In this document: positions 1 to 45,689 of the stretch, piece by piece | Position numbering within the stretch: the stretch's first letter is position 1 | Layout of the letters: each line of letters opens with the position of its first letter | Source of the DNA: a virus | Taxonomy: Duplodnaviria; Heunggongvirae; Uroviricota; Caudoviricetes | Virus record (IMG/VR): IMGVR_UViG_2711768009_000006 | Direction: 5' to 3' (one strand) | DNA: 45,689 bases | Made by a program: the position numbers and the translations under genes | The notes under the pieces: model-generated | The model's input: the letters and a program-made list of their open reading frames with translations, nothing else | Database searches by the model: none | Told to the model about the DNA's origin: nothing

Positions 1-94
1 TTTATGTGAAACCGCCTGCGGGCGGTTTTGTCGTTTATGGAGCGTGAGGAATGGGTAAAGGCAGCAGTAAGGGGCATACCCCGCGCGAAGCGAA
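1..94. repeat. Terminal redundancy copy 1, identical to 45596-45689 (circular contig wrap-around)
   Basis: Direct comparison of the two window ends; the J start codon at 51 recurs at 45646. Confidence 0.97.
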
Positions 95-3000
95 AGATAA
101 CCTGAAATCCACGCAGTTACTGAGTGTGATTGATGCCATCAGCGAAGGGCCGGTTGAAGGTCCGGTGGATGGATTAAAAAGCGTGCTGCTGAACAGTACG
201 CCGGTGCTGGACAGTGAGGGGAATACCAACATCTCCGGCGTCACGGTGGTGTTCCGGGCAGGTGAGCAGGAGCAGACACCGCCGGAAGGTTTTGAATCCT
301 CCGGCTCCGAGACTGTGCTGGGTACGGAAGTGAAATATGACACGCCGATCACCCGCACCATCACGTCGGCAAACATCGACCGTCTGCGCTTTACCTTCGG
401 TGTGCAGGCACTGGTGGAAACCACCTCAAAGGGGGACAGGAATCCATCGGAAGTCCGCCTGCTGGTTCAGATACAGCGTAACGGTGGCTGGGTGACGGAA
501 AAAGACATCACCATTAAGGGCAAAACCACCTCGCAGTATCTGGCCTCGGTGGTGGTGGATAACCTGCCGCCGCGCCCGTTTAATATCCGGATGCGCAGGA
601 TGACGCCAGACAGCACCACAGACCAGCTGCAGAACAAAACGCTCTGGTCGTCATACACCGAAATCATCGATGTGAAACAGTGCTACCCGAACACGGCACT
701 GGTCGGCGTGCAGGTGGACTCGGAGCAGTTCGGCAGTCAGCAGGTGAGCCGTAATTATCATCTTCGCGGGCGCATTCTGCAGGTGCCGTCGAACTATAAC
801 CCGCAGACGCGGCAATACAGCGGTATCTGGGACGGAACGTTTAAGCCGGCATACAGCGACAACATGGCCTGGTGTCTGTGGGATATGCTGACCCACCCGC
901 GCTACGGCATGGGGAAACGTCTTGGTGCGGCGGATGTGGATAAATGGGCGCTGTATGTCATCGGCCAGTACTGCGACCAGTCAGTGCCGGACGGCTTTGG
1001 CGGCACGGAGCCGCGCATCACCTGTAATGCGTACCTGACCACACAGCGCAAGGCGTGGGATGTGCTCAGTGATTTCTGCTCGGCGATGCGCTGTATGCCG
1101 GTATGGAACGGGCAGACGCTGACGTTCGTGCAGGACCGACCATCAGATAAGGTGTGGACCTATAACCGCAGTAATGTGGTGATGCCGGATGATGGCGCGC
1201 CGTTCCGCTACAGCTTCAGCGCCCTGAAGGACCGCCATAATGCCGTTGAGGTGAACTGGATTGACCCGAACAACGGCTGGGAGACGGCGACAGAGCTTGT
1301 TGAAGATACGCAGGCCATTGCCCGTTACGGTCGTAATGTCACGAAGATGGATGCCTTTGGTTGTACCAGTCGGGGGCAGGCACACCGCGCCGGGCTGTGG
1401 CTGATTAAAACGGAACTGCTGGAAACGCAGACCGTGGACTTCAGCGTGGGTGCTGAAGGGCTTCGCCATGTACCGGGCGATGTCATTGAAATCTGCGATG
1501 ATGACTATGCCGGTATCAGCATCGGCGGGCGCGTGCTGGCGGTGAACAGCCAGACCCGGACGCTGACGCTCGACCGTGAAATCACGCTGCTATCCTCCGG
1601 TACCACGCTGATAAGCCTGGTTGACGGAAGTGGCAATCCGGTCAGCGTGGAGGTCCAGTCCGTCACCGACGGCGTGAAGGTAAAAGTGAGCCGTGTTCCT
1701 GACGGTGTTGCAGAATACAGCGTGTGGGGGCTGAAGTTGCCAACGTTGCGCCAGCGCCTGTTCCGCTGTGTGAGTATCCGTGAGAACGATGACGGCACGT
1801 ATGCCATCACCGCCGTGCAGCATGTACCGGAAAAAGAAGCCATCGTGGATAACGGGGCGCACTTTGACGGGGACCAGAGCGGCACGGTGAATGGTGTCAC
1901 TCCGCCAGCGGTGCAGCACCTGACCGCCGAAGTCACCGCAGACAGCGGGGAGTATCAGGTACTGGCCCGCTGGGACACGCCGAAGGTGGTGAAGGGCGTG
2001 AGCTTCCTGCTCCGTCTGACCGTAACAGCGGATGACGGTAGTGAGCGGCTGGTCAGCACGGCCCGGACGACGGAAACCACATACCGCTTCAGGCAGCTGG
2101 CGCTGGGGAACTACAGGCTGACAGTCCGGGCGGTAAATGCCTGGGGGCAGCAGGGTGATCCGGCGTCGGTATCATTCCGGATTGCCGCACCGGCAGCACC
2201 GTCGCGGATTGAGCTGACGCCGGGCTATTTTCAGATAACCGCCACGCCGCATCTTGCGGTTTATGACCCGACGGTACAGTTTGAGTTCTGGTTCTCGGAA
2301 AAACGGATTGCGGATATCAGGCAGGTTGAAACCAGCGCGCGTTATCTTGGTACGGCACTGTACTGGATAGCCGCCAGTATCAATATCAAACCGGGCCATG
2401 ATTATTATTTTTACGTTCGCAGTGTGAACACCGTTGGCAAATCGGCATTCGTGGAGGCTGTCGGTCAGCCGAGTGATGATGCATCAGGCTATCTGGATTT
2501 TTTCAAAGGCGAGATAGGGAAAACCCATCTGGCTCAGGAGCTGTGGACGCAGATTGATAACGGTCAGCTTGCGCCTGACCTGACTGAAATCAGGACGTCC
2601 ATAACGGATGTCAGCAATGAAATAACACAGACCGTCAATAAGAAACTGGAAGACCAGAGTGCAGCGATCCAGCAGATACAGAAGGTTCAGGTTGATACAA
2701 ATAATAACCTGAACAGCATGTGGGCAGTGAAGCTGCAGCAGATGCAGGACGGACGCCTTTATATTGCGGGTATCGGTGCCGGTATTGAGAACACCCCTGA
2801 CGGCATGCAGAGTCAGGTGCTGCTGGCAGCAGACAGGATTGCGATGATTAATCCTGCGAATGGCAACACAAAGCCGATGTTTGTTGGTCAGGGCGATCAG
2901 ATATTCATGAATGAAGTGTTCCTGAAACGCCTGACGGCCCCCACCATTACCAGCGGCGGTAATCCTCCGGCATTTTCCCTGACATCAGACGGGAGGCTGA

Positions 3001-3533
3001 CGGCGAAAAATGCCGATATCAGCGGTAACGTGAATGCGAACTCCGGGACGCTCAACAATGTCACGATTAATGAAAACTGTCAGATTAAGGGGAAACTGTC
3101 AGCCAATCAGATTGAAGGCGATATTGTCAAAACGGTCAGCAAGTCTTTCCCCCGCACGAACAGTTATGCCAGTGGCACCATCACGGTAAGAATCAGTGAT
3201 GATCAGAAATTTGACCGGCAGGTCATGATACCGCCAGTGTTATTCCGCGGTGGTAAGCATGAGAATTTCAACAGTAATAACCAACAGTCATACTGGTATT
3301 CAACCTGCCGGTTAAGAGTGAGCCGCAATGGTCAGGAGATTTTTAATCAGTCCACGACGGATGCTCAGGGCGTATTTTCCTCAGTTATAGATATGCCTGC
3401 CGGACAGGGGACGCTGACACTGACATTCACCGTATCTTCATCAGGAGCGAATAACTGGACACCAACAACCAGTATCAGCGATCTGCTGGTTGTGGTGATG
3501 AAAAAATCCACAGCAGGTATCAGTATCAGCTGA
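51..3533 (+). CDS. J: Tail tip / host-specificity protein J (lambda gpJ family)
   Basis: 1160-aa ORF; N-terminus [24 protein letters not shown] and most of the length match recalled lambda gpJ; lies after I and before lom as in lambda. Confidence 0.95.
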
Positions 3534-3551
3534 ATTTTATAACCCAGAACG

Positions 3552-3575
3552 GGCGTCAGAAATGACGCCTTTTTT
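3552..3575 (+). terminator. Rho-independent terminator-like hairpin after J
   Basis: GGCGTCA-gaaa-TGACGCC stem-loop followed by TTTTTT. Confidence 0.6.
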
Positions 3576-3599
3576 ATTGCAGAAAAGCGAGAGGTAATT

Positions 3600-4199
3600 A
3601 TGCGTAAACTTTATGCCGCCATTTTGTCCGCAGCCATTTGTCTGGCCGTATCCGGTGCGCCTGCATGGGCGTCTGAACATCAGTCCACGCTGAGCGCGGG
3701 GTATCTTCATGCCCGGACGAACGTTCCCGGCAGTGATGATCTGAACGGGATTAACGTGAAATACCGTTATGAGTTTACGGACACACTGGGGATGGTGACG
3801 TCGTTCAGCTATGCAGGAGACAAGAATCGCCAGCTGACCCGTTACAGCGATACCCGCTGGTATGAAGATTCCGTGCGTAACCGCTGGTTCAGCGTGATGG
3901 CGGGGCCGTCTGTGCGCGTGAATGAATGGTTCAGCGCGTATGCGATGGCGGGTGTGGCTTACAGCCGTGTGTCGACTTTTTCCGGGGATTATATCCGCGT
4001 AACTGACAATAAGGGGAAAACGCACGATGTGCTGACCGGAAGTGATGACGGTCGCCACAGCAACACGTCTCTGGCGTGGGGGGCTGGCGTGCAGTTTAAC
4101 CCGACCGAGTCCGTGGCCATTGATGTCGCTTATGAAGGTTCCGGCAGTGGTGACTGGCGCACTGACGGTTTCATCGTGGGTGTCGGTTATAAATTCTGA
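3600..4199 (+). CDS. lom: Outer membrane protein Lom (Ail/OmpX-like)
   Basis: 199-aa ORF with signal peptide; MRKLYAAILSAAICLAVSGAPAWA... near-identical to recalled lambda Lom; SD GAGAGG upstream. Confidence 0.93.
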   Translation: MRKLYAAILSAAICLAVSGAPAWASEHQSTLSAGYLHARTNVPGSDDLNGINVKYRYEFTDTLGMVTSFSYAGDKNRQLTRYSDTRWYEDSVRNRWFSVMAGPSVRVNEWFSAYAMAGVAYSRVSTFSGDYIRVTDNKGKTHDVLTGSDDGRHSNTSLAWGAGVQFNPTESVAIDVAYEGSGSGDWRTDGFIVGVGYKF

Positions 4200-4225
4200 T
4201 TAGCCAGGTAACACAGTATTATGAC

Positions 4226-4252
4226 AGCCCGCCGGTTCAGGCGGGCTTTTTT
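4226..4252 (+). terminator. Rho-independent terminator after lom
   Basis: AGCCCGCC-ggttca-GGCGGGCT stem followed by TTTTTT. Confidence 0.6.
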
Positions 4253-4263
4253 GTGGGGTGAAT

Positions 4264-7227
4264 ATGGCAGTAAAGATTTCAGGTGTACTGAAAGACGGCA
4301 CAGGAAAACCGGTACAGAACTGCACAATCCAGCTGAAAGCAAAACGTAACAGCACCACGGTGGTGGTGAACACGCTGGCCTCAGAAAATCCGGATGAAGC
4401 CGGGCGTTACAGCATGGACGTTGAGTACGGGCAGTACAGCGTTATTCTGTTGGTGGAGGGATTCCCGCCGTCACATGCCGGGACCATCACCGTGTATGAA
4501 GATTCCCGACCCGGTACGCTGAATGATTTTCTCGGTGCCATGACGGAGGATGATGCCCGTCCGGAGGCTCTGCGCCGTTTTGAGCTGATGGTGGAAGAGG
4601 TGGCGCGTAACGCGTCCGCAGTGGCACAGAACACGGCAGCCGCGAAGAAGTCAGCCAGTGATGCCAGAACATCTGCCCGTGAGGCGGCAACCCATGCGAC
4701 TGATGCTGCAGGCTCAGCACGTGCAGCCAGCACGTCAGCCGGACAGGCCGCGACGTCGGCTCAGGAGGCTTTTTCCAGCGCAGGAACGGCATCAGCAAAA
4801 GCCTCTGAGGCATCAAAAAGTGCTGCCGCTGCAGAGTCCTCAAAAAGCGCGGCGGCTACCAGTGCCGGTGCGGCGAAAACGTCAGAAACGAATGCGGCAG
4901 CGTCACAACAATCAGCAGCCACTTCTGCATCCACCGCGACCACGAAAGCGTCAGAAGCAGCCACTTCAGCACGGGATGCGTCGGCTTCAAAAGAGGCGGC
5001 AAAATCATCAGAAACGAACGCAGCCTCGAGCGCCAGCAGCGCAGCTTCTTCGGCAACGGCGGCAGCAAATTCTGCGAAGGCGGCAAAAACGTCCGAGACG
5101 AACGCCAGGTCTTCTGAAACGGCAGCGGGACAGAGCGCCTCAGCTGCGGCAGGCTCAAAAACAGCGGCTGCATTATCTGCCAGTGCCGCGTCAACAAGTG
5201 CCGGGCAGGCCTCAGCCAGTGCCACCGCCGCCGGAAAATCGGCAGAAAGTGCTGCATCGTCTGCTTCAACAGCCACAACGAAGGCTGGCGAAGCCGCTGT
5301 ACAGGCCAGCGCAGCAGCGAGGTCTGCTTCCGCAGCGAAGACATCCGAGACGAACGCGAAAGCGTCGGAAACCAGCGCAGAATCCTCAAAAACGGCTGCC
5401 GCATCGTCCGCCAGTTCGGCGGCGTCATCGGCATCATCTGCGTCTGCTTCAAAAGATGAGGCGACCAGACAGGCGTCAGCAGCAAAGGGCAGCGCCACGA
5501 CGGCATCCACGAAGGCGACAGAGGCAGCTGGCAGTGCGACGGCGGCAGCTCAGAGCAAAAGTACGGCGGAATCCGCGGCAACGCGCGCCGAGACAGCGGC
5601 AAAACGGGCAGAGGATATTGCATCCGCCGTGGCGCTTGAGGATGCGAGCATGACGAAAAAGGGGATAGTACAGCTCAGCAGTGCGACTAACAGCACTTCC
5701 GAGTCACTGGCGGCAACGCCAAAAGCCGTTAAGGCCGCGTATGAGCTGGCTAACGGGAAATACACCGCACAGGATGCAACGACAGCACAGAAAGGGATAG
5801 TTCAGCTTAGCAACGCGACCAACAGCACATCTGAAATGCTGGCGGCAACGCCAAAGTCGGTAAAGGCAGCCTATGACCTTGCTAACGGGAAATATACTGC
5901 TCAGGACGCTACGACAGCACAAAAAGGAATTGTCCAGCTCAGTAGTGCAACCAACAGCGCATCTGAAACGCTTGCCGCGACACCGAAAGCAGTGAAAGCA
6001 GCTAATGATAATGCGAATGGTCGGGTACCTTCTGCCCGTAAGGTGAATGGTAAGGCGCTTTCAGCGGATATAACACTGACGCCGAAAGATATTGGTACGC
6101 TTAACTCAACAACAATGTCATTCAGCGGTGGTGCTGGTTGGTTCAAATTAGCAACGGTAACCATGCCACAGGCGAGTTCTGTTGTTTCAATTACGTTGAT
6201 TGGTGGCGCGGGATTTAACGTGGGGTCACCTCAACAGGCAGGTATATCTGAACTTGTTTTGCGTGCAGGTAATGGTAATCCGAAGGGGATTACTGGTGCT
6301 TTATGGCAGCGCACATCGACAGGGTTTACAAATTTTGCCTGGGTCAATACATCTGGTGATACTTACGATATTTACGTTGCAATCGGAAATTATGCGACTG
6401 GTGTAAATATTCAATGGGATTATACCAGTAATGCCAGCGTGACGATTCATACGTCACCAGCATATTCTGCTAATAAGCCGGAAGGGTTAACGGACGGTAC
6501 AGTTTATTCACTCTATACGCCATCAGAGCAGTTTTATCCGCCTGGCGCACCAATCCCGTGGCCATCAGATACCGTTCCGTCTGGCTATGCCCTGATGCAG
6601 GGGCAGACTTTTGACAAATCTGCATACCCGAAACTTGCAGCCGCTTATCCGTCAGGCGTGATCCCTGATATGCGTGGCTGGACGATTAAGGGCAAACCCG
6701 CCAGTGGTCGTGCCGTATTGTCTCAGGAACAGGACGGCATTAAATCGCACACCCACAGCGCCAGCGCATCCAGTACGGATTTGGGGACGAAAAACACATC
6801 GTCGTTTGATTACGGAACCAAATCCACGAATAACACCGGGGCGCATACCCATAGTATTAGCGGGACTGCAAATAGTGCCGGTGCGCACCAACACAAGAGT
6901 TCCGGTGCATTTGGTGGCACGAATACGAGCATTTTTCCTAATGGTTATACCGCGATTTCAAATCTGAGCGCGGGGATTATGAGCACAACAAGCGGTAGTG
7001 GCCAGACTCGTAATGCAGGGAAGACATCATCAGATGGTGCTCATACCCACTCGCTGTCCGGCACTGCTGCAAGCGCAGGCGCACATGCACATACTGTCGG
7101 TATTGGTGCTCATACGCACTCCGTTGCGATTGGCTCACATGGACACACCATCACCGTTAACGCTGCTGGTAACGCGGAAAACACCGTCAAAAACATCGCA
7201 TTTAACTATATTGTGAGGCTTGCATAA
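4264..7227 (+). CDS. stf: Side tail fiber protein Stf
   Basis: ATG at 4264 gives [26 protein letters not shown]..., matching recalled lambda Stf N-terminus; Ala/Ser/Thr-rich shaft; C-terminal His/Gly-rich region ending [11 protein letters not shown]. An upstream GTG at 4258 is an alternative start. Confidence 0.88.
5659..6010 (+). repeat. In-frame 132-bp (44-aa) tandem repeats, about 2.7 copies, inside stf
   Basis: Repeated peptide KGIVQLS(S/N)ATNS(T/A)SExLAATPK(A/S)VKAAY(E/D)[15 protein letters not shown] with unit starts at 5659, 5791 and 5923. Confidence 0.8.
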
Positions 7228-7802
7228 TGGCATTCAGAATGAGTGAACAACCACGGACCATAAAAATTTATAATCTGCTGGCCGGAACTAATGAATTTAT
7301 TGGTGAAGGTGATGCATATATTCCGCCTCATACAGGTCTGCCAGCAAACAGTACCGACATTGCACCGCCAGATATTCCAGCTGGCTTCGTGGCTGTTTTC
7401 AACAGTGATGAGTCATCGTGGCATCTCGTTGAAGATCATCGGGGTAAAACGGTTTATGACGTGGCATCAGGGGACGCGTTATTTATTTCTGAACTCGGTC
7501 CGTTACCGGAAAATGTTACTTGGTTGTCGCCGGAAGGGGAATATCAGAAGTGGAACGGTACAGCTTGGGTGAAAGATGCAGAAGCAGAAAAACTATTCCG
7601 GATCCGGGAGGCGGAAGAAACAAAAAACAGCCTGATGCAGGTAGCCAGTGAGCATATTGCGCCGCTTCAGGATGCTGCAGATCTGGAAATCGCAACGGAG
7701 GAAGAAACCTCGTTGCTGGAAGCCTGGAAAAAGTATCGGGTGTTGCTGAACCGTGTTGATACATCACTATCTCCAGATATCGAGTGGCCAAGTCAACCAT
7801 AA
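7227..7802 (+). CDS. tfa: Tail fiber assembly protein Tfa
   Basis: 191-aa [27 protein letters not shown]... matching recalled lambda Tfa; start overlaps the stf stop. Confidence 0.92.
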
Positions 7803-7810
7803 ATCAATAT

Positions 7811-7827
7811 CCCCTGCAATGCAGGGG
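7811..7827. terminator. Hairpin between convergent tfa and sopB (possible bidirectional terminator)
   Basis: CCCCTGC-aat-GCAGGGG perfect stem-loop in the 32-bp gap between two convergent stop codons. Confidence 0.5.
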
Positions 7828-7834
7828 ATAGTTC

Positions 7835-8800
7835 TTAATTATCAGTAGATTGTTCCTCTAGTAACAACTCAATTCTGCTTAGTATTTCTTTAGATATTTT
7901 GCGGCTATCAATTTTTATAGTTACAAAATTACCTTTATATCTGGCCGTGATCCCTTCCCCATATTTTTTCTCGTCTTTTGTTTTTTCCTCGCCGCCAACC
8001 AGAACAGAGTCAGATAATATTTGTATAATCCGTGAAGCTTCTAAATCCTCGCCGTTTTTTTTAATTGCCAGAAGATGATGAGCAGCATTGCTCATGGCAG
8101 CCATGTTTTTTTTGTAAACCTTAAACAAAGAATCTCCAGCACGAGCTGACAGTTCTCCTGGATGATTGAAGATAGCTAATATATCTTTTGGTAGACCAGC
8201 TGTATTAATACAGCGAGTGATAATATTTCTATCTATATTTTCAGCCTCGGCTAATGCTTTAACGTTACCATCAAAGTCATTTAGCTTGCGTAAGTATCTC
8301 TTTCCTCTTTCGTATGCACTAATAGGCCTATAATCGTTACCAATTTGGGATAACCAATGCATCTGTTCATCGTCGAGATCAGCAATTAAGACGCGATAGT
8401 CACATCCTGTTAATATCGCTGCTTTTCTTCTACGTGAGCCGTCAGCGACTTCAACGATTCCAGATACTTTTCTGGCGAAAGCTGGATTTTGTTGTCCAGA
8501 CGTTAGAAAAGATGGGATTAAATCGGCTAGAGAGGATTCATTTAATAAATCTTGATCGCGTTCATTACCTAGCCATACCATTGTTGCCATTTCAACTTTA
8601 TCTGCGGGAATTGTCTCTAACTTAAAGTTAACATTACGTCCGCATACTGGCAAAGTTATGCTGTTACCGGTTAATGAACTCAGTTGACGTTTTAAATCAC
8701 CAACCATAGGTGATACGGGCTGATGTTCAGGGGCATGATGATTATTACTCATAATGCGATTAATATCTGGAGCATTTTTTAGAAGAGAGCGCTGTTTCAT
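7835..8800 (-). CDS. sopB: ParB-family partition protein SopB
   Basis: 321-aa ORF immediately downstream of and overlapping the ParA gene; size and sequence character resemble F/N15 SopB. Confidence 0.85.
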   Translation of the reverse strand: MKQRSLLKNAPDINRIMSNNHHAPEHQPVSPMVGDLKRQLSSLTGNSITLPVCGRNVNFKLETIPADKVEMATMVWLGNERDQDLLNESSLADLIPSFLTSGQQNPAFARKVSGIVEVADGSRRRKAAILTGCDYRVLIADLDDEQMHWLSQIGNDYRPISAYERGKRYLRKLNDFDGNVKALAEAENIDRNIITRCINTAGLPKDILAIFNHPGELSARAGDSLFKVYKKNMAAMSNAAHHLLAIKKNGEDLEASRIIQILSDSVLVGGEEKTKDEKKYGEGITARYKGNFVTIKIDSRKISKEILSRIELLLEEQSTDN

Positions 8801-9966
8801 TATTCGTTCTCCCAGCGAGGTTTTATTAGATCATCAAAAATTTCTCGGCAAACAGGGTCCCATATAGAAACAGCATTTCTCCATGCATTCAATGTTGAAC
8901 GTTGGTTTGCTGCTTGTTCAAATACTGTTCTCATTTTTATCTGGCCTTTACCTACTTCATCGGTAACGCGTACAACCTGACGTAATACCATTGATCCCCA
9001 TGTATTTCTTATTTGTTCTTCCATCCATCGTGATTGATTCCCTGTAGTGATACTATATTTAGTCAGAAGTAAGCGAACGGTTGGCTCAAATCCACCTAGG
9101 TCAACGCTTTCCAATAGATCGAGAAGCATTGTGAAAAACTGTAGAACAGAAGCGTAATCAAATAATTCTGCAGGTGTAGCAACAACAATAACGTCAGCGG
9201 CACAAACAACGTTAATGGTTCCTGTACCGAGGTTCGGAGCACTATCTATAACGATAACATCGTAGTTATCCCAAACTGATTCAATAGCTGCGCGCAGCAT
9301 AAGGTGTGGAGGATGAGGCAATTTACCCTGAGCATGATATTGCATGAGATCTGTTTCTATACGATGTAAAGCTAGGCAGCTAGGGATAATGTCTAGCCCA
9401 GGCCAACATGTTGGCTTTATAGCATATTCAGCGTTATCGCGTTCTCCTAAGTAAAATGGCAGTAAAGTATCCTCGGCATGGATATGTAAATCAGGAACAT
9501 AACCGTGATACATAGAGGCCGTGCCTTGAGGATCGTTACCTTCAACCAAAAGAACACGATGACCTTGTAATGCTAACCATTGAGCTTGATGTACCGCAGA
9601 CGATGTTTTATAAACGCCGCCTTTGTGTGACATAACGGCAAGCACAACAGGGTTTTTATCTTGTGGTCGTTGGTTTGGGTTGCCAAAAACTGCTCGCATA
9701 CTGTTGATTTGATCTATGGTATAACCAGCACGACGTTCAATTCTTCCTCTCATTTCAAAGTCAGGTGCAGGTAAACGCCCGCTCTTCTCAGCATCTCTAA
9801 TTGCTTGAGGAGTTACACCAATTAAATCTGCTACTTCAGTTATACCCCATCGGCGGGTGATACGCCGAGCTTCAGGACTATCATCACCGAATTGAGCGAT
9901 AGCAATTGCTTGGGTCATTTCTTGACCTCTCGTAACACAATCTTGCAATAACTTTTTCAAAGACAT
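8800..9966 (-). CDS. sopA: ParA-family partition ATPase SopA
   Basis: 388-aa ORF; deviant Walker A KGGVYKT; long stretches recalled as near-identical to F-plasmid SopA (e.g. AHKGGVYKT, LVEGNDPQGTASMYHG, KPTCWPGLDIIPSCLALHRIE). Confidence 0.9.
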   Translation of the reverse strand: MSLKKLLQDCVTRGQEMTQAIAIAQFGDDSPEARRITRRWGITEVADLIGVTPQAIRDAEKSGRLPAPDFEMRGRIERRAGYTIDQINSMRAVFGNPNQRPQDKNPVVLAVMSHKGGVYKTSSAVHQAQWLALQGHRVLLVEGNDPQGTASMYHGYVPDLHIHAEDTLLPFYLGERDNAEYAIKPTCWPGLDIIPSCLALHRIETDLMQYHAQGKLPHPPHLMLRAAIESVWDNYDVIVIDSAPNLGTGTINVVCAADVIVVATPAELFDYASVLQFFTMLLDLLESVDLGGFEPTVRLLLTKYSITTGNQSRWMEEQIRNTWGSMVLRQVVRVTDEVGKGQIKMRTVFEQAANQRSTLNAWRNAVSIWDPVCREIFDDLIKPRWENE

Positions 9967-9984
9967 ACTGTCATCTCCAGCTTG

Positions 9985-10068
9985 TAACTTTGCTTAATAA
10001 TTAAATCTTTGCTTATTTCTAGCAAATTTGCATGAAAAAGGCAAAGCAAAACAAAAAACGCAAAGGCG
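9985..10068 (-). promoter_or_regulatory. Putative sopAB promoter/operator with CTTTGC/GCAAAG repeats
   Basis: CTTTGC at 9988-9993 and 10007-10012; GCAAAG at 10041-10046 and 10060-10065, directly upstream of the sopA start. F SopA autoregulates through CTTTGC operator repeats (established knowledge). Confidence 0.5.
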
Positions 10069-10313
10069 AATATTTGAGCTAAATCATCTTTTGTTCCCCT
10101 CCAGAAATGCATAAAACGAACAACAATATAATCATAACTAATTGATATTTATTACCTTTTCTAAGAAAGGAAATCATATAAAACTAGAGAAACATGATAA
10201 GAATCATCAATGAGATACGTTTTCTATATTAGTTATCCTAACCTTACCAACATAAGAACACAAACAGAGAACATAAAAACAAAGTAATAATACAAACACA
10301 ATAAAGAACATAA

Positions 10314-10337
10314 NNNNNNNNNNNNNNNNNNNNNNNN
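10314..10337. other. Assembly gap or masked bases (24 N)
   Basis: Run of 24 n characters immediately left of the telO palindrome. Confidence 0.99.
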
Positions 10338-10361
10338 CCCATTATACGCGCGTATAATGGG
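10338..10361. other. telO-type telomere resolution palindrome (protelomerase target)
   Basis: Perfect 24-bp palindrome CCCATTATACGCGCGTATAATGGG, which contains the recalled N15 telO core CCATTATACGCGCGTATAATGG; about 180 bp upstream of telN. The expected left flanking arm is replaced by the N run. Confidence 0.75.
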
Positions 10362-10540
10362 GAATTATGTGCTGATTTTTAGAACAAAGTCAAGGAACAA
10401 ATTTTAACGTTCCGACATTGTGTTTTTGTTTATTATCCGTTATTATGTTCTGTTAGTTTGTGGCTAAGTTAACGCGTTATTAGTTATCTTATTCTCAAAT
10501 TGTGTTACGATAATCAGAGCTGATAATCAGGAGAGGAAAG

Positions 10541-12430
10541 ATGAGCAAAGTAAAAATCGGTGAATTAATAAACTCACTTGTTAGCGATGTTGAGTCAATA
10601 GATAACTCTGACCGTCCTCAAGGGGAAAAAACAAAAAAAATAAAGGCTGTTGCATTAAAATTTAAAAATGCATTATTTAATGATAAGCGAAAGTTTAGGG
10701 GGAAAGGATTAGAAAAAAGAATTACAGCCAACACATTCAATGCCTATATGAGCAGGGCCAGAAAACGGTTTGATGATAAACTTCATCATAGCTTTGAAAA
10801 AAATATACATCGCCTATCTGAAAAGTATCCTTTATATAATGAGGAGCTATTGTCATGGCTTTCTCTACCTGCTGCCGATATTCGCCAGAGAATGTCAGCT
10901 TTACAGGCAAAATTAAAATTAATTCTCCCTTTATCAGAAGATTTATCTAATATCAGAATTGGTGATAACAAAAGTCATAATAAGTTATTAAAATTATCAA
11001 ATAAATATAAAGAGTGGCAATTCGCCATATCTGATTTAACTAGCGATAACTGGAAAGATAAGCGCGATTATTTATATAAATTACTACAGCAAGGATCTGC
11101 CTTACTTGAAGAGTTGAATCAGCTAAAAGTTAACCATGAGATTCTCTATCATCTTCAACTAAGCCCTGCCGAACGCGCATCTATCCAGCAACGATGGGCG
11201 GACGTTCTGCACAATAAGAAACGTAACGTGGTGGTCATTGATTACCCTAAATATATGCAAGCTATTTACGATATTATAAATAGCCCTGCTACATTAAATA
11301 ATCTAAACACTCGTTCAGGTATGGCTCCTTTGGCATTTGCACTTGCTGCATTGTCAGGAAGACGAATGATTGAGATTATGTATCAAGGTACATTTACTGT
11401 TTCTGGTAAGTATACCGTTGATTTTTTAGGCCAAGCAAAAAAAAGAACTTCTGATGATATAACCAGAAAAATATATACATTATGCGAAGCAAAAACATTT
11501 GTTTATTTAATAAATGTACTTCGCTCATGCCCAGCAGCATCTGATTTTGATGATGTCGTTAAAGGTTATGGAGATAACGACACACGCTCTGAAAACGGAC
11601 GGATTAATGCCATATTAGCAAAGGCTTTTAACCCGTGGGTCAAATCATTTTTCAAAGATGACCGCCGTGTTTATAAAGATAGTCGTGCTATTTATGCCCG
11701 TATTGCGTATGAAATGTTTTTCCGCGTAGATCCTCGTTGGAAAAACGTAGATGAGGATGTTTTCTTTATGGAAATTTTAGGCCATGACGATGAAAACACT
11801 CAATTACACTATAAGCAATTCAAGCTGGCCAACTTCTCAAAGACATGGAGGCCAAATACTGGAAACGAAAATACCAGGCTGGAAGCATTGCAGCAGCTTG
11901 ATGACGAAATGCCAGGATTCGCCAGAGGAGATGCCGGGGTTCGTCTGCATAACACAGTTAAGCAGCTGGTAGAGCATGACCCCTCTATAAAAATCACGAA
12001 CAGCACTCTAAGAGCATTCAAATTTAGCCCTACAATGATTAGTCGATACCTGGAATTTGCTGCTGATGCTCTGGGGCAATTTGTTGGCGAAAATGGACAA
12101 TGGCAGCTGAAAATAGATTCTCCAGAAATCGTTATGCCTGACGAAGAAGAGCTGGAAGCAATACCTGAACAGACGGATGAATTATCAGAGGATGACGATC
12201 TGGATGACGACGAAATTGAGATAGAGGAAGAGGAAGAGAGCGTAGAAGAACAGCAACCGCCCGCGCCTTCTTCACCTGTATCTAAGCCGGTATTTAAGCC
12301 TGTGAGAAATATTGGTGATGGCTCATACGTTGTTGAGTTTCATTATAATGGCCAGAATTATGCTTGGTCCGGCAGTGCAAACAGCCCTATATCAGCAATG
12401 CAGTTAGCATGGCTGACATATTTCGGATAA
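10541..12430 (+). CDS. telN: Protelomerase TelN (telomere resolvase)
   Basis: 629-aa ORF with SD AGGAGAGG; sequence (MSKVKIGELIN..., RSGMAPLAFALA..., EILGHDDENTQLHYKQFKLANFS...) matches recalled N15 TelN; adjacent to telO; acidic C-terminal tail. Confidence 0.9.
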   Translation: MSKVKIGELINSLVSDVESIDNSDRPQGEKTKKIKAVALKFKNALFNDKRKFRGKGLEKRITANTFNAYMSRARKRFDDKLHHSFEKNIHRLSEKYPLYNEELLSWLSLPAADIRQRMSALQAKLKLILPLSEDLSNIRIGDNKSHNKLLKLSNKYKEWQFAISDLTSDNWKDKRDYLYKLLQQGSALLEELNQLKVNHEILYHLQLSPAERASIQQRWADVLHNKKRNVVVIDYPKYMQAIYDIINSPATLNNLNTRSGMAPLAFALAALSGRRMIEIMYQGTFTVSGKYTVDFLGQAKKRTSDDITRKIYTLCEAKTFVYLINVLRSCPAASDFDDVVKGYGDNDTRSENGRINAILAKAFNPWVKSFFKDDRRVYKDSRAIYARIAYEMFFRVDPRWKNVDEDVFFMEILGHDDENTQLHYKQFKLANFSKTWRPNTGNENTRLEALQQLDDEMPGFARGDAGVRLHNTVKQLVEHDPSIKITNSTLRAFKFSPTMISRYLEFAADALGQFVGENGQWQLKIDSPEIVMPDEEELEAIPEQTDELSEDDDLDDDEIEIEEEEESVEEQQPPAPSSPVSKPVFKPVRNIGDGSYVVEFHYNGQNYAWSGSANSPISAMQLAWLTYFG

Positions 12431-12441
12431 AGCATACGGTA

Positions 12442-12465
12442 AAGGCACCGAATTATCGGTGCCTT
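12442..12465. terminator. Strong hairpin between convergent telN and a minus-strand small-gene operon
   Basis: 10-bp perfect stem AAGGCACCGA / TCGGTGCCTT with loop ATTA; the flanking U-tract is weak on both strands. Confidence 0.5.
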
Positions 12466-12475
12466 GTTGTGTGGT

Positions 12476-12640
12476 CTACCTCGCCTGCCCCTTTTCGTCC
12501 TCATCCAACTTTCTGATGGCCGTAGAATCAATACCCGCCGCCATACACACATCAGATGCAACAAACCACGGTTCGCCGTTAATCATCACTACACGAACCT
12601 GATGCTCTTCCTGAAAGGAAAAGACTGCTAACGCGCTCAT
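12476..12640 (-). CDS. Short Bro-N-like domain protein (54 aa, probably truncated)
   Basis: Below the ORF-track size cutoff; translation MSALAVFSFQEEHQVRVVMINGEPWFVASDVCMAAGIDSTAIRKLDEDEKGQAR resembles the N-terminal half of Bro-N/antirepressor domains; start ATG overlaps the upstream stop (ATGA). Confidence 0.45.
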   Translation of the reverse strand: MSALAVFSFQEEHQVRVVMINGEPWFVASDVCMAAGIDSTAIRKLDEDEKGQAR

Positions 12641-12870
12641 TCAGCCTCCTTATCGTGCAGCAATTGCGACGAGAGCGATGCTGAATAACCCTGTGCTTCG
12701 TGTGTTAGCTCACACGCAATTTGAAGGAGTTTCCCTGCTTCTGAGAGATAAATCGACGCCTCACAACTGGAGATTGTCCGATGGGCTGATGATACGAGCG
12801 CATAGACCTGAGCCAGACGTTCATCCAACGATTCCAGCAGGCCAACAGTGTTCATTTTTACCTGATTCAT
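12637..12870 (-). CDS. Hypothetical protein (77 aa)
   Basis: ORF in the track; ATGA start/stop coupling with ORFs on both sides. Confidence 0.45.
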   Translation of the reverse strand: MNQVKMNTVGLLESLDERLAQVYALVSSAHRTISSCEASIYLSEAGKLLQIACELTHEAQGYSASLSSQLLHDKEAE

Positions 12871-13031
12871 GCAGCCACCTCGCGCACCGGAATACGGGCA
12901 GACAATACCAGGACAAACCGGCTGGCGAACTGGCGACGAGCTTCCCGTTCAGATGACGCGATGGTGGAAAGATGATGGATGTGTGACTTTTTGTCTGTGC
13001 GAACGATTGCCGCAAATTTGAATTTGAACAT
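12867..13031 (-). CDS. Hypothetical small protein (54 aa)
   Basis: Below the ORF-track cutoff; MFKFKFAAIVRTDKKSHIHHLSTIASS...; SD GGAG about 10 nt upstream; its stop overlaps the next start (ATGA). Confidence 0.4.
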   Translation of the reverse strand: MFKFKFAAIVRTDKKSHIHHLSTIASSEREARRQFASRFVLVLSARIPVREVAA

Positions 13032-13193
13032 GGTATGCACTCCGTTTAATTGGTCGTGCTACCACCAGAGTTCCTACGCTCTATATGGCGGTAGCCCAGA
13101 CGGGGGTAGGAATACCGGTAAACGAAGAAACCGGCCAGCTAAAAGCTGCCCCATCTGAGCCACCATAAATTTGGTGTACGCAGATTTTACACA

Positions 13194-13217
13194 CAAAAAA
13201 ACACGCTGGCGCGTGTT
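13194..13217 (-). terminator. Rho-independent terminator ending the minus-strand repA-downstream operon
   Basis: Read on the minus strand: stem AACACGC / GCGTGTT with loop GCCA, followed by a run of 7 U. Confidence 0.6.
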
Positions 13218-13407
13218 GTGCGCTTCATTTACTCGGGTTCCTACGCCCGGCTACGGGATTTACCGTAGCGGAGTAAACTTTACCGTCAAAACGACGCGCA
13301 CGTCAATAATTTGCAAAGACATTTTACCCCGTGACCAGTCACGGGGACAGGTGTTTTTATAGTTTGCTTGAACGAGTGATCAGAAGTTGATCGTTAATCA
13401 AAGGCCA

Positions 13408-13695
13408 TTATTGATTAAGAGATTGGAAATACCTAACTAACTTACCGGCATCATCACATTTTTCTTTATCTTCGTCCTTAACATAGCCGCGACAAAAGGC
13501 TGAATAAAATTTTGCATTTTCAGAAGCAAAAGCAGCCGTCGAAAGGAGCAGCTCTTTGCATGACTCTTTTGATGCAGCATCGGGATTATTTTTACATGCA
13601 AGGTCCGCTGATGAGTTAATAACAGAAATGCTATCTTCCTGGGCATAAACCGCAGCAGAAAAGGCAAAACATAAAACAAAAATAAAACTCTTCAC
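13408..13695 (-). CDS. Small secreted Cys-containing protein with signal peptide
   Basis: GTG start with SD AGGAG 5 nt upstream gives MKSFIFVLCFAFSAAVYA-QEDS (signal peptidase I-like cleavage site); four Cys in the mature part. Confidence 0.55.
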   Translation of the reverse strand: MKSFIFVLCFAFSAAVYAQEDSISVINSSADLACKNNPDAASKESCKELLLSTAAFASENAKFYSAFCRGYVKDEDKEKCDDAGKLVRYFQSLNQ

Positions 13696-13722
13696 TTTAT
13701 CTCCTGTAACAGTCATCACAAT

Positions 13723-14130
13723 TCAATCAACTTTTTTAGCATCAGCCATACGATTCAACCAGAAATCAACAATCGGTTGCTCATCTACAGAATGTTTACC
13801 AGGTATAACTCGCCAGCTATCTTGCGAAAATCTGCCGTACTTACGCGGGAATAGGCCTTTCTTTATCTCCCGCCATGTACTAGGAAAACCATCCACAAAA
13901 GTACCAATTAACAGGAGAGGGACAAAAATCAGAGCTACAAACCATCGTGCAAGAAAGTGTTCAACAACAACATTTTCACCGTTGTAGTAATACGCATACG
14001 CATCCAATATGCGAATTTTCCTTACCTTAAAAATAGCCTTATGCTGATAACGACTTAACTTGATACGAATGTATCCCTTATCCAAAGGGGATTCGTATTT
14101 GTATGATTGAACAGCCATTTTTAACCCCAC
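13723..14130 (-). CDS. Hypothetical membrane protein (135 aa, one predicted TM helix)
   Basis: ORF with hydrophobic segment WFVALIFVPLLLIGTFV; overlaps the upstream gene by 10 nt. Confidence 0.5.
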   Translation of the reverse strand: MGLKMAVQSYKYESPLDKGYIRIKLSRYQHKAIFKVRKIRILDAYAYYYNGENVVVEHFLARWFVALIFVPLLLIGTFVDGFPSTWREIKKGLFPRKYGRFSQDSWRVIPGKHSVDEQPIVDFWLNRMADAKKVD

Positions 14131-14447
14131 TCACCATCAGCAAACAAAGCGTTATACTCTGACAATGGTAGACGGTTGCCCTCGATGTAGAGATTCAGTT
14201 CATACTTCGTCTCCGGGTTTTCCTTGTCGGCTCGTTCCCAACGCTCAGCAGCCTTACGCGCCAATAATTCCACTGCTTTCAGATAATCCTCCGTACGGAA
14301 CCAGCCAAAGATAAGGCCACGATCTGTTACAGCCCAGGCGACCTTTTTTTCTTCCTCCTGGATAGCCCTAATGCGTCGTTCGCATTCATCCCGGCAGAAC
14401 TGCAGCTGACGGTAATCAAGTTTGTCCAAAAATGCAGTAGTAGACAT
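14121..14447 (-). CDS. Hypothetical protein (108 aa)
   Basis: ORF in the repA-downstream operon; no recognised motif. Confidence 0.5.
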   Translation of the reverse strand: MSTTAFLDKLDYRQLQFCRDECERRIRAIQEEEKKVAWAVTDRGLIFGWFRTEDYLKAVELLARKAAERWERADKENPETKYELNLYIEGNRLPLSEYNALFADGEWG

Positions 14448-14451
14448 ATTT

Positions 14452-14643
14452 TTACTCCCCGTTCACCGAAAATTCACGATAGAAACGTTTCCACATACGA
14501 TAAGTCTGCGCAAATTGTTCACCACGAAACATCGCCTTCCTGGCCTTCATGTTTTCCTTGTGAGACTTTCGGTCTATGAACCAAAACCATTGCTGGAACA
14601 CACAAAGCAAGAGACACAAAGATAATATCCACTCATTACCCAT
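14452..14643 (-). CDS. Possible small membrane protein (63 aa)
   Basis: Internal ATG of track ORF 14452..14760, overlapping the repA stop by 8 nt; hydrophobic LSLCLLLCVFQQWFWFI; weak SD. Confidence 0.3.
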   Translation of the reverse strand: MGNEWILSLCLLLCVFQQWFWFIDRKSHKENMKARKAMFRGEQFAQTYRMWKRFYREFSVNGE

Positions 14644-17600
14644 AGAAAGCGCCCTGCTCTTCGTAGCTGCATGAGCTATTCCCCGTAATGTATTCACGTA
14701 ACCGCCGCAGCTCATTGCTGGAAAGGTGATCCATGAACTCTGTGAGGTACAGGGATGCAAACGTCATAGCTATGCTGGCTGATGACCATGATGACATAGT
14801 GGCCAACTCCTCACTGGAAAGCGCACTCATCGCCCAGGACTCAGGTACAGCCACTGGCAACACGGCCAAAGCCTCAGAAATTACTGAATGAGGGGCGTTT
14901 TGAACCTGCTCGTTTGTGGATCGCGTTTTATCATCCATATATATATTGAGATCCAAATCGCGATCCATTTCGATGGCTGTCTTCTCGGCTTTACGCGTTT
15001 TTAGGGTTAGGCCATCTTTCTGACGCTGAACAAGAATATCCAGCATAAATGCCGCTGATTCAGGCTCAACAAAACGCAAGGTTGGACGCTTATCGCCGTC
15101 TCTGCCGCGACGTTTACCTGTTTTAAGGCCAAGAGAGTCGCAAATGTTTTTAAACAACGCTTCCGGCACTTTAGGCTTCCCTTTTGGCGTCATAAAACCA
15201 CCAATGTGCAGAACGTTATTCAACAGGTCACGGCGTTCGGCTGTCATGAGGTTATCTCGAGCGAATTTGAGACGCTCCTGAGTCGCCTCGCCGGTCATAG
15301 TCTCAGGGTTGATACCGCAGTCGATAAAGTACTGCCGGAGAGTTGCTGATTTAAGCGCATAGAAACCGCGCGCCCCGACTTCAACAGTAGGAGTAGCTTT
15401 TACCTTGTGATCGATTATTCCAGGGAATTTAGTTTTAAAGACATCATCAGCCTGCTCGCGAGTCATCGCGGTCACTACAAAATATTGCCACTGTCCCGCC
15501 TGACGGTATGCGTAGGTAAAATTGATGGCTGCTTCTTCCCGGTCGTAACGACGAGCTGTTACCTCATCTAAAAGCATTGTTTCATAGCGGCGAACTTTGT
15601 CTCGAGCACCATCGAAATAGAATTTCAGCGTGCCTTCTTCAACCGGTAGTTTCAGTTCGTTTTCAATATCCCAGCGGACAAGTTTTGCCTGTTCTTCAAG
15701 CGTCAGCGCGCGTTTTTTTAGCAGTTCTTCACGCTCTGATTCTTGTGGAGTTTCTGTATTGAGGTGCAGATCCAGTGTCTGTTCCCACACAATATCCCGC
15801 GCTTCTTTACGCAGATCTTTACCGATATCATTCGCAGCATAATCGGTGGCCAGCGGTGATACCTTATAACCGTCGCTGTGCATGATGCAGATCATGTTGC
15901 TGGCGTAGTCGTTACGCGCAGTCGCTTCAATTGCGGCTGCTTTAATTTTCATCCTGGTAAAGTCGGTATTGGCCACCCCCATTGATATACGGTCGCCATC
16001 GAAAACGACATCCGTAAGTTCACCGTTCATACCTGCGGTAGCAAGCAATGCCTGGGCGAATGCTCGTTCTATTTTTTGCGGGTCAGTTTCACGTTTTGCA
16101 CGAGCTTTATCAAAGCCGATAATAAATTCTTTTGCTGTACGGTCGCGGCGTAGCATTTGCACTGCGTCGCTGGGTACAACTTCACCACAGAACATGCCGA
16201 AATGACGGTCAAAATGTTTTTGCTCAATCGACACGCCGGATGAAATAGACGGGCTATAAATCAGGCCGTCGTATTTTTTGACCATCTTTTTCGGTTGATT
16301 GGTAAATGCTTCAACTTCTGGCTCTGGTTTGTTTTTCTGGTTTACACACAGAAATTTCTTACCAGGAAAATGCATTCTCAGGGTGGCTGTCACATCTTCT
16401 GCAAAGGTGGAGCTGTCGGTGGCCAACATGATTTTTTCGCCATCCGATACAGCTTTCACCACCTCGGTCATGATGCGATCTTTTTCTGTATAAAAAACCC
16501 GGATTGGCTCACCTGTTTCGCGGTTGCGAACATCAACAGGTAATTCAATTACGTGGATCTGCAGCCATGCCGGTAAACCTAGTTCTTCACGGCGTTTCAT
16601 AGCCAGTTCAGCCAGGTCAACCAGTAGATCGTTCGCATCAGCATCCACCATGATTGGGTGTTGTTCCGTTCTGGCCAGCGCGTCAATTAGCGTATTGAAT
16701 ACAGCAACCGGGTTTTCCATAGCCCGACCGGAAAGAACGGCACGTAGCCCTTGTGTGGCCTCGTCAAAGCCAAAATAGTCGTGCTGGCGCATCAACGGTT
16801 GCCAGCAGTTTTTAACAATCGAGTTTATGCAGATGGTCAGTTTACTGGCGTATGGAGCCATTTCCTGATAGCCAGGGTCCTGATAGTGCAGGATATCGGC
16901 TTTTACACCTTTTCCTTCTGTCATCATTTCCCACAGGCCACCAATAAGGGAGACACGGTGAGCAACAGAGATACCACGTTCTGAGCTATGCATTAACGGT
17001 CGTAACAATCCAGTAGATTTGCCGGAACCCATACCAGCACGGACGATGACTATCCCCTGTAGTGATTGCACGTACTTCAGGACATCATCGGTCATTACCG
17101 AAGTTTCAAAACGCTTATAGGTGATATGTTGAGGGCGTTTATTGGGATCAGTTATGCGTTCGCTGAAAGAGCGCGGAGCCTGGGCAATACGGCACTTTTT
17201 ATTCAGGCGACGGGCAATGTGGTCTTTTACCGTAGCGCGATAGATATTTTCCAGTCCCATTTCACGCAGAACGATGCAGAACATGTTAAATAAATCTGAC
17301 GGACTGTTAGGAACCGGACAGGTTAGCATGCCAATATCCACCGCTCTCAGCAGCTCTTTGGCAAAAGTACGACGGTTATCCCGCTTAATTGTCTTCAGGC
17401 GGTTGAGCGTCAGAGATAGCAAATCAGTACCGGTTTTCAGGCGGTTTGCTGTTGCAAATAGTTGACGTGCTGTTTCACGAAGTCCACGTAGTTTGTGCAG
17501 GTCGTTGAAGTCACTGCACTCCATTTGCGGATCGTCTTCAAAAGTTGGATAGACGCAGCGGACATCGTTGAATTTCGATAAGATTTCATAGCCAGTCCGC

Positions 17601-18631
17601 AGGCCGGTATTCCCTTTTCCTTCTGTGGCAGATTTCCGGTCATTATCCAGTGCGCAGGTGATTTTTGCCGCCGGGTACATGTTTACCAGTTGTTCCACAA
17701 CATGAACCATGTTGTTAGCGGATACAGCGACAACCACAGCGTCAAAGCGTTTATCTTTTTTCGTGGCAAGCCAGATGGATGCACCAGTAGCAAAACCTTC
17801 TGTAACAGCGATGTTTTGCGCCCCTTTCAGCTCACCGATAACAAAGCAGGCACCGACGAAATCACCGCTGGTTACTGCGCTGGTCTGGTATTTCCCACCT
17901 TGTTTGTCGATTCGCTGCCAACCCACAATACGACCATCATAACGACCGTCCAGGTGAGCCAGAGGGATAGCCATATATGTGGTTGGCCCCCGGCTCCATT
18001 TCGCACTGTCGTGACTGGTCACGCGACGCACATCACATGAACTAAAAACGTCACGAATACCTTTTTTAATCGCATATGGCCATGAGCCGTCTTCAGCCTG
18101 AGCATGTTCCCACGCGCTGTGGAATGCCAGCCATCCCAGCAAACGTTCATGGTCCATTTGGTTGTTTTTCAGATCATTAATTCGTTTTTGTTCTTCACGG
18201 CGACGACGTGCTTCGGCCTGACGTTCTATTCTTTCCCGTTCTTCTTCTGGTTGTGCGACCACGGTCGCATTATTCCGTTGTTGCTCACGGCGATATTCAG
18301 AAAACAGGAAGGAGAAACCGCTCCATGAGCCAGCATCGCTGCCTTTATGGACGAAGTTAATGAACGGGTAATCAATCCCTTTGCTGTGTTCCAGCCTGGA
18401 GTAAATTTCTACGCGTCCTTTCAGGCTCTTTTCGAGAGCTTCTGGAGATGTTTTATTGTATGAAGAGTAACGCTCAACCCCTCCGCGAGGGTTGAGTTGT
18501 ATGTTGTCGGAACAGGCAGGCCAGTTGATACCAGCCATCTGTGCCAGCTCGGTTAGTTCATCCCGTGCTGCTTCAATTAGCGAGAACGGATCGCTGCCAA
18601 AGCGATCCGCATAGAAATCGTTTAATGTCAT
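14636..18631 (-). CDS. repA: Replication initiator RepA (primase plus helicase multidomain protein)
   Basis: 1331-aa ORF; Walker A AGMGSGKST in the C-terminal half; size and position next to cB match N15 RepA. Confidence 0.93.
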   Translation of the reverse strand: MTLNDFYADRFGSDPFSLIEAARDELTELAQMAGINWPACSDNIQLNPRGGVERYSSYNKTSPEALEKSLKGRVEIYSRLEHSKGIDYPFINFVHKGSDAGSWSGFSFLFSEYRREQQRNNATVVAQPEEERERIERQAEARRRREEQKRINDLKNNQMDHERLLGWLAFHSAWEHAQAEDGSWPYAIKKGIRDVFSSCDVRRVTSHDSAKWSRGPTTYMAIPLAHLDGRYDGRIVGWQRIDKQGGKYQTSAVTSGDFVGACFVIGELKGAQNIAVTEGFATGASIWLATKKDKRFDAVVVAVSANNMVHVVEQLVNMYPAAKITCALDNDRKSATEGKGNTGLRTGYEILSKFNDVRCVYPTFEDDPQMECSDFNDLHKLRGLRETARQLFATANRLKTGTDLLSLTLNRLKTIKRDNRRTFAKELLRAVDIGMLTCPVPNSPSDLFNMFCIVLREMGLENIYRATVKDHIARRLNKKCRIAQAPRSFSERITDPNKRPQHITYKRFETSVMTDDVLKYVQSLQGIVIVRAGMGSGKSTGLLRPLMHSSERGISVAHRVSLIGGLWEMMTEGKGVKADILHYQDPGYQEMAPYASKLTICINSIVKNCWQPLMRQHDYFGFDEATQGLRAVLSGRAMENPVAVFNTLIDALARTEQHPIMVDADANDLLVDLAELAMKRREELGLPAWLQIHVIELPVDVRNRETGEPIRVFYTEKDRIMTEVVKAVSDGEKIMLATDSSTFAEDVTATLRMHFPGKKFLCVNQKNKPEPEVEAFTNQPKKMVKKYDGLIYSPSISSGVSIEQKHFDRHFGMFCGEVVPSDAVQMLRRDRTAKEFIIGFDKARAKRETDPQKIERAFAQALLATAGMNGELTDVVFDGDRISMGVANTDFTRMKIKAAAIEATARNDYASNMICIMHSDGYKVSPLATDYAANDIGKDLRKEARDIVWEQTLDLHLNTETPQESEREELLKKRALTLEEQAKLVRWDIENELKLPVEEGTLKFYFDGARDKVRRYETMLLDEVTARRYDREEAAINFTYAYRQAGQWQYFVVTAMTREQADDVFKTKFPGIIDHKVKATPTVEVGARGFYALKSATLRQYFIDCGINPETMTGEATQERLKFARDNLMTAERRDLLNNVLHIGGFMTPKGKPKVPEALFKNICDSLGLKTGKRRGRDGDKRPTLRFVEPESAAFMLDILVQRQKDGLTLKTRKAEKTAIEMDRDLDLNIYMDDKTRSTNEQVQNAPHSVISEALAVLPVAVPESWAMSALSSEELATMSSWSSASIAMTFASLYLTEFMDHLSSNELRRLREYITGNSSCSYEEQGAFYG
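18254..18269. promoter_or_regulatory. SopB-type centromere-like palindrome TGCGACCACGGTCGCA (inside the repA 5' coding region)
   Basis: 7-bp inverted arms TGCGACC/GGTCGCA with a 2-bp centre; encodes NATVVAQ in RepA; same architecture as the recalled F sopC core TGGGACCACGGTCCCA. Confidence 0.55.
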
Positions 18632-18754
18632 TTTTTAGCCATTCCATGCGAATTATGTTTTTTCGGGTTGAAAAAATCCGCAGGAGCAGCCACAATAAAC
18701 GCATCTTGAATTGACGGAATCCGTCGCGTTACTGTGGCTGCTTCCTGAAAAGGA

Positions 18755-18782
18755 CCCGAGTTTGCCGACTCGGGTTTTTTTT
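18755..18782 (+). terminator. Strong plus-strand rho-independent terminator in the repA upstream region
   Basis: CCCGAGT-ttgccg-ACTCGGG followed by 8 T; no plus-strand coding gene lies upstream. Confidence 0.6.
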
Positions 18783-18876
18783 CGTCTTTTTTCTGCTGCT
18801 GTAACCTGAGTCAACCCACAGAACATATGCCCTGCATTAAACCAGATTTACAGCAAACAATAAACCCCGTATTAAG

Positions 18877-19473
18877 TCATCTACCCTCAACCATGAATGA
18901 TTTGATCGTTCCGACTATTTGGTGAACAAATTCAAGATCGCTTTTCCTGAAGATGGCGCGTTGTGAGTTTGTTCCATCCAGATAGTAATTTTCATCATCA
19001 AAACGGGCCAGGCGCTGGATAGTGATATTTCCTGCAGTATCACGAACCAGAACATCCTCGCCGGGGACCAGTTCCAGCGCAGAATCGACCAGGAGAAAAT
19101 CGCCTGGCTGATAGTTTCCCTGCGTAAGATTGCTGATAGTTAACGCATACACAGTATTGCGCTGGCTGATGAATGGCAGGAATCGCTCAGTATTTGGAAC
19201 CTGTCCCGGCTTCCACTCTTCATCCGGCCCACTTTCAGTTGTGCCAATAACAGGAATGCGATCAGGGTCATATTCTGTCCCATATAGCACCCAATGCACT
19301 GGCTTGCGTAAGCACTTAGCCAGGGCAATACCTATCTCCAGTGACGGCATTACGTCGCCACGTTCTAAGTTTTGGACGCCTGCTATAGAGATATCGACAG
19401 CCTCAGCAACTTCTCGCAACGTCAGCTTCATCTCTAAACGGCGTGCTTTCAGTCGTTCGCCTCGTGTTTTCAT
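18877..19473 (-). CDS. cB: Prophage repressor CB (CI/LexA-like)
   Basis: 198-aa ORF with N-terminal HTH (LTLREVAEAVDISIAGVQNLERG) and a C-terminal domain of CI-like size; divergent from cro with operators between. Confidence 0.88.
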   Translation of the reverse strand: MKTRGERLKARRLEMKLTLREVAEAVDISIAGVQNLERGDVMPSLEIGIALAKCLRKPVHWVLYGTEYDPDRIPVIGTTESGPDEEWKPGQVPNTERFLPFISQRNTVYALTISNLTQGNYQPGDFLLVDSALELVPGEDVLVRDTAGNITIQRLARFDDENYYLDGTNSQRAIFRKSDLEFVHQIVGTIKSFMVEGR

Positions 19474-19495
19474 ACTGTAATCATAAATGATCTTC

Positions 19496-19511
19496 TTATA
19501 GCTGGCTATAA
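19496..19511. promoter_or_regulatory. Putative CB operator O1 (perfect 16-bp palindrome)
   Basis: TTATAGCTGGCTATAA in the cB-cro intergenic region. Confidence 0.6.
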
Positions 19512-19521
19512 AATTTATTTA

Positions 19522-19537
19522 TTATAGCTGGCTTTAA
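19522..19537. promoter_or_regulatory. Putative CB operator O2 (imperfect copy)
   Basis: TTATAGCTGGCTTTAA, 26 bp centre-to-centre from O1; a perfect TATAAT lies at 19553-19558 just before the cro ATG. Confidence 0.55.
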
Positions 19538-19564
19538 TTATTGTTTATTGTTTATAATAACAAC

Positions 19565-19786
19565 ATGAAACCAGAAGAACTTATTCGCCATTTTGGCAGT
19601 GTAGAAAAAGCAGCGGCAGGGGTAGGTGTAACACCCGGAGCTGTTTACCAATGGTTAACCGCTGGAGAGATTCCTTCATTGCGGCAAAGCGATATTGAAG
19701 TTCGTACTGCTTATAAGCTGAAGAGTGACTTTACAACTCGGCGGGTAAAGCAGTCGATTAAGGAGAGTCGTAAGCGTGGAGCTTGA
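19565..19786 (+). CDS. cro: Cro-like transcriptional regulator
   Basis: 73-aa HTH protein (GVGVTPGAVYQWLTAGEIP) divergent from cB. A TATAAT 6 bp upstream with no SD suggests a leaderless or short-leader mRNA; the track's upstream TTG start at 19541 is an alternative. Confidence 0.7.
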   Translation: MKPEELIRHFGSVEKAAAGVGVTPGAVYQWLTAGEIPSLRQSDIEVRTAYKLKSDFTTRRVKQSIKESRKRGA

Positions 19787-20486
19787 GTATATACGCAGCT
19801 GCGTCTCTACGGCATTGGCTGATGTTCATTATCGCCAGCGTGGCATTCTGGAGGTCCAGCTTGAGCAGATGCGTCTCGGTAGATCAGGACGGTTTAACAA
19901 TAAACCAGTCCGGTCAATCAGTGTGGGGGATGATAACTCATACGAAGTGTCCGTTCCTGCTGAGCCGGTTAGATTCCATCAGGGGAAAACATTTAAACAA
20001 TCATCAATGTTGCTCACTGATATTGATTTTCAGAGCGCCAGCTGGCGCAGGGCTATTGGTCAGTTGAATAACGAGGAATCAGCCTGGCTTTATTATTGCT
20101 ACGGATGCAAGCCTGATTACAACAATGATGTGATTGTTTGTCAGTGGTTATGGCTTGATTTTCTGGTTGCTCATTCGGGGGGCGGCTTTAAAAAAATGAA
20201 GGCCTCCACGAAAAAAGCCATGCGGAAATTGATTTATTACGCGGCACAACAGGTTAAATCAGAACTTACGTGTGCTGAGGCAGTTGATGAGAGAGAACAG
20301 GACAGGCATCTGAGTTTTCTACTGAATATATCTATTGATAGCTGGAGACAAGATTATAAAGAACGCTGGCTTTTAATTAAGTCGCGATGTCTGAGCTTAA
20401 ATCGAACCGCATTATTAAATGCGGCGGAGAAGCGCAGTGAAATCATCAAACGCCATCGGGCAGGAAGTGCCATTCTGCCTTTGTAA
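19776..20486 (+). CDS. Putative late-gene regulator (Q-like antiterminator, assigned by synteny only)
   Basis: 236-aa ORF with GTG start overlapping the cro stop; the cB-cro-Q order is known for N15; I recognise no diagnostic motif. Confidence 0.35.
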   Translation: MELEYIRSCVSTALADVHYRQRGILEVQLEQMRLGRSGRFNNKPVRSISVGDDNSYEVSVPAEPVRFHQGKTFKQSSMLLTDIDFQSASWRRAIGQLNNEESAWLYYCYGCKPDYNNDVIVCQWLWLDFLVAHSGGGFKKMKASTKKAMRKLIYYAAQQVKSELTCAEAVDEREQDRHLSFLLNISIDSWRQDYKERWLLIKSRCLSLNRTALLNAAEKRSEIIKRHRAGSAILPL

Positions 20487-20493
20487 ACAAGTT

Positions 20494-20739
20494 ATGTTCA
20501 GGAAACCGTCGAAGCCAGAATTAAGGTATTCGGGGGTAAGAAATGAATATGTTATTTGGTGTCCAACTTGTGGTTACAGGACACGACCAGATAGTAATAA
20601 GCAGTCTGTAATTGCCGATTGGTATTTATCAAATCAGCCAGGTAATAAGCATATAGAAAATCTTTGGATTAAGCGTTACTTGGAAATCAGAGAGGGTGCG
20701 ACCGTGGTCGCACAAGAAAATGAAAATAACGCCATTTAA
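20494..20739 (+). CDS. Small Zn-ribbon-like protein (81 aa)
   Basis: Internal ATG of the track ORF; C-x2-C motif (CPTCG) with upstream CLC; contains a centromere-like palindrome in its coding sequence. Confidence 0.4.
   Translation: MFRKPSKPELRYSGVRNEYVIWCPTCGYRTRPDSNKQSVIADWYLSNQPGNKHIENLWIKRYLEIREGATVVAQENENNAI
20697..20712. promoter_or_regulatory. SopB-type centromere-like palindrome TGCGACCGTGGTCGCA
   Basis: Same 7-bp arms as the other sites; encodes GATVVAQ. Confidence 0.55.
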
Positions 20740-20923
20740 GCAGGGGCCGATGACGCATGATGAAGCAGAGCGTCTTTCAGATACTTATCGGCGGCGTGGT
20801 AAGAAAGTTCTGGTTGTTCGTTCTGATTTTTTAGGTGATGGATATTGCGTTTATGTTCATTTACCTGAATCAGAAAGAACGCCAAAACCATCCAGAACAT
20901 ATCAACAGAAAATTTGGGTATAG
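20720..20923 (+). CDS. Hypothetical protein (67 aa)
   Basis: ORF MKITPFKQGPMTHDEAERL...; overlaps the preceding gene. Confidence 0.3.
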   Translation: MKITPFKQGPMTHDEAERLSDTYRRRGKKVLVVRSDFLGDGYCVYVHLPESERTPKPSRTYQQKIWV

Positions 20924-20988
20924 ATAAACGTTGAGGAGAATTATTCGTGACTAATCAGATTATTTACGACAGGAAACGGTCTGATGTA

Positions 20989-21546
20989 ATGATTGATCTT
21001 GAAACAATGGGTACTAACACATGTGCTCCAATTGTTTCTATCGGGGCAGTGTTTTTTTCTCCAGAAAGTGAGGAATTAGGTCCTACTTTTTATGTGCCAG
21101 TGAATCTCAGAAGCTCGATGTTGAATGGTGGTATCGCCGATGGTGATACCATTTTATGGTGGTTGAAACAGAGCAAGGAAGCCAGAGCCGCTATTTGTAC
21201 TAATGATGCCCTTGATATTAAGGATGCACTTTTTGAATTATCACACTTTATTACTTGCCATGCATGTAATTTAAAAAAGTTGAAAGTATGGGGAAATGGA
21301 GCAACGTTCGATAATGTAATTTTACGCGGTGCTTATGAGCGCGTTGGCTTAGCCTGTCCGTGGGAATATTTTAATGATCAGGATGTTCGAACAATCGTTA
21401 ATCTTGGTCAGTTTATTGGTTTTAATCCTAAAAAAGATATGCCATTTGATGGCGAACGACACAATGCCCTGGCTGATGCTATTCATCAGGCTAAATATGT
21501 ATCCGCAATTTTCTCCCGTCTTGTAAAAGGGCAAGGAGAATCGTAA
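20989..21546 (+). CDS. DnaQ-like 3'-5' exonuclease (DEDDh family)
   Basis: MIDLETMG (Exo I D-x-E), WGNGATFDNVILR (Exo II) and HNALADAIHQA (Exo III H-x4-D) motifs; ATG at 20989 has SD AGGAAACGG; the track's GTG at 20947 is an alternative start. Confidence 0.7.
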   Translation: MIDLETMGTNTCAPIVSIGAVFFSPESEELGPTFYVPVNLRSSMLNGGIADGDTILWWLKQSKEARAAICTNDALDIKDALFELSHFITCHACNLKKLKVWGNGATFDNVILRGAYERVGLACPWEYFNDQDVRTIVNLGQFIGFNPKKDMPFDGERHNALADAIHQAKYVSAIFSRLVKGQGES

Positions 21547-21965
21547 TGGCAAAGGCTTTTACACCAGAACAGAGGGAAGAACTGAATAAACAAATTGTGG
21601 AACTCGTGCGCCTGAATGGACGAGGAACGGTTAGGCAACTTGCGGATGAAACTGGTATTAGCCGGTGTGCTGTTAGTCGTTTATCAAGAGAGCTTGCTGC
21701 CAGTGGTGATTTGTATATCTCTGGCTCCGGGATATTTCTGTCTGCACAAGCACGCAAGGACTGGCAAAACGCCCGTAAAAAACTATCAAGAGTAAAGCCG
21801 AAGAAATCGGTAGTTGTTGATCCTGACCTTATCTGGTCATTACCTGATGGAGAAATACGTCGTTATGACAGGCGCTTGAACATGATTTGTCACGATTGTC
21901 GGAAGAGCGAAGTTATGCAGCGTGTGTTGGCGTTTTATCAGGGAAATTTTCAGGAGGTGGCGTAG
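21546..21965 (+). CDS. Putative HTH DNA-binding protein (139 aa)
   Basis: ORF with HTH-like segment TVRQLADETGISRCAVSRLSREL. Confidence 0.5.
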   Translation: MAKAFTPEQREELNKQIVELVRLNGRGTVRQLADETGISRCAVSRLSRELAASGDLYISGSGIFLSAQARKDWQNARKKLSRVKPKKSVVVDPDLIWSLPDGEIRRYDRRLNMICHDCRKSEVMQRVLAFYQGNFQEVA

Positions 21966-22255
21966 TGAATATCGACACCACGATAACGATCGATACGGCC
22001 CTAAATACCGGTCTGGCACTTCTCGGTTGGTTTTACATCATGTTCAGTGCGGGGAAGTGGGCGGCCTCTGTTTTTCTAAAGCAGTGGGGAAAGCGCCGCA
22101 AACAGGAAAAACGCCAGAAAGCGTTGGAGGCGTTCTATGACGCATTTGAACTTAGCCGCATTGAGCCAGGCACAACAGCCAAGATAGCGACAAAAGGCGA
22201 CCTGATGATAGTGATGTTCCGACAGGAGAGAGCAGAGAAAGGTGAATCAGCATGA
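21965..22255 (+). CDS. Hypothetical membrane protein (96 aa)
   Basis: GTG start preceded by SD AGGAGG; hydrophobic helix LALLGWFYIMFSAGKWAASVFL; overlaps neighbours in operon fashion. Confidence 0.4.
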   Translation: MNIDTTITIDTALNTGLALLGWFYIMFSAGKWAASVFLKQWGKRRKQEKRQKALEAFYDAFELSRIEPGTTAKIATKGDLMIVMFRQERAEKGESA

Positions 22256-22926
22256 AATTTTCTAAATTTTCTGAGTTGGTGAATCGTATTTTGTTGAATC
22301 GTATTTTGTCCAACAACCACAGCGATCGTCGCGATATGGATGTAACGATCGTTGTTCATTCGCCTGGCAGCATTGGTTCAACACCTTCAGTTGAGGTTCA
22401 GTCAATTCACGCTGGTTTTGATTGGGATTCCGGGAAAGTGCTGATTTTCCCAGCACAGCCACTGACCACGCTAACACCAGAACAGATTACTGATATCACG
22501 GATAGTGTGCGCAAAGGTCAGTCTTGGCACGCATATCAGGAATACAAGAAGCATAAAGAGCAGTTGGAAAAATTGTCGATTGAGTTGGAATCAGCCAAAA
22601 ATCACATAGCAGAACTGGAAGCCAAACCTGTAAGCCAAACTTACAAGTTAACTTTTGAGCAATGGCTGGAACAGCAGCATGACAAAATTGATGTTGATTG
22701 TGGATGTGTAAGTACAGAAATGCTTATGCACTGGATAAGGGTCGCGTATGAGGCTGGCAACTCTCCGGTAACTCCGGATGGTCATATTCAGTTTTCTGTT
22801 TCACTTCCTGCAGCATGTGGTGGAGATAAATATTTTATTGATGGTGTATTTCAACCTTTGAGATATGAGCGTGACTGTGAAAAAGCGGTTGTGGCCGCTG
22901 GCGGTGTAGTTAATTGGGTTAAGTAA
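22252..22926 (+). CDS. Hypothetical protein (224 aa)
   Basis: ORF with SD AAGGTG; no recognised motif. Confidence 0.5.
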   Translation: MKFSKFSELVNRILLNRILSNNHSDRRDMDVTIVVHSPGSIGSTPSVEVQSIHAGFDWDSGKVLIFPAQPLTTLTPEQITDITDSVRKGQSWHAYQEYKKHKEQLEKLSIELESAKNHIAELEAKPVSQTYKLTFEQWLEQQHDKIDVDCGCVSTEMLMHWIRVAYEAGNSPVTPDGHIQFSVSLPAACGGDKYFIDGVFQPLRYERDCEKAVVAAGGVVNWVK

Positions 22927-22941
22927 TTTTCAGGAGGATTT

Positions 22942-23268
22942 ATGGCGCTGACAGCTGCAGAACGGCAAAGGAGACGCAGGGAACGGTTGAAGAAGGAAGG
23001 CACATCAAGACGGGACTGGATTCTGGAACCTGACGAGCTACGTATGTTGGGGGAAATTTGTGTATTGCGTAGACCGGGACGAGTTCCATATTCAGAGAAT
23101 GAAGTCATCGGTCTGCTGATCAGGAAAAACTATAAGGAGCTGCAGAAGCAGCTATCTACTACTTGCCCGCGATGTGGTCAGAAAATGCCTGTTTCAGAAT
23201 GTATTTTTGATGGTGAAGGCTCATGTCACCTTACAACTACGAGGCTGAAACTTGTGCTCAAAGTGTGA
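22942..23268 (+). CDS. Hypothetical protein with C-terminal Cys cluster (108 aa)
   Basis: ORF with SD AGGAGG; CPRCG ... C ... C pattern. Confidence 0.45.
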   Translation: MALTAAERQRRRRERLKKEGTSRRDWILEPDELRMLGEICVLRRPGRVPYSENEVIGLLIRKNYKELQKQLSTTCPRCGQKMPVSECIFDGEGSCHLTTTRLKLVLKV

Positions 23269-23469
23269 CTGGTCACGGAATGATAAATAAACAAAAAGGC
23301 ATAGTTTTTGAAATGATGAGAAAACGAAGCGAAAAGAGTTTTTCTTATGGTGATGATGGGCTTCTGTAGGTGGTTGAGTGAGGCGTAGGAAGAGAACATA
23401 AGTATCGGACTACAAAGCTATTAACCCTGTTAATCCATTGAAAGTTGGCTATAAAATTTGAGTTTTACC

Positions 23470-23485
23470 CTGTAATTTTATACAG
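23470..23485. promoter_or_regulatory. Putative LexA (SOS) box
   Basis: CTGT-aattttat-ACAG fits CTGT-N8-ACAG with an AT-rich spacer, 24 nt upstream of the 23510 ATG; a partial CB-operator-like sequence TGGCTATAAAATTT lies at about 23446-23459. Confidence 0.6.
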
Positions 23486-23509
23486 TATCAAATAACCTTT
23501 TTTAATTAA

Positions 23510-23728
23510 ATGGTATTAGATTCAATGACTGAAGCATCTGTATCAACTCTTGAAGAACTCGGATCAAACCTAAAAGACATCGACGCCGTTTTGGATCTGG
23601 TTAGCGTTGCTCTGGCTTCTCCCGAAGCTAGCTTGCATCTTGGCGAGATTTCACGGCTTGTTAGTATGTCGCGGGAGATTGCTCAGAATTGCCAACAAGC
23701 GATTGCTGTGGAGTGTTTACATCATTGA
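23510..23728 (+). CDS. Small acidic protein, candidate SOS-inducible antirepressor
   Basis: 72-aa ORF directly downstream of the LexA box and operator-like half-site; no SD; function inferred from context only. Confidence 0.4.
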   Translation: MVLDSMTEASVSTLEELGSNLKDIDAVLDLVSVALASPEASLHLGEISRLVSMSREIAQNCQQAIAVECLHH

Positions 23729-23771
23729 TACACACCCCGCCCTTCTGGACGGGGTAGTGAAAAGTGATTAA

Positions 23772-24059
23772 TCAATAGACGGCATTAATATTAATTGTTG
23801 CGCCACATGCTTGGGCATATTTTGATAAAGTTTTCATGCTTGCCCCTAAAGGATTGCTTTCCAGGCGGCTGATGGCGGACGGGCGCAATCCCATTCGTTC
23901 TGCCAGAGCTGACTTCGTTAAACCTGCTCTTTCCCTCATTTCGTATAACATTTCGACCATCTCCAGTTCTTTATCGGCCTCTTCATATCCTTTGATAGCT
24001 TCTGGAGTGTTGAGTAGTTTTTCCTTTACTTCGTTAAACGGGATGCCTTTTGCTTTCAT
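23772..24059 (-). CDS. HTH (XRE-family) antitoxin, HigA-like
   Basis: 95-aa HTH protein (LTKSALAERMGLRPSAISRLE); start overlaps the toxin stop (ATGA); sits downstream of the toxin as in higBA. Confidence 0.75.
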   Translation of the reverse strand: MKAKGIPFNEVKEKLLNTPEAIKGYEEADKELEMVEMLYEMRERAGLTKSALAERMGLRPSAISRLESNPLGASMKTLSKYAQACGATININAVY

Positions 24060-24370
24060 CAGTTCATCTCCTTCAGGCGAGTTCTGGCGATTTCTATAGC
24101 CTTTACTGGTGTTTTCTGTGTCTTTTTTACAAATGCATGCAATAGATAAATTTCGTTACCAGTCGCGTAGGCGTATAGCGTTCTTGCGATGTTTTTATCC
24201 CCTACTCTTAGTTCAAAGAGTCCTCCGCCTATTACACGGCTATGGGGCATCTTAAGTTTGTTTCCCTCTTTCTCCAGTCGTTCAATTAGCCTGGTCATGC
24301 GACCTCGCAGATCGTCTGGTAGTTCAAGCAGTTCATCCAGTGCTGCAGGGTGGGTTATCACGTTAAACAT
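24059..24370 (-). CDS. RelE/ParE-superfamily toxin (HigB/Gp49-like)
   Basis: 103-aa ORF from the ATG with perfect SD GGAGG (MFNVITHPAALDEL...); size, basic character and pairing with an HTH partner. Confidence 0.75.
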   Translation of the reverse strand: MFNVITHPAALDELLELPDDLRGRMTRLIERLEKEGNKLKMPHSRVIGGGLFELRVGDKNIARTLYAYATGNEIYLLHAFVKKTQKTPVKAIEIARTRLKEMN

Positions 24371-24533
24371 ATTATAGCCTCCTAACGCGCAAAATACACC
24401 AAAACGAGAAAACAAAGCAAATATAAAATTTCACCAAAAAGTGAAAATAACACTGGATGTGTTCTTTTGGCAGAGTTACAGTTCGTGTTGTTGAGGGGGA
24501 TAACCCACTAACTATATGAATTTCGAGGATATT

Positions 24534-24755
24534 ATGAATTATCAAGGTAACGAAAAAATGCGCGGCGACGTTGCGGAGATAGCTAACGAATTGTATGAGT
24601 TGTGGCAGAAGGTTGAACGTTTCGAAAAGGAATATGGTTTCAACAGTACCAACCTGACAGACCGACTGGCTGGCCGCTTAATTGGGACTATGGGGCCAAA
24701 ACTGGCTGAGTTGAACCGCTTTATGGCTGATGTTGATTTCCAGTTTCAAGATTGA
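24534..24755 (+). CDS. Hypothetical protein (73 aa)
   Basis: ORF with SD GAGGA 5 nt upstream of the ATG at 24534. Confidence 0.4.
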   Translation: MNYQGNEKMRGDVAEIANELYELWQKVERFEKEYGFNSTNLTDRLAGRLIGTMGPKLAELNRFMADVDFQFQD

Positions 24756-24768
24756 TTAGAGAGGCGTT

Positions 24769-24996
24769 ATGAATATTAATGAAATTCGTGGAAATATGAC
24801 CGAAGCGGCCCTGAGTGTGGAATGTGTTATGCGTGGATATCCACGCATTTCCTTGAAAGAGTTAAGCGAAGCCTGTTTTTTGAGTCAGGCTGCCGTTGAA
24901 TTTATCATCGAACAGATGATCTGTTTTGGGGTTGCAAAGCGTAGCGGGTCTGGTCGATATTCTTTGACCGATGAATATAAGCAGGCAACTTTCTAA
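24769..24996 (+). CDS. Hypothetical protein (75 aa)
   Basis: ORF with SD GAGAGG. Confidence 0.45.
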   Translation: MNINEIRGNMTEAALSVECVMRGYPRISLKELSEACFLSQAAVEFIIEQMICFGVAKRSGSGRYSLTDEYKQATF

Positions 24997-25002
24997 AAAC
25001 TG

Positions 25003-25018
25003 TGCGACCACGGTCGCA
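25003..25018. promoter_or_regulatory. SopB-type centromere-like palindrome TGCGACCACGGTCGCA (intergenic)
   Basis: Extended 20-bp palindrome TGTGCGACCACGGTCGCACA immediately after a stop codon. Confidence 0.6.
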
Positions 25019-25103
25019 CAGCACAAAAACGAAAAAGCTTGGCAAAATGACGGTTTTTAGTTATTGTTTTGTTAAGTTGGGTTTTTTGTACCCAATAGCC
25101 AAC

Positions 25104-25128
25104 AAGCCGCCTTTATGGCGGTTTTTTT
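25104..25128 (+). terminator. Terminator-like hairpin in the structured region upstream of the methyltransferase
   Basis: AACAAGCCGCC-tttat-GGCGGTTT followed by more T; flanked by further hairpins at about 25077-25095 and 25146-25171. Confidence 0.45.
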
Positions 25129-25263
25129 GTGCCTGAAAAGTGGGCGCAGGACAAGTTGCAGCTTGTCCTGCGGTCAACCCATGCCAGAGCTATAGGCTGA
25201 ACCTAAAGCCCACCCGCGATGCGCATCGCTGGGTTAGCTTACCCAGGCAAAAAAATAATAGCT

Positions 25264-26340
25264 ATGTTCAAAACCACTAATATTCATGGCGCACAACTCG
25301 TTTGCGCAGATTCTCTGCAATTTATCAAAACCATCCCTGATAACTCGGTCAATTTGATTGCAACAGACCCACCATACTTCGGCGTAAAGGCTAACGCATG
25401 GGATAACCAGTGGGATAGCGATGCTGACTTTTTGGGGTGGATTGACGAATTTTTGGCAGAATTTTGGCGGATATTGGCCCCTAATGGCAGCCTGTATATG
25501 TTTACCGGCTCTCGCCTTGCGTCAAAAATTGAATTATTAACTCGCGACCGTTTCAATGTTCTGAACCATATCATTTGGGCTAAACCCAGTGGTATGTGGC
25601 GCGGTTGTCATAAAGAAAGTTTAAGGGCTTATTTTCCTGCTACTGAAAGAATATTATTTGCAGAGCATTACGGCGCGTCAGGTTATGCTAAAGGTCAGTC
25701 AGGTTATGCTTCAAAATGTGCAGATTTAAGAAAAAATATTTTTTCTCCACTAATTGATGCTTTTTCGCTGGCTCGCCGTCAGTTAGATATATCAGCCGCA
25801 GACATTAATTCAGCGACAGGAAAGCAGATGTGTTCACACTGGTTTTCTTATTCGCAGTGGCGGCTTCCATCATTAATTGATTTTAATAAACTATGCGAAT
25901 TATTTCGCAGGAAGGCAGATTCACTCGGTGTCCCGTGTCCATATCCTTTTAATGTTGATTATTCAGAACATGAAAAGCGTTATAGCGATCTGAAATTGCA
26001 TTATGAGGAAGTAAAGAAGCAGTATGATGATTTGAAGGCTCAGTATGAAAGTTTACGCCGTCCATTTCATGTTACTGCTGATGTACCTTATACCGATGTA
26101 TGGGAGTTTCCTCCTGTGCAATATTATCCTGGCAAGCACCCATGTGAAAAACCTGCAGCGATGATGGAACATATTATAAAGAGTAGTTCACGCCCCGGAG
26201 ATATCGTTGCCGATTTCTTTATGGGATCAGGCTCAACTATTAAAGCTGCGCTGAAGTTAGGACGTCAGGCAATAGGTATTGAGATTGAGGGCGAGCGTTA
26301 TCTTCAGACAGTTGATGAAGTGAAAAAGTTATTTGAGTAA
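25264..26340 (+). CDS. DNA methyltransferase (amino-MTase, N6-adenine or N4-cytosine), apparently orphan
   Basis: DPPY motif (IATDPPYFG) near the N-terminus and AdoMet motif FFMGSGST near the C-terminus; no adjacent restriction endonuclease; alternative start at 25219. Confidence 0.85.
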   Translation: MFKTTNIHGAQLVCADSLQFIKTIPDNSVNLIATDPPYFGVKANAWDNQWDSDADFLGWIDEFLAEFWRILAPNGSLYMFTGSRLASKIELLTRDRFNVLNHIIWAKPSGMWRGCHKESLRAYFPATERILFAEHYGASGYAKGQSGYASKCADLRKNIFSPLIDAFSLARRQLDISAADINSATGKQMCSHWFSYSQWRLPSLIDFNKLCELFRRKADSLGVPCPYPFNVDYSEHEKRYSDLKLHYEEVKKQYDDLKAQYESLRRPFHVTADVPYTDVWEFPPVQYYPGKHPCEKPAAMMEHIIKSSSRPGDIVADFFMGSGSTIKAALKLGRQAIGIEIEGERYLQTVDEVKKLFE

Positions 26341-26435
26341 CTGGAGAATATATTCCCCTGCCGTTTTTGGTAGGGGTTATTTTCACCATATAGTTTCCAA
26401 GCCGAAACCTCAGCAACTATTGCGAGGTAAGAGAT

Positions 26436-26708
26436 ATGAAGATGGATGAACGATACAGCAGTGCATCTTATGGTAGCGCTGGTCTTGCTGCGTTCTTTGC
26501 CAGCCTGTCATTGCAGGATTGGGGCTTCATTATCGGTGTCGCGTTCAGCATTATCCTCGGTGTGCTTACATACCGGCTCAATAAACGCGAGCAGATGAAG
26601 CGCACGAAGATATTGCAGGACATATTGGATAAAACTAATACCAATAATCTTTCTGCTACAGCGATGGTTATTGGAGAGCTGGGGAAGAGAGCACCGAAGG
26701 AAATATGA
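26436..26708 (+). CDS. Pinholin (P21 S21-like), possible dual-start MKM
   Basis: 90-aa protein with two hydrophobic segments ([33 protein letters not shown]) resembling recalled P21 pinholin; immediately precedes a SAR endolysin. Confidence 0.75.
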
Positions 26709-27205
26709 TGCAGTCATCATTACGCAAAGCTGTCACAGCTGCTATTGGTGGCGGGGCTATTGCCATAGCGTCTATGCTCATCACTGGCCCAAGTGGTAAC
26801 GATGGTCTGGAAGGTGTCAGTTACATACCATACAAAGATATTGTTGGCGTATGGACTGTATGTTACGGGCACACTGGAAAAGACATCATGCTCGGTAAAA
26901 CGTATACCGAAGCAGAATGCAAAGCTCTCCTGAATAAAGACCTTGCCACTGTTGCCAGACAAATTAATCCGTACATCAAAGTCGATATACCGGAAACAAC
27001 GCGCGGCGCTCTTTACTCGTTCGTTTACAACGTGGGCGCTGGTAATTTCAGAACATCGACGCTTCTTCGCAAAATAAACCAGGGCGATATCAAAGGCGCA
27101 TGTGATCAGCTACGTCGCTGGATATATGCTGGCGGTAAGCAATGGAAAGGCCTGATGACTCGTCGTGAGATTGAGCGTGAAGTCTGTTTGTGGGGTCAAC
27201 AATGA
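26705..27205 (+). CDS. SAR endolysin (T4-lysozyme-like muramidase, P21 R21-like)
   Basis: N-terminal signal-anchor-release segment [23 protein letters not shown]; catalytic E-x8-D-x5-T in [16 protein letters not shown]; start overlaps the holin stop. Confidence 0.88.
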
Positions 27206-27669
27206 GCAGGGTAACCGCGATTATCTCCGCTCTGGTTATCGGCATCATCGTCTGCTTGTCGTGGGCTGTTAATCATTACCGTGATAACGCCATCGCCTAC
27301 AAAGAGCAGCGCGACAAAAACGCCAGAGAGCTGAAGCAGGCGACCGCCACCATTACTGACATGCAGCAGCGCCAGCGTGCTGCTGATGCACTCGATGCTA
27401 AATACACGAAGGAGTTAGCCAATGCGAAAGCTGAAAATGATGCTCTTCGGCGTAAGCTTGATAATGGTGGTCGGGTGCTCGTCAAAGGAAAATGCCCTGT
27501 GCCAGCCTCAGCCAAAACCTCCAGCGCCTCCGGCATGGGCAATGATGCCACCGTCGAACTCTCTTCAGTTGCTGGACGAAACGTTCTCGGTATCCGGGAC
27601 GGAATTATCCGCGACCAAACAGCACTGAGAACGCTTCAGGAATACATCAATACGCAATGCCTGAATTAA
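27202..27669 (+). CDS. Rz: i-spanin Rz
   Basis: [45 protein letters not shown]... matches recalled lambda Rz in the N-terminal half; TM anchor plus coiled coil. Confidence 0.85.
27422..27628 (+). CDS. Rz1: o-spanin Rz1 (lipoprotein embedded in the +1 frame of Rz)
   Basis: [21 protein letters not shown] with lipobox VVGC and a Pro-rich mature part ([11 protein letters not shown]); fully nested inside Rz. Confidence 0.75.
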
Positions 27670-27710
27670 TCCCTCTGTATCAAAAACGAACTCAATTTGT
27701 TGGATAGTGA

Positions 27711-28022
27711 ATGAAAATTTATATTGCCGGGCCAATGACGGGATATGAGAACTTTAATCGTGACGCCTTTAATAAAGAGGCAGATCGTTTGTCACGACAT
27801 GGTCACTCTGTCTTGAATCCAGCCACTTTGCCTAATGGTCTGACACAACGTGAATACATGGATATTTGCTTTGCAATGCTTCGTTGTGCGGATGCTATTT
27901 TGATGCTTCCTGGCTGGAAAGCGTCTGCTGGAGCAACTGCTGAGTATCATTACGCATACAAGATGGAGATGCCGGTATTCACTACGCTGAATTACCCGCC
28001 AGCTTGTTCCTCTGCAGTATAA
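27711..28022 (+). CDS. Small Rossmann-like protein (nucleoside 2-deoxyribosyltransferase-like / DUF4406-type)
   Basis: MKIYIAGPMTGYENFN ... LMLPGWKASAGATAEY pattern typical of this phage-associated family (from memory). Confidence 0.55.
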   Translation: MKIYIAGPMTGYENFNRDAFNKEADRLSRHGHSVLNPATLPNGLTQREYMDICFAMLRCADAILMLPGWKASAGATAEYHYAYKMEMPVFTTLNYPPACSSAV

Positions 28023-28042
28023 AAATCTCTTTGTTTCTCGTG

Positions 28043-28058
28043 TGCGATCGTGGTCGCT
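28043..28058. promoter_or_regulatory. Degenerate centromere-like palindrome TGCGATCGTGGTCGCT
   Basis: Two mismatches relative to the other sites; 12 bp upstream of direct repeat A. Confidence 0.3.
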
Positions 28059-28069
28059 CGCTAAATTCC

Positions 28070-28280
28070 GCGCTGCATCGTCGCCGTATTCCCGCATTAA
28101 CTATGACCGTAGCCCGACGGGGAACTCCTCTGCGCGAGTGTGCGGAAATAATCAAAAACGATGCACACCGGGTTTTTACCGCGCTAATGATTCGCGGGTT
28201 TGTCCCTCATGCTCGCTAGTCCTGTGCGAGGGTGGAAGAAACAGGGCATGTATTCAGGAGCGTGCGACCGTGGTCGCACG
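28070..28280 (+). repeat. 211-bp direct repeat, copy A (left flank of the two-gene cassette)
   Basis: Aligns without indels to 29854-30064 with about 10 mismatches; ends in the centromere-like palindrome. Confidence 0.9.
28263..28278. promoter_or_regulatory. SopB-type centromere-like palindrome TGCGACCGTGGTCGCA (end of repeat A)
   Basis: 25 bp upstream of the cassette gene start codon. Confidence 0.6.
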
Positions 28281-28302
28281 GTATCTTTGTCAGGAGGTTT
28301 TG

Positions 28303-29163
28303 ATGAAAGAGTTGCAAAAAATTAATTCAATAATGGAACGATTAATTGCTCTTGAGCTTAAGCTGGCCGATTGCGGAAAACTGTGTGCTGAAAAGCAAAA
28401 TGAGCTTTACCGGGAATTTGTTACAATCGTAAGTGAGCTGATGCCAATTGTTAATAACTGCCTAATGACATCCATATTTTTTAATGTCGATGCTACTACA
28501 TCCAGAAAATTTACTGTGAAAATTCAAGAAAGAGTTTCTGGTAGTGTGACAAGAGAGATGGCTGAACAGTTTGTGGCAATGAGTAATAAAACAAAAAGAA
28601 AAAAGGCATTGCTTGTAACAGTAAATCAGCTTTCAGGGCGCGTTGACTTTCAGGTCAGACAGGGTGGGCGTGTACTGGTAAACGATGCGTTCGTTGGACG
28701 TTGCTTTAGTCCTTACTCGATGAAATATGATGTTGATGCAGATGATCAGGATATCAGCATTTCCTGGAAATCTGAGACAGCAGGGATTGTATTAACAGCA
28801 GAGTTGTTGAGTGATGATAAAAATGATGGCCAGCATCATTTGGACGAAAAAAATCATATTTCTGAAATTTGTATGAAGCCACGTAGTGGAATGACTTTAT
28901 TGTCGCGAACTCTTGCTGCTGGCTTTTCTGCAACGGAGAAACGTGTGCTTCTGGTAGTGCCTGAAGATGCAGATATTCGTCCACTGAATGGCTGTGATGT
29001 TATTAGTGCAAAAACATTGCATACCCGCATCATGCCTGTACCGGATGTGGTCATCATTGATGATATTGAGAAATGCAAGTCTGTTTCCTCAACTGCCACA
29101 ATCAAACGAATTTTACGTTGTAGCACGTCGGCTGTTGTATTCCAGAAGCAGTTACATAACTAA
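28303..29163 (+). CDS. Hypothetical cytoplasmic protein (286 aa), cassette gene 1
   Basis: ORF from the ATG with strong SD AGGAGG (MKELQKINSIMERLIALELK...); AT-rich codon usage unlike the lambda-like genes; no recognised motif. Confidence 0.6.
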   Translation: MKELQKINSIMERLIALELKLADCGKLCAEKQNELYREFVTIVSELMPIVNNCLMTSIFFNVDATTSRKFTVKIQERVSGSVTREMAEQFVAMSNKTKRKKALLVTVNQLSGRVDFQVRQGGRVLVNDAFVGRCFSPYSMKYDVDADDQDISISWKSETAGIVLTAELLSDDKNDGQHHLDEKNHISEICMKPRSGMTLLSRTLAAGFSATEKRVLLVVPEDADIRPLNGCDVISAKTLHTRIMPVPDVVIIDDIEKCKSVSSTATIKRILRCSTSAVVFQKQLHN

Positions 29164-29287
29164 CCAGTTTTGTTTTGCAGAACATCCTCAACTAAAAGCT
29201 TATAGAAAGAGAGCCAGAGATATTTTTTTTCTGTCTCTCGTAGTTGTTTATTTTTTCGAACAGGCTTACAACTTACAGGATATATAC

Positions 29288-29737
29288 ATGCAAGAAGAAG
29301 CAAAGAAAATTCTTGTTGATTTATTGAACAATGCCAGCGATGGAATTGATTCCGCCATTGCATTCAGTCAGGCTCAGATTCCGGATGTTGTTCATCAGTT
29401 GCTGGTATGGAATATAGTTGATAGCCTGATTAAAACATTAATAGCCATTTCAACAATCCCGCTGGTTATTTGGTTTATGAAGAAACAGTGCAAAAAAGTT
29501 GAAATTGGTAAGTTCGATAATGACGGACGCTCATGTGATAATGGACAGCCTAAATACAAACCGACTATGATTTGGGAAAGTGACGGTAGGTTAAGTGCTT
29601 TTGTCTTACCATTAGTAGCAGTTTTTATTCTATGGTTAAGTTTTATTATTTCTATAGTAGCCAATATGACATGGTTAAAAATCTGGCTGGCACCTAAGTT
29701 ATATCTAATCGAATACGCAGCATCACTAATTAAATAG
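29288..29737 (+). CDS. Hypothetical two-helix membrane protein (149 aa), cassette gene 2
   Basis: Internal ATG of track ORF 28988..29737; hydrophobic helices LIKTLIAISTIPLVIWFM and AFVLPLVAVFILWLSFIISIVANMTW; start choice uncertain. Confidence 0.5.
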   Translation: MQEEAKKILVDLLNNASDGIDSAIAFSQAQIPDVVHQLLVWNIVDSLIKTLIAISTIPLVIWFMKKQCKKVEIGKFDNDGRSCDNGQPKYKPTMIWESDGRLSAFVLPLVAVFILWLSFIISIVANMTWLKIWLAPKLYLIEYAASLIK

Positions 29738-29853
29738 CCCATTACAAAAGCCATTCGCTACTGAGTGGCTTTGATAATGGCTTATACCCTACACGGGATA
29801 ACTTAACTAATATCCCTTTTAACGGATAAAGGTATTCAAGCCTGACACATTAT

Positions 29854-30064
29854 GCGCTGCATCGTCGCCGTATTTCCGCATTAACTATGACCGTAGCCTG
29901 ACGGGGAACTCCTCTGCGCGAGTGTGTGGAAATAATCAAAAACGATGCATACCGGGTTTTTACAGCGCTAATGATTCGCGGGTTTGTCCCCCATGCTCGC
30001 CAGCTCTGTGCGGGGGTGGAAGAAACAGGGCATGTATTCAGGAGCGTGCGACCGTGGTCGCACG
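29854..30064 (+). repeat. 211-bp direct repeat, copy B (right flank of the two-gene cassette)
   Basis: About 95 percent identical to 28070-28280; ends in the centromere-like palindrome. Confidence 0.9.
30047..30062. promoter_or_regulatory. SopB-type centromere-like palindrome TGCGACCGTGGTCGCA (end of repeat B)
   Basis: Identical to the site at 28263-28278. Confidence 0.6.
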
Positions 30065-30119
30065 ACGCTGGTCTGTCAGACATTGAATTCATTGCGAATA
30101 AACCAGAACGCCTGCGGGT

Positions 30120-30334
30120 CCTTTCCGGCGATCCGGCAGGCTACGGGGCGGAAGGCGCGCGGGTTTTCGCTATTTATGAAAATTTTCCGGTTTAAGGCGT
30201 TTCCGTTCTTCTTCTCCGTAACTTCATGTTTTTATTTAAAACACCCCCTGAAAAGAAAGGAAACGACAGATGCTGAAAACGGGCTTTTTGGCCTTTGTCA
30301 TTTCCTTTCTCTGTTTTTGTCCGTGGAATGAACA
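30120..30334. other. cos packaging site (cosN plus lambda-like cosB) upstream of Nu1
   Basis: CGCGGGTTTTCGCTATTTATGAAAATTTTCCGGTTTAAGGCGTTTCCGTTCTTCTTC... matches the recalled lambda left end; putative cosN 12-mer GGGCGGAAGGCG at 30146-30157 (lambda is GGGCGGCGACCT). Confidence 0.75.
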
Positions 30335-30854
30335 ATGGAAGTCAACAAAAAGCAGCTGGCTGATATTTTCGGTGCGAGTATCCGTACCATTCAGAACTGG
30401 CAGGAGCAGGGAATGCCCGTTCTGCGAGGCGGTGGCAAGGGTAATGAGGTGCTTTATGATTCTGCCGCCGTCATAAAATGGTATGCCGAAAGGGATGCTG
30501 AAATTGAGAACGAAAAGCTGCGCCGGGAGGTTGAAGAACTGCGGCTGGCCAGCGAGGCAGATCTTCACCCCGGAACACTTGAATTTGAGCGCCATCGCCT
30601 GACTCGTGCTCAGGCGACGGCGCAGGAACTGAAAAATGCCAAAGAATCGGCTGAAGTGGTGGAAACCGCATTCTGTACTTTCGTGCTGTCGCGTATAGCA
30701 AGGGAAATATCCAGTATTCTCGACGGTATTCCTCTGTCGGTGCAGCGACGTTTTCCTGAGCTGGATAACCGGCATATTGATTTCCTGAAACGGGATATCA
30801 TCAAAGCCATGAACAAAGCAGCCGCGCTGGATGAACTGATACCGGGGTTGCTGA

Positions 30855-30880
<26 letters not shown>
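30335..30880 (+). CDS. Nu1: Terminase small subunit Nu1
   Basis: 181-aa ORF MEVNKKQLADIFGASIRTIQNWQEQGMPVLRGGGKGNEVLYDSAAVIKWYAERD..., near-identical to recalled lambda gpNu1. Confidence 0.95.
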
Positions 30881-34561
<3,681 letters not shown>

Positions 34562-34581
<20 letters not shown>

Positions 34582-35881
34582 TCTCCCGCATATTGCCAGC
34601 ATGGCCTTTAATGAGCCGCTGATGCTTGAACCCGCCTATGCGCGGGTTTTCTTTTGTGCGCTAGCAGGCCAGCTTGGGATCAGCCGCCTGACGGATGCGG
34701 TGTCCGGCGACAGCCTGACTGCCCAGGAGGCACCCGCGACGCTGGCATTATCCGGTGATGATGACGGACCACGACAGGCCCGCAGTTATCAGGTCATGAA
34801 CGGCATCGCCGTGCTGCCGGTGTCCGGCACGCTGGTCAGCCGGACGCGGGCGCTGCAGCCGTACTCGGGGATGACCGGTTACAACGGCATTATCGCCCGT
34901 CTGCAACAGGCTGCCAGCGACCCGATGGTGGACGGCATTCTGCTCGATATGGACACACCGGGCGGAATGGTGGCGGGAGCATTTGACTGCGCTGACATCA
35001 TCGCCCGTGTGCGTGACATAAAGCCGGTATGGGCGCTGGCCAACGACATGAACTGCAGTGCAGGTCAGCTGCTTGCCAGTGCCGCCTCCCGACGTCTGGT
35101 CACGCAGACCGCCCGGACAGGCTCCATCGGCGTCATGATGGCTCACAGTAATTACGGCGCTGCGCTGGAGAAACAGGGCGTGGAAATCACGCTGATTTAC
35201 AGCGGCAGCCATAAGGTGGATGGCAACCCCTACAGCCATCTACCGGATGACGTCCGGGAAACACTGCAGTCCCGGATGGATGCAACCCGCCGGATGTTTG
35301 CACAGAAGGTGTCGGCATATACCGGCCTGTCCGTGCAGGCTGTGCTGGATACCGAGGCTGCAGTGTACAGCGGTCAGGAGGCCATTAATGCCGGACTGGC
35401 TGATGAACTTGTCAACAGCACCGATGCGATCACCGTCATGCGTGATGCGCTGGATGCACGTAAATCCCGTCTCTCAGGAGGGCGAATGACCAAAGAGACT
35501 CAATCAACAACTGTTTCAGCCACTGCTTTGCAGGCTGACGTTACTGACGTGGTGCCAGCGACGGAGGGTGAAAACGCCAGCGCGGCGCAGCCGGACGTGA
35601 ACGCGCAGATCACCGCAGCGGTTGCGGCAGAAAACAGCCGCATTATGGGGATCCTCAACTGTGAGGAGGCTCACGGACGCGAAGAACAGGCTCGCGTGCT
35701 GGCAGAAACTCCCGGTATGACCGTGGAAACGGCCCGCCGAATTCTGGCCGCAGCACCACAGAGTGCACAGGCGCGCAGTGACACTGCGCTGGATCGTCTG
35801 ATGCAGGGGGCACCGGCACCGCTGGCTGCAGGTAACCCGGCATCTGATGCCGTTAACGATTTGCTGAACACACCAGTGTAA
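34562..35881 (+). CDS. C: Head maturation protease / scaffold C
   Basis: GTG start overlapping the B end by 20 nt, as in lambda; 439 aa. Confidence 0.9.
35276..35881 (+). CDS. Nu3: Scaffolding protein Nu3 (in-frame internal start within C)
   Basis: In-frame ATG 714 nt into C, matching the lambda C/Nu3 nested arrangement; MDATRRMFAQKVSAYTG... Confidence 0.8.
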   Translation: MDATRRMFAQKVSAYTGLSVQAVLDTEAAVYSGQEAINAGLADELVNSTDAITVMRDALDARKSRLSGGRMTKETQSTTVSATALQADVTDVVPATEGENASAAQPDVNAQITAAVAAENSRIMGILNCEEAHGREEQARVLAETPGMTVETARRILAAAPQSAQARSDTALDRLMQGAPAPLAAGNPASDAVNDLLNTPV

Positions 35882-35890
35882 GGGATGTTT

Positions 35891-36223
35891 ATGACGAGCA
35901 AAGAAACCTTTACCCATTACCAGCCGCTGGGCAACAGTGACCCGGCTCATACCGCAACCGCGCCCGGCGGATTGAGTGCGAAAGCGCCTGCAATGACCCC
36001 GCTGATGCTGGACACCGCCACCCGTAAGCTGGTTGCGTGGGATGGCACCACCGACGGTGCTGCCGTTGGCATTCTTGCAGTTGCTGCTGACCAGACCAGC
36101 ACCACGCTGACGTTCTACAAGTCCGGCACGTTCCGTTATGAGGATGTGCTCTGGCCGGAGGCTGCCAGCGACGAGACGAAAAAACGGACCGCGTTTGCCG
36201 GAACGGCAATCAGCATCGTTTAA
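35891..36223 (+). CDS. D: Head decoration protein D
   Basis: 110-aa [27 protein letters not shown]..., near-identical to recalled lambda gpD. Confidence 0.93.
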
Positions 36224-36278
36224 CCTTACCCTTCATCACTAAAGGCCGCCTGTGCGGCTTTTTTTACGGGATTTTTTT

Positions 36279-37304
36279 ATGTCGATGTACACAACCGCCC
36301 AGCTGCTGGCGGCAAATGAGCAGAAATTTAAGTTTGATCCGCTGTTTCTGCGTCTCTTTTTCCGTGAGAGCTATCCCTTCACCACGGAGAAAGTCTATCT
36401 CTCACAAATTCCGGGACTGGTAAACATGGCGCTGTACGTTTCGCCGATTGTTTCCGGTGAGGTTATCCGTTCCCGTGGCGGCTCCACCTCTGAATTTACG
36501 CCGGGATATGTCAAACCCAAGCATGAGGTGAATCCGCAGATGACCCTGCGTCGCCTGCCGGATGAAGATCCACAGAATCTGGCGGATCCGGCTTACCGTC
36601 GCCGTCGCATCATCATGCAGAACATGCGTGACGAAGAGCTGGCCATTGCCCAGGTCGAAGAGATGCAGGCAGTTTCTGCCGTGCTCAAGGGCAAATACAC
36701 CATGACCGGTGAAGCCTTCGATCCGGTTGAGGTGGATATGGGCCGCAGTGCGGCGAACAACATCACGCAGTCCGGCGGTACGGAGTGGAGCAAGCGTGAC
36801 AAGTCCACGTATGACCCGACCGACGATATCGAAGCCTACGCGCTGAACGCCAGCGGTGTGGTGAATATCATCGTGTTCGATCCGAAAGGCTGGGCGCTGT
36901 TCCGTTCCTTCAAAGCCGTCAAGGAGAAGCTGGATACCCGTCGCGGCTCTAATTCCGAGCTGGAGACTGCGGTAAAAGACCTGGGCGAAGCGGTGTCCTA
37001 TAAGGGGATGTATGGCGATACGGCGATCGTCGTGTATTCCGGACAGTACGTGGAAAACGACGTCAAAAAGAACTTCCTGCCGGACAACACGATGGTGCTG
37101 GGGAACACTCAGGCACGCGGTCTGCGCACCTATGGCTGCATTCAGGATGCGGACGCACAGCGCGAAGGTATTAACGCCTCTGCCCGCTACCCGAAAAACT
37201 GGGTGACCACCGGCGATCCGGCGCGTGAGTTCACCATGATTCAGTCAGCACCGCTGATGCTGCTGGCTGACCCTGATGCGTTCGTGTCCGTACAACTGGC
37301 GTAA
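36279..37304 (+). CDS. E: Major capsid protein E
   Basis: 341-aa MSMYTTAQLLAANEQKFKFDPLFLRLFFRESYPF..., near-identical to recalled lambda gpE. Confidence 0.96.
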   Translation: MSMYTTAQLLAANEQKFKFDPLFLRLFFRESYPFTTEKVYLSQIPGLVNMALYVSPIVSGEVIRSRGGSTSEFTPGYVKPKHEVNPQMTLRRLPDEDPQNLADPAYRRRRIIMQNMRDEELAIAQVEEMQAVSAVLKGKYTMTGEAFDPVEVDMGRSAANNITQSGGTEWSKRDKSTYDPTDDIEAYALNASGVVNIIVFDPKGWALFRSFKAVKEKLDTRRGSNSELETAVKDLGEAVSYKGMYGDTAIVVYSGQYVENDVKKNFLPDNTMVLGNTQARGLRTYGCIQDADAQREGINASARYPKNWVTTGDPAREFTMIQSAPLMLLADPDAFVSVQLA

Positions 37305-37345
37305 TCATGGCCCTTCGGGGCCATTTTCTCTCTGTGGAGGAGTCC

Positions 37346-37741
37346 ATGACGAAAGATGAACTGATTGCCCGTCTTCAGGTGCTGGGTGAGCAACTGAACC
37401 GTGATGTCAGCCTGACGGGGACGAAAGAAGAACTGGCACTCCGTGTGGCAGAGCTGGAAGAGGAGCTTAATGACACGGATGACGCTGCCGGTCAGGACAC
37501 ATCTGTCAGCCCGGAAAATGCGCTGACCGGGCATGAAAATGAGTTGGTATCAGCGCAGCCGGATACCGTGACTGATACGGCTGATCTGGTCACGGTTGTG
37601 GCACTGGTGACGCTGCATACTGATGCACTTCACGCCACGCGGGATGAGGCTGTGGCATTTGTGCTGCCGGGAACGGCGTTCCGTGTCTCTGCCGGTGTGG
37701 CAGTTGAAATGACAGAGCGCGGCCTGGCCAGAATGCAATAA
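37346..37741 (+). CDS. FI: DNA packaging protein FI
   Basis: MTKDELIARLQVLGEQLNRDVSLTGTKEELALRVAEL... preceded by SD GGAGG. Confidence 0.9.
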   Translation: MTKDELIARLQVLGEQLNRDVSLTGTKEELALRVAELEEELNDTDDAAGQDTSVSPENALTGHENELVSAQPDTVTDTADLVTVVALVTLHTDALHATRDEAVAFVLPGTAFRVSAGVAVEMTERGLARMQ

Positions 37742-37752
37742 CGGGAGGCGCT

Positions 37753-38106
37753 GTGGCTGATTTCGATAATCTGTTCGATGCTGCCATTGCCCGCGCCGAT
37801 GAAACGATACGCGGGTACATGGGAACGTCAGCCACCATGACATCCGGTGAGCAGTCCGGTGCTGTGATACGTGGTGTTTTTGATGACCCTGAAAATATCA
37901 GCTATGCCGGACCGGGCGTGCGCGTTGAAGGCTCCAGCCCGTCCCTGTTTGTCCGGACTGATGATGTGCGGCAGCTGCGGCGCGGCGACACGCTGACCAT
38001 CGGTGAGGAAAACTTCTGGATAGACCGGATTTCGCCGGATGATGGCGGAAGCTGTCATCTCTGGCTTGGGCGGGGCGTACCGCCTGCCGTTAACCGTCGC
38101 CGCTGA
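37753..38106 (+). CDS. FII: Head-tail connector protein FII
   Basis: 117-aa MADFDNLFDAAIARADETIRGYMG..., lambda gpFII-like. Confidence 0.92.
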   Translation: MADFDNLFDAAIARADETIRGYMGTSATMTSGEQSGAVIRGVFDDPENISYAGPGVRVEGSSPSLFVRTDDVRQLRRGDTLTIGEENFWIDRISPDDGGSCHLWLGRGVPPAVNRRR

Positions 38107-38117
38107 AAGGGGGATGT

Positions 38118-38696
38118 ATGGCCATAAAAGGTCTTGAGCAGGCCGTTGAAAACCTCAGCCGTATCAGCAGAACGGCGGTGCCCGGTGCTGCCGCAATGGC
38201 CATTAACCGCGTTGCTTCATCCGCGATATCGCAGTCGGCGTCACAGGTTGCCCGTGAGACAAAGGTACGCCGGAAACTGGTAAAGGAAAGGGCCAGGCTG
38301 AAAAGGGCTACGGTCAAAAATCCGCAGGCCAGAATCAAGGTTAACCGGGGGGATTTGCCCGTAATAAAGCTGGGTAACGCGCGGATTGTCCTGTCCCGAC
38401 GCAGGCGTCGTAAAAAGGGGCAGCGTTCAGCCCTGAAAGGTGGCGGCAGCGTGCTTGTGGTGGGTAACCGTCGTATTCCCGGCGCGTTTATTCAGCAACT
38501 GAAAAATGGCCGGTGGCATGTCATGCAGCGTGTGGCCGGGAAAAACCGTTACCCCATTGATGTGGTGAAAATCCCGATGGCGGTGCCGCTGACCACGGCG
38601 TTTAAACAAAATATTGAGCGGATACGGCGTGAACGTCTTCCGAAAGAGCTGGGCTATGCGCTGCAGCATCAACTGAGGATGGTAATAAAGCGATGA
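38118..38696 (+). CDS. Z: Tail completion protein Z
   Basis: 192-aa ORF in the lambda position. Confidence 0.92.
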   Translation: MAIKGLEQAVENLSRISRTAVPGAAAMAINRVASSAISQSASQVARETKVRRKLVKERARLKRATVKNPQARIKVNRGDLPVIKLGNARIVLSRRRRRKKGQRSALKGGGSVLVVGNRRIPGAFIQQLKNGRWHVMQRVAGKNRYPIDVVKIPMAVPLTTAFKQNIERIRRERLPKELGYALQHQLRMVIKR

Positions 38697-39088
38697 AACA
38701 TACTGAACTCCGTGCAGCCGTACTGGATGCACTGGAGAAGCATGACACCGGGGCGACGTTTTTTGATGGTCGCCCCGCTGTTTTTGATGAGGCGGATTTT
38801 CCGGCAGTTGCCGTTTATCTCACCGGCGCTGAATACACGGGCGAAGAGCTGGACAGCGATACCTGGCAGGCGGAGCTGCATATCGAAGTTTTCCTGCCTG
38901 CTCAGGTGCCGGATTCAGAGCTGGATGCGTGGATGGAGTCCCGGATTTATCCGGTGATGAGTGATATCCCGGCACTGTCAGATTTGATCACCAGTATGGT
39001 GGCCAGCGGCTATGACTACCGGCGCGACGATGATGCGGGCCTGTGGAGTTCAGCCGATCTGACTTATGTCATTACCTATGAAATGTGA
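38693..39088 (+). CDS. U: Tail terminator protein U
   Basis: 131-aa ORF in the lambda position; overlaps the Z stop. Confidence 0.92.
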
Positions 39089-39095
39089 GGACGCT

Positions 39096-39836
39096 ATGCC
39101 TGTACCAAATCCTACAATGCCGGTGAAAGGTGCCGGGACCACACTGTGGGTTTATAAGGGGAACGGTGACCCTTATGCGAACCCGCTTTCAAACGTTGAC
39201 TGGTCGCGTCTGGCTAAAGTTAAAGACCTGACGCCCGGCGAACTGACCGCTGAGTCCTATGACGACAGCTATCTCGATGATGAAGATGCGGACTGGACTG
39301 CGACCGGGCAGGGGCAGAAATCTGCCGGAGATACCAGCTTCACGCTGGCGTGGATGCCCGGAGAGCAGGGGCAGCAGGCGCTGCTGGCGTGGTTTAATGA
39401 AGGGGATACCCGTGCCTATAAAATCCGCTTCCCGAACGGCACGGTCGATGTGTTCCGCGGCTGGGTCAGCAGTATCGGTAAGGCGGTGACGGCGAAGGAA
39501 GTGATCACCCGCACGGTGAAAGTCACCAACGTGGGACGTCCGTCGATGGCAGAAGATCGCAGCACGGTAACAGCGGCAACCGGTATGACTGTGACGCCTG
39601 CCAGCACTTCGGTGGTGAAAGGGCAGAGCACCACGCTGACCGTGGCATTCCAGCCGGAAGGCGCAACCGACAAGAGCTTCCGTGCGGTGTCAGCGGATAA
39701 AACAAAAGCCACCGTGTCGGTCAGTGGTATGACCATCACCGTGAAAGGTGTTGCTGCAGGCAAGGTCAACATTCCGGTTGTATCCGGTAATGGTGAACTT
39801 GCTGTGGTTGCAGAAATCACCGTCACCGACAGTTAA
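39096..39836 (+). CDS. V: Major tail tube protein V
   Basis: 246-aa [22 protein letters not shown]..., lambda gpV-like; SD GAGGA. Confidence 0.95.
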
Positions 39837-39851
39837 TCCGGAGAGTCAGCG

Positions 39852-40274
39852 ATGTTCCTGAAAACCGAATCATTTGAATATAACGGTGTGAGCGTCACGC
39901 TTTCTGAACTGTCAGCCCTGCAGCGAATTGAGCATCTCGCCCTGCTGAAACGACAGGCAGAACAGGCGGGATCCAGTCTCAATCGACAGGTGAGCGTGGA
40001 AGATCTCGTCAGAACCGGTGCTTTTCTGGTGGCGATGTCCCTGTGGCATAGCCATCCGCAGAAGACAAAGCTGCCGTCCATGAATGAAGCCGTTAAACAA
40101 ATTGAGCAGGAAGTGCTTACCACCTGGCCCACAGAGGCAATTGCTCAGGCTGAAAATGTGGTAATGCGTCTGTCCGGTATGTCTGAGTTTGTTGTGAATG
40201 ATGCACCTGAACAGGCAGAGGACGCCGGGCCTGCAGAGCCTGTTTCTGCGGGAAAGTGTTCGACGGTGAGCTGA
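39852..40274 (+). CDS. G: Tail assembly chaperone G
   Basis: 140-aa MFLKTESFEYNGVSVTLSELSALQRIEHL..., lambda gpG-like. Confidence 0.92.
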   Translation: MFLKTESFEYNGVSVTLSELSALQRIEHLALLKRQAEQAGSSLNRQVSVEDLVRTGAFLVAMSLWHSHPQKTKLPSMNEAVKQIEQEVLTTWPTEAIAQAENVVMRLSGMSEFVVNDAPEQAEDAGPAEPVSAGKCSTVS

Positions 40275-40690
40275 GTTTTGCCCTGAAACTGGCGCGTGAG
40301 ATGGGGCGACCCGACTGGCGCGCCATGCTTGCCGGGATGTCATCCACGGAGTATGCCGACTGGCACCGCTTTTACAGTACCCATTATTTTCATGATGTTC
40401 TGCTGGATATGCACTTTTCCGGGCTGACGTACACCGTGCTCAGCCTGTTTTTCAGCGATCCGGATATGCATCCGCTGGATTTCAGTCTGCTGAACCGGCG
40501 CGAGGCTGACGAAGAGCCTGAAGATGATGTGCTGATGCAGAAAGCGGCAGGGCTTGCCGGAGGTGTCCGCTTTGGCCCGGACGGGAATGAAGTTATCCCC
40601 GCTTCCCCGGATGTGGCGGACATGACGGAGGATGACGTAATGCTGATGACAGTATCAGAAGGGATCGCAGGAGGAGTCCGGTATGGCTGA
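39852..40690 (+). CDS. T: Tail assembly chaperone G-T fusion made by programmed -1 frameshift
   Basis: Slippery heptamer GGGAAAG at 40250-40256 near the G 3' end; the T reading frame (40256..40690) continues in the -1 frame, as in lambda. Confidence 0.8.
40250..40256 (+). other. Programmed -1 ribosomal frameshift slippery site (G GGA AAG)
   Basis: Heptamer in the G reading frame at the conserved position. Confidence 0.75.
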
Positions 40691-43244
40691 ACCGGTAGGC
40701 GATCTGGTCGTTGATTTGAGTCTGGATGCGGCCAGATTTGACGAGCAGATGGCCAGAGTCAGGCGTCATTTTTCCGGTACGGAAAGTGATGCGAAAAAAA
40801 CAGCGGCAGTCGTTGAACAGTCGCTGAGCCGACAGGCGCTGGCTGCACAGAAAGCGGGGATTTCCGTCGGGCAGTATAAAGCCGCCATGCGTATGCTGCC
40901 TGCACAGTTCACCGACGTGGCCACGCAGCTTGCAGGCGGGCAAAGTCCGTGGCTGATCCTGCTGCAACAGGGTGGTCAGGTTAAGGACTCCTTCGGCGGG
41001 ATGATCCCCATGTTCCGGGGGCTTGCCGGTGCGATCACCCTGCCGATGGTGGGGGCCACCTCGCTGGCGGTGGCGACCGGTGCGCTGGCGTATGCCTGGT
41101 ATCAGGGCAACTCAACCCTGTCCGATTTCAACAAAACGCTGGTCCTTTCCGGCAATCAGGCGGGACTGACGGCAGATCGTATGCTGGTCCTGTCCAGAGC
41201 CGGGCAGGCGGCAGGGCTGACGTTTAACCAGACCAGCGAGTCACTCAGCGCACTGGTTAAGGCGGGGGTAAGCGGTGAGGCTCAGATTGCGTCCATCAGC
41301 CAGAGTGTGGCGCGTTTCTCCTCTGCATCCGGCGTGGAGGTGGACAAGGTCGCTGAAGCCTTCGGGAAGCTGACCACAGACCCGACGTCGGGGCTGACTG
41401 CGATGGCACGCCAGTTCCATAACGTGACGGCGGAGCAGATTGCGTATGTTGCTCAGTTGCAGCGTTCCGGCGATGAAGCCGGGGCATTGCAGGCGGCGAA
41501 CGAGGCCGCAACGAAAGGGTTTGATGACCAGACCCGCCGCCTGAAAGAGAACATGGGCACGCTGGAGACCTGGGCAGACAGGACAGCGCGGGCATTCAAA
41601 TCCATGTGGGATGCGGTGCTGGATATTGGTCGTCCTGATACCGCGCAGGAGATGCTGATTAAGGCAGAGGCTGCGTTTAAGAAAGCAGACGACATCTGGA
41701 ATCTGCGCAAGGATGATTATTTTGTTAACGATGAAGCGCGGGCGCGTTACTGGGATGATCGTGAAAAGGCCCGTCTTGCGCTTGAAGCCGCCCGAAAGAA
41801 GGCTGAGCAGCAGACTCAACAGGACAAAAATGCGCAGCAGCAGAGCGATACCGAAGCGTCACGGCTGAAATATACCGAAGAGGCGCAGAAGGCTTACGAA
41901 CGGCTGCAGACGCCGCTGGAGAAATATACCGCCCGTCAGGAAGAACTGAACAAGGCACTGAAAGACGGGAAAATCCTGCAGGCGGATTACAACACGCTGA
42001 TGGCGGCGGCGAAAAAGGATTATGAAGCGACGCTGAAAAAGCCGAAACAGTCCGGCGTGAAGGTGTCTGCGGGCGATCGTCAGGAAGACAGTGCTCATGC
42101 TGCCCTGCTGACGCTTCAGGCAGAACTCCGGACGCTGGAGAAGCATGCCGGAGCGAATGAGAAAATCAGCCAGCAGCGCCGGGATTTGTGGAAGGCAGAA
42201 AGTCAGTTCGCGGTACTGGAGGAGGCGGCACAACGTCGCCAGCTGTCCGCACAGGAGAAATCCCTGCTGGCGCATAAAGATGAGACGCTGGAGTACAAAC
42301 GCCAGCTGGCTGCACTTGGCGACAAGGTTACGTATCAGGAGCGCCTGAACGCGCTGGCGCAGCAGGCGGATAAATTCGCACAGCAGCAACGGGCAAAACG
42401 TGCCGCCATTGATGCGAAAAACCGGGGGCTGACTGACCGGCAGGCAGCGCGGGAAGCCACGGAACAGCGTCTGAAGGAACAGTATGGCGATAATCCGCTG
42501 GCGCTGAATAACGTCATGTCAGAGCAGAAAAAGACCTGGGCGGCTGAAGACCAGCTTCGCGGGAGCTGGATGGCAGGCCTGAAGTCCGGCTGGAGTGAGT
42601 GGGAAGAGAGCGCCACGAACAGTATGTCGCAGGTTAAAAGTGCAGCCACGCAGACCTTTGATGGTATTGCGCAGAATATGGCGGCGATGCTGACCGGCAG
42701 TGAGCAGAACTGGCGCAGCTTCACCCGTTCCGTGCTGTCCATGATGACAGAAATTCTGCTTAAGCAGGCAATGGTGGGGATTGTCGGGAGTATCGGCAGC
42801 GCCATTGGCGGGGCTGTTGGTGGCGGCGCATCCGCATCAGGCGGTACAGCCATTCAGGCCGCTGCGGCGAAATTCCATTTTGCAACCGGAGGATTTACGG
42901 GAACCGGCGGCAAATATGAGCCAGCGGGGATTGTTCACCGTGGTGAATTTGTCTTCACGAAGGAGGCAACCAGCCGGATTGGCGTGGGAAATCTCTACCG
43001 GCTGATGCGCGGCTATGCCACCGGCGGTTATGTCGGTGGCACCGGAAGTCCGGCGCAAATGCGGCGTTCAGAGGGTATCAGGTTTGAGCAGAACAACAAC
43101 GTGGTGATTCAGAACGACGGTACGAATGGTCTGCCAGGTCCACAGATGATGAAGGCAGTGTATGACATGGCCCGCAAGGGTGCCCGTGATGAAATTCAGA
43201 CACAGATGCGTGATGGTGGCCTGTTCTCCGGAGGTGGACGATGA
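40683..43244 (+). CDS. H: Tail tape measure protein H
   Basis: 853-aa ORF, lambda gpH length and position. Confidence 0.95.
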   Translation: MAEPVGDLVVDLSLDAARFDEQMARVRRHFSGTESDAKKTAAVVEQSLSRQALAAQKAGISVGQYKAAMRMLPAQFTDVATQLAGGQSPWLILLQQGGQVKDSFGGMIPMFRGLAGAITLPMVGATSLAVATGALAYAWYQGNSTLSDFNKTLVLSGNQAGLTADRMLVLSRAGQAAGLTFNQTSESLSALVKAGVSGEAQIASISQSVARFSSASGVEVDKVAEAFGKLTTDPTSGLTAMARQFHNVTAEQIAYVAQLQRSGDEAGALQAANEAATKGFDDQTRRLKENMGTLETWADRTARAFKSMWDAVLDIGRPDTAQEMLIKAEAAFKKADDIWNLRKDDYFVNDEARARYWDDREKARLALEAARKKAEQQTQQDKNAQQQSDTEASRLKYTEEAQKAYERLQTPLEKYTARQEELNKALKDGKILQADYNTLMAAAKKDYEATLKKPKQSGVKVSAGDRQEDSAHAALLTLQAELRTLEKHAGANEKISQQRRDLWKAESQFAVLEEAAQRRQLSAQEKSLLAHKDETLEYKRQLAALGDKVTYQERLNALAQQADKFAQQQRAKRAAIDAKNRGLTDRQAAREATEQRLKEQYGDNPLALNNVMSEQKKTWAAEDQLRGSWMAGLKSGWSEWEESATNSMSQVKSAATQTFDGIAQNMAAMLTGSEQNWRSFTRSVLSMMTEILLKQAMVGIVGSIGSAIGGAVGGGASASGGTAIQAAAAKFHFATGGFTGTGGKYEPAGIVHRGEFVFTKEATSRIGVGNLYRLMRGYATGGYVGGTGSPAQMRRSEGIRFEQNNNVVIQNDGTNGLPGPQMMKAVYDMARKGARDEIQTQMRDGGLFSGGGR

Positions 43245-43570
43245 AAACCTTCCGCTGGAAAGTGAAACCCGGTATGGATGTGGCTTCGGCCCCTTCTGTA
43301 AGAAAGGTGCGCTTTGGTGATGGCTATTCCCAGCGAGCGCCTGCCGGGCTGAACACTGACCTGAAAACGTACAGCGTGACGCTTTCTGTTCCCCGTTGGG
43401 AGGCCGCGGCGCTGGAGTCGTTTCTGGCTGAGCACGGGGGCTGGAAGGCCTTTCTGTGGACGCCGCCTTATGGCTACCGGCAGATAAAGGTGACCTGCGC
43501 AAAATGGTCGTCGCGGGTCAGTATGCTGCGTGTTGAGTTCAGCGCAGAGTTTGAACAGGTGGTGAACTGA
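43241..43570 (+). CDS. M: Tail tip protein M
   Basis: 109-aa ORF in the lambda position. Confidence 0.93.
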   Translation: MKTFRWKVKPGMDVASAPSVRKVRFGDGYSQRAPAGLNTDLKTYSVTLSVPRWEAAALESFLAEHGGWKAFLWTPPYGYRQIKVTCAKWSSRVSMLRVEFSAEFEQVVN

Positions 43571-44268
43571 TGCAGGATATCCGACAGGAAACACTGAATG
43601 AATGCACCCGTGCGGAGCAGTCTGCCAGCGTGGTGCTCTGGGAAATCGACCTGACAGAGGTCGGTGGAGAACGTTATTTTTTCTGTAATGAGCAGAACGA
43701 AAAAGGTGAGCCGGTCACCTGGCAGGGGCGACAGTATCAGCCGTATCCCATTCAGGGGAGTGGTTTTGAACTGAATGGCAAAGGCACCAGTACGCGCCCC
43801 ACGCTGACGGTTTCTAACCTGTACGGTATGGTCACCGGGATGGCGGAAGATATGCAGAGTCTGGTCGGCGGAACGGTGGTCCGGCGTAAGGTTTACGCCC
43901 GTTTTCTGGATGCGGTGAACTTCGTCAACGGAAACAGTGACGCCGATCCGGAGCAGGAGGTGATCAGCCGCTGGCGCATCGAGCAGTGCAGCGAACTGAG
44001 CGCGGTGAGTGCCTCCTTTGTACTGTCCACGCCGACGGAAACGGATGGCGCTGTTTTTCCGGGGCGCATCATGCTGGCCAACACCTGCACCTGGACCTAT
44101 CGCGGTGACGAGTGCGGTTATAGCGGTCCGGCTGTCGCGGATGAATATGACCAGCCGACATCCGATATCACGAAGGATAAATGCAGCAAATGCCTGAGTG
44201 GCTGTAAGTTCCGCAATAACGTCGGCAACTTTGGCGGCTTCCTTTCCATTAACAAACTTTCGCAGTAA
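43570..44268 (+). CDS. L: Tail tip protein L
   Basis: 232-aa ORF in the lambda position. Confidence 0.93.
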   Translation: MQDIRQETLNECTRAEQSASVVLWEIDLTEVGGERYFFCNEQNEKGEPVTWQGRQYQPYPIQGSGFELNGKGTSTRPTLTVSNLYGMVTGMAEDMQSLVGGTVVRRKVYARFLDAVNFVNGNSDADPEQEVISRWRIEQCSELSAVSASFVLSTPTETDGAVFPGRIMLANTCTWTYRGDECGYSGPAVADEYDQPTSDITKDKCSKCLSGCKFRNNVGNFGGFLSINKLSQ

Positions 44269-44272
44269 TCCC

Positions 44273-45016
44273 ATGACAGAGACAGAATCAGCGATTCTGG
44301 CGCACGCCCGGCGATGTGCGCCAGCGGAGTCGTGCGGCTTCGTGGTGAGAACGCCGGAGGGGGAAAGATATTTTCCCTGCGTGAATATTTCCGGTGAGCC
44401 GGAGGATTATTTCCGGATGGCTCCGGAGGACTGGCTGCAGGCCAAAATGCAGGGTGAGATTGTGGCGCTGGTCCACAGTCACCCCGGTGGTCTGCCCTGG
44501 CTGAGTGAGGCCGACCGGCGGCTGCAGGTGCAGAGTGATTTGCCGTGGTGGCTGGTCTGCCGGGGAGTGATTCATAAGTTCCGCTGTGTGCCGCATCTCA
44601 CCGGGCGGCGCTTTGAGCACGGGGCGACGGACTGTTACACGCTGTTCCGGGATGCTTATCATCTGGCTGGGATTGAGATGCCGGATTTTCATCGCGGGGA
44701 TGACTGGTGGCGTAACGGTCAGAATCTCTATCTTGACAATATGGAGGCGACTGGTTTTTACCGTGTCGCACTGACAGAGGCGCAGCCGGGCGATGTGCTG
44801 CTGTGCTGCTTTGGTTCATCGGTGCCGAATCATGCCGCTATTTACTGCGGTGACGGCGAGCTGCTGCACCATATTCCTGAACAACTGAGCAAACGAGAGA
44901 GGTATACCGACAAATGGCAGCGACGCACACACTCCCTCTGGCGTCACCGGGCATGGCGCGCATCTGCCTTTACGGGGATTTACAACGATTTGGCCGCCGC
45001 ATCGACCTTCGTGTGA
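44273..45016 (+). CDS. K: Tail tip assembly protein K (peptidase-like)
   Basis: ORF from ATG 44273 (MTETESAILAHARRC...); the classical 199-aa lambda K start corresponds to ATG 44417 (SD GGAGG), so the true start is ambiguous. Confidence 0.85.
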   Translation: MTETESAILAHARRCAPAESCGFVVRTPEGERYFPCVNISGEPEDYFRMAPEDWLQAKMQGEIVALVHSHPGGLPWLSEADRRLQVQSDLPWWLVCRGVIHKFRCVPHLTGRRFEHGATDCYTLFRDAYHLAGIEMPDFHRGDDWWRNGQNLYLDNMEATGFYRVALTEAQPGDVLLCCFGSSVPNHAAIYCGDGELLHHIPEQLSKRERYTDKWQRRTHSLWRHRAWRASAFTGIYNDLAAASTFV

Positions 45017-45585
45017 AAACGGGGGCTGAAGCCATCCGGGCACTGGCCACACAGCTCCCGGCGTTTCGTCAGAAACTGAGCGACGGCTGGTATCAGGTAC
45101 GGATTTCCGGGCGGGACGTCAGCACGTCCGGATTGACGGCGCAGTTACATGAGGTTCTGCCTGACGGCGCTGTGATTCATATTGTTCCCAGAGTCGCCGG
45201 GGCCAAGTCAGGGGGCGTATTCCAGATTGTCCTGGGAGCTGCCGCCATTGCCGGATCATTCTTTACTGCCGGAGCCACCCTTGCAGCATGGGGGGCAGCC
45301 ATTGGGGCCGGTGGTATGACCGGCATCCTGTTTTCTCTCGGTGCCAGTATGGTGCTCGGTGGTGTGGCGCAGATGCTGGCACCGAAAGCCAGAACTCCCC
45401 GTACACAGACAACGGATAACGGCAAACAGAACACCTATTTCTCCTCACTGGATAACATGGTTGCTCAGGGCAATGTTCTGCCTGTTCTGTACGGTGAAAT
45501 GCGTGTGGGGTCACGGGTGGTTTCTCAGGAGATCAGCACGGCAGACGAAGGGGACGGTGGTCAGGTTGTGGTGATTGGTCGCTGA
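44914..45585 (+). CDS. I: Tail tip assembly protein I
   Basis: 223-aa ORF overlapping the K 3' end by 103 nt, as in lambda. Confidence 0.93.
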   Translation: MAATHTLPLASPGMARICLYGDLQRFGRRIDLRVKTGAEAIRALATQLPAFRQKLSDGWYQVRISGRDVSTSGLTAQLHEVLPDGAVIHIVPRVAGAKSGGVFQIVLGAAAIAGSFFTAGATLAAWGAAIGAGGMTGILFSLGASMVLGGVAQMLAPKARTPRTQTTDNGKQNTYFSSLDNMVAQGNVLPVLYGEMRVGSRVVSQEISTADEGDGGQVVVIGR

Positions 45586-45595
45586 TGCAAAATGT

Positions 45596-45689
45596 TTTAT
45601 GTGAAACCGCCTGCGGGCGGTTTTGTCGTTTATGGAGCGTGAGGAATGGGTAAAGGCAGCAGTAAGGGGCATACCCCGCGCGAAGCGAA
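45596..45689. repeat. Terminal redundancy copy 2, identical to 1-94 (includes the first 44 nt of J)
   Basis: Direct comparison with the window start. Confidence 0.97.

Follow-up and report, generated by a model that had tools for sequence, protein, structure and literature searches.

Background

The closest described counterparts of the locus studied here are the telomere resolution sites of N15-type temperate phages. Following circularisation through cos, a protelomerase makes staggered cuts in telRL, after which the overhangs fold back and are rejoined as hairpins, and the product is a linear plasmid prophage that is permuted by ~50% relative to the virion DNA (PMC10612081, PMC3540006, PMC2847241). 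The N15 telRL/tos site (NC_001901, 24775-24830, cut at 24802/3) is annotated as a 56-bp "inverted repeat containing cut site for prophage formation", TATCAGCACACAATTGCCCATTATACGCGCGTATAATGGACTATTGTGTGCTGATA, and includes telO, a perfect palindrome of 22 bp. Klebsiella phage phiKO2 with its protelomerase TelK (2V6E) and Yersinia phage PY54, whose pal/Tel system works by the same mechanism (PMC3540006), are two further points of comparison. Nearer relatives exist as public records, namely PhiR46_1 (PV340565), YDC107_1 (CP025712) and pAH01-1 (NZ_CP055252), of which PhiR46_1 was submitted in its linear prophage form and carries telL and telR as annotated features.

Here, we analyse a stretch of 45,689 nt (the window) in which a sequence-only reading had placed a telomere resolution site with its left arm replaced by a run of N. 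The window very probably represents, as a circular assembly, the entire genome of a temperate E. coli phage that is N15-like (Ravinvirus-type), in which positions ~10256-10540, together with 97 hidden nt, constitute telRL in a tos-like array and the 24 N are a hairpin-linked assembly placeholder. The reading was correct in its essentials, and what it describes is a well-known N15-type system combined with an assembly artefact. Telomere resolution of this type is textbook for the phage group, E. coli, Shigella and E. albertii commonly carry phage-plasmids that are almost the same, and no new biology is involved. The practical use of the locus lies in a caveat for annotation: at a hairpin telomere, an assembly may stop, fold back or gain a gap that is not to scale.

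Results and discussion

Genome form and gene neighbourhood

The first 94 nt of the window are repeated directly at its end (1-94 = 45596-45689), a terminal overlap that identifies the window as a circularised graph assembly of a whole element of ~45.6 kb; its length would fit a de Bruijn assembly with k=95. The point at which the circle was opened is arbitrary, being neither cos nor a telomere, and lies a short distance upstream of the gene for a lambda-J-like tail tip protein (51-3533).

The genes around the site are arranged as in N15 (gene 27, gene 28, telRL, gene 29), in the order sopB-sopA, tel site, telN. The sopB/parB gene for a centromere-binding protein (7835..8800, minus strand) lies to the left of the sopA/parA gene for a partition ATPase (8800..9966, minus strand), which is transcribed away from the tel site, again as in N15. 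The dyad at 10349|10350 falls between the sopA start at 9966 and the telN start at 10541 on the plus strand.

The telN gene (10541..12430, plus strand) encodes a protelomerase of 629 aa that matches four Pfam families far above their cut-offs (TelK_N, muzzle, ResT-TelK catalytic and stirrup) and can be aligned end to end with phiKO2 TelK (PDB 2V6E, E=8e-295), with which it shares fold, domains and active-site residues. Its catalytic Tyr424 is the counterpart of TelK Tyr425 in this alignment. The other conserved residues align with TelK R275, K300 and H416, in a numbering that we take to be that of Aihara et al. 2007. Identity amounts to 76.7% with N15 TelN, 73% with TelK and only 43% with PY54 Tel, and reaches 98% in the Escherichia phages PhiR46_1 and YDC107_1 (the latter classified in Ravinvirus) and in E. 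coli linear phage-plasmids such as pAH01-1; the DNA of these phages and phage-plasmids is 97-99.8% identical. In the contig collection that was searched, 1,202 indexed blocks contain exactly this TelN protein.

The core palindrome and its identity with N15 telO

The sequence CCCATTATACGCGCGTATAATGGG at 10338-10361 is a perfect 24-bp palindrome centred on 10349|10350, directly 3' of the N-run. No other perfect palindrome of the window is as long; the runner-up measures 20 bp, and the chance expectation for such palindromes, given the length and composition of the window, is ~0.0026. With 179 nt between its end and the telN ATG at 10541, it matches the perfect 24-bp palindrome about 180 bp upstream of telN that the sequence-only reading had described. 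The AT-rich flanks with an inverted repeat, part of the same description, are present as well: GC content is 25% in the left flank (197 nt) and 34% in the right flank as against 50% in the whole window, and AGAACATAA (10305-10313) pairs 9/9 with TTATGTTCT (10443-10451), as computed on a 100% identical public locus (L057).

What identifies the palindrome is that it contains the 22-bp telO of N15, CCATTATACGCGCGTATAATGG, unchanged (22/22). The central 22 bp of the N15 site thus lie within a perfect palindrome that is 24 bp long here, as against 22 bp in N15. The right arm at 10362..10376 (GAATTATGTGCTGAT) is the counterpart of N15 R1 (ACTATTGTGTGCTGAT) and agrees with N15 at 11 of 14 aligned arm positions, whereas the flanking spacer is only ~60-70% alike. 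The same palindrome recurs in PhiR46_1, where telL and telR are annotated at it, and in YDC107_1 and pAH01-1. The central CCCATTATACGCGCGTATAATGGG is also common to phiKO2, in which the perfect palindrome measures 28 bp, and a central TACGCGCGTA is common to PY54, although the 42-bp palindrome of that phage is otherwise different. The proposed identity as a telomere resolution site therefore stands on an unchanged N15 telO, on a location that, as in N15, is between sopA and telN, and on a bona fide protelomerase gene next door.

A palindrome between divergent genes could in principle serve the sopA-telN intergenic region simply as an operator or terminator, and a terminator-like hairpin and promoter-like hexamers do occur nearby. 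A promoter and terminator scan of this intergenic region returned matches no more numerous than in shuffles. Identity with the experimentally defined cut site of N15, and public contigs that fold back at the palindrome centre (see below), leave an operator or terminator with a negligible probability and practically refute it.

The sequence behind the gap

The only N-run of the window occupies 10314-10337 and is exactly 24 N long, with ...AAGAACATAA at its left edge and CCCATTATACG at its right edge. Sister contigs were found by exact-protein look-ups, that is, as public isolate contigs with the same ParA, TelN and tail-fibre proteins. One of these, CWUS01000020.1 (locus L057), has 0 mismatches with the window in 11,630 flanking nt, in stretches that correspond to window 1-10313 (10,313 nt) and 10338-11654 (1,317 nt), and carries 97 nt, ATAAAGAATTAAACAAATGTTAAATAAAAACAGCACGCAAACTGAGAACATTACATTAGACGAGAGCACTAATCAAGAACATAACGAAACATAATTT, at the position of the 24 N. 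The same 97 nt are present in two further independent assemblies (L044 and L048), and a variant of 98 nt in pAH01-1 and one IMG/VR contig. More than 15 contigs carry the left flank and in all of them it continues as ATAAAGAATTAAAC..., while the spacing from flank to palindrome is 97-98 nt wherever a contig has both.

Since the 24 N of the window are matched by 97 nt in an otherwise identical contig, the N-run at 10314..10337 is a placeholder that is not to scale rather than a base-for-base mask, as is typical of an assembly or scaffold gap whose N-run length (24) is unrelated to the true length (97) and whose flanks match gap-free assemblies. If the true distance is 97 nt and the scaffolder put it at 24, the discrepancy would be within the usual error of paired-end scaffolding. 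It could alternatively be supposed that the run masks a true stretch of 24 nt, in which case this phage would have a natural deletion of 73 nt beside telO and a hidden sequence unlike that of its sisters; the length of the run does equal that of the adjoining palindrome, and some public stretches carry N masks. Such a deletion would, however, remove the left arm, which every relative has kept, in a phage that is 100.000% identical to CWUS01000020.1, L059 and L061 right up to the gap edge, and it would set the window apart from all the contigs in which the flank continues over 97-98 nt to the palindrome. We regard a mask or deletion as very improbable.

The left arm and its two types

The position of the gap was read correctly in the sequence-only description, in that the N-run does stand in place of the left arm; its scale was not, as 97 nt are hidden rather than a 24-nt arm. 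The hidden 97 nt (28% GC) hold two GAACA boxes, at -64 and -33 from the centre, and end in the left arm, which reads AACGAAACATAATTT in the sister contig. In this lineage the arm does not mirror the right one: of 15 positions, 10 agree with the mirrored right arm and five depart from it. The site as a whole comprises the perfect 24-bp palindrome within a 42-bp palindrome with one T:G mismatch, outside of which the arms diverge (CGAAAC versus the mirror CAGCAC). N15, in comparison, has arms that agree at 13 of the 14 aligned positions of the annotated 56-bp site, and PhiR46_1 has a perfect 56-bp palindrome with the symmetric left arm ATCAGCACATAATTT.

Two types of left arm are found in the phage group, a mirror-like one, ATCAGCACATAATT, and the degenerate one of this phage, AACGAAACATAATT, as compared at L057 10633-10647 versus L003 3255-3269, L027 and L034. 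The symmetric type (also written ATCAGCAC) occurs in PhiR46_1 and some IMG/VR relatives, and the annotated telR end of PhiR46_1 is formed by it. The degenerate arm occurs in contigs that fold back at telR (L004 and L045-47), hence it is evidently resolved in vivo, and these contigs argue that TelN accepts an asymmetric left arm.

Fold-backs and contig ends at the dyad

We collected 45 public loci that carry the palindrome and scored as a fold-back any perfect inverted duplication that has the dyad as its exact centre and extends for 150 nt or more, and as a contig end any contig that terminates within a few dozen nt of the palindrome. The loci comprise ~14 fold-backs, ~17 contig ends and ~14 intact left/right junctions, so that about two-thirds of the palindrome contigs stop or fold back at its centre, which is the signature of a hairpin telomere. 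The fold-backs include a telL-telL' contig assembled by MEGAHIT at k=119 (L041) whose telN side shows 100% identity with the window, and telR-telR' contigs (L045-47), folding back on the sop side, with the ParA protein of the window and exactly its 40-nt left flank, in addition to further telL (L042) and telR (L004 and L049) cases. A fold-back recovered at k=119 across a palindrome of 24 bp must derive from real reads, either by read-through of the hairpin or from the replicated form. On this indirect evidence from sister assemblies, the site appears to be resolved into two hairpin telomeres at its dyad, and the element of this sample was, by the same token, presumably in hairpin form.

Resolution of the site in this phage would proceed as follows. 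Following cos circularisation, a TelN dimer would bind the palindrome and its arms and make staggered cuts around 10349|10350 through a 3'-phosphotyrosyl intermediate at Tyr424; protelomerase cuts have a 6-bp stagger. Each strand would then be rejoined to its own complement, which would give a telL hairpin on the right, next to telN, and a telR hairpin on the left, next to sopAB, with the dyad centre as the hairpin tip. The telL-telL' and telR-telR' junctions that arise after replication would be resolved in the same manner.

Complete records of the group are also affected. The GenBank "complete genome" of YDC107_1 (L001, CP025712.1, 922-5105) contains a fold-back with an inverted, frameshifted second copy of telN. 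In PLSDB, 32 records match, their hosts being E. coli, Shigella sonnei, E. albertii and Enterobacter, and several PLSDB/RefSeq plasmids of 61-91 kb have 2-4 copies of the query. Fold-back artefacts of the same group occur in NZ_LT906558, NZ_CP014491, NZ_CP126957, NZ_CP019258, CP088562, CP088810 and CP088559, and one public record of 4.4 kb is a pure fold-back. Assembly faults induced by hairpins thus lead to linear phage-plasmids being deposited as circles, dimers or gapped scaffolds. A circular topology had been named as an outcome that would speak against telomere resolution; public labels are uninformative in this respect, as several records of the group are called circular, among them pAH01-1, the closest complete relative. 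Besides pAH01-1, pEC21Z151-46K is labelled circular.

Cause of the gap

The idea that a hairpin telomere caused the gap receives circumstantial support, as fold-backs at the palindrome centre, of the telL-telL' and of the telR-telR' kind, occur in contigs that are identical to the window, and many others end there. The two edges of the gap differ in character. The right-hand piece starts 12 nt from the dyad on its left side, at the first base of the palindrome. Intact junctions have a T immediately ahead of the palindrome, and telL fold-backs have a C. This difference falls exactly on the right edge of the gap, so that the piece ends where the sequences of junction and fold-back begin to disagree. 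On the left, four sister contigs (CWV* series) end 31, 43, 44 and 60 nt past the left edge of the gap while others reach the palindrome, and the telR side lost 0-110 nt before the tip in the sister assemblies; we assume that this scatter reflects a decay of coverage toward a closed DNA end. The 24 N would accordingly join two pieces of a short-read assembly and have no biological meaning, the telR-side piece having broken off 109 nt before the hairpin tip and the telL-side piece 12 nt past it.

The position of the right edge could also be sought in a pure k-mer rule, by which a unitig passes the centre of a hairpin by (k-1)/2 nt. The rule fits one Logan contig (L049), which passes the centre by 15 nt, if k=31, the value that we take Logan to use. 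Applied to the window it needs k=25, a value at odds with the k=95 suggested by the terminal overlap of 94 nt, and the T/C divergence is preferred.

A generic assembly failure that is unrelated to hairpins, through low coverage of AT-rich DNA or through mixed strains in a variable spacer, would agree with the 28% GC of the hidden 97 nt and with spacers that differ between lineages, e.g., L006 versus L057. AT-richness as the cause is contradicted by the 197 nt to the left of the gap, which were assembled although they are even more AT-rich (25% GC) than the missing stretch, and a generic failure would leave unexplained both a right edge that coincides to the base with the divergence of junction and fold-back and the repeated breaks and fold-backs of isolate assemblies of the same phage at one place. 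A failure of this kind is unlikely, with a small remaining probability, and the attribution of the scaffold gap to hairpin ends is well supported, if by way of comparison with other assemblies.

Flanking repeats of the tos-like array

Both flanks contain GAACA boxes. The outer left flank (10256..10313, plus strand) has three, at 10256-10260, 10269-10273 and 10306-10310, which with the 97 nt restored are at -167, -154 and -117 from the true centre; the right flank, which includes the telN leader (10377..10540, plus strand), has boxes at 10382-10386 (+32) and 10395-10399 (+45) and an inverted TGTTC at 10446-10450 (+96). Together with the two boxes hidden by the gap, the series is -167, -154, -117, -64, -33, +32 and +45 in one orientation and +96 in the inverted one, at a density of 15 boxes per kb as compared with 3 per kb window-wide. 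A 22-nt direct repeat has its first copy in 10256-10313 and two of its three copies inside the gap.

In N15, the boxes are at -155, -120, -107, -65, -33, +32 and +45, with inverted ones at +72, +96 and +140, so that -155, -65/-64, -33, +32, +45 and the inverted +96 are alike in the two phages. The +32 and +45 boxes were found in 11/11 N15-like loci examined and are absent from phiKO2, which has GTACA/TAACA instead of GAACA, and from PY54, which has no GAACA at the conserved offsets. The block ATTGTGTTACGATA (10499-10512) ahead of telN is invariant with N15. Conservation of box offsets extends over this phage, N15 (L053 2540-3000), Enterobacter phage MStein-2023a and IMG/VR relatives. Most likely, the GAACA boxes are what is known in N15 as the outer tos repeats. 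They presumably correspond to the repeats named L2/L3/R2/R3 (Deneke et al. 2000/2002; Ravin's reviews), which are reported to be bound by TelN.

Boxes in the same orientation at fixed distances, in combination with a degenerate left arm, could also be read to mean that tos is a functionally asymmetric complex to which a second factor or extra TelN protomers bind directionally; if true, telR and telL could be handled differently, or resolution could be coupled to promoter control of sop and telN. As another option, the N-run might hide a rearranged left half-site in this isolate. We consider such readings quite improbable.

Minor features between sopA and the site

Just upstream of sopA, at ~9985-10075 of the window, GCAAAG/CTTTGC repeats occur in an inverted arrangement that is also found upstream of N15 sopA, and they are probably a sop operator or autoregulation site. 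The sopA start is overlapped by an ORF of 51 codons on the minus strand (9957-10112), which the PhiR46_1 annotation lists as hypothetical. The records of PhiR46_1, YDC107_1 and pAH01-1 type have no N gap.

What the first reader, a model, noticed from the sequence alone, without database searches (positions are those of the whole stretch)
13408..14643. Secreted and membrane proteins co-transcribed downstream of repA
Four small genes follow repA on the same strand with overlapping or abutting boundaries and end at an intrinsic terminator: a possible 63-aa membrane protein, a 108-aa protein, a 135-aa protein with one TM helix, and a 95-aa signal-peptide protein with four Cys. Envelope-targeted accessory genes expressed with the plasmid replication gene are candidates for superinfection exclusion or host modulation.
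Basis: partly seen in the sequence, partly recalled or inferred. Interest (0 to 1): 0.45.

Follow-up and report, generated by a model that had tools for sequence, protein, structure and literature searches.

The report
Accessory-gene slot after N15-type repA
The four small genes after the replication gene of this N15-like linear plasmid-phage are real, and the last one, a small exported protein of unknown function, sits where related Klebsiella phages carry bacteriocin and immunity genes; its database label "Spackle" does not hold up.

Summary
The window is an N15-like (Ravinvirus) telomere phage-plasmid of E. coli. All four ORFs after repA are real: they are tightly packed, show dN/dS of 0.2-0.5, and have diverged homologues elsewhere.

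- **orf95** (Sec signal peptide; 77-aa acidic mature protein; three predicted helices; four invariant Cys) is a low-GC cassette, window 13393-13708.
- **The slot.** This cassette occupies a hypervariable slot whose boundary at window ~13392 is shared by N15 and six other related elements. It is the published "telocin:immunity" locus of Klebsiella telomere phages, whose products were detected in lysogens. No toxin gene is present here.
- **Terminator.** The claimed intrinsic terminator is a conserved hairpin without a U-tract.

The most likely function of orf95 is a periplasmic protective binder (phage exclusion or bacteriocin immunity). This is inferred, not shown. It is an ordinary locus type carrying an uncharacterised cargo family.

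The parts
14636..18631 (-). repA (1331 aa), the N15 gene 37-type primase/helicase replication protein; first gene of the unit
   Evidence: ORF listed. Relatives are annotated 'CyRepA1 family plasmid replication protein' or primase. The cB repressor (18877-19473) and a hairpin lie upstream.
14452..14643 (-). orf63: 63-aa protein with an N-terminal TM helix (residues 5-23) and a basic C-terminal tail (pI 9.7); its start overlaps the repA stop (ATGGGTAA)
   Evidence: dN/dS 0.2-0.3. Homologues of 41-55% identity follow repA in Klebsiella and Citrobacter N15-like plasmids and in NAR688. No Pfam, PHROG, NCBIfam or PADLOC match.
14121..14447 (-). orf108: 108-aa acidic cytoplasmic protein, homologue of N15 gp35 (phrog_10878)
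   Evidence: 64% identical to N15 gp35 and 73% to the K. pneumoniae copy. 73 cluster representatives across Enterobacterales, none named and none with a Pfam domain. Also found in PY54 and in some virulent myoviruses.
   Evidence: W59, L63, G77, P79 and T81 are invariant across seven relatives. Relatives occur after repA in Yersinia P840 and K. pneumoniae, after the DNA polymerase gene in Proteus phage Isfahan, and between the terminase and portal genes in Salmonella CF-SP1. GC is 39.6% against 50.1% for the window. The AF2 model was unusable (pLDDT 40).
13408..13695 (-). orf95: exported 95-aa precursor. Signal peptide 13642-13695, mature 77 aa 13411-13641. Acidic (pI 4.8), three predicted helices, Cys at mature positions 16, 28, 50 and 62. 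Families phrog_26765 and phrog_21025.
   Evidence: Four Cys plus D76, K77 and D82 are invariant in relatives of 34-45% identity. AF2 pLDDT 84.7, three helices. No specific fold match. GC 37.8%. Present in 14 of 5426 complete E. coli genomes, always on plasmids.
13393..13708 (.). Exchangeable cargo cassette holding orf95, within the wider variable region ~13393-14120 that also includes orf131; positional equivalent of the telocin:immunity locus
   Evidence: Homology with N15, YDC107_1, pS142-3, pEA8_3, pHKP0018.4, contig L007 and NAR688 ends at window 13385-13396. With pEA8_3 and YDC107_1 it resumes at 13708-13717. The NAR688 gene order comes from PMC12042878.
13376..13392 (-). Conserved boundary motif GATCA-N7-GATCA (CTGATCAG...CTGATCAG in N15) at the cassette junction
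   Evidence: Alignment of nine elements. Its function was not tested.
13327..13346 (-).
   Evidence: Missed by the terminator scan because it lacks a U-tract. The central palindrome GTGAC-TG-GTCAC is invariant, but the outer stem is not kept in N15 or Klebsiella.
13084..13306 (-). Start of the next unit, the immA anti-immunity leader: Pa-like promoter (13277-13306), c4 a1/b1 targets (13230-13282), isrK-like RNA with terminator (13196-13269) and C4 antisense RNA (13084-13170)
   Evidence: Promoter scan. Rfam hits: C4 73.6 bits (gathering score 45), isrK 62.5 bits (50), c4-a1b1 34.3 bits (below its 46.7).

Best explanation
The region is the distal end of the leftward repA unit of an N15-type telomere phage-plasmid. 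It has two layers.

(1) Recurring small genes. orf63, orf108 (N15 gp35 family) and orf131 abut or overlap one another and repA, so they are probably translated from the repA transcript. Their role is unknown. Two of them are membrane-anchored.

(2) A hypervariable cargo slot. It lies between those genes and the conserved hairpin and Pa promoter of the anti-immunity locus. This is the same slot that holds telocin (bacteriocin) and immunity cassettes in Klebsiella telomere phages. Here it holds no toxin. It holds a low-GC gene, orf95.

Predicted fate and action of orf95. The product is exported by Sec, cleaved after VYA, and probably folds in the periplasm into a small acidic three-helix protein held by two disulfides. 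The most likely action is that it protects the lysogen by binding an incoming periplasm-transiting protein: a component of a superinfecting phage's entry apparatus, or a periplasm-acting bacteriocin.

Shown: gene structure, coding status, synteny, slot identity, and sequence features predicting export. Inferred: co-transcription, disulfide formation, and the protective binding function.
For: - **Gene packing and ribosome-binding sites:**
- **Purifying selection:**
- **Recurring genes:** orf63, orf108 and orf131 homologues lie in the same order after repA in K. pneumoniae pHKP0018.4. orf63 and orf108 homologues follow repA in NAR688. The gp35 family is present in N15, KpLi5 and PY54.
- **Slot identity:** the homology breakpoint at window ~13392 is shared by seven elements, including NAR688, where ImmA and TelA fill the gap. 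The published NAR688 order is RepA-gp48-gp49-ImmA-TelA-Icd-AntA-AntB-protelomerase, and TelA and ImmA were detected in the lysogen proteome (PMC12042878).
- **Alternative cargoes at the slot:** a Pesticin-domain protein (E 4.5e-45) with a Pim-like secreted protein, a 270-aa lipoprotein, 72-74-aa acidic proteins, and N15 gp33/gp34.
- **orf95 itself:** signal peptide and four Cys; the Cys are invariant across relatives of 34-45% identity; a confident three-helix model; low GC.
- **orf95 relatives sit at typical moron positions in other siphoviruses:** between tail genes I and J, and between antirepressor genes and the tape-measure gene.
Against: - No experiment or homology links orf95 to any function. 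Pfam, NCBIfam and PADLOC give nothing significant, and the matching PHROGs are of unknown function.
- Fold searches return only generic helical bundles.
- No promoter was found for orf95 itself. In NAR688, RepA and the two small proteins after it were not detected in lysogens, so lysogenic expression of this operon tail is uncertain.
- orf95 resembles none of the immunity proteins that could be tested: Pim by Pfam, and ImmA, which has four TM helices.
- The disulfide pairing and three-helix topology rest on an AF2 model built from only five sequences.
Confidence: 0.5

Rival explanations
1. orf95 is a homologue of T4 Spackle (gp61.3) and excludes superinfecting phages by inhibiting their tail-associated lysozyme in the periplasm, as the GenBank record of phage PhiR46_1 implies.
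For: - The 94.7% identical protein in PV340565 is annotated 'Spackle exclusion protein'.
- The gross features are similar: a ~95-aa precursor, Sec signal peptide, ~75-aa acidic all-helical mature protein with disulfide(s). T4 Spackle features are taken from PMC7677548.
Against: - BLASTP of orf95 against T4 Spackle gives E = 42.
- The profile comparison aligns only signal-peptide residues 1-16, MKSFIF against MKKFIF, which is probably the source of the label.
- phmmer against all PDB sequences, which include Spackle entries 6X6O, 6XC0 and 6XC1, finds nothing.
- The matching PHROGs are 'unknown function'.
- The Cys pattern differs: four Cys as two C-x11-C pairs, against one C29-C81 bond in Spackle.
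Confidence: 0.04
2. orf95 is an orphan immunity protein. It neutralises a periplasm-acting bacteriocin, such as a muramidase-type telocin or pesticin-like toxin, made by competing strains. The toxin gene was either lost from this slot or never acquired.
For: - It occupies exactly the slot that holds toxin and immunity pairs in Klebsiella telomere phages (PMC12042878).
- The immunity partner of the pesticin-type cargo is likewise a small Sec-exported protein.
- A periplasmic, acidic, disulfide-stabilised protein suits a tight-binding inhibitor.
Against: - No similarity to Pim (PF16765) or any other immunity family.
- No toxin remnant fits in the 315-bp cassette.
- Distant relatives sit among tail and antirepressor genes of non-telomere phages, with no bacteriocin gene next to them.
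- ImmC, ImmD and ImmE could not be compared.
Confidence: 0.15
3. The block is not a defence or envelope module. orf63, orf108 and orf131 are accessory factors of RepA-driven replication or early phage development, for example membrane tethering or control of the replisome. orf95 is a neutral hitch-hiker or acts on host physiology unrelated to competitors.
For: - Synteny and translational coupling with repA.
- The gp35 family is the most widely kept small gene after repA in telomere phages.
- orf131 relatives directly follow a DNA polymerase gene in Proteus phages, and both families occur in virulent phages, which have no lysogen to protect.
Against: - N15 replaces orf63 with an unrelated soluble gp36 and lacks orf131, while NAR688 lacks orf131, so none of these is essential for RepA function.
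- The orf131 relative in Salmonella CF-SP1 lies between the terminase and portal genes, not in a replication module.
- orf95 shows purifying selection (dN/dS 0.20-0.26) and invariant Cys across distant relatives, so it is not neutral.
Confidence: 0.25
4. orf63 is a small membrane toxin or holin-like peptide, acting in post-segregational killing or abortive infection, whose synthesis is coupled to RepA.
For: Its architecture, a short N-terminal TM helix followed by a strongly basic tail (63 aa, pI 9.7), resembles small membrane-active peptides. It is conserved in Klebsiella and Citrobacter elements.
Against: - No antisense RNA or antitoxin was identified, and there is no match in PADLOC or any other library.
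- Translational coupling to an essential, constitutively needed replication gene is hard to reconcile with a lethal product.
- N15 has an unrelated soluble protein at the same position.
Confidence: 0.06

Closest known systems
Telocin:immunity locus of Klebsiella telomere phages (NAR688 TelA/ImmA; TelB-E; Dunstan et al. 2025, PMC12042878)
   Same: - Same genomic position: after repA and its small downstream genes, and before the Icd/AntA/AntB anti-immunity genes and the protelomerase gene.
- Same conserved boundary at window ~13392.
- Cargo is exchanged as cassettes and mostly acts on or in the envelope.
- In NAR688 the products are present in lysogens.
   Different: - No toxin gene is present here. 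The cassette is 315 bp and encodes a single 95-aa exported protein, unrelated to ImmA (four TM helices) or to Pim.
- In that paper's terms this element would be a 'Tel0' phage.
- The E. coli slot contents were not described there.
N15 genes 33-36 (function unknown), downstream of gene 37 repA
   Same: Four small same-strand genes lie between repA and the immA leader, and orf108 is 64% identical to gp35.
   Different: gp36, gp34 and gp33 have no detectable similarity to orf63, orf131 or orf95. N15 gp33 has a TM helix, but BLAST finds no homology.
T4 Spackle (gp61.3), periplasmic inhibitor of the gp5 tail lysozyme
   Same: A small Sec-exported, acidic, all-helical, disulfide-containing phage protein. 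It is the model for how a soluble periplasmic protein can exclude superinfecting phage (PMC7677548).
   Different: No sequence or fold relationship. Helix number and Cys pattern differ. Spackle is made by a virulent phage early in infection, not from a prophage cargo slot.
Prophage morons that block superinfection at the envelope (phi80/N15 Cor, T5 Llp, HK97 gp15; recalled from general knowledge, not tested here)
   Same: Small, low-GC, envelope-targeted genes inserted at variable positions, often next to tail genes, as the orf95 relatives P0020 and P0021 are.
   Different: Those proteins are lipoproteins or membrane proteins with known receptors or targets. orf95 has no lipobox and no TM helix after cleavage, and no own promoter was found for it.

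Membership tests
T4 Spackle (gp61.3) family | Detectable sequence homology of the mature domain to Spackle | tested here: not met
   BLASTP E = 42. hhalign aligns only signal-peptide residues 1-16. phmmer against the PDB finds no Spackle chain. No annotated Spackle PHROG was matched.
T4 Spackle (gp61.3) family | Flat five-helix bundle with a single Cys29-Cys81 disulfide (PMC7677548) | tested here: not met
T4 Spackle (gp61.3) family | Sec-dependent export to the periplasm | tested here: met
   Sequence features only: MK, a 13-residue hydrophobic core, VYA|Q, and no lipobox. Export was not shown experimentally.
T4 Spackle (gp61.3) family | Binds and inhibits a phage tail lysozyme | not testable with these tools
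   This needs a biochemical assay.
Telocin:immunity locus cargo (Klebsiella telomere phages) | Located between the repA-proximal small genes and the icd/antA leader, upstream of the protelomerase gene | tested here: met
   Homology breakpoints are shared with NAR688 and pHKP0018.4. The gene order in NAR688 comes from the paper's supplement.
Telocin:immunity locus cargo (Klebsiella telomere phages) | Encodes a bacteriocin toxin (pore-former or peptidoglycan hydrolase) | tested here: not met
   Only one 95-aa ORF lies in the 315-bp cassette, and none of the four proteins has a toxin domain.
Telocin:immunity locus cargo (Klebsiella telomere phages) | Encodes a cognate immunity protein related to ImmA-E or Pim | tested here: inconclusive
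   No Pim (PF16765) hit for orf95, and it is unlike four-TM ImmA.
N15 gp35 family (phrog_10878) | Full-length sequence homology and position downstream of repA | tested here: met
   orf108 is 64% identical to N15 gp35 over 107 aa, matches phrog_10878 at E 2e-52, and is syntenic in N15, KpLi5, PY54, NAR688 and pHKP0018.4.
phrog_26765 / phrog_21025 (unknown function) | Full-length profile match | tested here: met
   orf95 matches phrog_26765 at E 1e-61. All five family members match phrog_21025, best E 4.8e-9.
Rho-independent terminator | GC-rich stem-loop immediately followed by a U-tract | tested here: not met
   The stem is present (8 bp, 6 of them G-C), but the tail is UAAAAUGUCUUUG and the consensus scan did not report it. 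The outer stem is not maintained in N15 or Klebsiella.
Moron (autonomous accessory gene in a prophage) | Own promoter and terminator, and atypical base composition | tested here: inconclusive
   GC is 37.8% against 50.1% for the window, and the gene is exchanged as a cassette. However, no promoter-like site lies upstream of orf95, and the downstream hairpin is atypical.

The most novel reading that the evidence does not exclude
The orf95 family (phrog_26765/21025: Sec-exported, ~75 aa, three helices, two C-x11-C pairs, conserved D-K-x-x-C-x-D motif) may be a previously unrecognised class of soluble periplasmic protection protein carried by temperate siphoviruses. It would be a non-homologous functional analogue of T4 Spackle, or an inhibitor of muramidase-type telocins. 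That would mean the telocin slot of telomere phages exchanges defensive as well as offensive cargo.
Probability: 0.25. Interest if true: 0.55.

Novelty: new member of a known kind. Interest (0 to 1): 0.3.

Why it matters
- **Locus identity.** The analysis ties the E. coli/Shigella N15-like phage-plasmids to the recently described telocin locus of Klebsiella telomere phages. In Escherichia the same recombination-bounded slot carries other, non-toxin cargo that is mostly exported or lipid-anchored.
- **Annotation error.** It flags a misleading public annotation ('Spackle') that seems to rest on signal-peptide similarity only.
- **A testable protein.** It singles out one small, tractable exported protein family whose target, phage or bacteriocin, could be found with simple plating and binding assays.
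- **If orf95 has no phenotype,** the region is just an ordinary stretch of accessory ORFs of unknown function.

Tried and rejected
- **Family libraries.** Pfam, NCBIfam and PADLOC scans of all four proteins gave nothing significant. Weak DUF2385/TIGR02301 hits for orf95 (E ~0.1) were not reproduced by other family members.
- **Word-indexed homologue search for orf95.** It returned almost only frameshifted copies of the same protein. The exhaustive HMMER search was needed to find three true distant members.
- **Spackle hypothesis.** Rejected.
- **Structure of orf131.** The shallow alignment gave pLDDT 40, so no fold search was attempted.
- **'gp35' in the NAR688 lysogen proteome.** I first wondered whether this was the orf108/N15 gp35 homologue. 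The supplement shows it is a RelE/ParE toxin, so it is not evidence that orf108 is expressed.
- **orf131 as a replication-module gene.** This idea was weakened by its position between the terminase and portal genes in Salmonella phage CF-SP1.
- **Literature.** Searches found no functional data on N15 genes 33-36 or on PhiR46_1.
Full report
**What the window is.**
- The window carries sopA (8800-9966, - strand), a protelomerase gene (10541-12430, +), a 1331-aa repA (14636-18631, -), and a CI-like cB repressor followed by cro and Q (18877-20486).
- Megablast finds it 96-98% identical to Escherichia phage PhiR46_1 and YDC107_1 (genus Ravinvirus). It is 95-100% identical to about 29 non-mobilizable E. 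coli, Shigella, E. albertii and E. fergusonii 'plasmids' of about 46 kb.
- It is therefore an N15-like telomere phage-plasmid. A run of N (10315-10338) sits next to the telomere palindrome.

**Check of the observation.**
- Four ORFs follow repA on the minus strand.
- orf63 (14452-14643) starts inside the repA stop (ATGGGTAA).
- orf108 (14121-14447) starts 4 nt after the orf63 stop and has a GGGGAG Shine-Dalgarno sequence.
- orf131 (13723-14118) has its ATG 2 nt after the orf108 stop.
- orf95 (13408-13695) has a GTG start 24 nt after the orf131 stop, behind an AGGAG.
- Kyte-Doolittle analysis gives one TM-grade segment in orf63 (residues 5-23) and one in orf131 (60-78). It gives none in orf108 and a signal-peptide-like N-terminus in orf95 (MK-SFIFVLCFAFSAA-VYA|QED). 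The mature orf95 is 77 aa with four Cys and pI 4.8.
- Among six close relatives, substitutions are concentrated at third codon positions, and pairwise dN/dS is 0.2-0.5 for every ORF. Each ORF also has diverged homologues. All four genes are real.
- The terminator claim is only partly right. A hairpin at 13327-13346 (8 bp) follows orf95, but its tail is UAAAAUGUCUUUG and the scan did not call it.
- In other elements the central palindrome GTGAC-TG-GTCAC is invariant, while the outer stem decays without compensation. It may be a protein-binding site as much as a terminator.
- Immediately beyond it begins the next unit, the immA anti-immunity leader. This holds a Pa-like promoter (13277-13306), the c4 a1/b1 targets, an isrK-like RNA with a canonical terminator (13196-13269), and the C4 antisense RNA (13084-13170).

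**Two layers in the block.**
- N15 has four genes (33-36) at the same place, but only gp35 is homologous, to orf108 at 64% identity.
- In K. pneumoniae pHKP0018.4 the order after repA is an orf63 homologue (43%), an orf108 homologue (73%) and an orf131 homologue (36%).
- In Klebsiella phage NAR688, orf63 and orf108 homologues follow repA.
- The gp35 family is spread through Enterobacterales telomere phages and occurs in a few virulent myoviruses.
- orf131 relatives keep the TM segment (W59, L63, G77, P79 and T81 are invariant). They occur after repA in Yersinia P840, right after a DNA polymerase gene in Proteus phages, and between the terminase and portal genes in Salmonella CF-SP1.
- None of these proteins matches Pfam, NCBIfam or PADLOC, and all their PHROGs are of unknown function.
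- The first three genes thus recur after repA in several telomere phages, though none is universal. One is cytoplasmic. Two have relatives in phages that never form lysogens.

**The cargo slot.**
- I compared the window by blastn with N15, YDC107_1, pS142-3, E. albertii pEA8_3, pHKP0018.4, metagenomic contig L007 and NAR688. Homology on the immA side always ends at window 13385-13396. With pEA8_3 and YDC107_1 it resumes at 13708-13717, the end of orf131.
- orf95 is therefore a cassette of about 315 bp, next to a conserved GATCA-N7-GATCA motif (13376-13392) and the hairpin.
- Its GC content is 37.8% and that of orf131 is 39.6%, against 50.1% for the window.
- Other elements carry different cargo at the slot:
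  - a 270-aa lipoprotein (E. albertii pEA8_3);
  - 72-74-aa acidic proteins (YDC107_1, pS142-3);
  - gp33 and gp34 (N15);
  - a Pesticin-domain protein (E 4.5e-45) with a secreted Pim-like protein (pHKP0018.4);
  - ImmA and TelA (NAR688).
- This is the 'telocin:immunity locus' of Dunstan et al. 2025 (PMC12042878). The NAR688 gene order is RepA-gp48-gp49-ImmA-TelA-Icd-AntA-AntB-protelomerase.
- TelA and ImmA were among only nine phage proteins detected in lysogens. RepA, gp48 and gp49 were not detected. The 'gp35' in that proteome is a RelE/ParE toxin, not the N15 gp35 family.
- The window has no toxin gene. In that paper's terms it is a 'Tel0' element whose slot holds orf95.

**orf95 itself.**
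- The word-indexed search found nearly only identical or frameshifted copies.
- The exhaustive search added three genuine relatives of 34-45% identity. In them the signal peptide, all four Cys, D76, K77 and D82 are conserved.
- One relative sits in the same slot of another N15-like contig. One lies between tail genes I and J of a lambda-like tail module. One lies between antirepressor genes and the tape-measure gene. These are moron-like positions.
- The gene occurs in 14 of 5426 complete E. coli genomes, always on plasmids. In PLSDB it is found only in Escherichia and Shigella.
- AlphaFold2 on the mature domain gives a confident model (pLDDT 84.7) of three helices: 4-15, 22-53 and 56-75.

**The 'Spackle' label.**
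- PhiR46_1 (PV340565) annotates its 94.7% identical protein as 'Spackle exclusion protein'.
- Against T4 Spackle (NC_000866 gene sp), BLASTP gives E = 42.
- The profile comparison aligns only the first 16 residues, MKSFIF against MKKFIF, which is the signal peptide.
- Sequence search of the PDB and both fold searches miss the Spackle structures.
- Spackle has five helices and one disulfide. orf95 is predicted to have three helices and has two C-x11-C pairs.
- The label should be regarded as an artefact. Spackle remains only a functional analogy.

**How it most likely works.**
- Shown: gene structure, coding status, synteny, slot identity, and sequence features predicting export.
- Inferred: the four genes are read from the repA transcript. 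N15 repA is controlled by the CB repressor at OL sites, as cited in PMC4488713. That would give low expression in lysogens and higher expression on induction.
- Inferred: orf95 is exported, oxidised by the Dsb system, and acts as a soluble periplasmic binder.
- The slot elsewhere carries weapons and their antidotes that act in the envelope, and the orf95 relatives are morons in tail regions. The best guess is therefore a protective function for the lysogen.
- My estimates are roughly 0.3 for exclusion of incoming phage and 0.15 for orphan bacteriocin immunity. The rest is spread over host-physiology effects or no phenotype.
- For orf63, orf108 and orf131, a role tied to RepA or early development is at least as likely as an envelope defence role.

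**Verdict.**
- The locus type is known (N15 genes 33-36; the telocin locus). The cargo family is uncharacterised and narrowly distributed.
- Interest is modest.

Noticed in passing
window 10315-10362: A run of 24 N lies directly next to the palindrome CCCATTATACGCGCGTATAATGGG (telomere resolution site). The window therefore looks like a linear phage-plasmid whose two ends were joined or permuted in the record, with the junction masked.
   Followed up: no
window 13084-13306 (- strand): A complete P1/N15-type anti-immunity leader is present: a Pa-like promoter, c4 a1/b1 target sites (34.3 bits, below the gathering score), an isrK-like RNA with terminator (62.5 bits), and the C4 antisense RNA (73.6 bits). 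It lies upstream of an Icd/AntA-like 57-aa ORF (12867-13040).
   Followed up: partly
window 12476-12640 (- strand): The Bro-N antirepressor (AntC) is truncated to 54 aa. It is 259-264 aa in N15, YDC107_1, NAR688 and contig L007. The same short form is annotated in PhiR46_1 and pS159-3, so this lineage may lack antirepressor-dependent induction.
   Followed up: partly
window 13327-13392 (- strand): The cassette boundary carries a conserved GATCA-N7-GATCA motif (a CTGATCAG direct repeat in N15) and an invariant palindrome GTGAC-TG-GTCAC about 20 nt upstream of the Pa -35 box. This may be a recombination hotspot or an operator rather than a terminator.
   Followed up: partly
GenBank PV340565.1 3086-3373 (locus L001): The 'Spackle exclusion protein' annotation of the orf95 orthologue appears to rest on signal-peptide similarity to T4 Spackle only. 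It could spread to other records through annotation transfer.
   Followed up: yes
L015 4754-6310 (K. pneumoniae pHKP0018.4): The same slot holds a 330-aa Pesticin-domain muramidase (E 4.5e-45) and, on the opposite strand, a 141-aa secreted protein with a sub-threshold Pim (pesticin immunity) match. This looks like a TelB/ImmB-type telocin cassette.
   Followed up: partly
L005 1609-2421 (E. albertii pEA8_3): The slot holds a 270-aa predicted lipoprotein (LLSGC lipobox) with no Pfam or PHROG match. This is another uncharacterised envelope cargo.
   Followed up: no
L007 3291-4045: In a metagenomic N15-like contig, about 750 bp with no called gene and only short ORFs (61 aa or less) precedes the orf95 homologue (P0017). 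Possible explanations are a decayed cargo, an RNA element or a promoter region.
   Followed up: no
window 18747-18782: A strong 16-bp hairpin flanked by A- and T-runs lies between cB and repA, at the position of the stem-loop annotated upstream of repA in N15. The weak Rfam NsiR1 hit there (26.4 bits, below threshold) is probably just this hairpin.
   Followed up: no

Follow-up and report, generated by a model that had tools for sequence, protein, structure and literature searches.

Genome organization

The window (the whole stretch of DNA analysed, 45,689 nt) is IMG/VR record IMGVR_UViG_2711768009_000006. Judged by its genes, which include sopA, sopB, a protelomerase gene and an N15-type repA (Table 1), it is an N15-like linear plasmid prophage. 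The tel palindrome is half visible at 10338-10360, the remainder being masked by N, and the window is collinear with phage PhiR46_1, whose telL and telR are annotated. As in N15, the sopAB operon adjoins telRL. The genome is a mosaic of two kinds of DNA: the N15-type part is ~76% identical to N15, whereas the structural module is lambda-type and 95-98% identical to Escherichia coli lambdoid prophages. The predicted SopB matched the F SopB crystal-structure chains with E=2.4e-38 and, by alignment, retains both the equivalent of F SopB R219 and the LSAR motif; its recognition helix, IDRNIITR, is of the N15 type, with residues identical to those of N15 SopB.

Table 1. Positions of partition, replication and late-region features in the window
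Feature	Position	Strand	Remarks
sopB, ParB-family centromere-binding protein	7835..8800	-	Pfam SopB_HTH, E=7.7e-25; 73% identical to N15 SopB
sopA, ParA-type partition ATPase	8800..9966	-	Pfam AAA_31 and CbiA; 93% identical to N15 SopA
Protelomerase	10541-12430		TelK/ResT domains
repA	14636-18631	-	N15-type, 1331 aa; homologous to N15 gene 37
IR1 orthologue, SopB-type palindrome	18254..18269	.	Exact match; inside repA
IR2 orthologue, palindrome	20697..20712	.	Exact match; Q antiterminator gene lies ~210 bp upstream
IR3 orthologue, palindrome (W3)	25003..25018	.	Exact match; intergenic, 20 bp upstream of the late-promoter -35 hexamer
Late-promoter-like TTGGCA-17-TATTGT	25039-25067	+	Promoter scan; matches features annotated in N15 and phiKO2
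Terminator-like hairpin after the late-promoter-like element	25104-25124	+	Terminator scan; likewise has annotated counterparts in N15 and phiKO2
IR4 orthologue, decayed	28043..28058	.	TGCGATCGTGGTCGCT; the DUF4406 gene (27711-28022) stops 21 bp before it
Direct repeat, copy 1	28065..28280	+	211-216 bp
Extra perfect site (W5)	28263..28278	.	Exact match; ends repeat copy 1; the first cassette gene starts (ATG) 25 bp downstream
Direct repeat, copy 2	29849..30064	+	94% identical to copy 1; cos and Nu1 follow closely
Extra perfect site (W6)	30047..30062	.	Exact match; ends repeat copy 2; cos cleavage region ~80-90 bp downstream

A recurrent 16-bp palindrome

Five exact copies of TGCGACCNNGGTCGCA were found across the whole window, whereas 100 dinucleotide-preserving shuffles yielded no match at all to TGCGACC-NN-GGTCGCA. 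A preliminary description of this DNA had listed these five and one degenerate copy, and all six positions were recovered by our pattern scan. That description had also proposed a scan with up to two mismatches; this places the motif well above chance, as it added only the copy at 28043 and thus gave a total of six sites versus 0.14 expected. With three mismatches allowed, two more matches (at 19257 and 41495) appeared in the window, but the chance level at that stringency is ~2, and sites weaker than 28043 are therefore represented by chance-level matches only. The octamer GTGCGACC occurs nine times in the window, each time within one of the five perfect palindromes, so that half-sites do not occur on their own. 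When all perfect 7-2-7 palindromes of the window were listed without bias, TGCGACC was the sole recurring arm, apart from an artefact of the N run. All sites have a purine-pyrimidine centre (AC or GT); they are spaced 0.2-4.3 kb apart and lie 8-20 kb from sopB.

Sites shared with N15 and phiKO2

The N15 genome has identical sites at 33480, 35931, 41125 and 45562; they are single and dispersed on the repA-Q-late side of the telomere site, as in the window, and the core can be written (G)TGCGACC-NN-GGTCGCA(C) in both. Klebsiella phage phiKO2 (Casjens et al. 2004) has the identical 16-bp sequence at the same four landmarks, each of which its record labels a 'putative plasmid partitioning site'. 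All four landmarks are occupied in the window, although the fourth site is decayed: one site falls in repA, one beyond Q, one ahead of the late promoter and one past the DUF4406/methylase gene block. The contexts of the first three sites were as the preliminary description had them: inside repA, inside a small ORF and intergenic. In comparisons with N15, phiKO2 and MStein, the IR1-IR3 sites are 94-100% identical versus 34-80% for their flanks.

Flanking identity to N15 IR1 is 77% on the left and 72% on the right of the repA site, against a background of ~25% with the other IRs. Read on the repA strand, this site encodes Ala-Thr-Val-Val-Ala, and a site is found at the same codon position in N15, phiKO2, MStein and PY54. 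The small ORF that contains the second site in its 3' end (20419-20739) is Lar-like; here the flanks are 79% and 57% identical to those of N15 IR2, and the equivalent position is among those labelled as a putative plasmid partitioning site in the phiKO2 record. The distance from IR3 to TTGGCA is 20 nt in the window, 21 nt in N15 (whose annotated -35 is at 41162) and 20 nt in phiKO2. By homology, 25039..25124 is predicted to be the Q-dependent late transcription start region adjoining IR3; the phiKO2 counterpart of the promoter is annotated 'putative late promoter'.

The copy at 28043 had been recognized as degenerate, and it does carry two mismatches, at position 6 of the left arm and position 1 of the right; what had been missed is that it is the orthologue of IR4, which likewise follows a homologous gene block in phiKO2, N15 and MStein. 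At the same spot, PhiR46_1, YDC107_1, pZ1323HEC0355-3 and p19KM1803_4 have a perfect site, and E. coli plasmid pAH01-1 has the same two mutations. Of these two arm positions, 6 is critical in F sopC and 1 has a minor role (PMC3177203); the two substitutions probably weaken the 28043 site.

Repeat-borne sites and the moron cassette

N15 has four sites and the window six, five of them perfect, the two extra ones being at the ends of a direct repeat, as had been noted; more exactly, each occupies the last 18 nt of its repeat. The repeat consists of a widespread lambdoid sequence of ~180 bp and a ~45-bp tail that bears the palindrome, and its two copies flank a moron cassette. Three ORFs that overlap the repeats, at 29850-30092 (minus strand), 29926-30195 and 28004-28219, were without a Pfam match, and a coding role for the repeat was rejected. 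Nor did any Rfam match overlap a site or a repeat, either at gathering thresholds over the window or at E<=1 over 27900-30400. The cassette proteins have no match in Pfam or PADLOC and fall only into PHROGs families of unknown function.

Site content varies even among close relatives. Plasmid pAH01-1 (NZ_CP055252.1), whose sopAB is 99.9% identical to that of the window, has the same six sites and is alone among the plasmids examined in sharing W6. W5 is more common, being present in PhiR46_1, YDC107_1, p19KM1803_4 and pAH01-1 but absent from pZ1323HEC0355-3; this last relative has just four canonical sites, and the extra sites are thus dispensable. PhiR46_1 (PV340565.1) is ~96% identical over most of the genome, but only ~82-84% in sopB; both it and YDC107_1 lack the 30047 site because their second repeat copy is truncated at the equivalent of window position 30024. 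phiKO2, with an HK97-like structural module, has exactly four perfect sites and no repeat-borne duplicates.

SopB recognition helix and site sequence

The preliminary description had likened the palindrome to the F sopC core with a symmetric change. The likeness holds for the 7-2-7 form, the purine-pyrimidine centre and arm positions 2, 4, 5, 6 and 7 (those critical in F), as it does for the SopB fold; the core, however, is the exact N15 sequence rather than a new sopC variant. At arm position 3, F has G and all window copies have C, and the recognition helix has SRK in F and DRN in the window. Furthermore, the F centromere comprises 10-12 tandem 43-bp repeats downstream of sopB, whereas the sites here are dispersed, and Tandem Repeats Finder detected no sopC-like array containing the motif in the window. 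With neither a tandem 43-bp array nor agreement with the TGGGACC-PuPy-GGTCCCA consensus, a clustered centromere of the F sopC type was rejected. F SopB is non-functional with N15 sites (PMC7205306).

Yersinia phage PY54 (SpyAB) provides a further comparison. It too has dispersed single palindromes, one of them at the same repA codons, but the sequence is TGGGACC-NN-GGTCCCA (eight perfect and three near-perfect copies) and the SpyB helix is the F-like ISRKII instead of IDRNII. Since an IDRNI helix goes with TGCGACC sites in the window, PhiR46_1, N15 and phiKO2, and ISRKI with TGGGACC in PY54 and F, SopB helix and site covary. This is a clean natural case of covariation between a ParB recognition helix (DRN or SRK) and its site, and it extends to the site within the shared repA codons, which in PY54 encode the peptide GTTVP instead of ATVVA.

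Partition and alternative functions of the sites

The motif is the already-known scattered SopB-binding centromere of the N15 family, present here in a close N15 relative, and is real but ordinary. The N15 centromere reportedly comprises sites IR1-IR4 acting with SopAB (Ravin & Lane 1999; Grigoriev & Lobocka 2001). The window core is identical to the IR1-IR4 oligonucleotides from which a working N15 centromere was built and at which N15 SopB forms foci (PMC7205306, Table 4). When sopAB was supplied in trans, the N15 palindrome within repA worked as a centromere by itself, with <0.1% loss per generation (PMC2847241).

The window sites are identical in sequence to those of N15 and lie in orthologous positions, a cognate sopAB is present, and protein and site covary. 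Partition had been proposed in the preliminary description, and the N15-identical core, SopA and SopB, the flank orthology of IR1-IR3 and the phiKO2 annotation strongly support that proposal. We thus consider it very probable, from sequence comparison, that the palindromes constitute the dispersed SopB centromere of an N15-family linear plasmid prophage. Each 16-bp site would be bound by dimers of the window's SopB, with one helix-turn-helix per arm, and partition complexes would arise as more SopB loads onto the DNA on either side; SopA would then position the complexes, providing a plasmid copy for each daughter cell. In this scheme, 18254, 20697 and 25003 would be inherited orthologues of N15 IR1, IR2 and IR3, and 28043 that of IR4, whereas 28263 and 30047 would be additional full-strength sites, either brought in with the 211-bp repeat or duplicated by it. 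Actual binding by SopB, the part played by each site and any influence on transcription are what we infer from these likenesses. The six sequences are best annotated as centromere sites for SopB in a plasmid prophage of the N15 family, and neither as terminators nor as a new sopC variant.

Two other functions have to be weighed. The preliminary description had added that the sites might damp expression of repA, the putative late region and the cassette, and it is true that 20 bp separate IR3 from the late-promoter -35 downstream of it, a spacing kept in N15 and phiKO2, that W5 is 25 bp upstream of the first cassette start codon, and that in F and P1 ParB/SopB is known to spread and to cause silencing close to centromeres (see the discussion in PMC7205306). 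The centre of IR3, on the other hand, is ~63 bp upstream of the predicted transcription start and thus outside the core promoter. In addition, one N15 study, to go by its title, reportedly finds that Sop facilitates late gene expression. Damping thus gained no support from the analysis, and that the sites are mainly SopB-dependent operators or silencers seems to us improbable. Still harder to credit is that the palindromes act as RNA, either as intrinsic terminators or as stabilizing hairpins, and not as protein-binding sites. All copies do fold into GC-rich hairpins of 7-10 bp, but this is expected of any palindrome. A terminator scan called 28261-28280 terminator-like, and the N15 record annotates IR4 as a putative rho-independent terminator; nevertheless, just two sites, W5 on the plus strand and W3 on the minus strand, have a U-rich tail, and neither tail is kept in N15, phiKO2 and MStein. 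What is conserved is the exact 16-bp sequence, covarying with the SopB recognition helix, and not mere pairing. Because the U tracts are inconsistent and unconserved, and one site (IR1) lies within repA, where termination would do harm, the terminator or RNA-hairpin reading was rejected as scarcely credible.

Sites in integrated lambdoid prophages

The unexpected element is that the two extra copies, which end the repeats, belong to a phage module also found in chromosomal prophages without sopAB; this had been missed in the preliminary description. Among complete E. coli genomes, the 28263/30047-type site, flanks included, was found at 36 chromosomal versus 15 plasmid places. sopAB was present in 15/5426 genomes, and the genomes with chromosomal sites were without detectable sopAB. 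The chromosomal copies always lie at the junction of the ~180-bp widespread late-region element with a moron cassette or with cos, and the W6 site together with its right flank recurs in integrated lambdoid prophages. From Rz to the tail genes, the window module is 95-98% identical to a prophage integrated in the E. coli CUVM3 chromosome, which is without sopAB and telN, yet has the same three sites, including the decayed one. Since 28263 and 30047 also occur in prophages that lack sopAB, their occurrence alone is no proof of selection for partition.

These distributions bear on a further reading, in which 28263, 30047 and the decaying 28043 are passengers of a DUF4406-cassette-cos module, which would be freely exchanged by recombination between plasmids of the N15 type and lambdoid prophages in chromosomes; the sites could bind SopB without being kept in this plasmid by selection for partition, and the functional centromere would be IR1-IR3, with the others at most redundant. 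The CUVM3 prophage and the excess of chromosomal places agree with this, as do the decay of IR4 in the window and a mismatch in one chromosomal copy (AVS0969). So does the range of four to six sites among close relatives: the number is fluid in near-identical plasmids because the sites ride on a mosaic late-region module. Against it, most N15-like E. coli plasmids examined have at least one of the repeat-borne sites, and work on centromere dispersion by Dorokhov, Ravin and Lane is said to have found that several sites raise the stability of linear N15 derivatives. The repeat-borne sites are, moreover, perfect 16/16 palindromes with the optimal purine-pyrimidine centre and would therefore be bound whenever SopB is present. 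On balance we regard the passenger reading as rather unlikely, although it deserves more weight than either alternative function above. It is a long shot that the sites in sopAB-less prophages are not mere debris but functional 'orphan centromeres' or preferred recombination junctions for moron swapping. If they were centromeres, a chromosomal orphan site might capture the SopB of an incoming or co-resident N15-like plasmid prophage and disturb its partition, a kind of phage incompatibility or exclusion that works through centromeres; the other possibility is that the palindrome marks a preferred junction at which morons are exchanged between plasmid and integrated prophages. Either way, these sites offer a small, testable lead on recombination between plasmid prophages and lambdoid prophages, and possibly on interference between them. 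In IMG/VR, a pattern scan gave at least 157 sites in at least 120 DNA stretches; sorted by flank, they are of the IR2, IR3, IR4, W5 and W6 types, with 40 unclassified among the matches listed.

Identity and orthology of the palindromes

The window is a linear plasmid prophage of the N15 family. Its identity is ~96% to Escherichia phage PhiR46_1 (PV340565.1), 98% to YDC107_1 (CP025712.1) over their common parts, and ~76% to N15 over the repA-cB-cro-Q stretch and the region of the late promoter. Encoded in the window are a protelomerase (4/4 TelK/ResT domains), SopA, a SopB that carries a SopB_HTH domain, a repressor resembling CB, and a Q antiterminator. Its SopA and SopB share, respectively, 93% and 73% identity with those of N15. 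The plasmid pAH01-1, with a sopAB 99.9% identical to that of the window, is the closest relative in the complete E. coli genomes.

A pattern scan of the whole window found TGCGACCNNGGTCGCA at five positions (see the table), whereas 0 of 100 dinucleotide-preserving shuffles of the window contained a match to the site pattern. Allowing up to two mismatches added only the copy at 28043 (TGCGATCGTGGTCGCT), and allowing three added two further matches, with a chance level of ~2. All nine GTGCGACC octamers in the window lie within the five perfect palindromes, and in an unbiased list of all of its perfect 7-2-7 palindromes, TGCGACC is the sole recurring arm. The preliminary description thus had the coordinates and contexts right, as judged by the scan, gene context, and repeat comparison, and the sites are more frequent than expected by chance.

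Palindromes in the window (N15-type, TGCGACC arms), in chromosomal prophage stretches (L008-L011), and in Yersinia phage PY54 (L005; F-type, TGGGACC arms)
Sequence	Position	Context or type
Window	18254	within repA (1331 aa, 14636-18631, minus strand)
Window	20697	3' end of small Lar-like ORF
Window	25003	intergenic
Window	28263	final bases of direct repeat 28065-28280
Window	30047	final bases of direct repeat 29849-30064
L008	3042	orphan site
L009	3041	orphan site
L010	3043	orphan site
L011	3042	orphan site
PY54	508	perfect
PY54	6566	perfect
PY54	26513	perfect
PY54	31240	perfect
PY54	34394	perfect
PY54	39870	perfect
PY54	40976	perfect
PY54	44409	perfect
PY54	22251	near-perfect
PY54	30984	near-perfect
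PY54	41121	near-perfect

The N15 genome has the same core at 33480 (gene 37, repA), 35931 (past Q, gene 40), 41125 (with the annotated -35, at 41162, 21 nt further on), and 45562. The sequences of the natural IR1-IR4, all (G)TGCGACCnnGGTCGCAC, are given in a study in which an N15 centromere was built artificially; according to that study, foci of N15 SopB, a protein of relaxed specificity, form on these sequences, with which F SopB does not work (PMC7205306). In GenBank, phiKO2 has four annotated "putative plasmid partitioning sites" whose landmarks are those of N15, the third being 20 nt before the -35 of an annotated "putative late promoter". The motif had been described as an F sopC-like site with a G-to-C change; the 7-2-7 likeness to F stands, but because the core is identical to the N15 sites, it is not a new sopC variant but exactly the known N15-type site.

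In palindrome-anchored alignments against the N15 IRs, the flanks of 18254 match IR1 only (77% and 72%), those of 20697 match IR2 only (79% and 57%), and 25003 matches IR3 in its right flank (53% without gaps, and a high score once gaps are allowed); the remaining pairings are at ~25%. In a comparison of the window with N15, phiKO2, and Enterobacter phage MStein-2023a, conservation of the 16-bp site is 88-100%, against an identity of 34-80% for the 45-nt flanks. The distance from IR3 to TTGGCA (-35) is 20 nt in the window, 21 in N15, and 20 in phiKO2, and downstream of TTGGCA in the window come TATTGT, which resembles a -10, and a hairpin resembling a terminator (25104-25124), annotated likewise in both phages.

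A DUF4406 gene (27711-28022), homologous to N15 gene 57 and phiKO2 gp58, has its stop 21 bp before the copy at 28043; IR4 follows that gene block in both phages. A perfect site occupies exactly this spot in PhiR46_1, YDC107_1, pZ1323HEC0355-3, and p19KM1803_4, and the two mutations seen in the window are shared by pAH01-1. Its position after the DUF4406 gene and the perfect site there in relatives make 28043 the true IR4 orthologue, now decayed. Its changes fall at left arm position 6 and right arm position 1, which in F sopC are critical and minor, respectively (PMC3177203); by that analogy, about half-site strength is predicted.

Covariation of SopB and its site

F SopB reads sopC via R190, K191, and R195 of its recognition helix (ISRKIITR) and via R219 (PMC3597684, PMC3177203). 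The window SopB matches the F SopB crystal chains (E=2.4e-38), and when aligned with F SopB its recognition helix is IDRNIITR, with the LSAR arginine kept. The D and N substitutions are common to the SopB proteins of N15, phiKO2, and PhiR46_1, all of which have TGCGACC sites; PY54 SpyB has an F-like ISRKII helix, and its sites are F-type, TGGGACC-NN-GGTCCCA (eight perfect and three near-perfect). The features of greatest weight in F (PMC3177203), arm positions 2, 4, 5, 6, and 7 with the purine-pyrimidine centre, are common to the two site types, which differ only at position 3. One PY54 site falls at the repA codons of IR1, where the peptide is GTTVP rather than ATVVA; this change at the same codons shows that conservation is of the DNA site, not the peptide, and that the site tracks its partner protein. 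The PY54 palindromes are about twice as numerous as those of the N15 group and dispersed over the genome, some in the structural-gene arm.

Repeat-borne and orphan sites

The 211-bp direct repeats that end in the sites at 28263 and 30047 are 94% identical, and each consists of a ~180-bp sequence (28070-28250, 29854-30034) followed by a ~45-bp tail carrying the palindrome. The ~180-bp sequence occurs in 3056 of 5426 complete E. coli genomes, nearly always in chromosomal lambdoid prophages (e.g., adjoining ylcI in DLP12 of BL21), and the tail is absent from most genomes. This core typically sits between lysis genes and nohD/Nu1; it contains no Pfam-supported ORF and has no Rfam match. The repeats flank a two-gene cassette (28303-29163, 29288-29737) whose products match only phage families of unknown function (phrog_2571, phrog_3054), with no matches in Pfam or PADLOC. 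The slot is variable, holding a different 198-aa gene in YDC107_1 and p19KM1803_4 and nothing in pZ1323HEC0355-3, and repeat copy 2 is truncated just before the palindrome in PhiR46_1 and YDC107_1; the number of sites per plasmid in the N15-like group therefore ranges from 4 to 6.

An integrated lambdoid prophage of the E. coli CUVM3 chromosome (L007; NZ_CP116970.1 1572058-1614198) shares 95-98% identity with the Rz-to-tail module (27202-45689 plus 1-3154). That prophage contains cI/cro/cII of lambda type, replication genes resembling O/P, and Q; it lacks sopAB and telN, yet all three sites of the module, the decayed one among them, are present (L007 20054, 20274, and 22058). This indicates that the whole late module was exchanged recently between a plasmid prophage and an integrated one. 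In the 5426 genomes, a 79-bp probe (28263 and flanks) matched in 47, at 36 chromosomal and 15 plasmid places; window-type sopAB was found in 15 genomes, nearly all on ~46-kb plasmids, by a megablast search that would miss sopAB of less than ~85% identity. Only one strain, Z1323HEC0355, has both a chromosomal site and an N15-like plasmid. In some chromosomal prophages, a junction of the 30047 type (repeat, palindrome, cos-proximal DNA) occurs without the cassette. Since the DUF4406-IR4 block is a feature of the N15 family and the palindrome is present in only ~1.5% of genomes with the ~180-bp element, the simplest reading is that the orphan sites were left by module exchange from N15-like plasmids into lambdoid prophages. 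The AVS0969 chromosomal copy has one mismatch in the site.

Role of the sites

The proposal that the sites serve partition is well supported by their identity to the N15 core, their orthologous positions, the cognate SopA and SopB, and the helix-site covariation, from which we infer SopB binding and the contribution of each site. SopB dimers would bind the five perfect sites, and the sixth (28043) weakly; bound SopB would nucleate partition complexes there, and SopA would position these as in N15. This is the best-supported explanation, and we consider it very probably correct. For 28263 and 30047 themselves, a serious alternative, given the orphan copies in chromosomal prophages and the existence of a relative with four sites, is that they are passengers or redundant, although we think this rather unlikely.

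It had also been suggested that the sites may damp nearby expression (of repA, the late region, and the cassette). However, with ~63 bp between its centre and the predicted start downstream, IR3 falls outside the core promoter, and the single N15 study on the question has, by its title, Sop facilitating late gene expression. A terminator role was rejected: palindromes inevitably give hairpins, only two copies are followed by U tracts, each on a single strand, and these tracts are unconserved.

For N15, dispersed centromeres serving partition are already established, and they are annotated in phiKO2 too. What is added here is modest: an IR4 that has decayed, extra sites carried on repeats, a clean covariation of helix and site that takes in PY54, and orphan sites in chromosomal prophages.

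Other features of the prophage

A 24-N run at 10314-10337, between sopA and the protelomerase gene, falls exactly at the telRL (tos) palindrome, of which the right half alone (CCCATTATACGCGCGTATAATGG) is readable in the window; its PhiR46_1 counterpart is the telR/telL junction of the linear plasmid. The YDC107_1 record (L003) has the telN-repA arm duplicated in inverted orientation and lacks sopAB, a copy of which is on the chromosome record of that strain (NZ_CP025707.1); this layout suggests an assembly artefact around the hairpin telomere. The sopB gene (7835-8800) has 82-84% protein identity to that of PhiR46_1 (L002 43667-44656), the remainder of the genomes being 95-97% identical; by megablast, 8121-10310 is ~90% identical, and the 3' 286 nt of sopB are unmatched. 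Two sopAB allele groups (~99% and ~91% identity) occur among E. coli plasmids, both with the same 16-bp site.

Rfam gathering-score matches include adjoining C4 antisense RNA (13084-13170, minus strand) and isrK (13196-13269, minus strand), which mark the P1/N15-type region of anti-immunity RNA upstream of icd/ant; a further match, just downstream of sopB, is to IS009 RNA (7570-7768, plus strand). A tail-fibre-like ORF (4258-7227, 989 aa) contains 2.6 copies of a 132-bp tandem repeat (5657-6002, 78% matches).

Follow-up and report, generated by a model that had tools for sequence, protein, structure and literature searches.

A putative antisense transcription unit lies in the cB–repA intergenic region of an N15-like linear phage-plasmid, which was analyzed as one stretch of 45,689 nucleotides (IMGVR_UViG_2711768009_000006; hereafter, the window). 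The reading we favor, at a probability of roughly 0.65 judged from sequence comparison, is that this unit produces an ~80-nt constitutive non-coding counter-transcript that is homologous to the predicted Pinc RNA of phage N15 and would limit RepA synthesis and plasmid copy number. In two phage groups, the promoter and terminator of the putative ctRNA are strongly constrained by purifying selection; the RNA itself is predicted. The element is already present as a prediction in the GenBank record of N15, and what we describe is a rediscovery, not a new find. An earlier note on this DNA had proposed a cis-antisense RNA over the repA leader in a copy-number control layout. That layout gains support from the N15 annotation, from purifying selection and from conservation in PY54-like relatives, and one of its parts, the assignment of a long nested hairpin to the antisense RNA, falls.

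Organization of the cB–repA intergenic region

Over the 600 bases around the locus, the window shares 99% identity with Escherichia phage YDC107_1 and PhiR46_1 and ~81% with N15, phiKO2 and many linear phage-plasmids of Klebsiella, Enterobacter and Citrobacter. Homologous plasmids are represented by 214 records (Klebsiella, Escherichia, Enterobacter, Citrobacter and Shigella), and the element occurs on plasmids in 18 of 5426 complete E. coli genomes, annotated in none. Several contigs and plasmid records hold two repA leader copies, e.g., NZ_CP031108.1 and IMGVR_UViG_3300045988_113976, the latter with the copies in opposite orientation; such records may be palindromic-dimer assemblies of a hairpin-ended linear plasmid.

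The region separates the gene for a CB-type prophage repressor from repA, whose 1331-aa product is of the primase-helicase type (Table 1). CB binds both OL1 and OL2 and lowers copy number (PMC4997575), and its inactivation raises copy number from ~5 to ~50 (PMC2847241). A rise of only this size would be compatible with the existence of a second controller. Between ~13.4 and 19.5 kb, every sizeable entry in the ORF list is on the minus strand, in agreement with the earlier statement that no plus-strand gene lies upstream, and nothing there therefore needs the plus-strand terminator described below. Two further structures were seen inside the repA coding region: a terminator-like palindrome (GCTCAACCCCTCCGCGAGGGTTGAGT, 18472-18497), flagged on both strands and unconserved among relatives, and an 8-10-bp hairpin on the minus strand (GCGGATCGCTTTGGCAGCGATCCGT, 18586-18610, within codons 8-16), predicted in most variants despite synonymous changes.

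Table 1. Features of the cB–repA region, in window coordinates
Feature	Position	Strand	Details
repA	14636-18631	-	1331-codon ORF
repA ribosome-binding region; repA ATG	18636-18648; 18631-18629	-	ORF list and N15 annotation
Candidate leader ORF, 43 aa (speculative)	18573-18704	-	ATG complementary to first bases of antisense RNA
Near-invariant 41-nt block holding the antisense promoter	18661-18701		mean pairwise difference 0.003 (28 distinct homologues)
Pinc -35 hexamer, TTGAAA	18668-18673	+	equivalent to N15 U45242.1 56-61
Pinc -10 hexamer, CACAAT	18691-18696	+	17 nt past -35; equivalent to N15 U45242.1 79-84
Long leader hairpin, 65 nt	18682-18746	-	ΔG -34.7 kcal/mol, z = -6.5 in the window
Predicted antisense (counter-transcript) RNA, ~80 nt	18703-18782	+	start placed from -10, end from T8
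Single-stranded 5' tail, proposed nucleation site	18703-18715	+	complements apical/internal loop of leader hairpin
Stem-loop I (weak prediction)	18716-18745	+	ΔG -7.5 to -14.7 kcal/mol, mean z = -0.9
Intrinsic terminator of antisense RNA	18747-18782	+	core stem 18755-18774, T8 18775-18782
Same hairpin in repA sense, then UCCUUUUC	18744-18782	-	weaker terminator/attenuator of leader; N15 annotation
repA promoter PL (predicted), start of target leader	18825-18864	-	-10 18836-18841, -35 18859-18864; from N15 annotation
CB operators OL1; OL2	18825-18840; 18848-18863	-	overlap PL; from N15 annotation
cB, CB-type prophage repressor gene	18877-19473	-	78% identical to N15 CB

The promoter that the earlier note had suspected, TTGAAA with a weak -10, is present on the plus strand, the -10 being CACAAT (four of six consensus positions) at a distance of 17 nt. 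The 45.7-kb window contains a single TTGAAA-17 nt-CACAAT pattern, where 0.05 would be expected. In a consensus scan, 9/12 matches were found twice where 1.7 are expected, which alone is not significant, and -10 matches as good as this one occur at chance frequency; the weight of the promoter call therefore comes from conservation and not from match score. The terminator likewise reads as had been described, with CCCGAGT/ACTCGGG followed by eight T. Its 7-bp GC-rich core stem is extended by A-U pairs to 16 pairs, and the GC-rich hairpin passes directly into a U-run on the transcribed strand.

These elements have counterparts in the N15 immB record (GenBank U45242.1), which annotates 'Pinc; promoter of putative antisense RNA' (-35 at 56-61, -10 at 79-84), a 'putative terminator of RNA antisense to repA transcript' (144-171) and, on the other strand, a 'putative terminator of repA leader transcript' (133-163, corresponding to window 18744-18774), as well as OL1 and OL2 overlapping a putative repA promoter, PL. 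In pairwise alignment, the N15 features are colinear with the window, the hexamers are identical, and the terminator at 144-171 maps to 18755-18782 with 28 of 28 bases matching. In the phiKO2 record, the homologous hairpin is labeled 'terminator, putative bidirectional'. By position, promoter and terminator, the locus is thus the orthologue of Pinc, itself a putative feature in N15; the earlier note had been unsure whether such an element was described there, and it is. Our search of the accessible full-text literature found no paper testing the N15 antisense RNA.

With its start placed at A18703, 7 nt downstream of the -10, the predicted RNA is complementary over its whole length to the central part of the ~200-nt repA leader, which is transcribed from the CB-repressed PL, and the antisense-covered region ends ~55-70 nt before the repA Shine-Dalgarno region. 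All 27 distinct homologous versions of the RNA (80-86 nt) fold into a 5' tail (12-13 nt unpaired), a stem-loop and the terminator. Across these variants, the probability of being unpaired averages 0.89 for the tail and 0.58 for its leader target, compared with 0.29 for the rest of the target; in every one of the 27, the models place the tail complement in the more accessible part of the target. Folding thus predicts an RNA with an accessible element that matches an accessible element of its target, as in ctRNA control. Stem-loop I was rejected as an established structure: RNAalifold on a MAFFT alignment returned one compensatory pair, the mean z was -0.9, and its two halves showed no co-evolution (native halves gained only ~1 kcal/mol over chimeras, of which 34% were as stable). 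A search of the region against Rfam at E <= 10 gave no CopA or other ctRNA family, the best matches being chance, terminator-driven hits below gathering scores, and at gathering scores over the whole window no model matched the repA-leader RNA locus.

Both parts of the long nested hairpin can be read from the sequence as the earlier note had them, with an outer stem (GCAGCCACA at 18686-18694, complementary to TGTGGCTGC at 18733-18741) and an inner palindrome (GACGGA-A-TCCGTC, 18713-18725). Its attribution to the antisense RNA does not hold, because the 5' arm overlaps the -10 and lies upstream of the predicted start. With the -10 inside this arm and transcription beginning at about A18703, the RNA lacks the arm; the full hairpin is thus a feature of the minus-strand repA leader, that is, of the target. 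Structure is strong on both strands relative to shuffled sequences (plus strand, 18660-18790: -59.9 kcal/mol, z = -6.7, 0 of 200 shuffles as good; minus strand, 18620-18800: -60.3 kcal/mol, z = -5.6). Strand assignment of the hairpin by G-U asymmetry was also tried and was uninformative, the energies being similar on both strands. The leader hairpin is present in all 26 variants tested (ΔG -24 to -37 kcal/mol, z -3 to -9.7), with a variable 5' arm and loop and an invariant 3' arm, and this 3' arm is the opposite strand of the 41-nt promoter block.

Selective constraint in close and distant relatives

Homologues were gathered by RepA similarity or region BLAST, and hence the set (25-28 distinct sequences) is not biased towards the motif. 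The mean pairwise difference was 0.363 at repA third codon positions, 0.003 in the block 18661-18701 that contains both hexamers, 0.042 in the terminator block 18749-18795 and 0.346 in the RNA body 18702-18748; diversity over 18755-18774 was 0.0. On these figures, the promoter is ~100-fold and the terminator ~9-fold more constrained than neutral sites. The RNA body of ~45 nt drifts at about the neutral rate, with indels, and looks near-neutral. Diversifying selection for incompatibility was considered for the body and rejected, its divergence tracking that of repA third codon positions (r = 0.76) and never exceeding it. Taken together, these comparisons speak for a genuine plus-strand transcription unit.

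The invariance of 18661-18701 spans the spacer and 7 nt upstream of the -35, across relatives that are ~20% diverged. Such invariance goes beyond what a sigma-70 promoter needs, and the leader strand must be the source of part of the constraint. The overlapping hairpin 3' arm accounts for some of it, and the block may also contain a protein-binding site.

A more distant group, comprising PY54, vB_YenS-P840 and two Salmonella plasmids (including pAR-0403), encodes RepA proteins ~50% identical to that of the window. A GC hairpin is also present in their leaders; it is unrelated in sequence and has a T-run next to it on the antisense side, and ~80 nt ahead of it lie TTGCGC or TTGCAC, an 18-nt spacer and TACAAT (PY54 and P840) or TAAAAT (Salmonella pAR-0403), giving predicted RNAs of 71-73 nt. 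In a six-sequence alignment, the -35 TTG and -10 positions 2, 4, 5 and 6 (A2, A4, A5, T6) are invariant and the surroundings differ. The PY54 hairpin lacks a U-tract on its repA-sense side (CUUCGUAC) and can therefore terminate only antisense transcription. We regard the conservation of terminator and promoter in this group as the strongest argument from sequence for real, selected plus-strand transcription. The counterpart region, at 760-880 of the extracted PY54 stretch and ~480-600 of the Salmonella plasmid stretches, is unannotated in the PY54, P840 and pAR-0403 records. In VP882, whose RepA is 31% identical, no comparable terminator was found.

The promoter and the leader hairpin also appear to be constrained jointly. 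Between PY54 and Salmonella, there is a compensatory double change at the pair involving -10 position 3 (TACAAT/UUGUA versus TAAAAT/UUUUA), and a reading of the hairpin arms suggests that the position 1 pair is likewise compensatory between the N15 group (CACAAT) and PY54 (TACAAT). These changes preserve both the hairpin and the promoter consensus.

Proposed mode of action and competing explanations

As we picture it, the single-stranded 5' tail of the RNA would base-pair with the long leader hairpin at its exposed loop, and pairing would then spread into the hairpin 5' arm and the terminator hairpin; folding models make this contact followed by duplex extension the likely route. The duplex would lower RepA synthesis after transcription initiation. 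As RNA dosage would rise with copy number, the result would be negative feedback, and probably incompatibility, on top of CB repression. The complementary region ends well before the repA Shine-Dalgarno sequence, and inhibition must therefore be indirect. Candidate inhibitory steps are blocking of a leader ORF, RNase III cleavage and enhanced termination, of which the first two are more likely. Two other modes were modeled and rejected. For translational control by refolding, masking of the antisense-bound leader produced no consistent change in repA RBS accessibility (27 variants), and no conserved RBS-sequestering helix was found across variants. For pT181-type induced attenuation, no GC hairpin with a U-run appeared before the RBS when the antisense-bound leader was folded, and the freed 3' arm formed no terminator.

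The leader ORF that such blocking would affect has its ATG or GTG exactly under the RNA 5' end in 46 of 47 variants. In 25 of 46, its stop either overlaps the repA ATG or precedes it by 4 nt; in N15, it comprises 25 codons with a TGA overlapping the repA ATG. It runs into repA in 20 of 46 variants, the window (43 codons) among them, where it extends 59 nt into repA in another frame. The arrangement found in N15 and in roughly half of the variants is one of translational coupling; because conservation is mixed, coupling to repA is kept here as speculation.

The same region could instead act only in cis, as a structured leader whose bidirectional terminator would end cB read-through and attenuate PL transcripts; the promoter-like hexamers would be incidental, and there would be no functional antisense RNA. 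The long hairpin is indeed the best-supported structure of the locus (z -3 to -9.7 over 26 variants) and the stem-loop of the RNA itself is unsupported, the invariance of the 41-nt block exceeds promoter needs, the promoter match is only 9/12 and of chance frequency, and the N15 and phiKO2 records themselves call the hairpin a leader or bidirectional terminator. However, both phage groups have an invariant T-run on the antisense side, whereas on the sense side the window has a weak U-tract (UCCUUUUC) and PY54 none. The key -35 and -10 positions are retained even where RepA has diverged by ~50%, with the changes at -10 positions 1 (C/T) and 3 (C/A) keeping the consensus, and in either group the 5' end predicted for the RNA falls together with the hairpin loop. 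Since the T-run and the key promoter positions are invariant across two divergent groups, this explanation is weakened, and we hold it to be unlikely.

Antisense transcription might also be real and act in cis only, through collision of polymerases from Pinc and PL, the RNA product having no role. The two promoters converge ~130 nt apart with the bidirectional terminator between them, and folding demonstrated no RNA-level inhibitory mechanism. Against this, the N15 record uses the name Pinc, which implies incompatibility as a phenotype, that is, action in trans, albeit putative; a conserved, efficient terminator, together with a 5' tail complementary to the target loop, points to a discrete, stable RNA, and interference alone needs no invariant T8 terminator. 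We judge pure interference to be distinctly improbable.

That the plus-strand transcript encodes a small protein, as a small plus-strand CDS across the homologous region in the automated annotation of Klebsiella phage Kpn74 would have it, can be dismissed as a very remote prospect: no ATG preceded by a Shine-Dalgarno sequence occurs in the predicted 80-nt RNA, indels in its body are not multiples of three among relatives, and the sole plus-strand ORF here (18541-18714) begins upstream of the promoter. The Kpn74 CDS ('hypothetical protein', 713-898 on the plus strand of the extracted stretch) is almost certainly a mis-annotation; in the same annotation, repA is broken into many small plus-strand CDSs.

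If the counter-transcript is real, it would add a second layer of copy-number control, after CB, to N15-type linear phage-plasmids and would be a likely determinant of which of them coexist in one cell. The pJAZZ linear cloning vectors derive from the N15 replicon, which includes the element. It is unannotated in RefSeq records and has no Rfam family, and a curated model would be useful.

Comparison with known replication-control systems

In plasmid R1 (IncFII), copy number is controlled by the CopB repressor, the CopA antisense RNA and the tap leader peptide. The window resembles R1 in that a repressor gene just upstream controls the rep promoter (CopB and PrepA there, CB and PL here), a constitutive antisense RNA of ~80-90 nt with its own terminator (predicted here) is encoded within the rep leader, its target is well upstream of the rep RBS, and a short leader ORF is possible, ending on the repA ATG in N15. 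It differs from R1 in showing no sequence or Rfam similarity to CopA, and in lacking a supported recognition stem-loop, the predicted contact being from a 5' tail to the target loop. In addition, coupling of the leader ORF is inconsistent (20 of 46 variants read into repA), the leader holds a bidirectional terminator, and RepA is a 1331-aa protein of the primase-helicase type. By analogy, R1 is the nearest system in logic; on these features, the RNA falls outside the CopA family. The analogy can be carried further, to a convergent three-part controller in which CB would correspond to CopB, the Pinc RNA to CopA and the 25-43-aa leader ORF to tap, the drifting 45-nt body would set N15-, phiKO2- and PY54-like incompatibility groups, and promoter and target would co-evolve with the -10 locked in an arm of the target hairpin. 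We put this extension forward tentatively, and think it rather doubtful.

Antisense-driven transcription attenuation of the rep leader is the mechanism of pT181 and pIP501. There, as predicted here, a counter-transcript complements the rep leader, which also contains a terminator ahead of the rep start. In the window, however, the terminator hairpin is constitutive and located at the 5' end of the complementary region, and is not antisense-induced.

The phage-plasmid carries a second antisense system. At Rfam gathering level, the window contains C4 antisense RNA (RF01695, 13084-13170, minus strand), as well as matches to isrK (RF01394, 13196-13269, minus strand) and IS009 (RF02111, 7570-7768, plus strand); the C4 and isrK matches we take to be the antirepressor-control RNA locus of N15. 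The C4/CA RNA of P1, P7 and N15 is like the Pinc RNA in being a small regulatory RNA of the same phage-plasmid, but it belongs to a different locus (the antirepressor operon) and a different family, the Pinc RNA having no Rfam model; C4 is unrelated to the repA-leader RNA.

The closest match is N15 itself. Pinc occupies the same place between cB/PL/OL and repA on the strand opposite repA, and TTGAAA, the 17-nt spacing, CACAAT and the terminator (CCCGAGTTTGCCGACTCGGG-T8) are all identical; by contrast, identity drops to 57% over the 45-nt body that separates promoter from terminator. The window comes from a different N15-like phage-plasmid, and the YDC107_1 records carry no such annotation. PY54, P840 and pAR-0403 match the window in architecture, with a TTG-18 nt-TA(C/A)AAT promoter, a predicted RNA of ~72 nt, an antisense-facing terminator and, again, a -10 inside the leader hairpin arm, but their sequence is unrelated outside the promoter core and T-run, and the hairpin of their leaders has far less stability (-11 to -14 kcal/mol). 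That rep genes can be under antisense control is textbook knowledge, and with this instance predicted for N15, the element represents no new kind of biology. The PY54-group counterpart and the joint constraint on -10 and hairpin, while revealing nothing new in kind, strengthen the old prediction.

What the first reader, a model, noticed from the sequence alone, without database searches (positions are those of the whole stretch)
23420..23728. Small gene behind a LexA box plus CB-operator-like half-site: candidate SOS-triggered antirepressor
A canonical-looking SOS box (CTGT-N8-ACAG, 23470-23485) overlaps the likely -10 of a promoter for a 72-aa acidic ORF, and 11 bp upstream lies a 14-nt exact copy of part of the cB/cro operator. 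In N15, induction is known to work through a LexA-controlled antirepressor rather than repressor self-cleavage. Inference: this ORF is the induction switch under dual LexA/CB control.
Basis: partly seen in the sequence, partly recalled or inferred. Interest (0 to 1): 0.55.

Follow-up and report, generated by a model that had tools for sequence, protein, structure and literature searches.

The report
LexA-controlled AntC antirepressor of N15-like prophage
This small gene is the counterpart, in an N15-like linear-plasmid prophage of E. coli, of the known SOS-controlled antirepressor AntC that switches phage N15 from dormancy to lytic growth, so it is a well-supported but ordinary member of a known system, and the proposed extra control by the phage repressor is not supported.

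Summary
The sequence features are real. A strong LexA box (23468-23487, core CTGT-N8-ACAG) is the only one in the window. It overlaps the -10 of a conserved promoter (TTGAGT-17-TACAGT) in front of a small acidic ORF. The ORF is the orthologue of the unannotated N15 ORF behind N15's own LexA box, which I take to be antC (51-56% identity, same gene neighbourhood). All 70 antC-type loci examined keep a LexA box at the same distance from the start codon, and PY54 keeps one in front of a dinI-antA pair. The real start is the second ATG (23525), giving 67 aa rather than 72. The window's CB repressor lacks the LexA-type catalytic Ser and Lys, so it needs an antirepressor. AntC is predicted to be a two-helix hairpin. 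It is a paralogue of the small immA protein, which I take to be AntA. The 14-nt copy of operator OR3 is also real (23446-23459), and the 16-mer 23439-23454 matches OR3 at 13 of 16 positions. However, it breaks an invariant operator position. It is absent from sister phages with an identical CB, and it differs from the inferred ancestral sequence by only two substitutions. Published EMSA shows that CB does not bind half-sites. Verdict: a new member of a known kind. Dual LexA/CB control is unproven and unlikely.

The parts
23468..23487 (.). LexA (SOS) box CCCTGTAATTTTATACAGTA; core CTGT-N8-ACAG at 23470-23485
   Evidence: 20.5 bits, unique in the window, 0 of 60 shuffles reach it. A box is kept at -56 to -60 from the ATG in 68 loci with 34 distinct upstream sequences, and also in L069 and L070.
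23458..23463 (+). Putative -35 hexamer TTGAGT of the antC promoter
   Evidence: It lies 17 nt upstream of TACAGT. The same layout (TTGCGG/TTGCGA/TTGCCA, 17 nt, TACAGT) is found in all clades (alignment A2). The simple consensus scan did not flag it because it matches 8 of 12 and the threshold is 9. The assignment is inferred, not mapped.
23481..23486 (+). Putative -10 hexamer TACAGT, inside the right half of the LexA box
   Evidence: These columns are invariant in alignment A2. The overlap with the box means that bound LexA would occlude RNA polymerase. This is an inference.
23525..23728 (+). antC coding sequence: 67 aa plus stop, acidic, predicted two-helix hairpin
   Evidence: tblastn to N15 39604-39807 gives 5e-17. 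It matches phrog_6301 at 6e-34. The start is fixed by the stop/CTG/CGG at the upstream ATG in relatives. Against pG749_3 there are 18 synonymous and 14 nonsynonymous codon differences. The AF2 model has pLDDT 92, with helices 3-31 and 33-66.
23510..23524 (+). This is most likely 5' leader or ribosome-binding region, not coding.
   Evidence: the pG749_3/PhiR46_1 clade reads ATG GTA TGA here, and phiKO2 and KpLi5 have CTG or CGG. The conserved GGTA motif lies 11-14 nt before the real ATG.
23439..23454 (.). CB-operator-like 16-mer TGAAAGTTGGCTATAA. It matches OR3 at 13 of 16 positions: the right half is perfect and the left half matches 4 of 7. It ends 3 nt upstream of the -35.
   Evidence: It scores 13.5 bits with the operator PWM and ranks 5th in the window, behind four of the five expected operators (OR3, OR2, OR1, OL2). 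It occurs only in the window's antC sub-clade. Function is unproven.
23446..23459 (+). 14-nt exact repeat of 19503-19516 (OR3 positions 8-16 plus 5 nt of flank)
   Evidence: Genome-wide chance is P ~0.033.
23731..23759 (.). GC-rich hairpin between antC and the convergent toxin-antitoxin operon. It is a probable weak bidirectional terminator with no clear U-run.
   Evidence: -22 kcal/mol, z = -3.1. N15 has a stronger hairpin at the same place. The terminator scan did not flag it.
18877..19473 (-). cB prophage repressor (198 aa), the inferred target of AntC. It has an HTH_3 domain and a degenerate S24-like domain.
   Evidence: Pfam gives HTH_3 at 3e-11 and Peptidase_S24 at 21.3 bits, below the cut-off. 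LexA Ser119 aligns with Thr and Lys156 with Gln. It is 78% identical to N15 CB.
19496..19560 (.). OR3 (19496-19511), OR2 (19522-19537) and OR1 (19545-19560) operators in the cB-cro spacer
   Evidence: They score 22.3, 20.7 and 15.1 bits with a PWM trained only on N15 and phiKO2 operators. OR3 is identical to N15 and phiKO2 OR3.
12637..12870 (-). Paralogue of antC in the immA locus (77 aa; homologue of N15 gp31, which I take to be AntA)
   Evidence: It matches phrog_6301 at 1.7e-36 and phrog_10889 'anti-repressor' at 1e-18. hhalign of the AntC alignment against the gp31 alignment gives probability 92.7%, E 4e-7.

Best explanation
The window is a complete N15-like telomere phage-plasmid of E. 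coli. The gene at 23525-23728 is its antC, a 67-aa acidic two-helix-hairpin antirepressor.

In the lysogen, host LexA sits on the box at 23468-23487. The box covers the -10 and the spacer of the antC promoter (TTGAGT-17-TACAGT) and keeps the promoter shut. DNA damage activates RecA and LexA cleaves itself, so antC is transcribed. AntC then binds the CB repressor, which cannot cleave itself, and takes it off OR and OL. That releases cro, Q and repA and starts lytic growth.

Shown here: the box, its uniqueness and strength, its universal conservation, the orthology and synteny with the N15 ORF behind N15's own box, the coding constraint, the fold prediction, and the loss of the catalytic dyad in CB. 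Inferred from N15 work (Mardanov & Ravin 2007, cited in PMC4488713, PMC3121763, PMC10432266 and PMC11652158): LexA binding, SOS inducibility, and AntC-CB binding.

The operator-like sequence upstream of the -35 is most likely a sub-clade-specific, AT-rich upstream promoter sequence. It drifted to resemble OR3's right half and is not a required CB site.
For: - Orthology: tblastn to N15 39604-39807 gives 56% identity, 5e-17, and the N15 ORF lies behind N15's box CTGTGTTTATATACAG.
- Identification of the N15 gene: N15 has only two strong LexA boxes, this one and one before the umuD-like gene 26.
- Synteny: the gene lies after the gene 46/47 homologues and before a convergent toxin-antitoxin pair, in N15, phiKO2, Klebsiella and Enterobacter relatives.
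- LexA box: 20.5 bits, unique in the window.
- Conservation: a box of 18.6-26.4 bits lies at -56 to -60 from the ATG in all 68 loci, which have 34 distinct upstream sequences. Two homologues at about 30-45% identity have one too. PY54 has one before dinI-antA.
- CB cannot self-cleave: the catalytic Ser is Thr and the Lys is Gln. The literature says N15/phiKO2 CB lacks the cleavage motifs (PMC4997575) and that the N15 repressor is non-proteolytic (PMC10432266).
- Family: phrog_6301, plus phrog_10889 'anti-repressor'. The family member P840 antA abolishes lysogenisation (PMC10612081).
- Structure and constraint: AF2 pLDDT 92. Purifying selection is indicated by 18 synonymous against 14 nonsynonymous codon differences.
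Against: - No experiment exists for this phage.
- The primary N15 paper (PMC1951935) could not be read, so the identity of the N15 ORF with antC rests on the box position, on secondary citations and on my recollection.
- The promoter hexamers are weak (8 of 12) and no transcription start site is mapped.
- AntC is only 51-56% identical to N15 AntC, while CB is 78% identical.
- There is no good Shine-Dalgarno sequence.
Confidence: 0.85

Rival explanations
1. One reading: antC is under direct dual control. LexA acts at the box, and CB acts at the operator-like site 23439-23454 just upstream of the -35. Full expression then needs both LexA cleavage and loss of CB occupancy, which would create a CB/AntC double-negative feedback.
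For: - The 14-nt exact match to OR3 has a genome-wide chance of P ~0.03.
- The 16-mer ranks 5th in the window with a PWM trained only on N15 and phiKO2 operators. It scores above the OL1 equivalent and within the range of the training operators (11.8-22.3 bits).
- P = 0.0125 for a site this good in the shuffled 155-nt spacer.
- Both window-lineage substitutions, and a third in LR883007 (14 of 16, 15.2 bits), move the sequence toward OR3.
- A strong right-half site also abuts the -35 in the divergent L069 (TGCAATAA), and a weaker one occurs in L063/L064.
Against: - Position 2 is G, whereas it is T in all ten experimentally bound operators (nine distinct sequences).
- The left half matches 4 of 7.
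- phiKO2 CB does not bind OR3 half-sites, and its minimal target is 18 bp (PMC4997575, section 3.3).
- The site is absent from pG749_3, YDC107_1 and PhiR46_1, whose CB is 100% or 99.5% identical. It is also absent from N15, phiKO2, and the Klebsiella and Enterobacter clades.
- Its presence tracks the antC allele, not the OR or CB allele.
- 0.77 sites of at least 13.5 bits are expected per genome by chance.
- It is centred near -46.5 and does not overlap the core promoter.
Confidence: 0.12
2. The operator-like 14-mer is a promoter element rather than a repressor site. It could be an AT-rich UP-like sequence for the LexA-controlled promoter. It could also be the -10 (TATAAA/TAAAAT, 23450-23457) of a weak second promoter. 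It would resemble OR3 because OR3's right half itself doubles as a promoter -10 in the cB-cro spacer.
For: - The segment lies at about -54 to -39, where UP elements act.
- All clades keep an A-tract and the columns T46, G47, T52, A53 here, whether or not they resemble an operator.
- In phiKO2, cro promoters overlap the OR operators (PMC4997575, section 3.5).
- TTAATC-16-TAAAAT gives 8 of 12, equal to the LexA-controlled promoter (read directly).
Against: - No transcription start data exist.
- The -35 candidates are poor.
- The scan tool did not flag any promoter here.
Confidence: 0.3
3. The ORF is an SOS-induced small protein with another role (for example a RecA/LexA modulator like DinI, or a cell-division inhibitor) and is not an antirepressor of CB.
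For: - There is no Pfam family and no structural match.
- Databases call every member 'hypothetical protein'.
- PY54 pairs the gene with a dinI-like gene.
Against: - It is the orthologue of the ORF behind N15's second LexA box, which I take to be antC. AntC acts against CB according to PMC4488713 and PMC3121763.
- It is a paralogue of the small immA protein that I take to be AntA.
- The P840 family member blocks lysogenisation (PMC10612081).
- The family occurs only in telomere phages with non-cleavable CB-type repressors.
Confidence: 0.04

Closest known systems
AntC of coliphage N15 (Mardanov & Ravin 2007, J Bacteriol 189:6333)
   Same: - Small acidic protein of 67-70 aa with the shared core D-x-DAVLD-x-VS...SPEASLH...RL..MSR...C.
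- Same position, between the gene 46/47 homologues and a convergent toxin-antitoxin pair.
- LexA box at the same distance from the ATG, overlapping TACAGT.
- CB-type repressor without the catalytic dyad, and an identical OR3 operator.
   Different: - Only 51-56% identical in protein.
- The -35 is TTGAGT rather than TTGCGG.
- The window's sub-clade has an OR3-like 16-mer upstream of the -35 that N15 lacks.
- N15 instead has a weak operator-like match (TTATATACAGTATTAA, 11.8 bits) over the right half of its LexA box.
- Gene 47 upstream is truncated in the window.
AntA of the N15/phiKO2 immA locus and 'AntA' of PY54/vB_YenS_P840
   Same: - Same protein family: phrog_6301, hhalign 92.7% (AntC against gp31) and 97.3% (family against PY54 AntA).
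- The proteins align collinearly with AntC, which is predicted to be a two-helix hairpin with the S-x-E/D-A-S motif at the turn.
- PY54 antA sits in the antC-like position behind a LexA box.
   Different: - The immA copy lies in the icd-antA-antB operon and has no LexA box. To my knowledge it is controlled by the processed CA RNA and premature termination (Ravin et al. 1999).
- PY54 antA is co-transcribed with a dinI-like gene.
Tum of phage 186 and GfoA/GfhA/GftA of Salmonella Gifsy prophages (LexA-controlled antirepressors)
   Same: The logic is the same. A non-cleavable repressor is inactivated by a small antirepressor whose promoter is directly repressed by LexA and lies outside the immunity region (PMC3121763).
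   Different: - No detectable sequence similarity, and these belong to different protein families.
- Tum carries a DinI-like domain.
- Membership of those families was not tested beyond the absence of Pfam or PHROG cross-hits.

Membership tests
N15-type AntC antirepressor | Sequence homology to N15 AntC over its full length | tested here: met
   tblastn gives 56% identity over 68 aa, 5e-17. There are 26 invariant columns in the 8-sequence alignment. It matches phrog_6301 at 6e-34.
N15-type AntC antirepressor | Conserved genomic position: right arm, after the gene 46/47 homologues, convergent with a toxin-antitoxin pair, upstream of the late methylase and lysis genes | tested here: met
   Annotation tables of N15, phiKO2, PhiR46_1, YDC107_1, KpLi5 and the plasmids.
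N15-type AntC antirepressor | Promoter overlapped by a LexA box | tested here: met
   The 20.5-bit box at 23468-23487 overlaps TACAGT. A box is conserved in 70 of 70 antC-type loci examined; PY54 has one before dinI-antA.
N15-type AntC antirepressor | Cognate prophage repressor is not self-cleaving | tested here: met
   The alignment with LexA and lambda CI puts Thr at LexA Ser119 and Gln at Lys156, with no Ala-Gly cleavage site. The S24 match is below the Pfam cut-off. This agrees with PMC4997575 and PMC10432266.
N15-type AntC antirepressor | Physical binding to CB and inactivation of it; RecA/LexA-dependent induction | not testable with these tools
   This needs a two-hybrid or pull-down assay, EMSA competition, and a deletion-plus-mitomycin-C assay. 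No multimer structure prediction was available.
E. coli LexA (SOS) regulon operator | 20-bp palindrome of the TACTGT-(AT)4-ACAGTA type with intact CTGT and ACAG cores | tested here: met
   It matches the consensus at 15 of 20 positions with both cores perfect. It scores 20.5 bits, within the 13-27 bit range of 21 genuine boxes (list recalled from memory).
E. coli LexA (SOS) regulon operator | Bound by LexA, with derepression on DNA damage | not testable with these tools
   Needs an EMSA and a reporter assay.
CB operator of N15/phiKO2-type telomere phages | 16-bp site with the invariant T-A-(N)10-T-A motif (PMC4997575) | tested here: not met
   In TGAAAGTTGGCTATAA, position 2 is G. A3, T14 and A15 are present.
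CB operator of N15/phiKO2-type telomere phages | Two recognisable half-sites (two-fold symmetry); half-sites alone are not bound | tested here: not met
   The right half matches 7 of 7 and the left half 4 of 7. [quoted passage not shown]
CB operator of N15/phiKO2-type telomere phages | Conserved in phages that encode the same repressor | tested here: not met
   pG749_3 and YDC107_1 have a 100% identical CB but carry TGAAAATTGACCGTAA, and no 16-mer in their antC upstream region scores above 6.9 bits.
CB operator of N15/phiKO2-type telomere phages | Bound by CB in vitro or in vivo | not testable with these tools
   Needs an EMSA or footprint with purified CB.

The most novel reading that the evidence does not exclude
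In this sub-clade of N15-like phage-plasmids, the 13-14 of 16 OR3-like site abutting the -35 of PantC is a newly evolved, weak CB operator. It arose from an already similar upstream sequence by two or three point substitutions. CB (perhaps helped by looping to OR/OL) would then damp antC expression until AntC begins to titrate CB. This would add a double-negative feedback that sharpens or delays SOS induction. It would also be a naturally occurring example of rewiring of the antirepressor switch between otherwise identical immunity types.
Probability: 0.12. Interest if true: 0.45.

Novelty: new member of a known kind. Interest (0 to 1): 0.25.

Why it matters
It assigns a function to a gene that every database record calls 'hypothetical protein', in a widespread group of E. 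coli, Klebsiella and Enterobacter phage-plasmids. It fixes the gene's start codon. It shows that LexA control of the right-arm antirepressor is universal in enterobacterial telomere phages. It also shows that AntC, the small immA protein I take to be AntA, and PY54 'AntA' form one family; AntC is predicted to be a two-helix hairpin, and the copies are wired to different inputs. This is useful for annotation and for predicting SOS or antibiotic inducibility of these plasmids. It does not change the known mechanism.

Tried and rejected
- **Primary N15 paper:** PMC1951935 is not held. The N15 gene identity therefore rests on the box position, secondary citations and my recollection.
- **Consensus scans:** the promoter/terminator scan flagged neither the antC promoter (8 of 12, below its threshold) nor the downstream hairpin.
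- **Pfam:** no family for AntC.
- **Fold search:** Foldseek of the pLDDT-92 model against PDB and BFVD gave no hits. A two-helix hairpin is uninformative for fold search.
- **Pairwise BLASTP:** AntC against the immA paralogue was not significant (E 0.13). Only profile methods show the relationship.
- **Single-sequence word-index search:** it found only close relatives. Exhaustive phmmer found 6 representative clusters, one of them a spurious repeat protein.
- **Operator copied from OR3 by recombination or gene conversion:** considered and rejected. Outgroups already carry TGGCTGTAT at the homologous position, and only two window-lineage substitutions are needed.
- **Link between the gene-47 deletion and the operator-like site:** considered and rejected. 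L020, L021 and L024 have the site together with a full-length gene 47.
- **The first ATG (23510) as the start:** considered and rejected.

Full report
**What the window is.**
The 45,689-nt window is a complete, circularly assembled N15-like telomere phage-plasmid with a 94-bp terminal overlap. The antC locus is 100% identical to E. coli plasmids such as pAH01-1, and 17 of 5,426 complete E. coli genomes carry the locus, always on plasmids. The window has the N15 gene order: partition genes, telN, immA, repA, cB, cro, Q, early genes, toxin-antitoxin pair, methylase, lysis genes, lambda-like structural genes.

**Checking the observation.**
All three sequence features exist at the stated coordinates.

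- *SOS box.* CTGTAATTTTATACAG lies at 23470-23485. It is one of two CTGT-N8-ACAG matches in the window, against 0.5 expected. I built a position weight matrix from 21 E. coli SOS boxes recalled from the literature (my own knowledge, approximate). With it, the 20-mer 23468-23487 scores 20.5 bits, in the range of genuine boxes (13-27). The runner-up in the window scores 11.6, and none of 60 local-composition shuffles reaches 20.5.
- *ORF.* The 72-codon ORF at 23510-23728 is present, and the 67-aa product is acidic (pI 4.5).
- *14-mer.* TGGCTATAAAATTT at 23446-23459 is an exact copy of 19503-19516. That segment is positions 8-16 of OR3 (TTATAGCTGGCTATAA, 19496-19511, identical to OR3 of N15 and phiKO2) plus five flanking bases. 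A match this long between the cB-cro spacer and anywhere else in the genome occurs in 3.3% of shuffles.

**What the gene is.**
tblastn finds the ORF in N15 at 39604-39807 (56% identity, 5e-17). This N15 stretch is unannotated and lies between genes 47 and 48. It sits 42 nt downstream of N15's own box, CCCTGTGTTTATATACAGTA. N15 has only two strong LexA boxes, this one and one before the umuD-like gene 26. The literature states that N15 induction is initiated by antC, a separate LexA-controlled gene whose product acts against CB (PMC4488713, PMC3121763, PMC11652158). It also states that the N15 repressor is non-proteolytic (PMC10432266). The primary paper (Mardanov & Ravin 2007, PMC1951935) is not held. 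The equation 'N15 ORF 39619-39829 = antC' therefore rests on these facts and on my recollection. I regard it as secure.

**Start codon.**
In the PhiR46_1/YDC107_1/pG749_3 clade the first ATG is followed by GTA TGA. In phiKO2 and KpLi5 the first ATG is CTG or CGG. The second ATG is invariant. The gene therefore starts at 23525 and encodes 67 aa, as PGAP and the phiKO2 annotation have it. The invariant GGTA 11-14 nt upstream is probably part of a weak ribosome-binding region.

**Comparative evidence for LexA control.**
I collected 68 loci with 34 distinct upstream sequences: N15, phiKO2, Klebsiella and Enterobacter phages and plasmids, and 52 IMG/VR contigs.

- Every one has a LexA box of 18.6-26.4 bits at -56 to -60 from the ATG.
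- Two more divergent homologues (about 30-45% identity) also have one.
- In PY54 the family member annotated antA follows a dinI-like gene behind GACTGTATACATATACAGTA.
- The promoter layout (TTGAGT, or TTGCGG/TTGCGA/TTGCCA, then 17 nt, then TACAGT) is kept throughout, and TACAGT is part of the box.
- The hexamers are weak (8 of 12), so the simple scan did not flag them. The promoter is inferred, not mapped.

**The repressor needs an antirepressor.**
The window's CB (18877-19473, minus strand) is 78% identical to N15 CB. It has an HTH_3 domain and a sub-threshold Peptidase_S24 match. In an alignment with LexA and lambda CI, LexA Ser119 aligns with Thr and Lys156 with Gln, and there is no Ala-Gly cleavage site. 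This matches what is published for N15 and phiKO2 CB (PMC4997575).

**The protein and its family.**
AntC has no Pfam family. It matches phrog_6301 (6e-34) and, more weakly, phrog_10889 'anti-repressor'. The 77-aa ORF at 12637-12870 (minus strand) in the window's immA locus, and its N15 homologue gp31, match the same two PHROGs. A profile-profile comparison of the two groups gives 92.7% probability, E 4e-7, over 53 collinear columns.

PY54/P840 'AntA' (87 aa) also joins the family (97.3%, E 2e-11). Its expression abolishes lysogenisation (PMC10612081). The naming of that small protein after N15 AntA supports my recollection that N15 antA is gene 31.

The family is narrow. There are six representative clusters among 1.84 billion proteins, one of them spurious. 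The 62 clusters found with a profile that carry an organism name are all Enterobacteriaceae, and none carries any name other than 'hypothetical' or 'uncharacterised' protein.

AlphaFold2 with a 32-sequence alignment predicts a two-helix hairpin (helices 3-31 and 33-66, pLDDT 92). The invariant S-P-E-A-S-L-H motif lies at the turn. Foldseek found nothing in PDB or BFVD. Against the pG749_3 allele there are 18 synonymous and 14 nonsynonymous codon differences, which is consistent with purifying selection.

**The CB-operator question.**
I trained a PWM on the nine distinct operators of N15 and phiKO2 that CB binds experimentally (sequences read; binding from PMC4997575).

- *Ranking.* In the window it ranks OR3 (22.3 bits), OR2 (20.7), OR1 (15.1) and OL2 (14.7) first. 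Next come 23439-23454, TGAAAGTTGGCTATAA (13.5), and 13357-13372 (13.2). So the site is more than a bare half-site: it matches OR3 at 13 of 16 positions and ends 3 nt before the -35.
- *Chance.* 0.77 sites of this score are expected per genome. The probability of one in the shuffled 155-nt spacer is 0.0125.

Several points argue against function:

1. Position 2 is G, whereas all bound operators have T there (the T-A-N10-T-A motif, PMC4997575). The left half matches 4 of 7.
2. phiKO2 CB does not bind OR3 half-sites and needs 18 bp (PMC4997575, section 3.3).
3. The site occurs only in the window's antC sub-clade. pG749_3 and YDC107_1 have a 100% identical CB, and PhiR46_1 a 99.5% identical one, yet they carry TGAAAATTGACCGTAA. 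N15, phiKO2, and the Klebsiella and Enterobacter clades have no site there.
4. Presence tracks the antC allele, not the OR or CB allele, and not the gene-47 deletion.
5. Outgroups already carry TGGCTGTAT at the homologous columns. Only two window-lineage substitutions (A to G, G to A), plus a third in LR883007 (14 of 16), are needed, so it is not a copied operator.

Some points leave the door slightly open:

- All of these substitutions go toward OR3.
- The divergent locus L069 has a strong right-half site (TGCAATAA) abutting its -35.
- N15 and the Klebsiella clades have a different operator-like match over the right half of the LexA box (10.6-13.1 bits).

I put direct CB control at about 0.12. 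A simpler route to CB influence needs no site. antC is the last gene on the same strand as cro-Q-genes 41-47, and no terminator is predicted in the 270 nt upstream of it. Read-through from the CB-repressed early promoter could therefore reinforce antC once CB is lost. This is inference only.

**Mechanism (most likely).**
In the lysogen, LexA occupies 23468-23487 and occludes the -10. DNA damage, acting through RecA*, leads to LexA cleavage and then to antC transcription and translation of the 67-aa hairpin. AntC binds CB, and CB leaves OR1-3 and OL. That allows cro, Q and repA expression and lytic growth. The steps from LexA binding onward are transferred from N15 and are not shown here.

**Comparison and novelty.**
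This is an orthologue of a characterised gene in a close relative of the model phage, so it is a new member of a known kind. It works like Tum of phage 186 and the Gifsy antirepressors (PMC3121763) but is unrelated to them in sequence.

Three points may be new, or at least are unrecorded in databases: the corrected start codon, the universal LexA box across more than 70 loci, and the single AntA/AntC/PY54-AntA family. I could not check whether the 2007 paper already noted the AntA-AntC relationship.

Interest is low to moderate (0.25).

Noticed in passing
window 12637-12870 (-), with 12867-13040 (-) and 12476-12640 (-): immA locus. It holds a 77-aa paralogue of AntC (the N15 gp31/AntA homologue, phrog_6301 at 1.7e-36), preceded by a 57-aa ORF in the N15 gene 32 (icd) position that matches transcriptional-repressor PHROGs. 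It is followed by a 54-aa remnant of the Bro-N 'Ant' protein (N15 gene 30 is 264 aa), so antB appears truncated in this phage.
   Followed up: partly
window 13357-13372; N15 28576-28591: A CB-operator-like 16-mer, TTATAGTTTGCTTGAA (13.2 bits). It is conserved at the homologous place in N15 (TTATAGTTTGCTTTAC, 15.1 bits). It lies just upstream of a hairpin (CCCCGTGAC-TGG-TCACGGGG) in the immA leader or promoter region. This may be a sixth genuine CB site controlling the immA anti-immunity operon.
   Followed up: partly
window 23223-23369: The gene-47 homologue upstream of antC is truncated by a deletion of about 87 bp relative to PhiR46_1, YDC107_1 and pG749_3. The distance from the end of gene 46 to the LexA box is 203 nt rather than 291 nt. 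The C-terminal remnant 'GAACATAAGTATCGGACTACAAAG' is still recognisable. Some IMG/VR relatives have the same antC allele with an intact gene 47.
   Followed up: partly
window 10314-10357: A run of 24 N (10314-10337) lies immediately before TTATACGCGCGTATAA and upstream of telN (10541-12430). This is the masked centre of the telRL/tos palindrome. The unmasked half scores 12.2 bits with the CB-operator PWM, purely because of its TATA-rich palindrome.
   Followed up: no
window 1-94 and 45596-45689: A 94-bp exact terminal direct repeat. The window is a whole replicon (about 45,595 bp) assembled as a circle with overlapping ends, although the prophage is expected to be a linear plasmid with hairpin ends.
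   Followed up: yes
window 23772-24415 (-); L015, L069, L071 (PY54): A toxin-antitoxin pair lies convergent with antC: a Gp49/HigB-like toxin (24059-24415) and an HTH antitoxin (23772-24059). Other clades, including PY54, carry HicA/HicB at exactly this position, so the slot next to antC is a swap site for toxin-antitoxin modules.
   Followed up: no
L071 (PY54 39250-39864); P840 ORF56-57: In the Yersinia telomere phages, the AntC-family gene (annotated antA) is the second gene of a dinI-like/antA pair behind a perfect LexA box. This recalls phage 186 Tum, in which antirepressor and DinI-like parts are fused.
   Followed up: partly
N15 21658-21677 compared with the window: N15 has a second strong LexA box (24.5 bits) before its umuD-like gene 26. 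The window has no second box above 12 bits, so antC is the only predicted direct LexA target in this phage.
   Followed up: no
N15 39570-39585; Klebsiella-clade loci (e.g. L047, L013): In N15 and the Klebsiella clades, a sequence that fits the T-A-N10-T-A operator motif (TTATATACAGTATTAA, TTATACAGTACATTAA; 10.6-13.1 bits) overlaps the right half of the antC LexA box and the -10. It may only reflect the TATA-rich LexA consensus. It would nevertheless be the place to look for CB binding at PantC in N15 itself.
   Followed up: no

What the first reader, a model, noticed from the sequence alone, without database searches (positions are those of the whole stretch)
28043..30064. AT-rich two-gene cassette bracketed by 211-bp direct repeats: candidate undescribed accessory or defence module
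Seen: between the lysis genes and cos, where lambda carries bor, there is a 1.57-kb insert visibly more AT-rich than the lambda-like flanks. It encodes a 286-aa soluble protein (strong SD, no motif I recognise) and a 149-aa protein with two TM helices. It is flanked by two 211-bp direct repeats (28070-28280 and 29854-30064, about 95 percent identical, no indels), each ending in a SopB-type palindrome. Inference: a horizontally acquired module that can be lost or gained by recombination between the repeats. A soluble sensor plus small membrane effector is the classic layout of abortive-infection and superinfection-exclusion systems, and the adjacent SopB sites could silence it.
Basis: partly seen in the sequence, partly recalled or inferred. 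Interest (0 to 1): 0.75.

Follow-up and report, generated by a model that had tools for sequence, protein, structure and literature searches.

The report
Accessory gene pair between duplicated phage spacers
Two genes of unknown function sit in a well-known variable spot of a lambda-like linear phage-plasmid, flanked by two copies of an ordinary phage spacer that each end in a plasmid-partition site; the repeats do allow loss of the genes, but nothing shows that the genes form a defence system.

Summary
There are 216-nt direct repeats at 28065-28280 and 29849-30064 (94% identical). The interior is AT-rich (GC 0.38). It holds a 286-aa soluble ORF and a 149-aa ORF with two hydrophobic segments. 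Each repeat ends in an 18-bp palindrome.

The palindrome is identical to the published SopB centromere sites IR1/IR4 of phage N15. The window is an N15-family phage-plasmid (SopB 73%, TelN 82% identical to N15).

The repeat unit ("X") is not a mobile-element end. It is a conserved non-coding block that follows the lysis genes in lambdoid prophages and occurs in 3056 of 5426 complete E. coli genomes. The right copy is the native one; the left copy is an extra 220-bp unit.

One relative has a single chimeric X and no cassette, so exchange between the repeats is documented.

The genes are not an obligate pair. ORF-B occurs alone in hundreds of temperate and virulent phages. ORF-A is a fusion of modules found separately elsewhere. 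There are no PADLOC, Pfam or NCBIfam matches, and structure models were poor.

The same cassette, palindromes included, sits in integrated lambda-like prophages that lack sop genes.

Verdict: an ordinary lambdoid accessory ("moron") segment of unknown function. The defence reading is unsupported.

The parts
27711..28022 (+). DUF4406 (nucleoside 2-deoxyribosyltransferase-like) gene. It is the first gene of the block that travels with ORF-A and ORF-B.
   Evidence: Pfam PF14359 E=3.7e-34. It lies directly upstream of palindrome-ORF-A in every relative examined. N15 gene 57 is a homologue.
28042..28059 (.). pal0: a degenerate N15-type SopB site, GTGCGATCGTGGTCGCTC, with 2 mismatches.
   Evidence: The site is perfect (GCGACCGTGGTCGC) in most relatives.
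28065..28280 (+). Left direct repeat: X element (28070-28261) plus pal1. It is an extra copy of the lambdoid post-lysis non-coding block.
   Evidence: It is absent, as an exact 220-bp unit, from L009 and L056-L059.
28262..28279 (.). pal1: a perfect N15-type SopB centromere site, 23 nt upstream of the ORF-A start codon.
   Evidence: Identical to N15 IR1/IR4 (PMC7205306 Table 4). The junction GCACGGTATCTTTGTCAGGAGG is conserved in all variants.
28303..29163 (+). ORF-A, 286 aa, soluble. It has an N-terminal helical module, a central beta module and a C-terminal P-loop-like module with Met in place of the Walker A Lys.
   Evidence: phrog_2571 E=6.6e-155 with no other family match. Only about 15 close homologues, all Escherichia. 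dN/dS 0.26. Modules.
29209..29256 (+). Intergenic hairpin (29209-29239) followed by a T-rich tract. It is a terminator-like element between ORF-A and ORF-B.
   Evidence: RNA fold. It was not called by the consensus terminator scan.
29288..29737 (+). ORF-B, 149 aa, with two predicted transmembrane helices. It belongs to a widespread phage accessory membrane-protein family.
   Evidence: phrog_3054 E=7.6e-55. 481 homologues. 176 phage records including Sf6 gp34, CUS-3, N4-like, rV5-like and Vibrio phages. Hydropathy. dN/dS 0.62.
29738..29848 (+). 'postB': the first part of the native lambdoid post-lysis non-coding block, with a long hairpin at about 29739-29780.
   Evidence: Contiguous with X directly after Rz in phages Ayreon and vB_EcoS-569R4, at 94-96% identity. 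Its first ~45 nt are annotated as a terminator in Ayreon. Fold.
29849..30064 (+). Right direct repeat: the native X element (29854-30045) plus pal2.
   Evidence: In most relatives this copy diverges after X position 176 and lacks the palindrome.
30046..30063 (.). pal2: a perfect N15-type SopB centromere site.
   Evidence: PMC7205306.
18253..18270 (.). SopB site with flanks like N15 IR1.
20696..20713 (.). SopB site with flanks like N15 IR2.
25002..25019 (.). SopB site.
7835..8800 (-). sopB, the cognate centromere-binding protein.
   Evidence: 73% identical to N15 SopB, E=3e-180.

Best explanation
This is an accessory ('moron') segment in the lysis-to-cos gap of an N15-family linear phage-plasmid. 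That gap is the same variable slot where lambda carries bor.

**Architecture (shown).**
- A block DUF4406 - SopB palindrome - ORF-A - ORF-B lies between the spanin gene and a conserved non-coding block (postB+X). That non-coding block follows the lysis genes in lambdoid phages generally.
- In this lineage a 220-bp unit (X plus one palindrome) has been copied to the palindrome upstream of ORF-A. ORF-A and ORF-B are therefore bracketed by two X copies, each ending in an N15-type centromere site.

**What the repeats do (shown in part).**
- The repeats are substrates for ordinary homologous recombination. A natural single-X chimera without the cassette exists.
- By sequence identity with N15 IR1/IR4, and because sopB is present, the palindromes are partition sites. 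This region is the positional equivalent of N15 IR4, here in triplicate.

**How the genes are used (inferred).**
- The two genes are independent modules, not a coupled system.
- ORF-A is most likely read as part of the late transcript that runs through the lysis genes.
- ORF-B is an inner-membrane accessory protein used during lytic growth. A role in superinfection exclusion or some other envelope function is the most likely guess.
- In the plasmid prophage, SopB spreading from the flanking sites may damp any weak local promoter, but the cassette does not depend on this.
For: **N15 family and palindromes.**
- SopB 73% and TelN 82% identical to N15.
- The palindrome equals N15 IR1/IR4 (PMC7205306 Table 4).
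- The N15 IR4 palindrome lies downstream of its DUF4406 gene and upstream of gp59, near cosR.

**X is native lambdoid DNA.**
- postB+X are contiguous after Rz in Ayreon and 569R4.
- X occurs in 3056 of 5426 complete E. coli genomes, almost always unannotated.
- Lambda has a partial copy at 46869-46975.

**Variants.**
- Block without the left X: L009 and L056-L059.
- Single chimeric X without the cassette: L006.
- Internal deletions: L004, L005, L012, L019, L039, L040.

**The genes are independent.**
- ORF-B alone occurs after N in PL operons and in other lysis-terminase gaps, and in virulent phages.
- ORF-A's N-terminal module stands alone after the palindrome in L007 (E=5e-10).
- Its beta module is a ~74-aa family encoded at the Rz stop codon.

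**The genes are real.**
- dN/dS is 0.26 for ORF-A and 0.62 for ORF-B.

**The cassette is not tied to sop.**
- A 99.9% identical copy lies in an integrated lambda-like prophage without sop or telN.

**Regulation.**
- No sigma-70 consensus promoter lies upstream of ORF-A.
- N15 SopB silences a weak promoter next to an IR array (PMC7205306).
Against: - Function is not established for either protein.
- Structure models were poor (pLDDT 54 and 62) and fold searches were uninformative.
- The direction of events cannot be proven from sequence. This applies both to duplication of X versus deletion between pal0 and pal1, and to loss versus gain of the cassette in L006. L019's right copy already carries the same chimeric SNP pattern as L006, so gene conversion preceded or accompanied the event.
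- Whenever ORF-A is intact, ORF-B follows it in every locus examined. A lineage-specific functional link is therefore not excluded.
- Promoter scans use a simple consensus and can miss real promoters.
Confidence: 0.65

Rival explanations
1. ORF-A (soluble sensor) and ORF-B (membrane effector) form an undescribed two-gene abortive-infection or exclusion system. It is expressed from the prophage and kept quiet by SopB bound at the flanking sites.
For: - Soluble-plus-membrane layout and AT-rich foreign composition.
- Located in a known moron slot.
- ORF-B always follows intact ORF-A.
- ORF-B has an elevated dN/dS of 0.62, with variation in the inter-helix loop.
- N15 SopB can silence adjacent weak promoters.
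Against: - No PADLOC match.
- An independent DefenseFinder survey found no complete defence system in N15-like phage-plasmids.
- ORF-B is common without ORF-A, including in virulent phages and early operons.
- A spacer with a terminator-like hairpin lies between the genes.
- No consensus promoter lies upstream of ORF-A.
- The cassette is frequently broken by deletions in relatives.
- The same cassette exists where no SopB is encoded.
Confidence: 0.1
2. A lysis-associated accessory function. ORF-A and/or ORF-B modulate lysis timing or envelope disruption as part of the late lysis transcript.
For: - ORF-A's central domain is homologous to a ~74-aa protein family whose gene overlaps the stop codon of the spanin gene Rz in many lambdoid prophages.
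- The cassette lies directly after the lysis genes, on the same strand.
- ORF-B is a small two-helix membrane protein and sits after lysis genes in Klebsiella and E. coli prophages.
Against: - Most ORF-B homologues lie in early-left operons next to N, or in early regions of virulent phages, not near lysis genes.
- No holin, antiholin or spanin family matched.
- The window already has a holin, an endolysin and a spanin.
- The cassette is dispensable in relatives that keep the same lysis genes.
Confidence: 0.12
3. A toxin plus immunity pair analogous to the telocin/Imm cassettes of Klebsiella telomere phages. In this reading ORF-A is a secreted or released toxin and ORF-B its membrane immunity protein.
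For: Telomere phages of the N15 group carry soluble-toxin plus inner-membrane-immunity cassettes that are expressed in the lysogen (PMC12042878). The gene order and protein sizes are loosely similar.
Against: - Different locus: telocins lie between repA and telN.
- No bacteriocin or immunity domain in Pfam or NCBIfam.
- ImmA has four hydrophobic helices; ORF-B has two.
- ORF-B occurs alone in virulent phages.
- ORF-A is built from small late-region phage modules.
Confidence: 0.03
4. The two ORFs are decaying passengers without function. Selection acts only on the duplicated X+palindrome units as extra centromere sites.
For: - Several independent deletions truncate ORF-A and remove ORF-B.
- Three SopB sites cluster here, against one (IR4) in N15.
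- ORF-A is confined to a narrow lineage.
Against: - dN/dS of 0.26 for ORF-A across 11 alleles indicates purifying selection.
- Intact copies predominate: 19 of the 26 plasmid records that share the DUF4406 end of the query (H41-H66) cover at least 80% of it.
- The ORF-B family is conserved across very distant phages.
- The cassette is kept in integrated prophages, where centromere sites are useless.
Confidence: 0.08

Closest known systems
Lambda-type morons in the late region (bor between Rz and cos; lom in the tail region), as defined for lambdoid phages. This rests on my knowledge of Juhala/Hendrix and Barondess & Beckwith.
   Same: - Same slot between the lysis genes and cos.
- Dispensable, present or absent among close relatives.
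- Base composition differs from the flanks.
- Terminator-like hairpins follow the genes.
   Different: - bor is a lipoprotein on the opposite strand with its own promoter.
- Here two unrelated genes lie on the late strand with no recognisable promoter.
- No homology to Bor or Lom.
The dispersed centromere sites IR1-IR4 of phage N15, bound by SopB (Ravin & Lane 1999; Grigoriev & Lobocka 2001; sequences in PMC7205306).
   Same: - Identical 18-bp palindrome.
- Cognate sopAB present.
- Flanks of the sites at 18253 and 20696 resemble IR1 and IR2.
- The cluster next to cos is the positional equivalent of IR4.
   Different: - Six sites instead of four.
- Three lie within 2 kb, two of them inside a 216-nt direct repeat.
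- The same sites also occur in integrated prophages without sop genes.
Conserved 'boundary sequences' at mosaic junctions of lambdoid and P22-like phages, annotated as bsq in Sf6 and CUS-3.
   Same: Short conserved non-coding DNA shared by otherwise different phages, lying at the edges of exchangeable modules and offering homology for recombination.
   Different: - X is a different sequence at a different junction.
- It is about 200 nt long, is duplicated here, and shows weak signs of conserved hairpins.
Single-gene membrane exclusion proteins of phages (T4 Imm, P22 SieA, lambda/P22 SieB, HK97 gp15). This comparison rests on my own knowledge.
   Same: ORF-B is a small phage-encoded inner-membrane protein. 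It is found in accessory slots, in early operons next to sieB and N, and also in virulent phages.
   Different: - No sequence-family match to SieB, Imm or any Pfam family.
- No functional data.
Telocin/Imm cassettes of Klebsiella telomere phages (PMC12042878).
   Same: - The host element is of the N15 group.
- A two-gene cassette encoding a soluble protein plus a small inner-membrane protein.
   Different: - Different locus and no homology.
- ORF-B is not restricted to this pairing.

Membership tests
N15-type SopB centromere site (IR) | An 18-bp palindrome GTGCGACCNNGGTCGCAC matching experimentally used N15 IR sites. | tested here: met
   28262 and 30046 are identical to IR1/IR4 read on the other strand. 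28042 has 2 mismatches.
N15-type SopB centromere site (IR) | Cognate SopB/SopA encoded on the same replicon. | tested here: met
   SopB 73% identical to N15 SopB. SopA 93% identical.
N15-type SopB centromere site (IR) | SopB binding and a contribution to plasmid stability. | not testable with these tools
   Needs ChIP or EMSA and stability assays.
Known anti-phage defence systems (PADLOC models) | A significant HMM match of at least one component. | tested here: not met
   No PADLOC hit at E<=1 for ORF-A, ORF-B or the DUF4406 protein.
Two-gene abortive-infection system (sensor plus membrane effector) | The two genes co-occur as a unit across genomes. | tested here: not met
   ORF-B occurs without ORF-A in PL operons, other lysis-terminase gaps and virulent phages. 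ORF-A's modules occur separately.
Two-gene abortive-infection system (sensor plus membrane effector) | Expression from the prophage state from its own promoter. | tested here: inconclusive
   No sigma-70 consensus upstream of either gene on the + strand. The scan is crude.
Two-gene abortive-infection system (sensor plus membrane effector) | Protection of a population against phage, with death or arrest of infected cells. | not testable with these tools
   Needs an experiment.
Moron (extra gene unit in a lambdoid late operon) | Present in some and absent from other closely related phages, between conserved genes. | tested here: met
   Variants with, without and with broken cassettes between the same DUF4406 and Nu1 genes.
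Moron (extra gene unit in a lambdoid late operon) | Base composition distinct from the flanks. | tested here: met
   GC 0.384 against 0.48-0.52.
Moron (extra gene unit in a lambdoid late operon) | Own promoter and terminator. | tested here: inconclusive
   Hairpins follow ORF-A (29209-29239) and ORF-B (29739-29780). No consensus promoter found.
Transposon, IS or integron-type mobile cassette | A dedicated recombinase and element-specific ends. | tested here: not met
   No transposase or integrase domain in either ORF. The repeats are direct copies of native lambdoid sequence.
Superinfection-exclusion families SieB, Imm and holins (Pfam) | A profile match for ORF-B. | tested here: not met
   ORF-B has no Pfam family at E<=1. 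Its only other PHROG hit is a weak one to a 'membrane protein' moron family, phrog_1486, E=0.006.
P-loop NTPase (ORF-A C-terminal module) | Walker A GxxxxGK[ST] and Walker B hhhhD[DE], with significant similarity to a known NTPase. | tested here: not met
   The motif is KPRSGMT, with Met invariant at the Lys position, followed by DVVIIDD. The best PDB hits are sub-threshold: P4 at E=0.07 and Wzc at E=0.12. It resembles a dead P-loop core but is not a demonstrated member.
Telocin/immunity cassette | A bacteriocin-like toxin domain plus a cognate multi-helix immunity protein at the repA-telN locus. | tested here: not met
   No bacteriocin or immunity domain. The locus is different.

The most novel reading that the evidence does not exclude
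ORF-B represents a large uncharacterised family of phage inner-membrane proteins. It is found in P22-like, lambdoid, N4-like, rV5-like and Vibrio phages. The family could act in superinfection exclusion or counter-defence. In this lineage it may have been coupled to the chimeric pseudo-NTPase ORF-A to form an undescribed exclusion module. That module sits inside the SopB partition complex, so its expression could differ between the plasmid prophage and lytic growth.
Probability: 0.12. Interest if true: 0.6.

Novelty: new member of a known kind. Interest (0 to 1): 0.3.

Why it matters
If my reading is right, the finding is mainly a worked example of how lambdoid mosaicism operates.
- A conserved non-coding spacer is duplicated and then serves as the homology for deleting or inserting accessory genes.
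- N15 centromere sites hitch-hike with that spacer into integrated prophages, where they have no partner protein.

The practical value is modest.
- It flags two protein families with no known function: phrog_2571, and the widespread phrog_3054.
- It flags an unannotated ~300-nt conserved element present in more than half of complete E. coli genomes. All three are cheap targets for experiment.
- It warns against reading 'direct repeats plus soluble and membrane gene' as a defence signature.

Tried and rejected
1. Searches failed because I took the ORF starts one base too far right. They were repeated.
2. AlphaFold2 on shallow (ORF-A, 10 sequences) and moderate (ORF-B, 37 sequences) alignments gave pLDDT 53.7 and 62.2.
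4. Rfam found nothing in 27600-30500 even at E<=1.
5. RNAalifold on 29 distinct X copies gave only 4 of 47 pairs with compensatory change. I do not claim a structured RNA.
6. N15 gp59, the gene after IR4, is unrelated to ORF-A and ORF-B.
7. A profile comparison of the ORF-A C-terminal module with SopA found only an insignificant Walker B-like stretch. I therefore dropped the idea of a ParA-derived domain. The Wzc hit is inflated because PDB entry 3LA6 prints Met (PSIGMT) at the position where ORF-A has PRSGMT; from my own knowledge this is the Walker A K540M mutant.
8. Ravin & Lane 1999 (PMC94163) is not held. PMC12315714 mentions neither the PhiR46 phage nor N15.
9. An exact-match scan of species-representative genomes with the X core found only Escherichia, plus short contigs from metagenome bins. 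It added little diversity.
Full report
**Context.** The window is a circularly permuted N15-family linear phage-plasmid.
- It encodes a SopB 73% identical to N15 SopB and a SopA 93% identical.
- It encodes a protelomerase 82% identical to TelN and a large RepA-like ORF.
- Its virion, lysis and terminase genes are lambda-like.
- The finding lies between the spanin gene (27190-27669) plus a DUF4406 gene (27711-28022; Pfam E=3.7e-34) and the small terminase gene (30335-). Lambda has bor in this interval.

**Observation.** Everything described is there.
- The repeats are 28065-28280 and 29849-30064: 216 nt, 94% identical, ungapped.
- The interior has GC 0.384, against 0.50 for the window.
- ORF-A (28303-29163, 286 aa) follows an AGGAGG and has no hydrophobic segment.
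- ORF-B (29288-29737, 149 aa) has two hydrophobic segments.
- Each repeat ends in GTGCGACCGTGGTCGCAC. With up to 3 mismatches the window has six such sites where 0.05 are expected. One is a degenerate site at 28042, just left of the left repeat.
- The architecture recurs in independent plasmid, chromosome and metagenome records, with the two copies always distinguishable. It is not an assembly artefact.

**The palindromes.**
- The oligonucleotides used to build an N15 centromere give IR1 and IR4 as GTGCGACCACGGTCGCAC (PMC7205306 Table 4). That is the same 18-mer read on the other strand.
- The N15 genome has the IR4 palindrome at 45560-45584, between gene 58 and gene 59 and downstream of its DUF4406 gene 57.
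- The window's sites at 18253 and 20696 have flanks resembling IR1 and IR2.
- I therefore accept these as SopB centromere sites by homology. The cluster next to cos is the positional equivalent of IR4, here present three times.
- N15 SopB has been shown to silence a weak promoter about 50 bp from an IR array.

**The repeat unit is native lambdoid DNA.**
- The unit without the palindrome (X, about 192 nt) matches 364 phage records. It matches 3056 of 5426 complete E. coli genomes, almost always with no annotated feature.
- In ordinary lambdoid phages (Ayreon, vB_EcoS-569R4), the 110 nt that follow ORF-B in the window (29738-29848, 'postB') and X are one contiguous block directly after the lysis genes. 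Ayreon's annotators call the first 45 nt a terminator.
- Lambda keeps a partial copy at 46869-46975.
- So the right repeat is the resident post-lysis spacer, and the left repeat is an extra copy of its second half.
- There is no Rfam match. RNAalifold on 29 distinct copies gives only weak covariation.

**Comparative anatomy**.
1. The simplest form is DUF4406 - one perfect palindrome - ORF-A - ORF-B - postB - X - cos. It is seen in an E. fergusonii plasmid (L009) and in records annotated as E. coli chromosomes (L056-L059).
2. The commonest form adds exactly 220 bp (X plus a palindrome) at the palindrome upstream of ORF-A. Its right X diverges after position 176 and has no palindrome (L010, L011, L013, L028, L031/33, L035, L038, L042).
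3. The window form has a palindrome on the right X as well (L001, L034, L084).
4. Several lineages carry internal deletions. One runs from ORF-A nt 584 to the last 23 nt of ORF-B (five loci). Another truncates ORF-A at nt 353 (L005).
5. L007 has, after X and the palindrome, only a 69-aa ORF homologous to the N-terminus of ORF-A (E=5e-10).
6. L006 (CP148365) has a single X and no cassette.
   - Its first ~120 nt carry the left-copy SNPs and the left junction. The rest carries the right-copy SNPs and the right junction.
   - This is the product of an X-by-X exchange, or formally its substrate. The direction cannot be settled.
   - L019's right copy already shows the same chimeric pattern, so gene conversion between the copies also occurs.

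**Not specific to phage-plasmids.**
- A copy 99.9% identical to the window, with all three palindromes, lies in a classical integrated lambda-like prophage that has cI, cro, O/P-type replication genes, the nin region and Q, but no sop or telN (L084).
- Of 5426 complete E. coli genomes, 66 have part of the cassette and 28 have at least 80% of it. Over all 70 matched places, partial ones included, 56 are on chromosomes and 14 on plasmids.
- The cassette's function therefore cannot depend on SopB. The centromere sites hitch-hike.

**ORF-B.**
- It belongs to phrog_3054 (unknown function) and has no Pfam, NCBIfam or PADLOC match.
- It has 481 homologues across Enterobacteriaceae and 176 phage records.
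- In P22-like and lambdoid prophages it sits in the early-left operon just after N, next to ral or sieB (Sf6 gp34, CUS-3, many Salmonella and E. coli prophages).
- In other prophages it sits alone in the lysis-terminase gap.
- In virulent phages it lies among early-type genes: N4-like FSL SP-076 next to the RNA polymerase genes, rV5-like VEcB, and as an isolated gene in a Vibrio phage.
- Nucleotide homology with other prophages begins about 56 nt upstream of its start codon and ends at its stop codon. The mobile unit is this single gene.
- The N- and C-terminal segments are nearly invariant. The loop and the second helix vary. dN/dS is 0.62.

**ORF-A.**
- It belongs to phrog_2571 (unknown function). 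Full-length relatives are all at least 80% identical and all from Escherichia. dN/dS is 0.26, so it is a real gene.
- It is modular.
  - Residues 1-57 resemble the small ORF that follows the palindrome in L007.
  - Residues ~100-170 belong to a family of ~74-aa proteins whose genes overlap the stop codon of Rz in many lambdoid, Stx-like prophages. Other relatives lie between Q and the holin, or before HNH-terminase.
  - Residues 190-286 look like a minimal P-loop core, KPRSGMT...DVVIIDD, with Met invariant where the Walker A Lys should be. The best PDB matches are below significance (P4 NTPase E=0.07, Wzc E=0.12).
- The AF2 model is poor (pLDDT 53.7) and fold searches are uninformative.

**Assessment of the defence hypothesis.** The evidence points away from a coupled sensor/effector.
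- The genes are independent in distribution.
- A 124-nt spacer with a hairpin and a T-tract separates them.
- There is no consensus promoter upstream and no match to known defence families.
- An independent DefenseFinder survey of N15-like elements found no complete system.
- The cassette is often damaged in relatives.
- What remains in its favour is the layout, the composition, the strict adjacency whenever ORF-A is intact, and the fast-evolving loop of ORF-B.
- The telocin/immunity cassettes of Klebsiella telomere phages are another soluble-plus-membrane precedent, but they lie at a different locus and show no homology.

**Conclusion.**
- The best-supported reading is an ordinary lambdoid accessory segment in a known hot spot.
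- It is bracketed by a duplicated native spacer that carries N15 partition sites.
- Its gene functions are unknown.
- My best guess is that ORF-B is an envelope-acting accessory protein used during lytic growth, and that ORF-A is a late-expressed chimeric protein.

Noticed in passing
window 29738-30045 (and 28070-28261): A conserved non-coding block of about 300 nt (postB+X) follows the lysis genes of lambdoid phages. X occurs in 3056 of 5426 complete E. coli genomes, is almost never annotated, and has no Rfam family. Alignment of 29 distinct copies shows weak hints of two conserved hairpins (alignment columns 111-129 and 140-168). The exact core was found only in Escherichia among species representatives.
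   Followed up: partly
L084 (CP116970.1, E. coli chromosome) 19764-21785: Perfect N15-type SopB centromere palindromes sit in an integrated lambda-like prophage with no sop or telN genes. Partition sites have been carried into phages where they have no partner protein.
   Followed up: partly
window 28303-29163; L007 2109-2318; L078-L083 4001-4225: ORF-A looks like a fusion of three units that exist separately in relatives. These are a ~69-aa helical protein after the palindrome, a ~74-aa protein whose gene overlaps the Rz stop codon in many Stx-like prophages, and a P-loop-like core with Met in place of the Walker A Lys. The 74-aa post-Rz family is itself uncharacterised and common.
   Followed up: partly
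window 7570-7768 (+), 13084-13170 (-), 13196-13269 (-): Rfam matches above gathering score: IS009 (222 bits), C4 antisense RNA (74 bits) and isrK (62.5 bits). The latter two are adjacent, in the region between telN and repA.
   Followed up: no
L004, L012, L019, L039, L040: The same internal deletion, joining ORF-A nt 584 to the last 23 nt of ORF-B, recurs in five loci from plasmids and viral contigs. I did not determine whether this is one lineage or a recurrent event.
   Followed up: no
L041 9946-10434; L029 23-77: After X and the palindrome, the first 55 nt of ORF-A (85% identical) are followed by different DNA, with an unrelated 81-aa ORF further downstream (9946-10191). This points to alternative cargo at the same junction.
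   Followed up: no
L020, L022, L025, L026, L036: X copies in other viral contigs extend through most of the palindrome, with a mutated right arm. I did not determine whether these contigs are N15-like or integrated prophages.
   Followed up: no
window 28042-28059: The leftmost palindrome carries two mismatches in the window and in its closest relatives (L001, L034, L084). It is perfect in most other relatives.
   Followed up: yes
L043 2934-5826: In the prophage that encodes the distant ORF-A relative P0144, about 2.9 kb between an Rce1-like gene and P0144, downstream of Q, has no called gene.
   Followed up: no

Follow-up and report, generated by a model that had tools for sequence, protein, structure and literature searches.

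A predicted lambda-type cos site with a variant right cohesive-end half in an N15-like linear phage-plasmid

Natural variation at lambda-type cosN

Lambda-like phages commonly differ from lambda at base pairs 7-12 of the cohesive end, N15 at positions 9 and 12 and Gifsy-1 at positions 8, 9 and 11 (PMC4669245), and the end GGGCGGCGCGCT of LLS/mEp213 is a further natural allele (PMC12315714). The lambda type as defined by the Feiss laboratory asks for "significant identity" to the lambda ends, full identity not being required (PMC4669245). A dedicated survey of natural cosN variation has been published (Vahanian et al., 2017, Virology 509:140); according to the passage of PMC9303873 that cites it, the most conserved positions of the site are the first 4 bp together with the 2 bp that flank each side. 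Mutations in the right half have minimal phenotypes whereas symmetric changes in the left half are severe (Feiss et al., 2015, PMC4669245): G2C carries an approximately 10-fold cost in yield and C11G none, and lambda TerL gives equal yields on the lambda and N15 cosN alleles (PMC4669245). Chromosomes with mismatched ends still cyclize, and their progeny hold both alleles (PMC4669245). Terminase nicks at a measured distance from an R site (Higgins and Becker, 1994, as cited in the corresponding passage of PMC9026076), R3 occupies cos bp 50-65 (PMC9026076), and cosQ is required in lambda to terminate packaging (PMC9026076, PMC4669245).

This article describes a cos region in a 45,689-nt stretch of viral DNA (the window) in which the left half of cosN, GGGCGG, is that of lambda and the right half reads AAGGCG where lambda has CGACCT. 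The published tolerance data (PMC4669245) concern single or few changes, and the replacement of five bases out of six seen here is larger. A first-pass annotation of this DNA had singled out the difference; the novelty attached to it has to be lowered, since natural variation at bp 7-12 was already documented (PMC4669245). The allele itself is apparently undescribed but unsurprising, and falls in the half of the site known to tolerate change. A literature search with the 12-mer GGGCGGAAGGCG and its complement, which did not extend to the survey of Vahanian et al. (2017), returned unrelated papers only. No phage record beginning at the 12-mer was found, nor, in the literature and records searched, physical end mapping for any phage with AAGGCG.

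The cos region and the replicon that carries it

The 12-mer occurs once in the window (Table 1). Its counterpart in lambda is GGGCGGCGACCT, with which it shares 7 of 12 bases, the differing positions being cos bp 7, 8, 9, 10 and 12. The lambda reference (NC_001416) starts with GGGCGGCGACCTCGCGGGTTTTCGCTATTTATGAAAATTTTCCGG and ends with ...GGGTCCTTTCCGGTGATCCGACAGGTTACG, so that the lambda cosN given in the first-pass annotation was correct, as was its placing of all the differences in the right half. With slashes for the predicted nicks, the window reads CG/GGGCGG....../CG; the CG flanks (-2/-1 and 13/14) and the left half are the same as in lambda and N15, and the conserved positions named above (first 4 bp, 2-bp flanks) are all intact.

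To the right of the nick, the window aligns with lambda free of indels from cos bp 13 to about 130; R3 and R2 match lambda exactly and R1 carries one substitution, which bears out the lambda-like sequence reported for this side. The complex cosB order R3 - I1 - inverted R2 - R1 is present at the lambda distance from cosN, and R2 also forms part of an R2/R1 inverted repeat detected in the window. To the left, repeat DNA ("repeat B") had been described in place of a lambda right end. This description did not hold, as the repeat ends at 30064 and the 33 bp immediately left of the nick, cosQ included, are lambda-like (Table 1). From base -34 outward identity to lambda is at chance level (23/87), and most lambdoid records start aligning at window 30113-30115. 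These alignments place the mosaic boundary, beyond which the DNA is unrelated, at about 30112, immediately to the left of cosQ. The cosQ heptamer was unchanged throughout one cos alignment and in nearly all IMG/VR loci.

The 12-mer is not a chance match, because it sits between two strong lambda blocks at lambda spacing and recurs in many independent records. Judged from its sequence, the region is a genuine lambda-type cos, correctly located, with a real cohesive-end allele, and there is good reason to predict that it functions as such. Two single-base changes were seen within its cosB. The first, 30227 A->C in the I1 region, is shared with plasmid pAH01-1 (cosB haplotype, bp 13-122) and is not found in the phage records YDC107_1 and PhiR46_1; the second, 30300 G->A in R1 (CGTTTCC to CATTTCC), is likewise missing from YDC107_1 and PhiR46_1. 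R1 is reportedly the least critical R site.

Table 1. Features of the cos region and adjoining terminase genes (window coordinates; nick positions are predicted).
Feature	Position	Strand	Basis or remark
Lambda-like right-end segment (cosQ through cosN left flank)	30113..30145	+	29/33 identical to the lambda right end
cosQ heptamer GGGTCCT	30116..30122	+	-30..-24 from the top-strand nick, same offset as lambda 48473-48479
cosN, 12-bp cohesive end plus CG on each side	30144..30159	+	Alignment to the annotated ends of lambda and N15; unchanged R3 spacing
Predicted nicks	top 30145/30146, bottom 30157/30158		From lambda/N15 alignment and R3 spacing
Predicted 12-nt 5' cohesive end GGGCGGAAGGCG	30146..30157	+	Predicted right-end overhang 5'-CGCCTTCCGCCC
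cosB R3 (TerS/Nu1 site; core CGTTTCCGTTCTTCTT)	30195..30213	+	Identical to lambda, same distance from cosN
I1 (putative IHF bending site between R3 and R2)	30214..30249	+	Alignment to lambda; few substitutions
cosB R2 (GAAAAGAAAGGAAACG on the + strand; inverted relative to R3 and R1)	30250..30265	-	Identical to lambda
cosB R1 TCATTTCCTTTCTCTG	30298..30313	+	Lambda and close relatives TCGTTTCC...; one G->A at 30300
Nu1 (TerS, 181 aa)	30335..30880	+	Starts at cos bp 190; 170/181 aa identical to lambda Nu1 (93.9%)
gpA (TerL, 641 aa, GTG start; nuclease/ATPase nicking cosN)	30855..32780	+	635/641 aa identical to lambda gpA (99.1%)

The nick positions in Table 1 are those expected from alignment and spacing, and the changed half of the site bears on one of them. 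The context of the bottom-strand nick, CCT/CGCG in lambda, is GCG/CGCG in the window, and the right junction GGCG/CGCGGG is a CG repeat within which this nick could in principle slip. Of the five symmetric pairs of lambda cosN the variant is without two (3/10 and 6/7), and it has one new pair (4/9). These features, together with the low intrinsic sequence specificity of the TerL endonuclease (PMC9026076), would speak for a functional cos cut at shifted positions, for instance 2 bp away inside the GCGCGCG run, in which case the overhang would not be GGGCGGAAGGCG. The R3-cosN spacing is nevertheless unchanged, and terminase is described in the cited part of PMC9026076 as measuring its cut from the R site; the positions that PMC9303873, in the passage referred to above, names as most conserved (2 bp flanking each nick, first 4 bp) are intact; and G at bp 12 is found in N15 as well, whose 12-nt end is annotated. 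Displaced nicks are therefore considered improbable. The nearest-neighbour dG37 of the end duplex is -17.8 kcal/mol for the window and -18.2 kcal/mol for lambda, with a G+C content of 10/12 in each, so that the stability of the duplex is practically unaltered.

Over most of its length the window matches plasmid pAH01-1 of Escherichia coli AH01 at 98.9-99.9% identity, and it comprises nearly the whole replicon. The annotation of pAH01-1 lists a protelomerase, genes for SopA/ParB partition, a replication protein of the CyRepA1 type and a complete lambda-like set of head and tail genes. The closest phage record is PhiR46_1 (96.3% identity over 98% of a 20-kb query), which gives ECOR13 as host and has telL and telR annotated at its ends. 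The tel palindrome CCCATTATACGCGCGTATAATGGG at 10338-10361 of the window equals the annotated telL end of PhiR46_1, and the early arm is about 76% identical to N15. On the strength of these sequence matches the window is an N15-like linear phage-plasmid with a packaging, head and tail module of the lambda type, and not with the simple cos of N15.

Two further features of the replicon were recorded. A 24-N run at 10314-10337 directly abuts the tel palindrome, and pAH01-1 has about 98 bp where the window has these 24 N, which indicates that part of telRL was masked or left unassembled. A 216-nt direct repeat (28065-28280 and 29849-30064, 94-95% identical) has its second copy ending 81 bp before the nick; the copies bracket a 1.57-kb segment that lies shortly before cos, and ORFs are located there at about 28042-29163 and 28988-29737. 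Both copies terminate in the palindrome GTGCGACCGTGGTCGCAC, and copies are also present in PhiR46_1, YDC107_1 and the IMG/VR contig L011.

Recurrence and exchange of the AAGGCG block

The same 12-mer is found in the phage records PhiR46_1 and YDC107_1, the latter classified in Ravinvirus. A first scan of IMG/VR, in which the six right-half bases were left free between fixed lambda flanks, returned 124 sites: 114 with CGACCT, 9 with AAGGCG, one with CGACCG and none with any other form. Intermediates between the two main alleles in the lambda-cosB context were hardly seen in a later tally either, in which 134 loci gave only one CGACCG and one CAGACG besides CGACCT and AAGGCG.

Among 5,426 complete E. 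coli genomes, 74 replicon records matched a 73-bp query at 95% identity or more, a threshold that requires the variant allele, since a site with the lambda allele, having five mismatches, cannot exceed 93.2%. At least 15 of the 74, among the matches listed, are plasmid records of 36-75 kb. Lambda-type cos places on plasmids number 34 in the whole E. coli collection, and AAGGCG is present in at least 15 of these 34, against roughly 1% of the chromosomal places. In PLSDB about 24 more records reached 95% identity, mostly of 42-48 kb and from E. coli, E. albertii, E. fergusonii and Shigella. AAGGCG is, overall, a minority allele (roughly 1-2%) that is enriched on phage-plasmids; despite this enrichment most of its carriers are chromosomal prophages. 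A scan of 596 Gb of genome contigs with the pattern GGGTCCTN{19,20}ACGGGGCGG proved too unspecific for that volume of sequence: nearly all of the 120 matches listed were chance matches in GC-rich genomes, and the three lambda-like sites among them carried lambda, Gifsy-1-type and N15-type alleles.

Both alleles occur together in one strain. E. coli Z1323HEC0355 carries AAGGCG on a 45.9-kb plasmid (NZ_CP148365.1, 21308-21380, 100% match) and a chromosomal prophage (NZ_CP148363.1, 2706965-2707037) whose 93.2% match corresponds, by identity, to the lambda allele. This strain is a natural setting for cross-packaging between cos alleles.

The loci with AAGGCG that were compared number 18. The difference between the alleles behaves as a block. 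PhiR46_1 and contig L011, 99.1-99.4% identical over 3.4 kb, were compared over 562 bp around the site and are identical across 150 bp on the left and 400 bp on the right; the only five bases that differ are bp 7, 8, 9, 10 and 12. By simple combinatorics, five random differences in 562 positions would fall within a 6-bp span with p ~6e-9, which argues that the PhiR46_1/L011 difference arose in one event and not in five. The chromosome of strain RM14723 has the flanks of the window, including about 20 bp upstream of cosQ, with the lambda allele. AAGGCG itself occurs in at least 8 distinct flank haplotypes and beside three types of cosB, namely lambda-type, 21-like and a third type. Within the lambda-type and 21-like groups, the right or the left flank is matched exactly by a locus with the lambda allele. 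L069, of the third type, has as its nearest lambda-allele partner a site with 13 mismatches in 110 bp to the right and 1 in 33 bp to the left.

These comparisons bear on the two possibilities that the first-pass annotation had offered, a different cohesive end or a mosaic junction running through cosN. In the latter case, a junction between a lambda-like left arm and unrelated DNA would have left a hybrid scar at cosN, and the cos might be defective or cut differently. The loss of lambda similarity upstream of about 30112 and the location of all differences on one side of the centre of the 12-mer would agree with such a junction. Lambda homology, however, resumes in the 33 bp left of the nick, both window-like flanks are found with the lambda allele in RM14723, the flanks of PhiR46_1 and L011 are exactly identical, and the same 6-bp block recurs across the flank haplotypes and cosB types, in the 74 replicons of E. 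coli counted above and in the genome record of a named phage. The block-like pattern thus rules out a simple mosaic junction through cosN, now very unlikely and rejected on the flank comparisons, and indicates exchange of the cohesive-end sequence itself. The other possibility, a different cohesive end, is supported as far as sequence alone can do so, by a cos that is otherwise fully lambda-type and by the recurrence of the allele in PhiR46_1 and dozens of replicons.

Taken together, the recurrence, the three cosB types, the lack of any gpA or Nu1 residue that tracks the allele (see below) and the PhiR46_1/L011 pair identify AAGGCG, at the level of sequence comparison, as a discrete cohesive-end allele and not a mosaic junction, an assembly error or the mark of a retargeted nuclease. 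This 6-bp block has probably passed from one phage background to another, most plausibly by way of a chromosome whose packaging started at one cos allele and finished at the other. Annealing of the two ends of such a chromosome would give a heteroduplex, from which replication would yield both alleles, a course of events found for lambda/N15 ends. That precedent covers two mismatches, compared with five here, and we infer the route on this analogy.

Terminase, packaging and relation to described systems

Nu1 and A adjoin cos and both read away from it, and their description as lambda-like stands (Table 1). Proteins encoded downstream of cos sites of both alleles were aligned (49 gpA, 98 Nu1), and no column in either alignment splits the AAGGCG from the CGACCT loci. 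Across the alleles gpA is 99.2-99.8% identical and Nu1 up to 100%; the Nu1 of the window is 100% identical to Nu1 proteins that adjoin lambda-allele cos sites. That a variant cosN should be matched by a co-evolved terminase with altered nuclease specificity, forming a new packaging specificity group, has in its favour only the prior plausibility that site and enzyme co-vary. It is contradicted by the alignments, in which nothing tracks the allele, by the identities across alleles, by the near-identity of the window gpA to that of lambda and by published tests of lambda against N15, which revealed no cosN specificity (PMC4669245); this explanation is highly improbable and was rejected on the two alignments. 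A sequencing or assembly artefact, to which cos junctions can give rise when virion DNA is sequenced, has a negligible probability and was rejected on recurrence, as the identical block is embedded in chromosomes as well as plasmids (plasmid records, E. coli replicons) in many complete assemblies, produced independently by different laboratories and from different hosts, and also in IMG/VR contigs.

The preferred reading, to which we attach a high probability, is that 30113-30334 constitutes the working lambda-type cos of an N15-like linear phage-plasmid, with an essentially unchanged terminase serving both alleles and the block being exchanged between phage backgrounds. By homology with lambda, Nu1 dimers would bind R3, R2 and R1 and IHF would bend the DNA at I1, by which gpA would be placed on cosN to nick both strands at the predicted positions. 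Virion DNA would then have 12-nt 5' overhangs, GGGCGGAAGGCG on the left and its complement CGCCTTCCGCCC on the right, and packaging would run rightward into Nu1 and A and stop at the next cosQ-cosN. After injection the ends would anneal, and protelomerase would process the circle at telRL to give the linear plasmid prophage. According to published genetics the right half of cosN matters very little for nicking, because gpA is there positioned by the Nu1-R3 contact and not by local sequence, and for this reason an essentially unchanged lambda terminase could serve both alleles. Function of this cos in vivo is, like the nick positions, inferred from these likenesses. The record of PhiR46_1, a complete phage genome with host ECOR13, suggests that this phage forms infective particles.

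For annotators and for users of cosmids and packaging systems, these data mean that a lambda-type terminase need not imply GGGCGGCGACCT ends. To represent the virion form, genomes of this lineage are best opened at 30146. AAGGCG ends would probably anneal poorly with those of the lambda allele, from which they differ by five mismatches. The locus may be regarded as a natural experiment backing the work of the Feiss laboratory, in that a terminase 99% identical to that of lambda appears to serve a cosN with five of its six right-half bases replaced, and it fits a bottom-strand cut placed by the Nu1-R3 anchor and not by local sequence. A swapping of whole cohesive-end alleles would fit the block-like pattern, and the current understanding is not overturned.

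A more far-reaching proposal, put forward tentatively and held to be rather unlikely as a whole, is that the right half is an exchangeable cohesive-end cassette moved by terminase and that AAGGCG marks an incompatibility group favoured in N15-like phage-plasmids. The 6-bp cassette would move freely between lambda-like genomes, whether otherwise identical or unrelated, when packaging proceeds from one cos allele to another and the heteroduplex at the ends is then resolved by replication. If this were true, AAGGCG could keep phage-plasmids from annealing or being co-processed with co-resident prophages of the lambda allele.

The right half is far more diverse than the handful of alleles in the literature consulted for comparison would suggest. 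CAGCGT and CGTCCG were seen in enterobacterial genomes, among the matches listed, and the IMG/VR loci in which bp 7 is not C (L252-L364) have GGGCGGGAGCGT (83 sites), GAGCGG (24), GAGCAT (7), AAGCGT (1) and AGACCG (1). GAGCGT is likewise among the alleles seen in IMG/VR, and these alleles as well as CAGCGT occur in other cosB contexts. Most of L252-L364 have a cosB unrelated to that of lambda. Some IMG/VR contigs contain two or three cosQ-cosN sites in the same orientation and about 2.4-2.5 kb apart: L267 (11142, 13581), L288 (1799, 4238, - strand), L282 (7072, 9578) and L256 (67, 8202, 10738). In these contigs one site is followed by a right flank of its own kind (CGCGGAAAAAGGCTAGTTTTTG...), the other by a cosB that is phage-like and resembles that of 21, and in L267, L282 and L288 both sites carry GAGCGG. 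Such paired sites could represent a cos-bearing satellite or module adjoining a phage cos.

Compared with lambda, the cos of the window has the same cosQ and spacing, CG flanks, GGGCGG half, R3-I1-R2-R1 arrangement and start of Nu1 about 190 bp from the end; it differs in the right half AAGGCG, in one R1 substitution and in the unrelated DNA left of cosQ. Lambda is an integrating phage, whereas the replicon of the window is an N15-like linear plasmid prophage.

With N15 the window shares a lifestyle module (protelomerase, tel palindrome, SopAB-type partition, RepA-type replicon and the early arm, at the nucleotide identity given above). In cos the two have in common GGGCGG as the left half of a 12-nt 5' end, and G at bp 12. 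The N15 end, GGGCGGCGTCCG (annotated, experimental), nonetheless differs from that of the window at 4 of 12 positions. The cosB of N15 is simple, with a single R3, whereas that of the window is of the complex lambda type (PMC9026076); beyond about bp 45 the left end of N15 ceases to resemble the window, and the window does not have a simple cos of the N15 type. N15 TerL is about 65% identical to lambda TerL (PMC4669245), whereas the terminase of the window is that of lambda.

As in Gifsy-1 and mEp213/LLS, variation is confined to bp 7-12, and the left half and nick flanks are conserved (PMC4669245, PMC12315714 and the cited passage of PMC9303873). AAGGCG is also found beside a phage 21-like cosB with CATGTCGG-type R sequences (L007, L046, L100, L345), although the cosB of the window itself is lambda-type and not of the phage 21 type. 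Among the alleles compared AAGGCG has the most differences from lambda (five). It is at least four steps from each named allele (N15, Gifsy-1 type, mEp213/LLS) and, by hand count against the IMG/VR hexamers, three steps from GAGCGG and AAGCGT and two from the single CAGACG. Unlike the other right-half alleles, the AAGGCG of the window stands beside a cosB and a TerL that are essentially identical to those of lambda.
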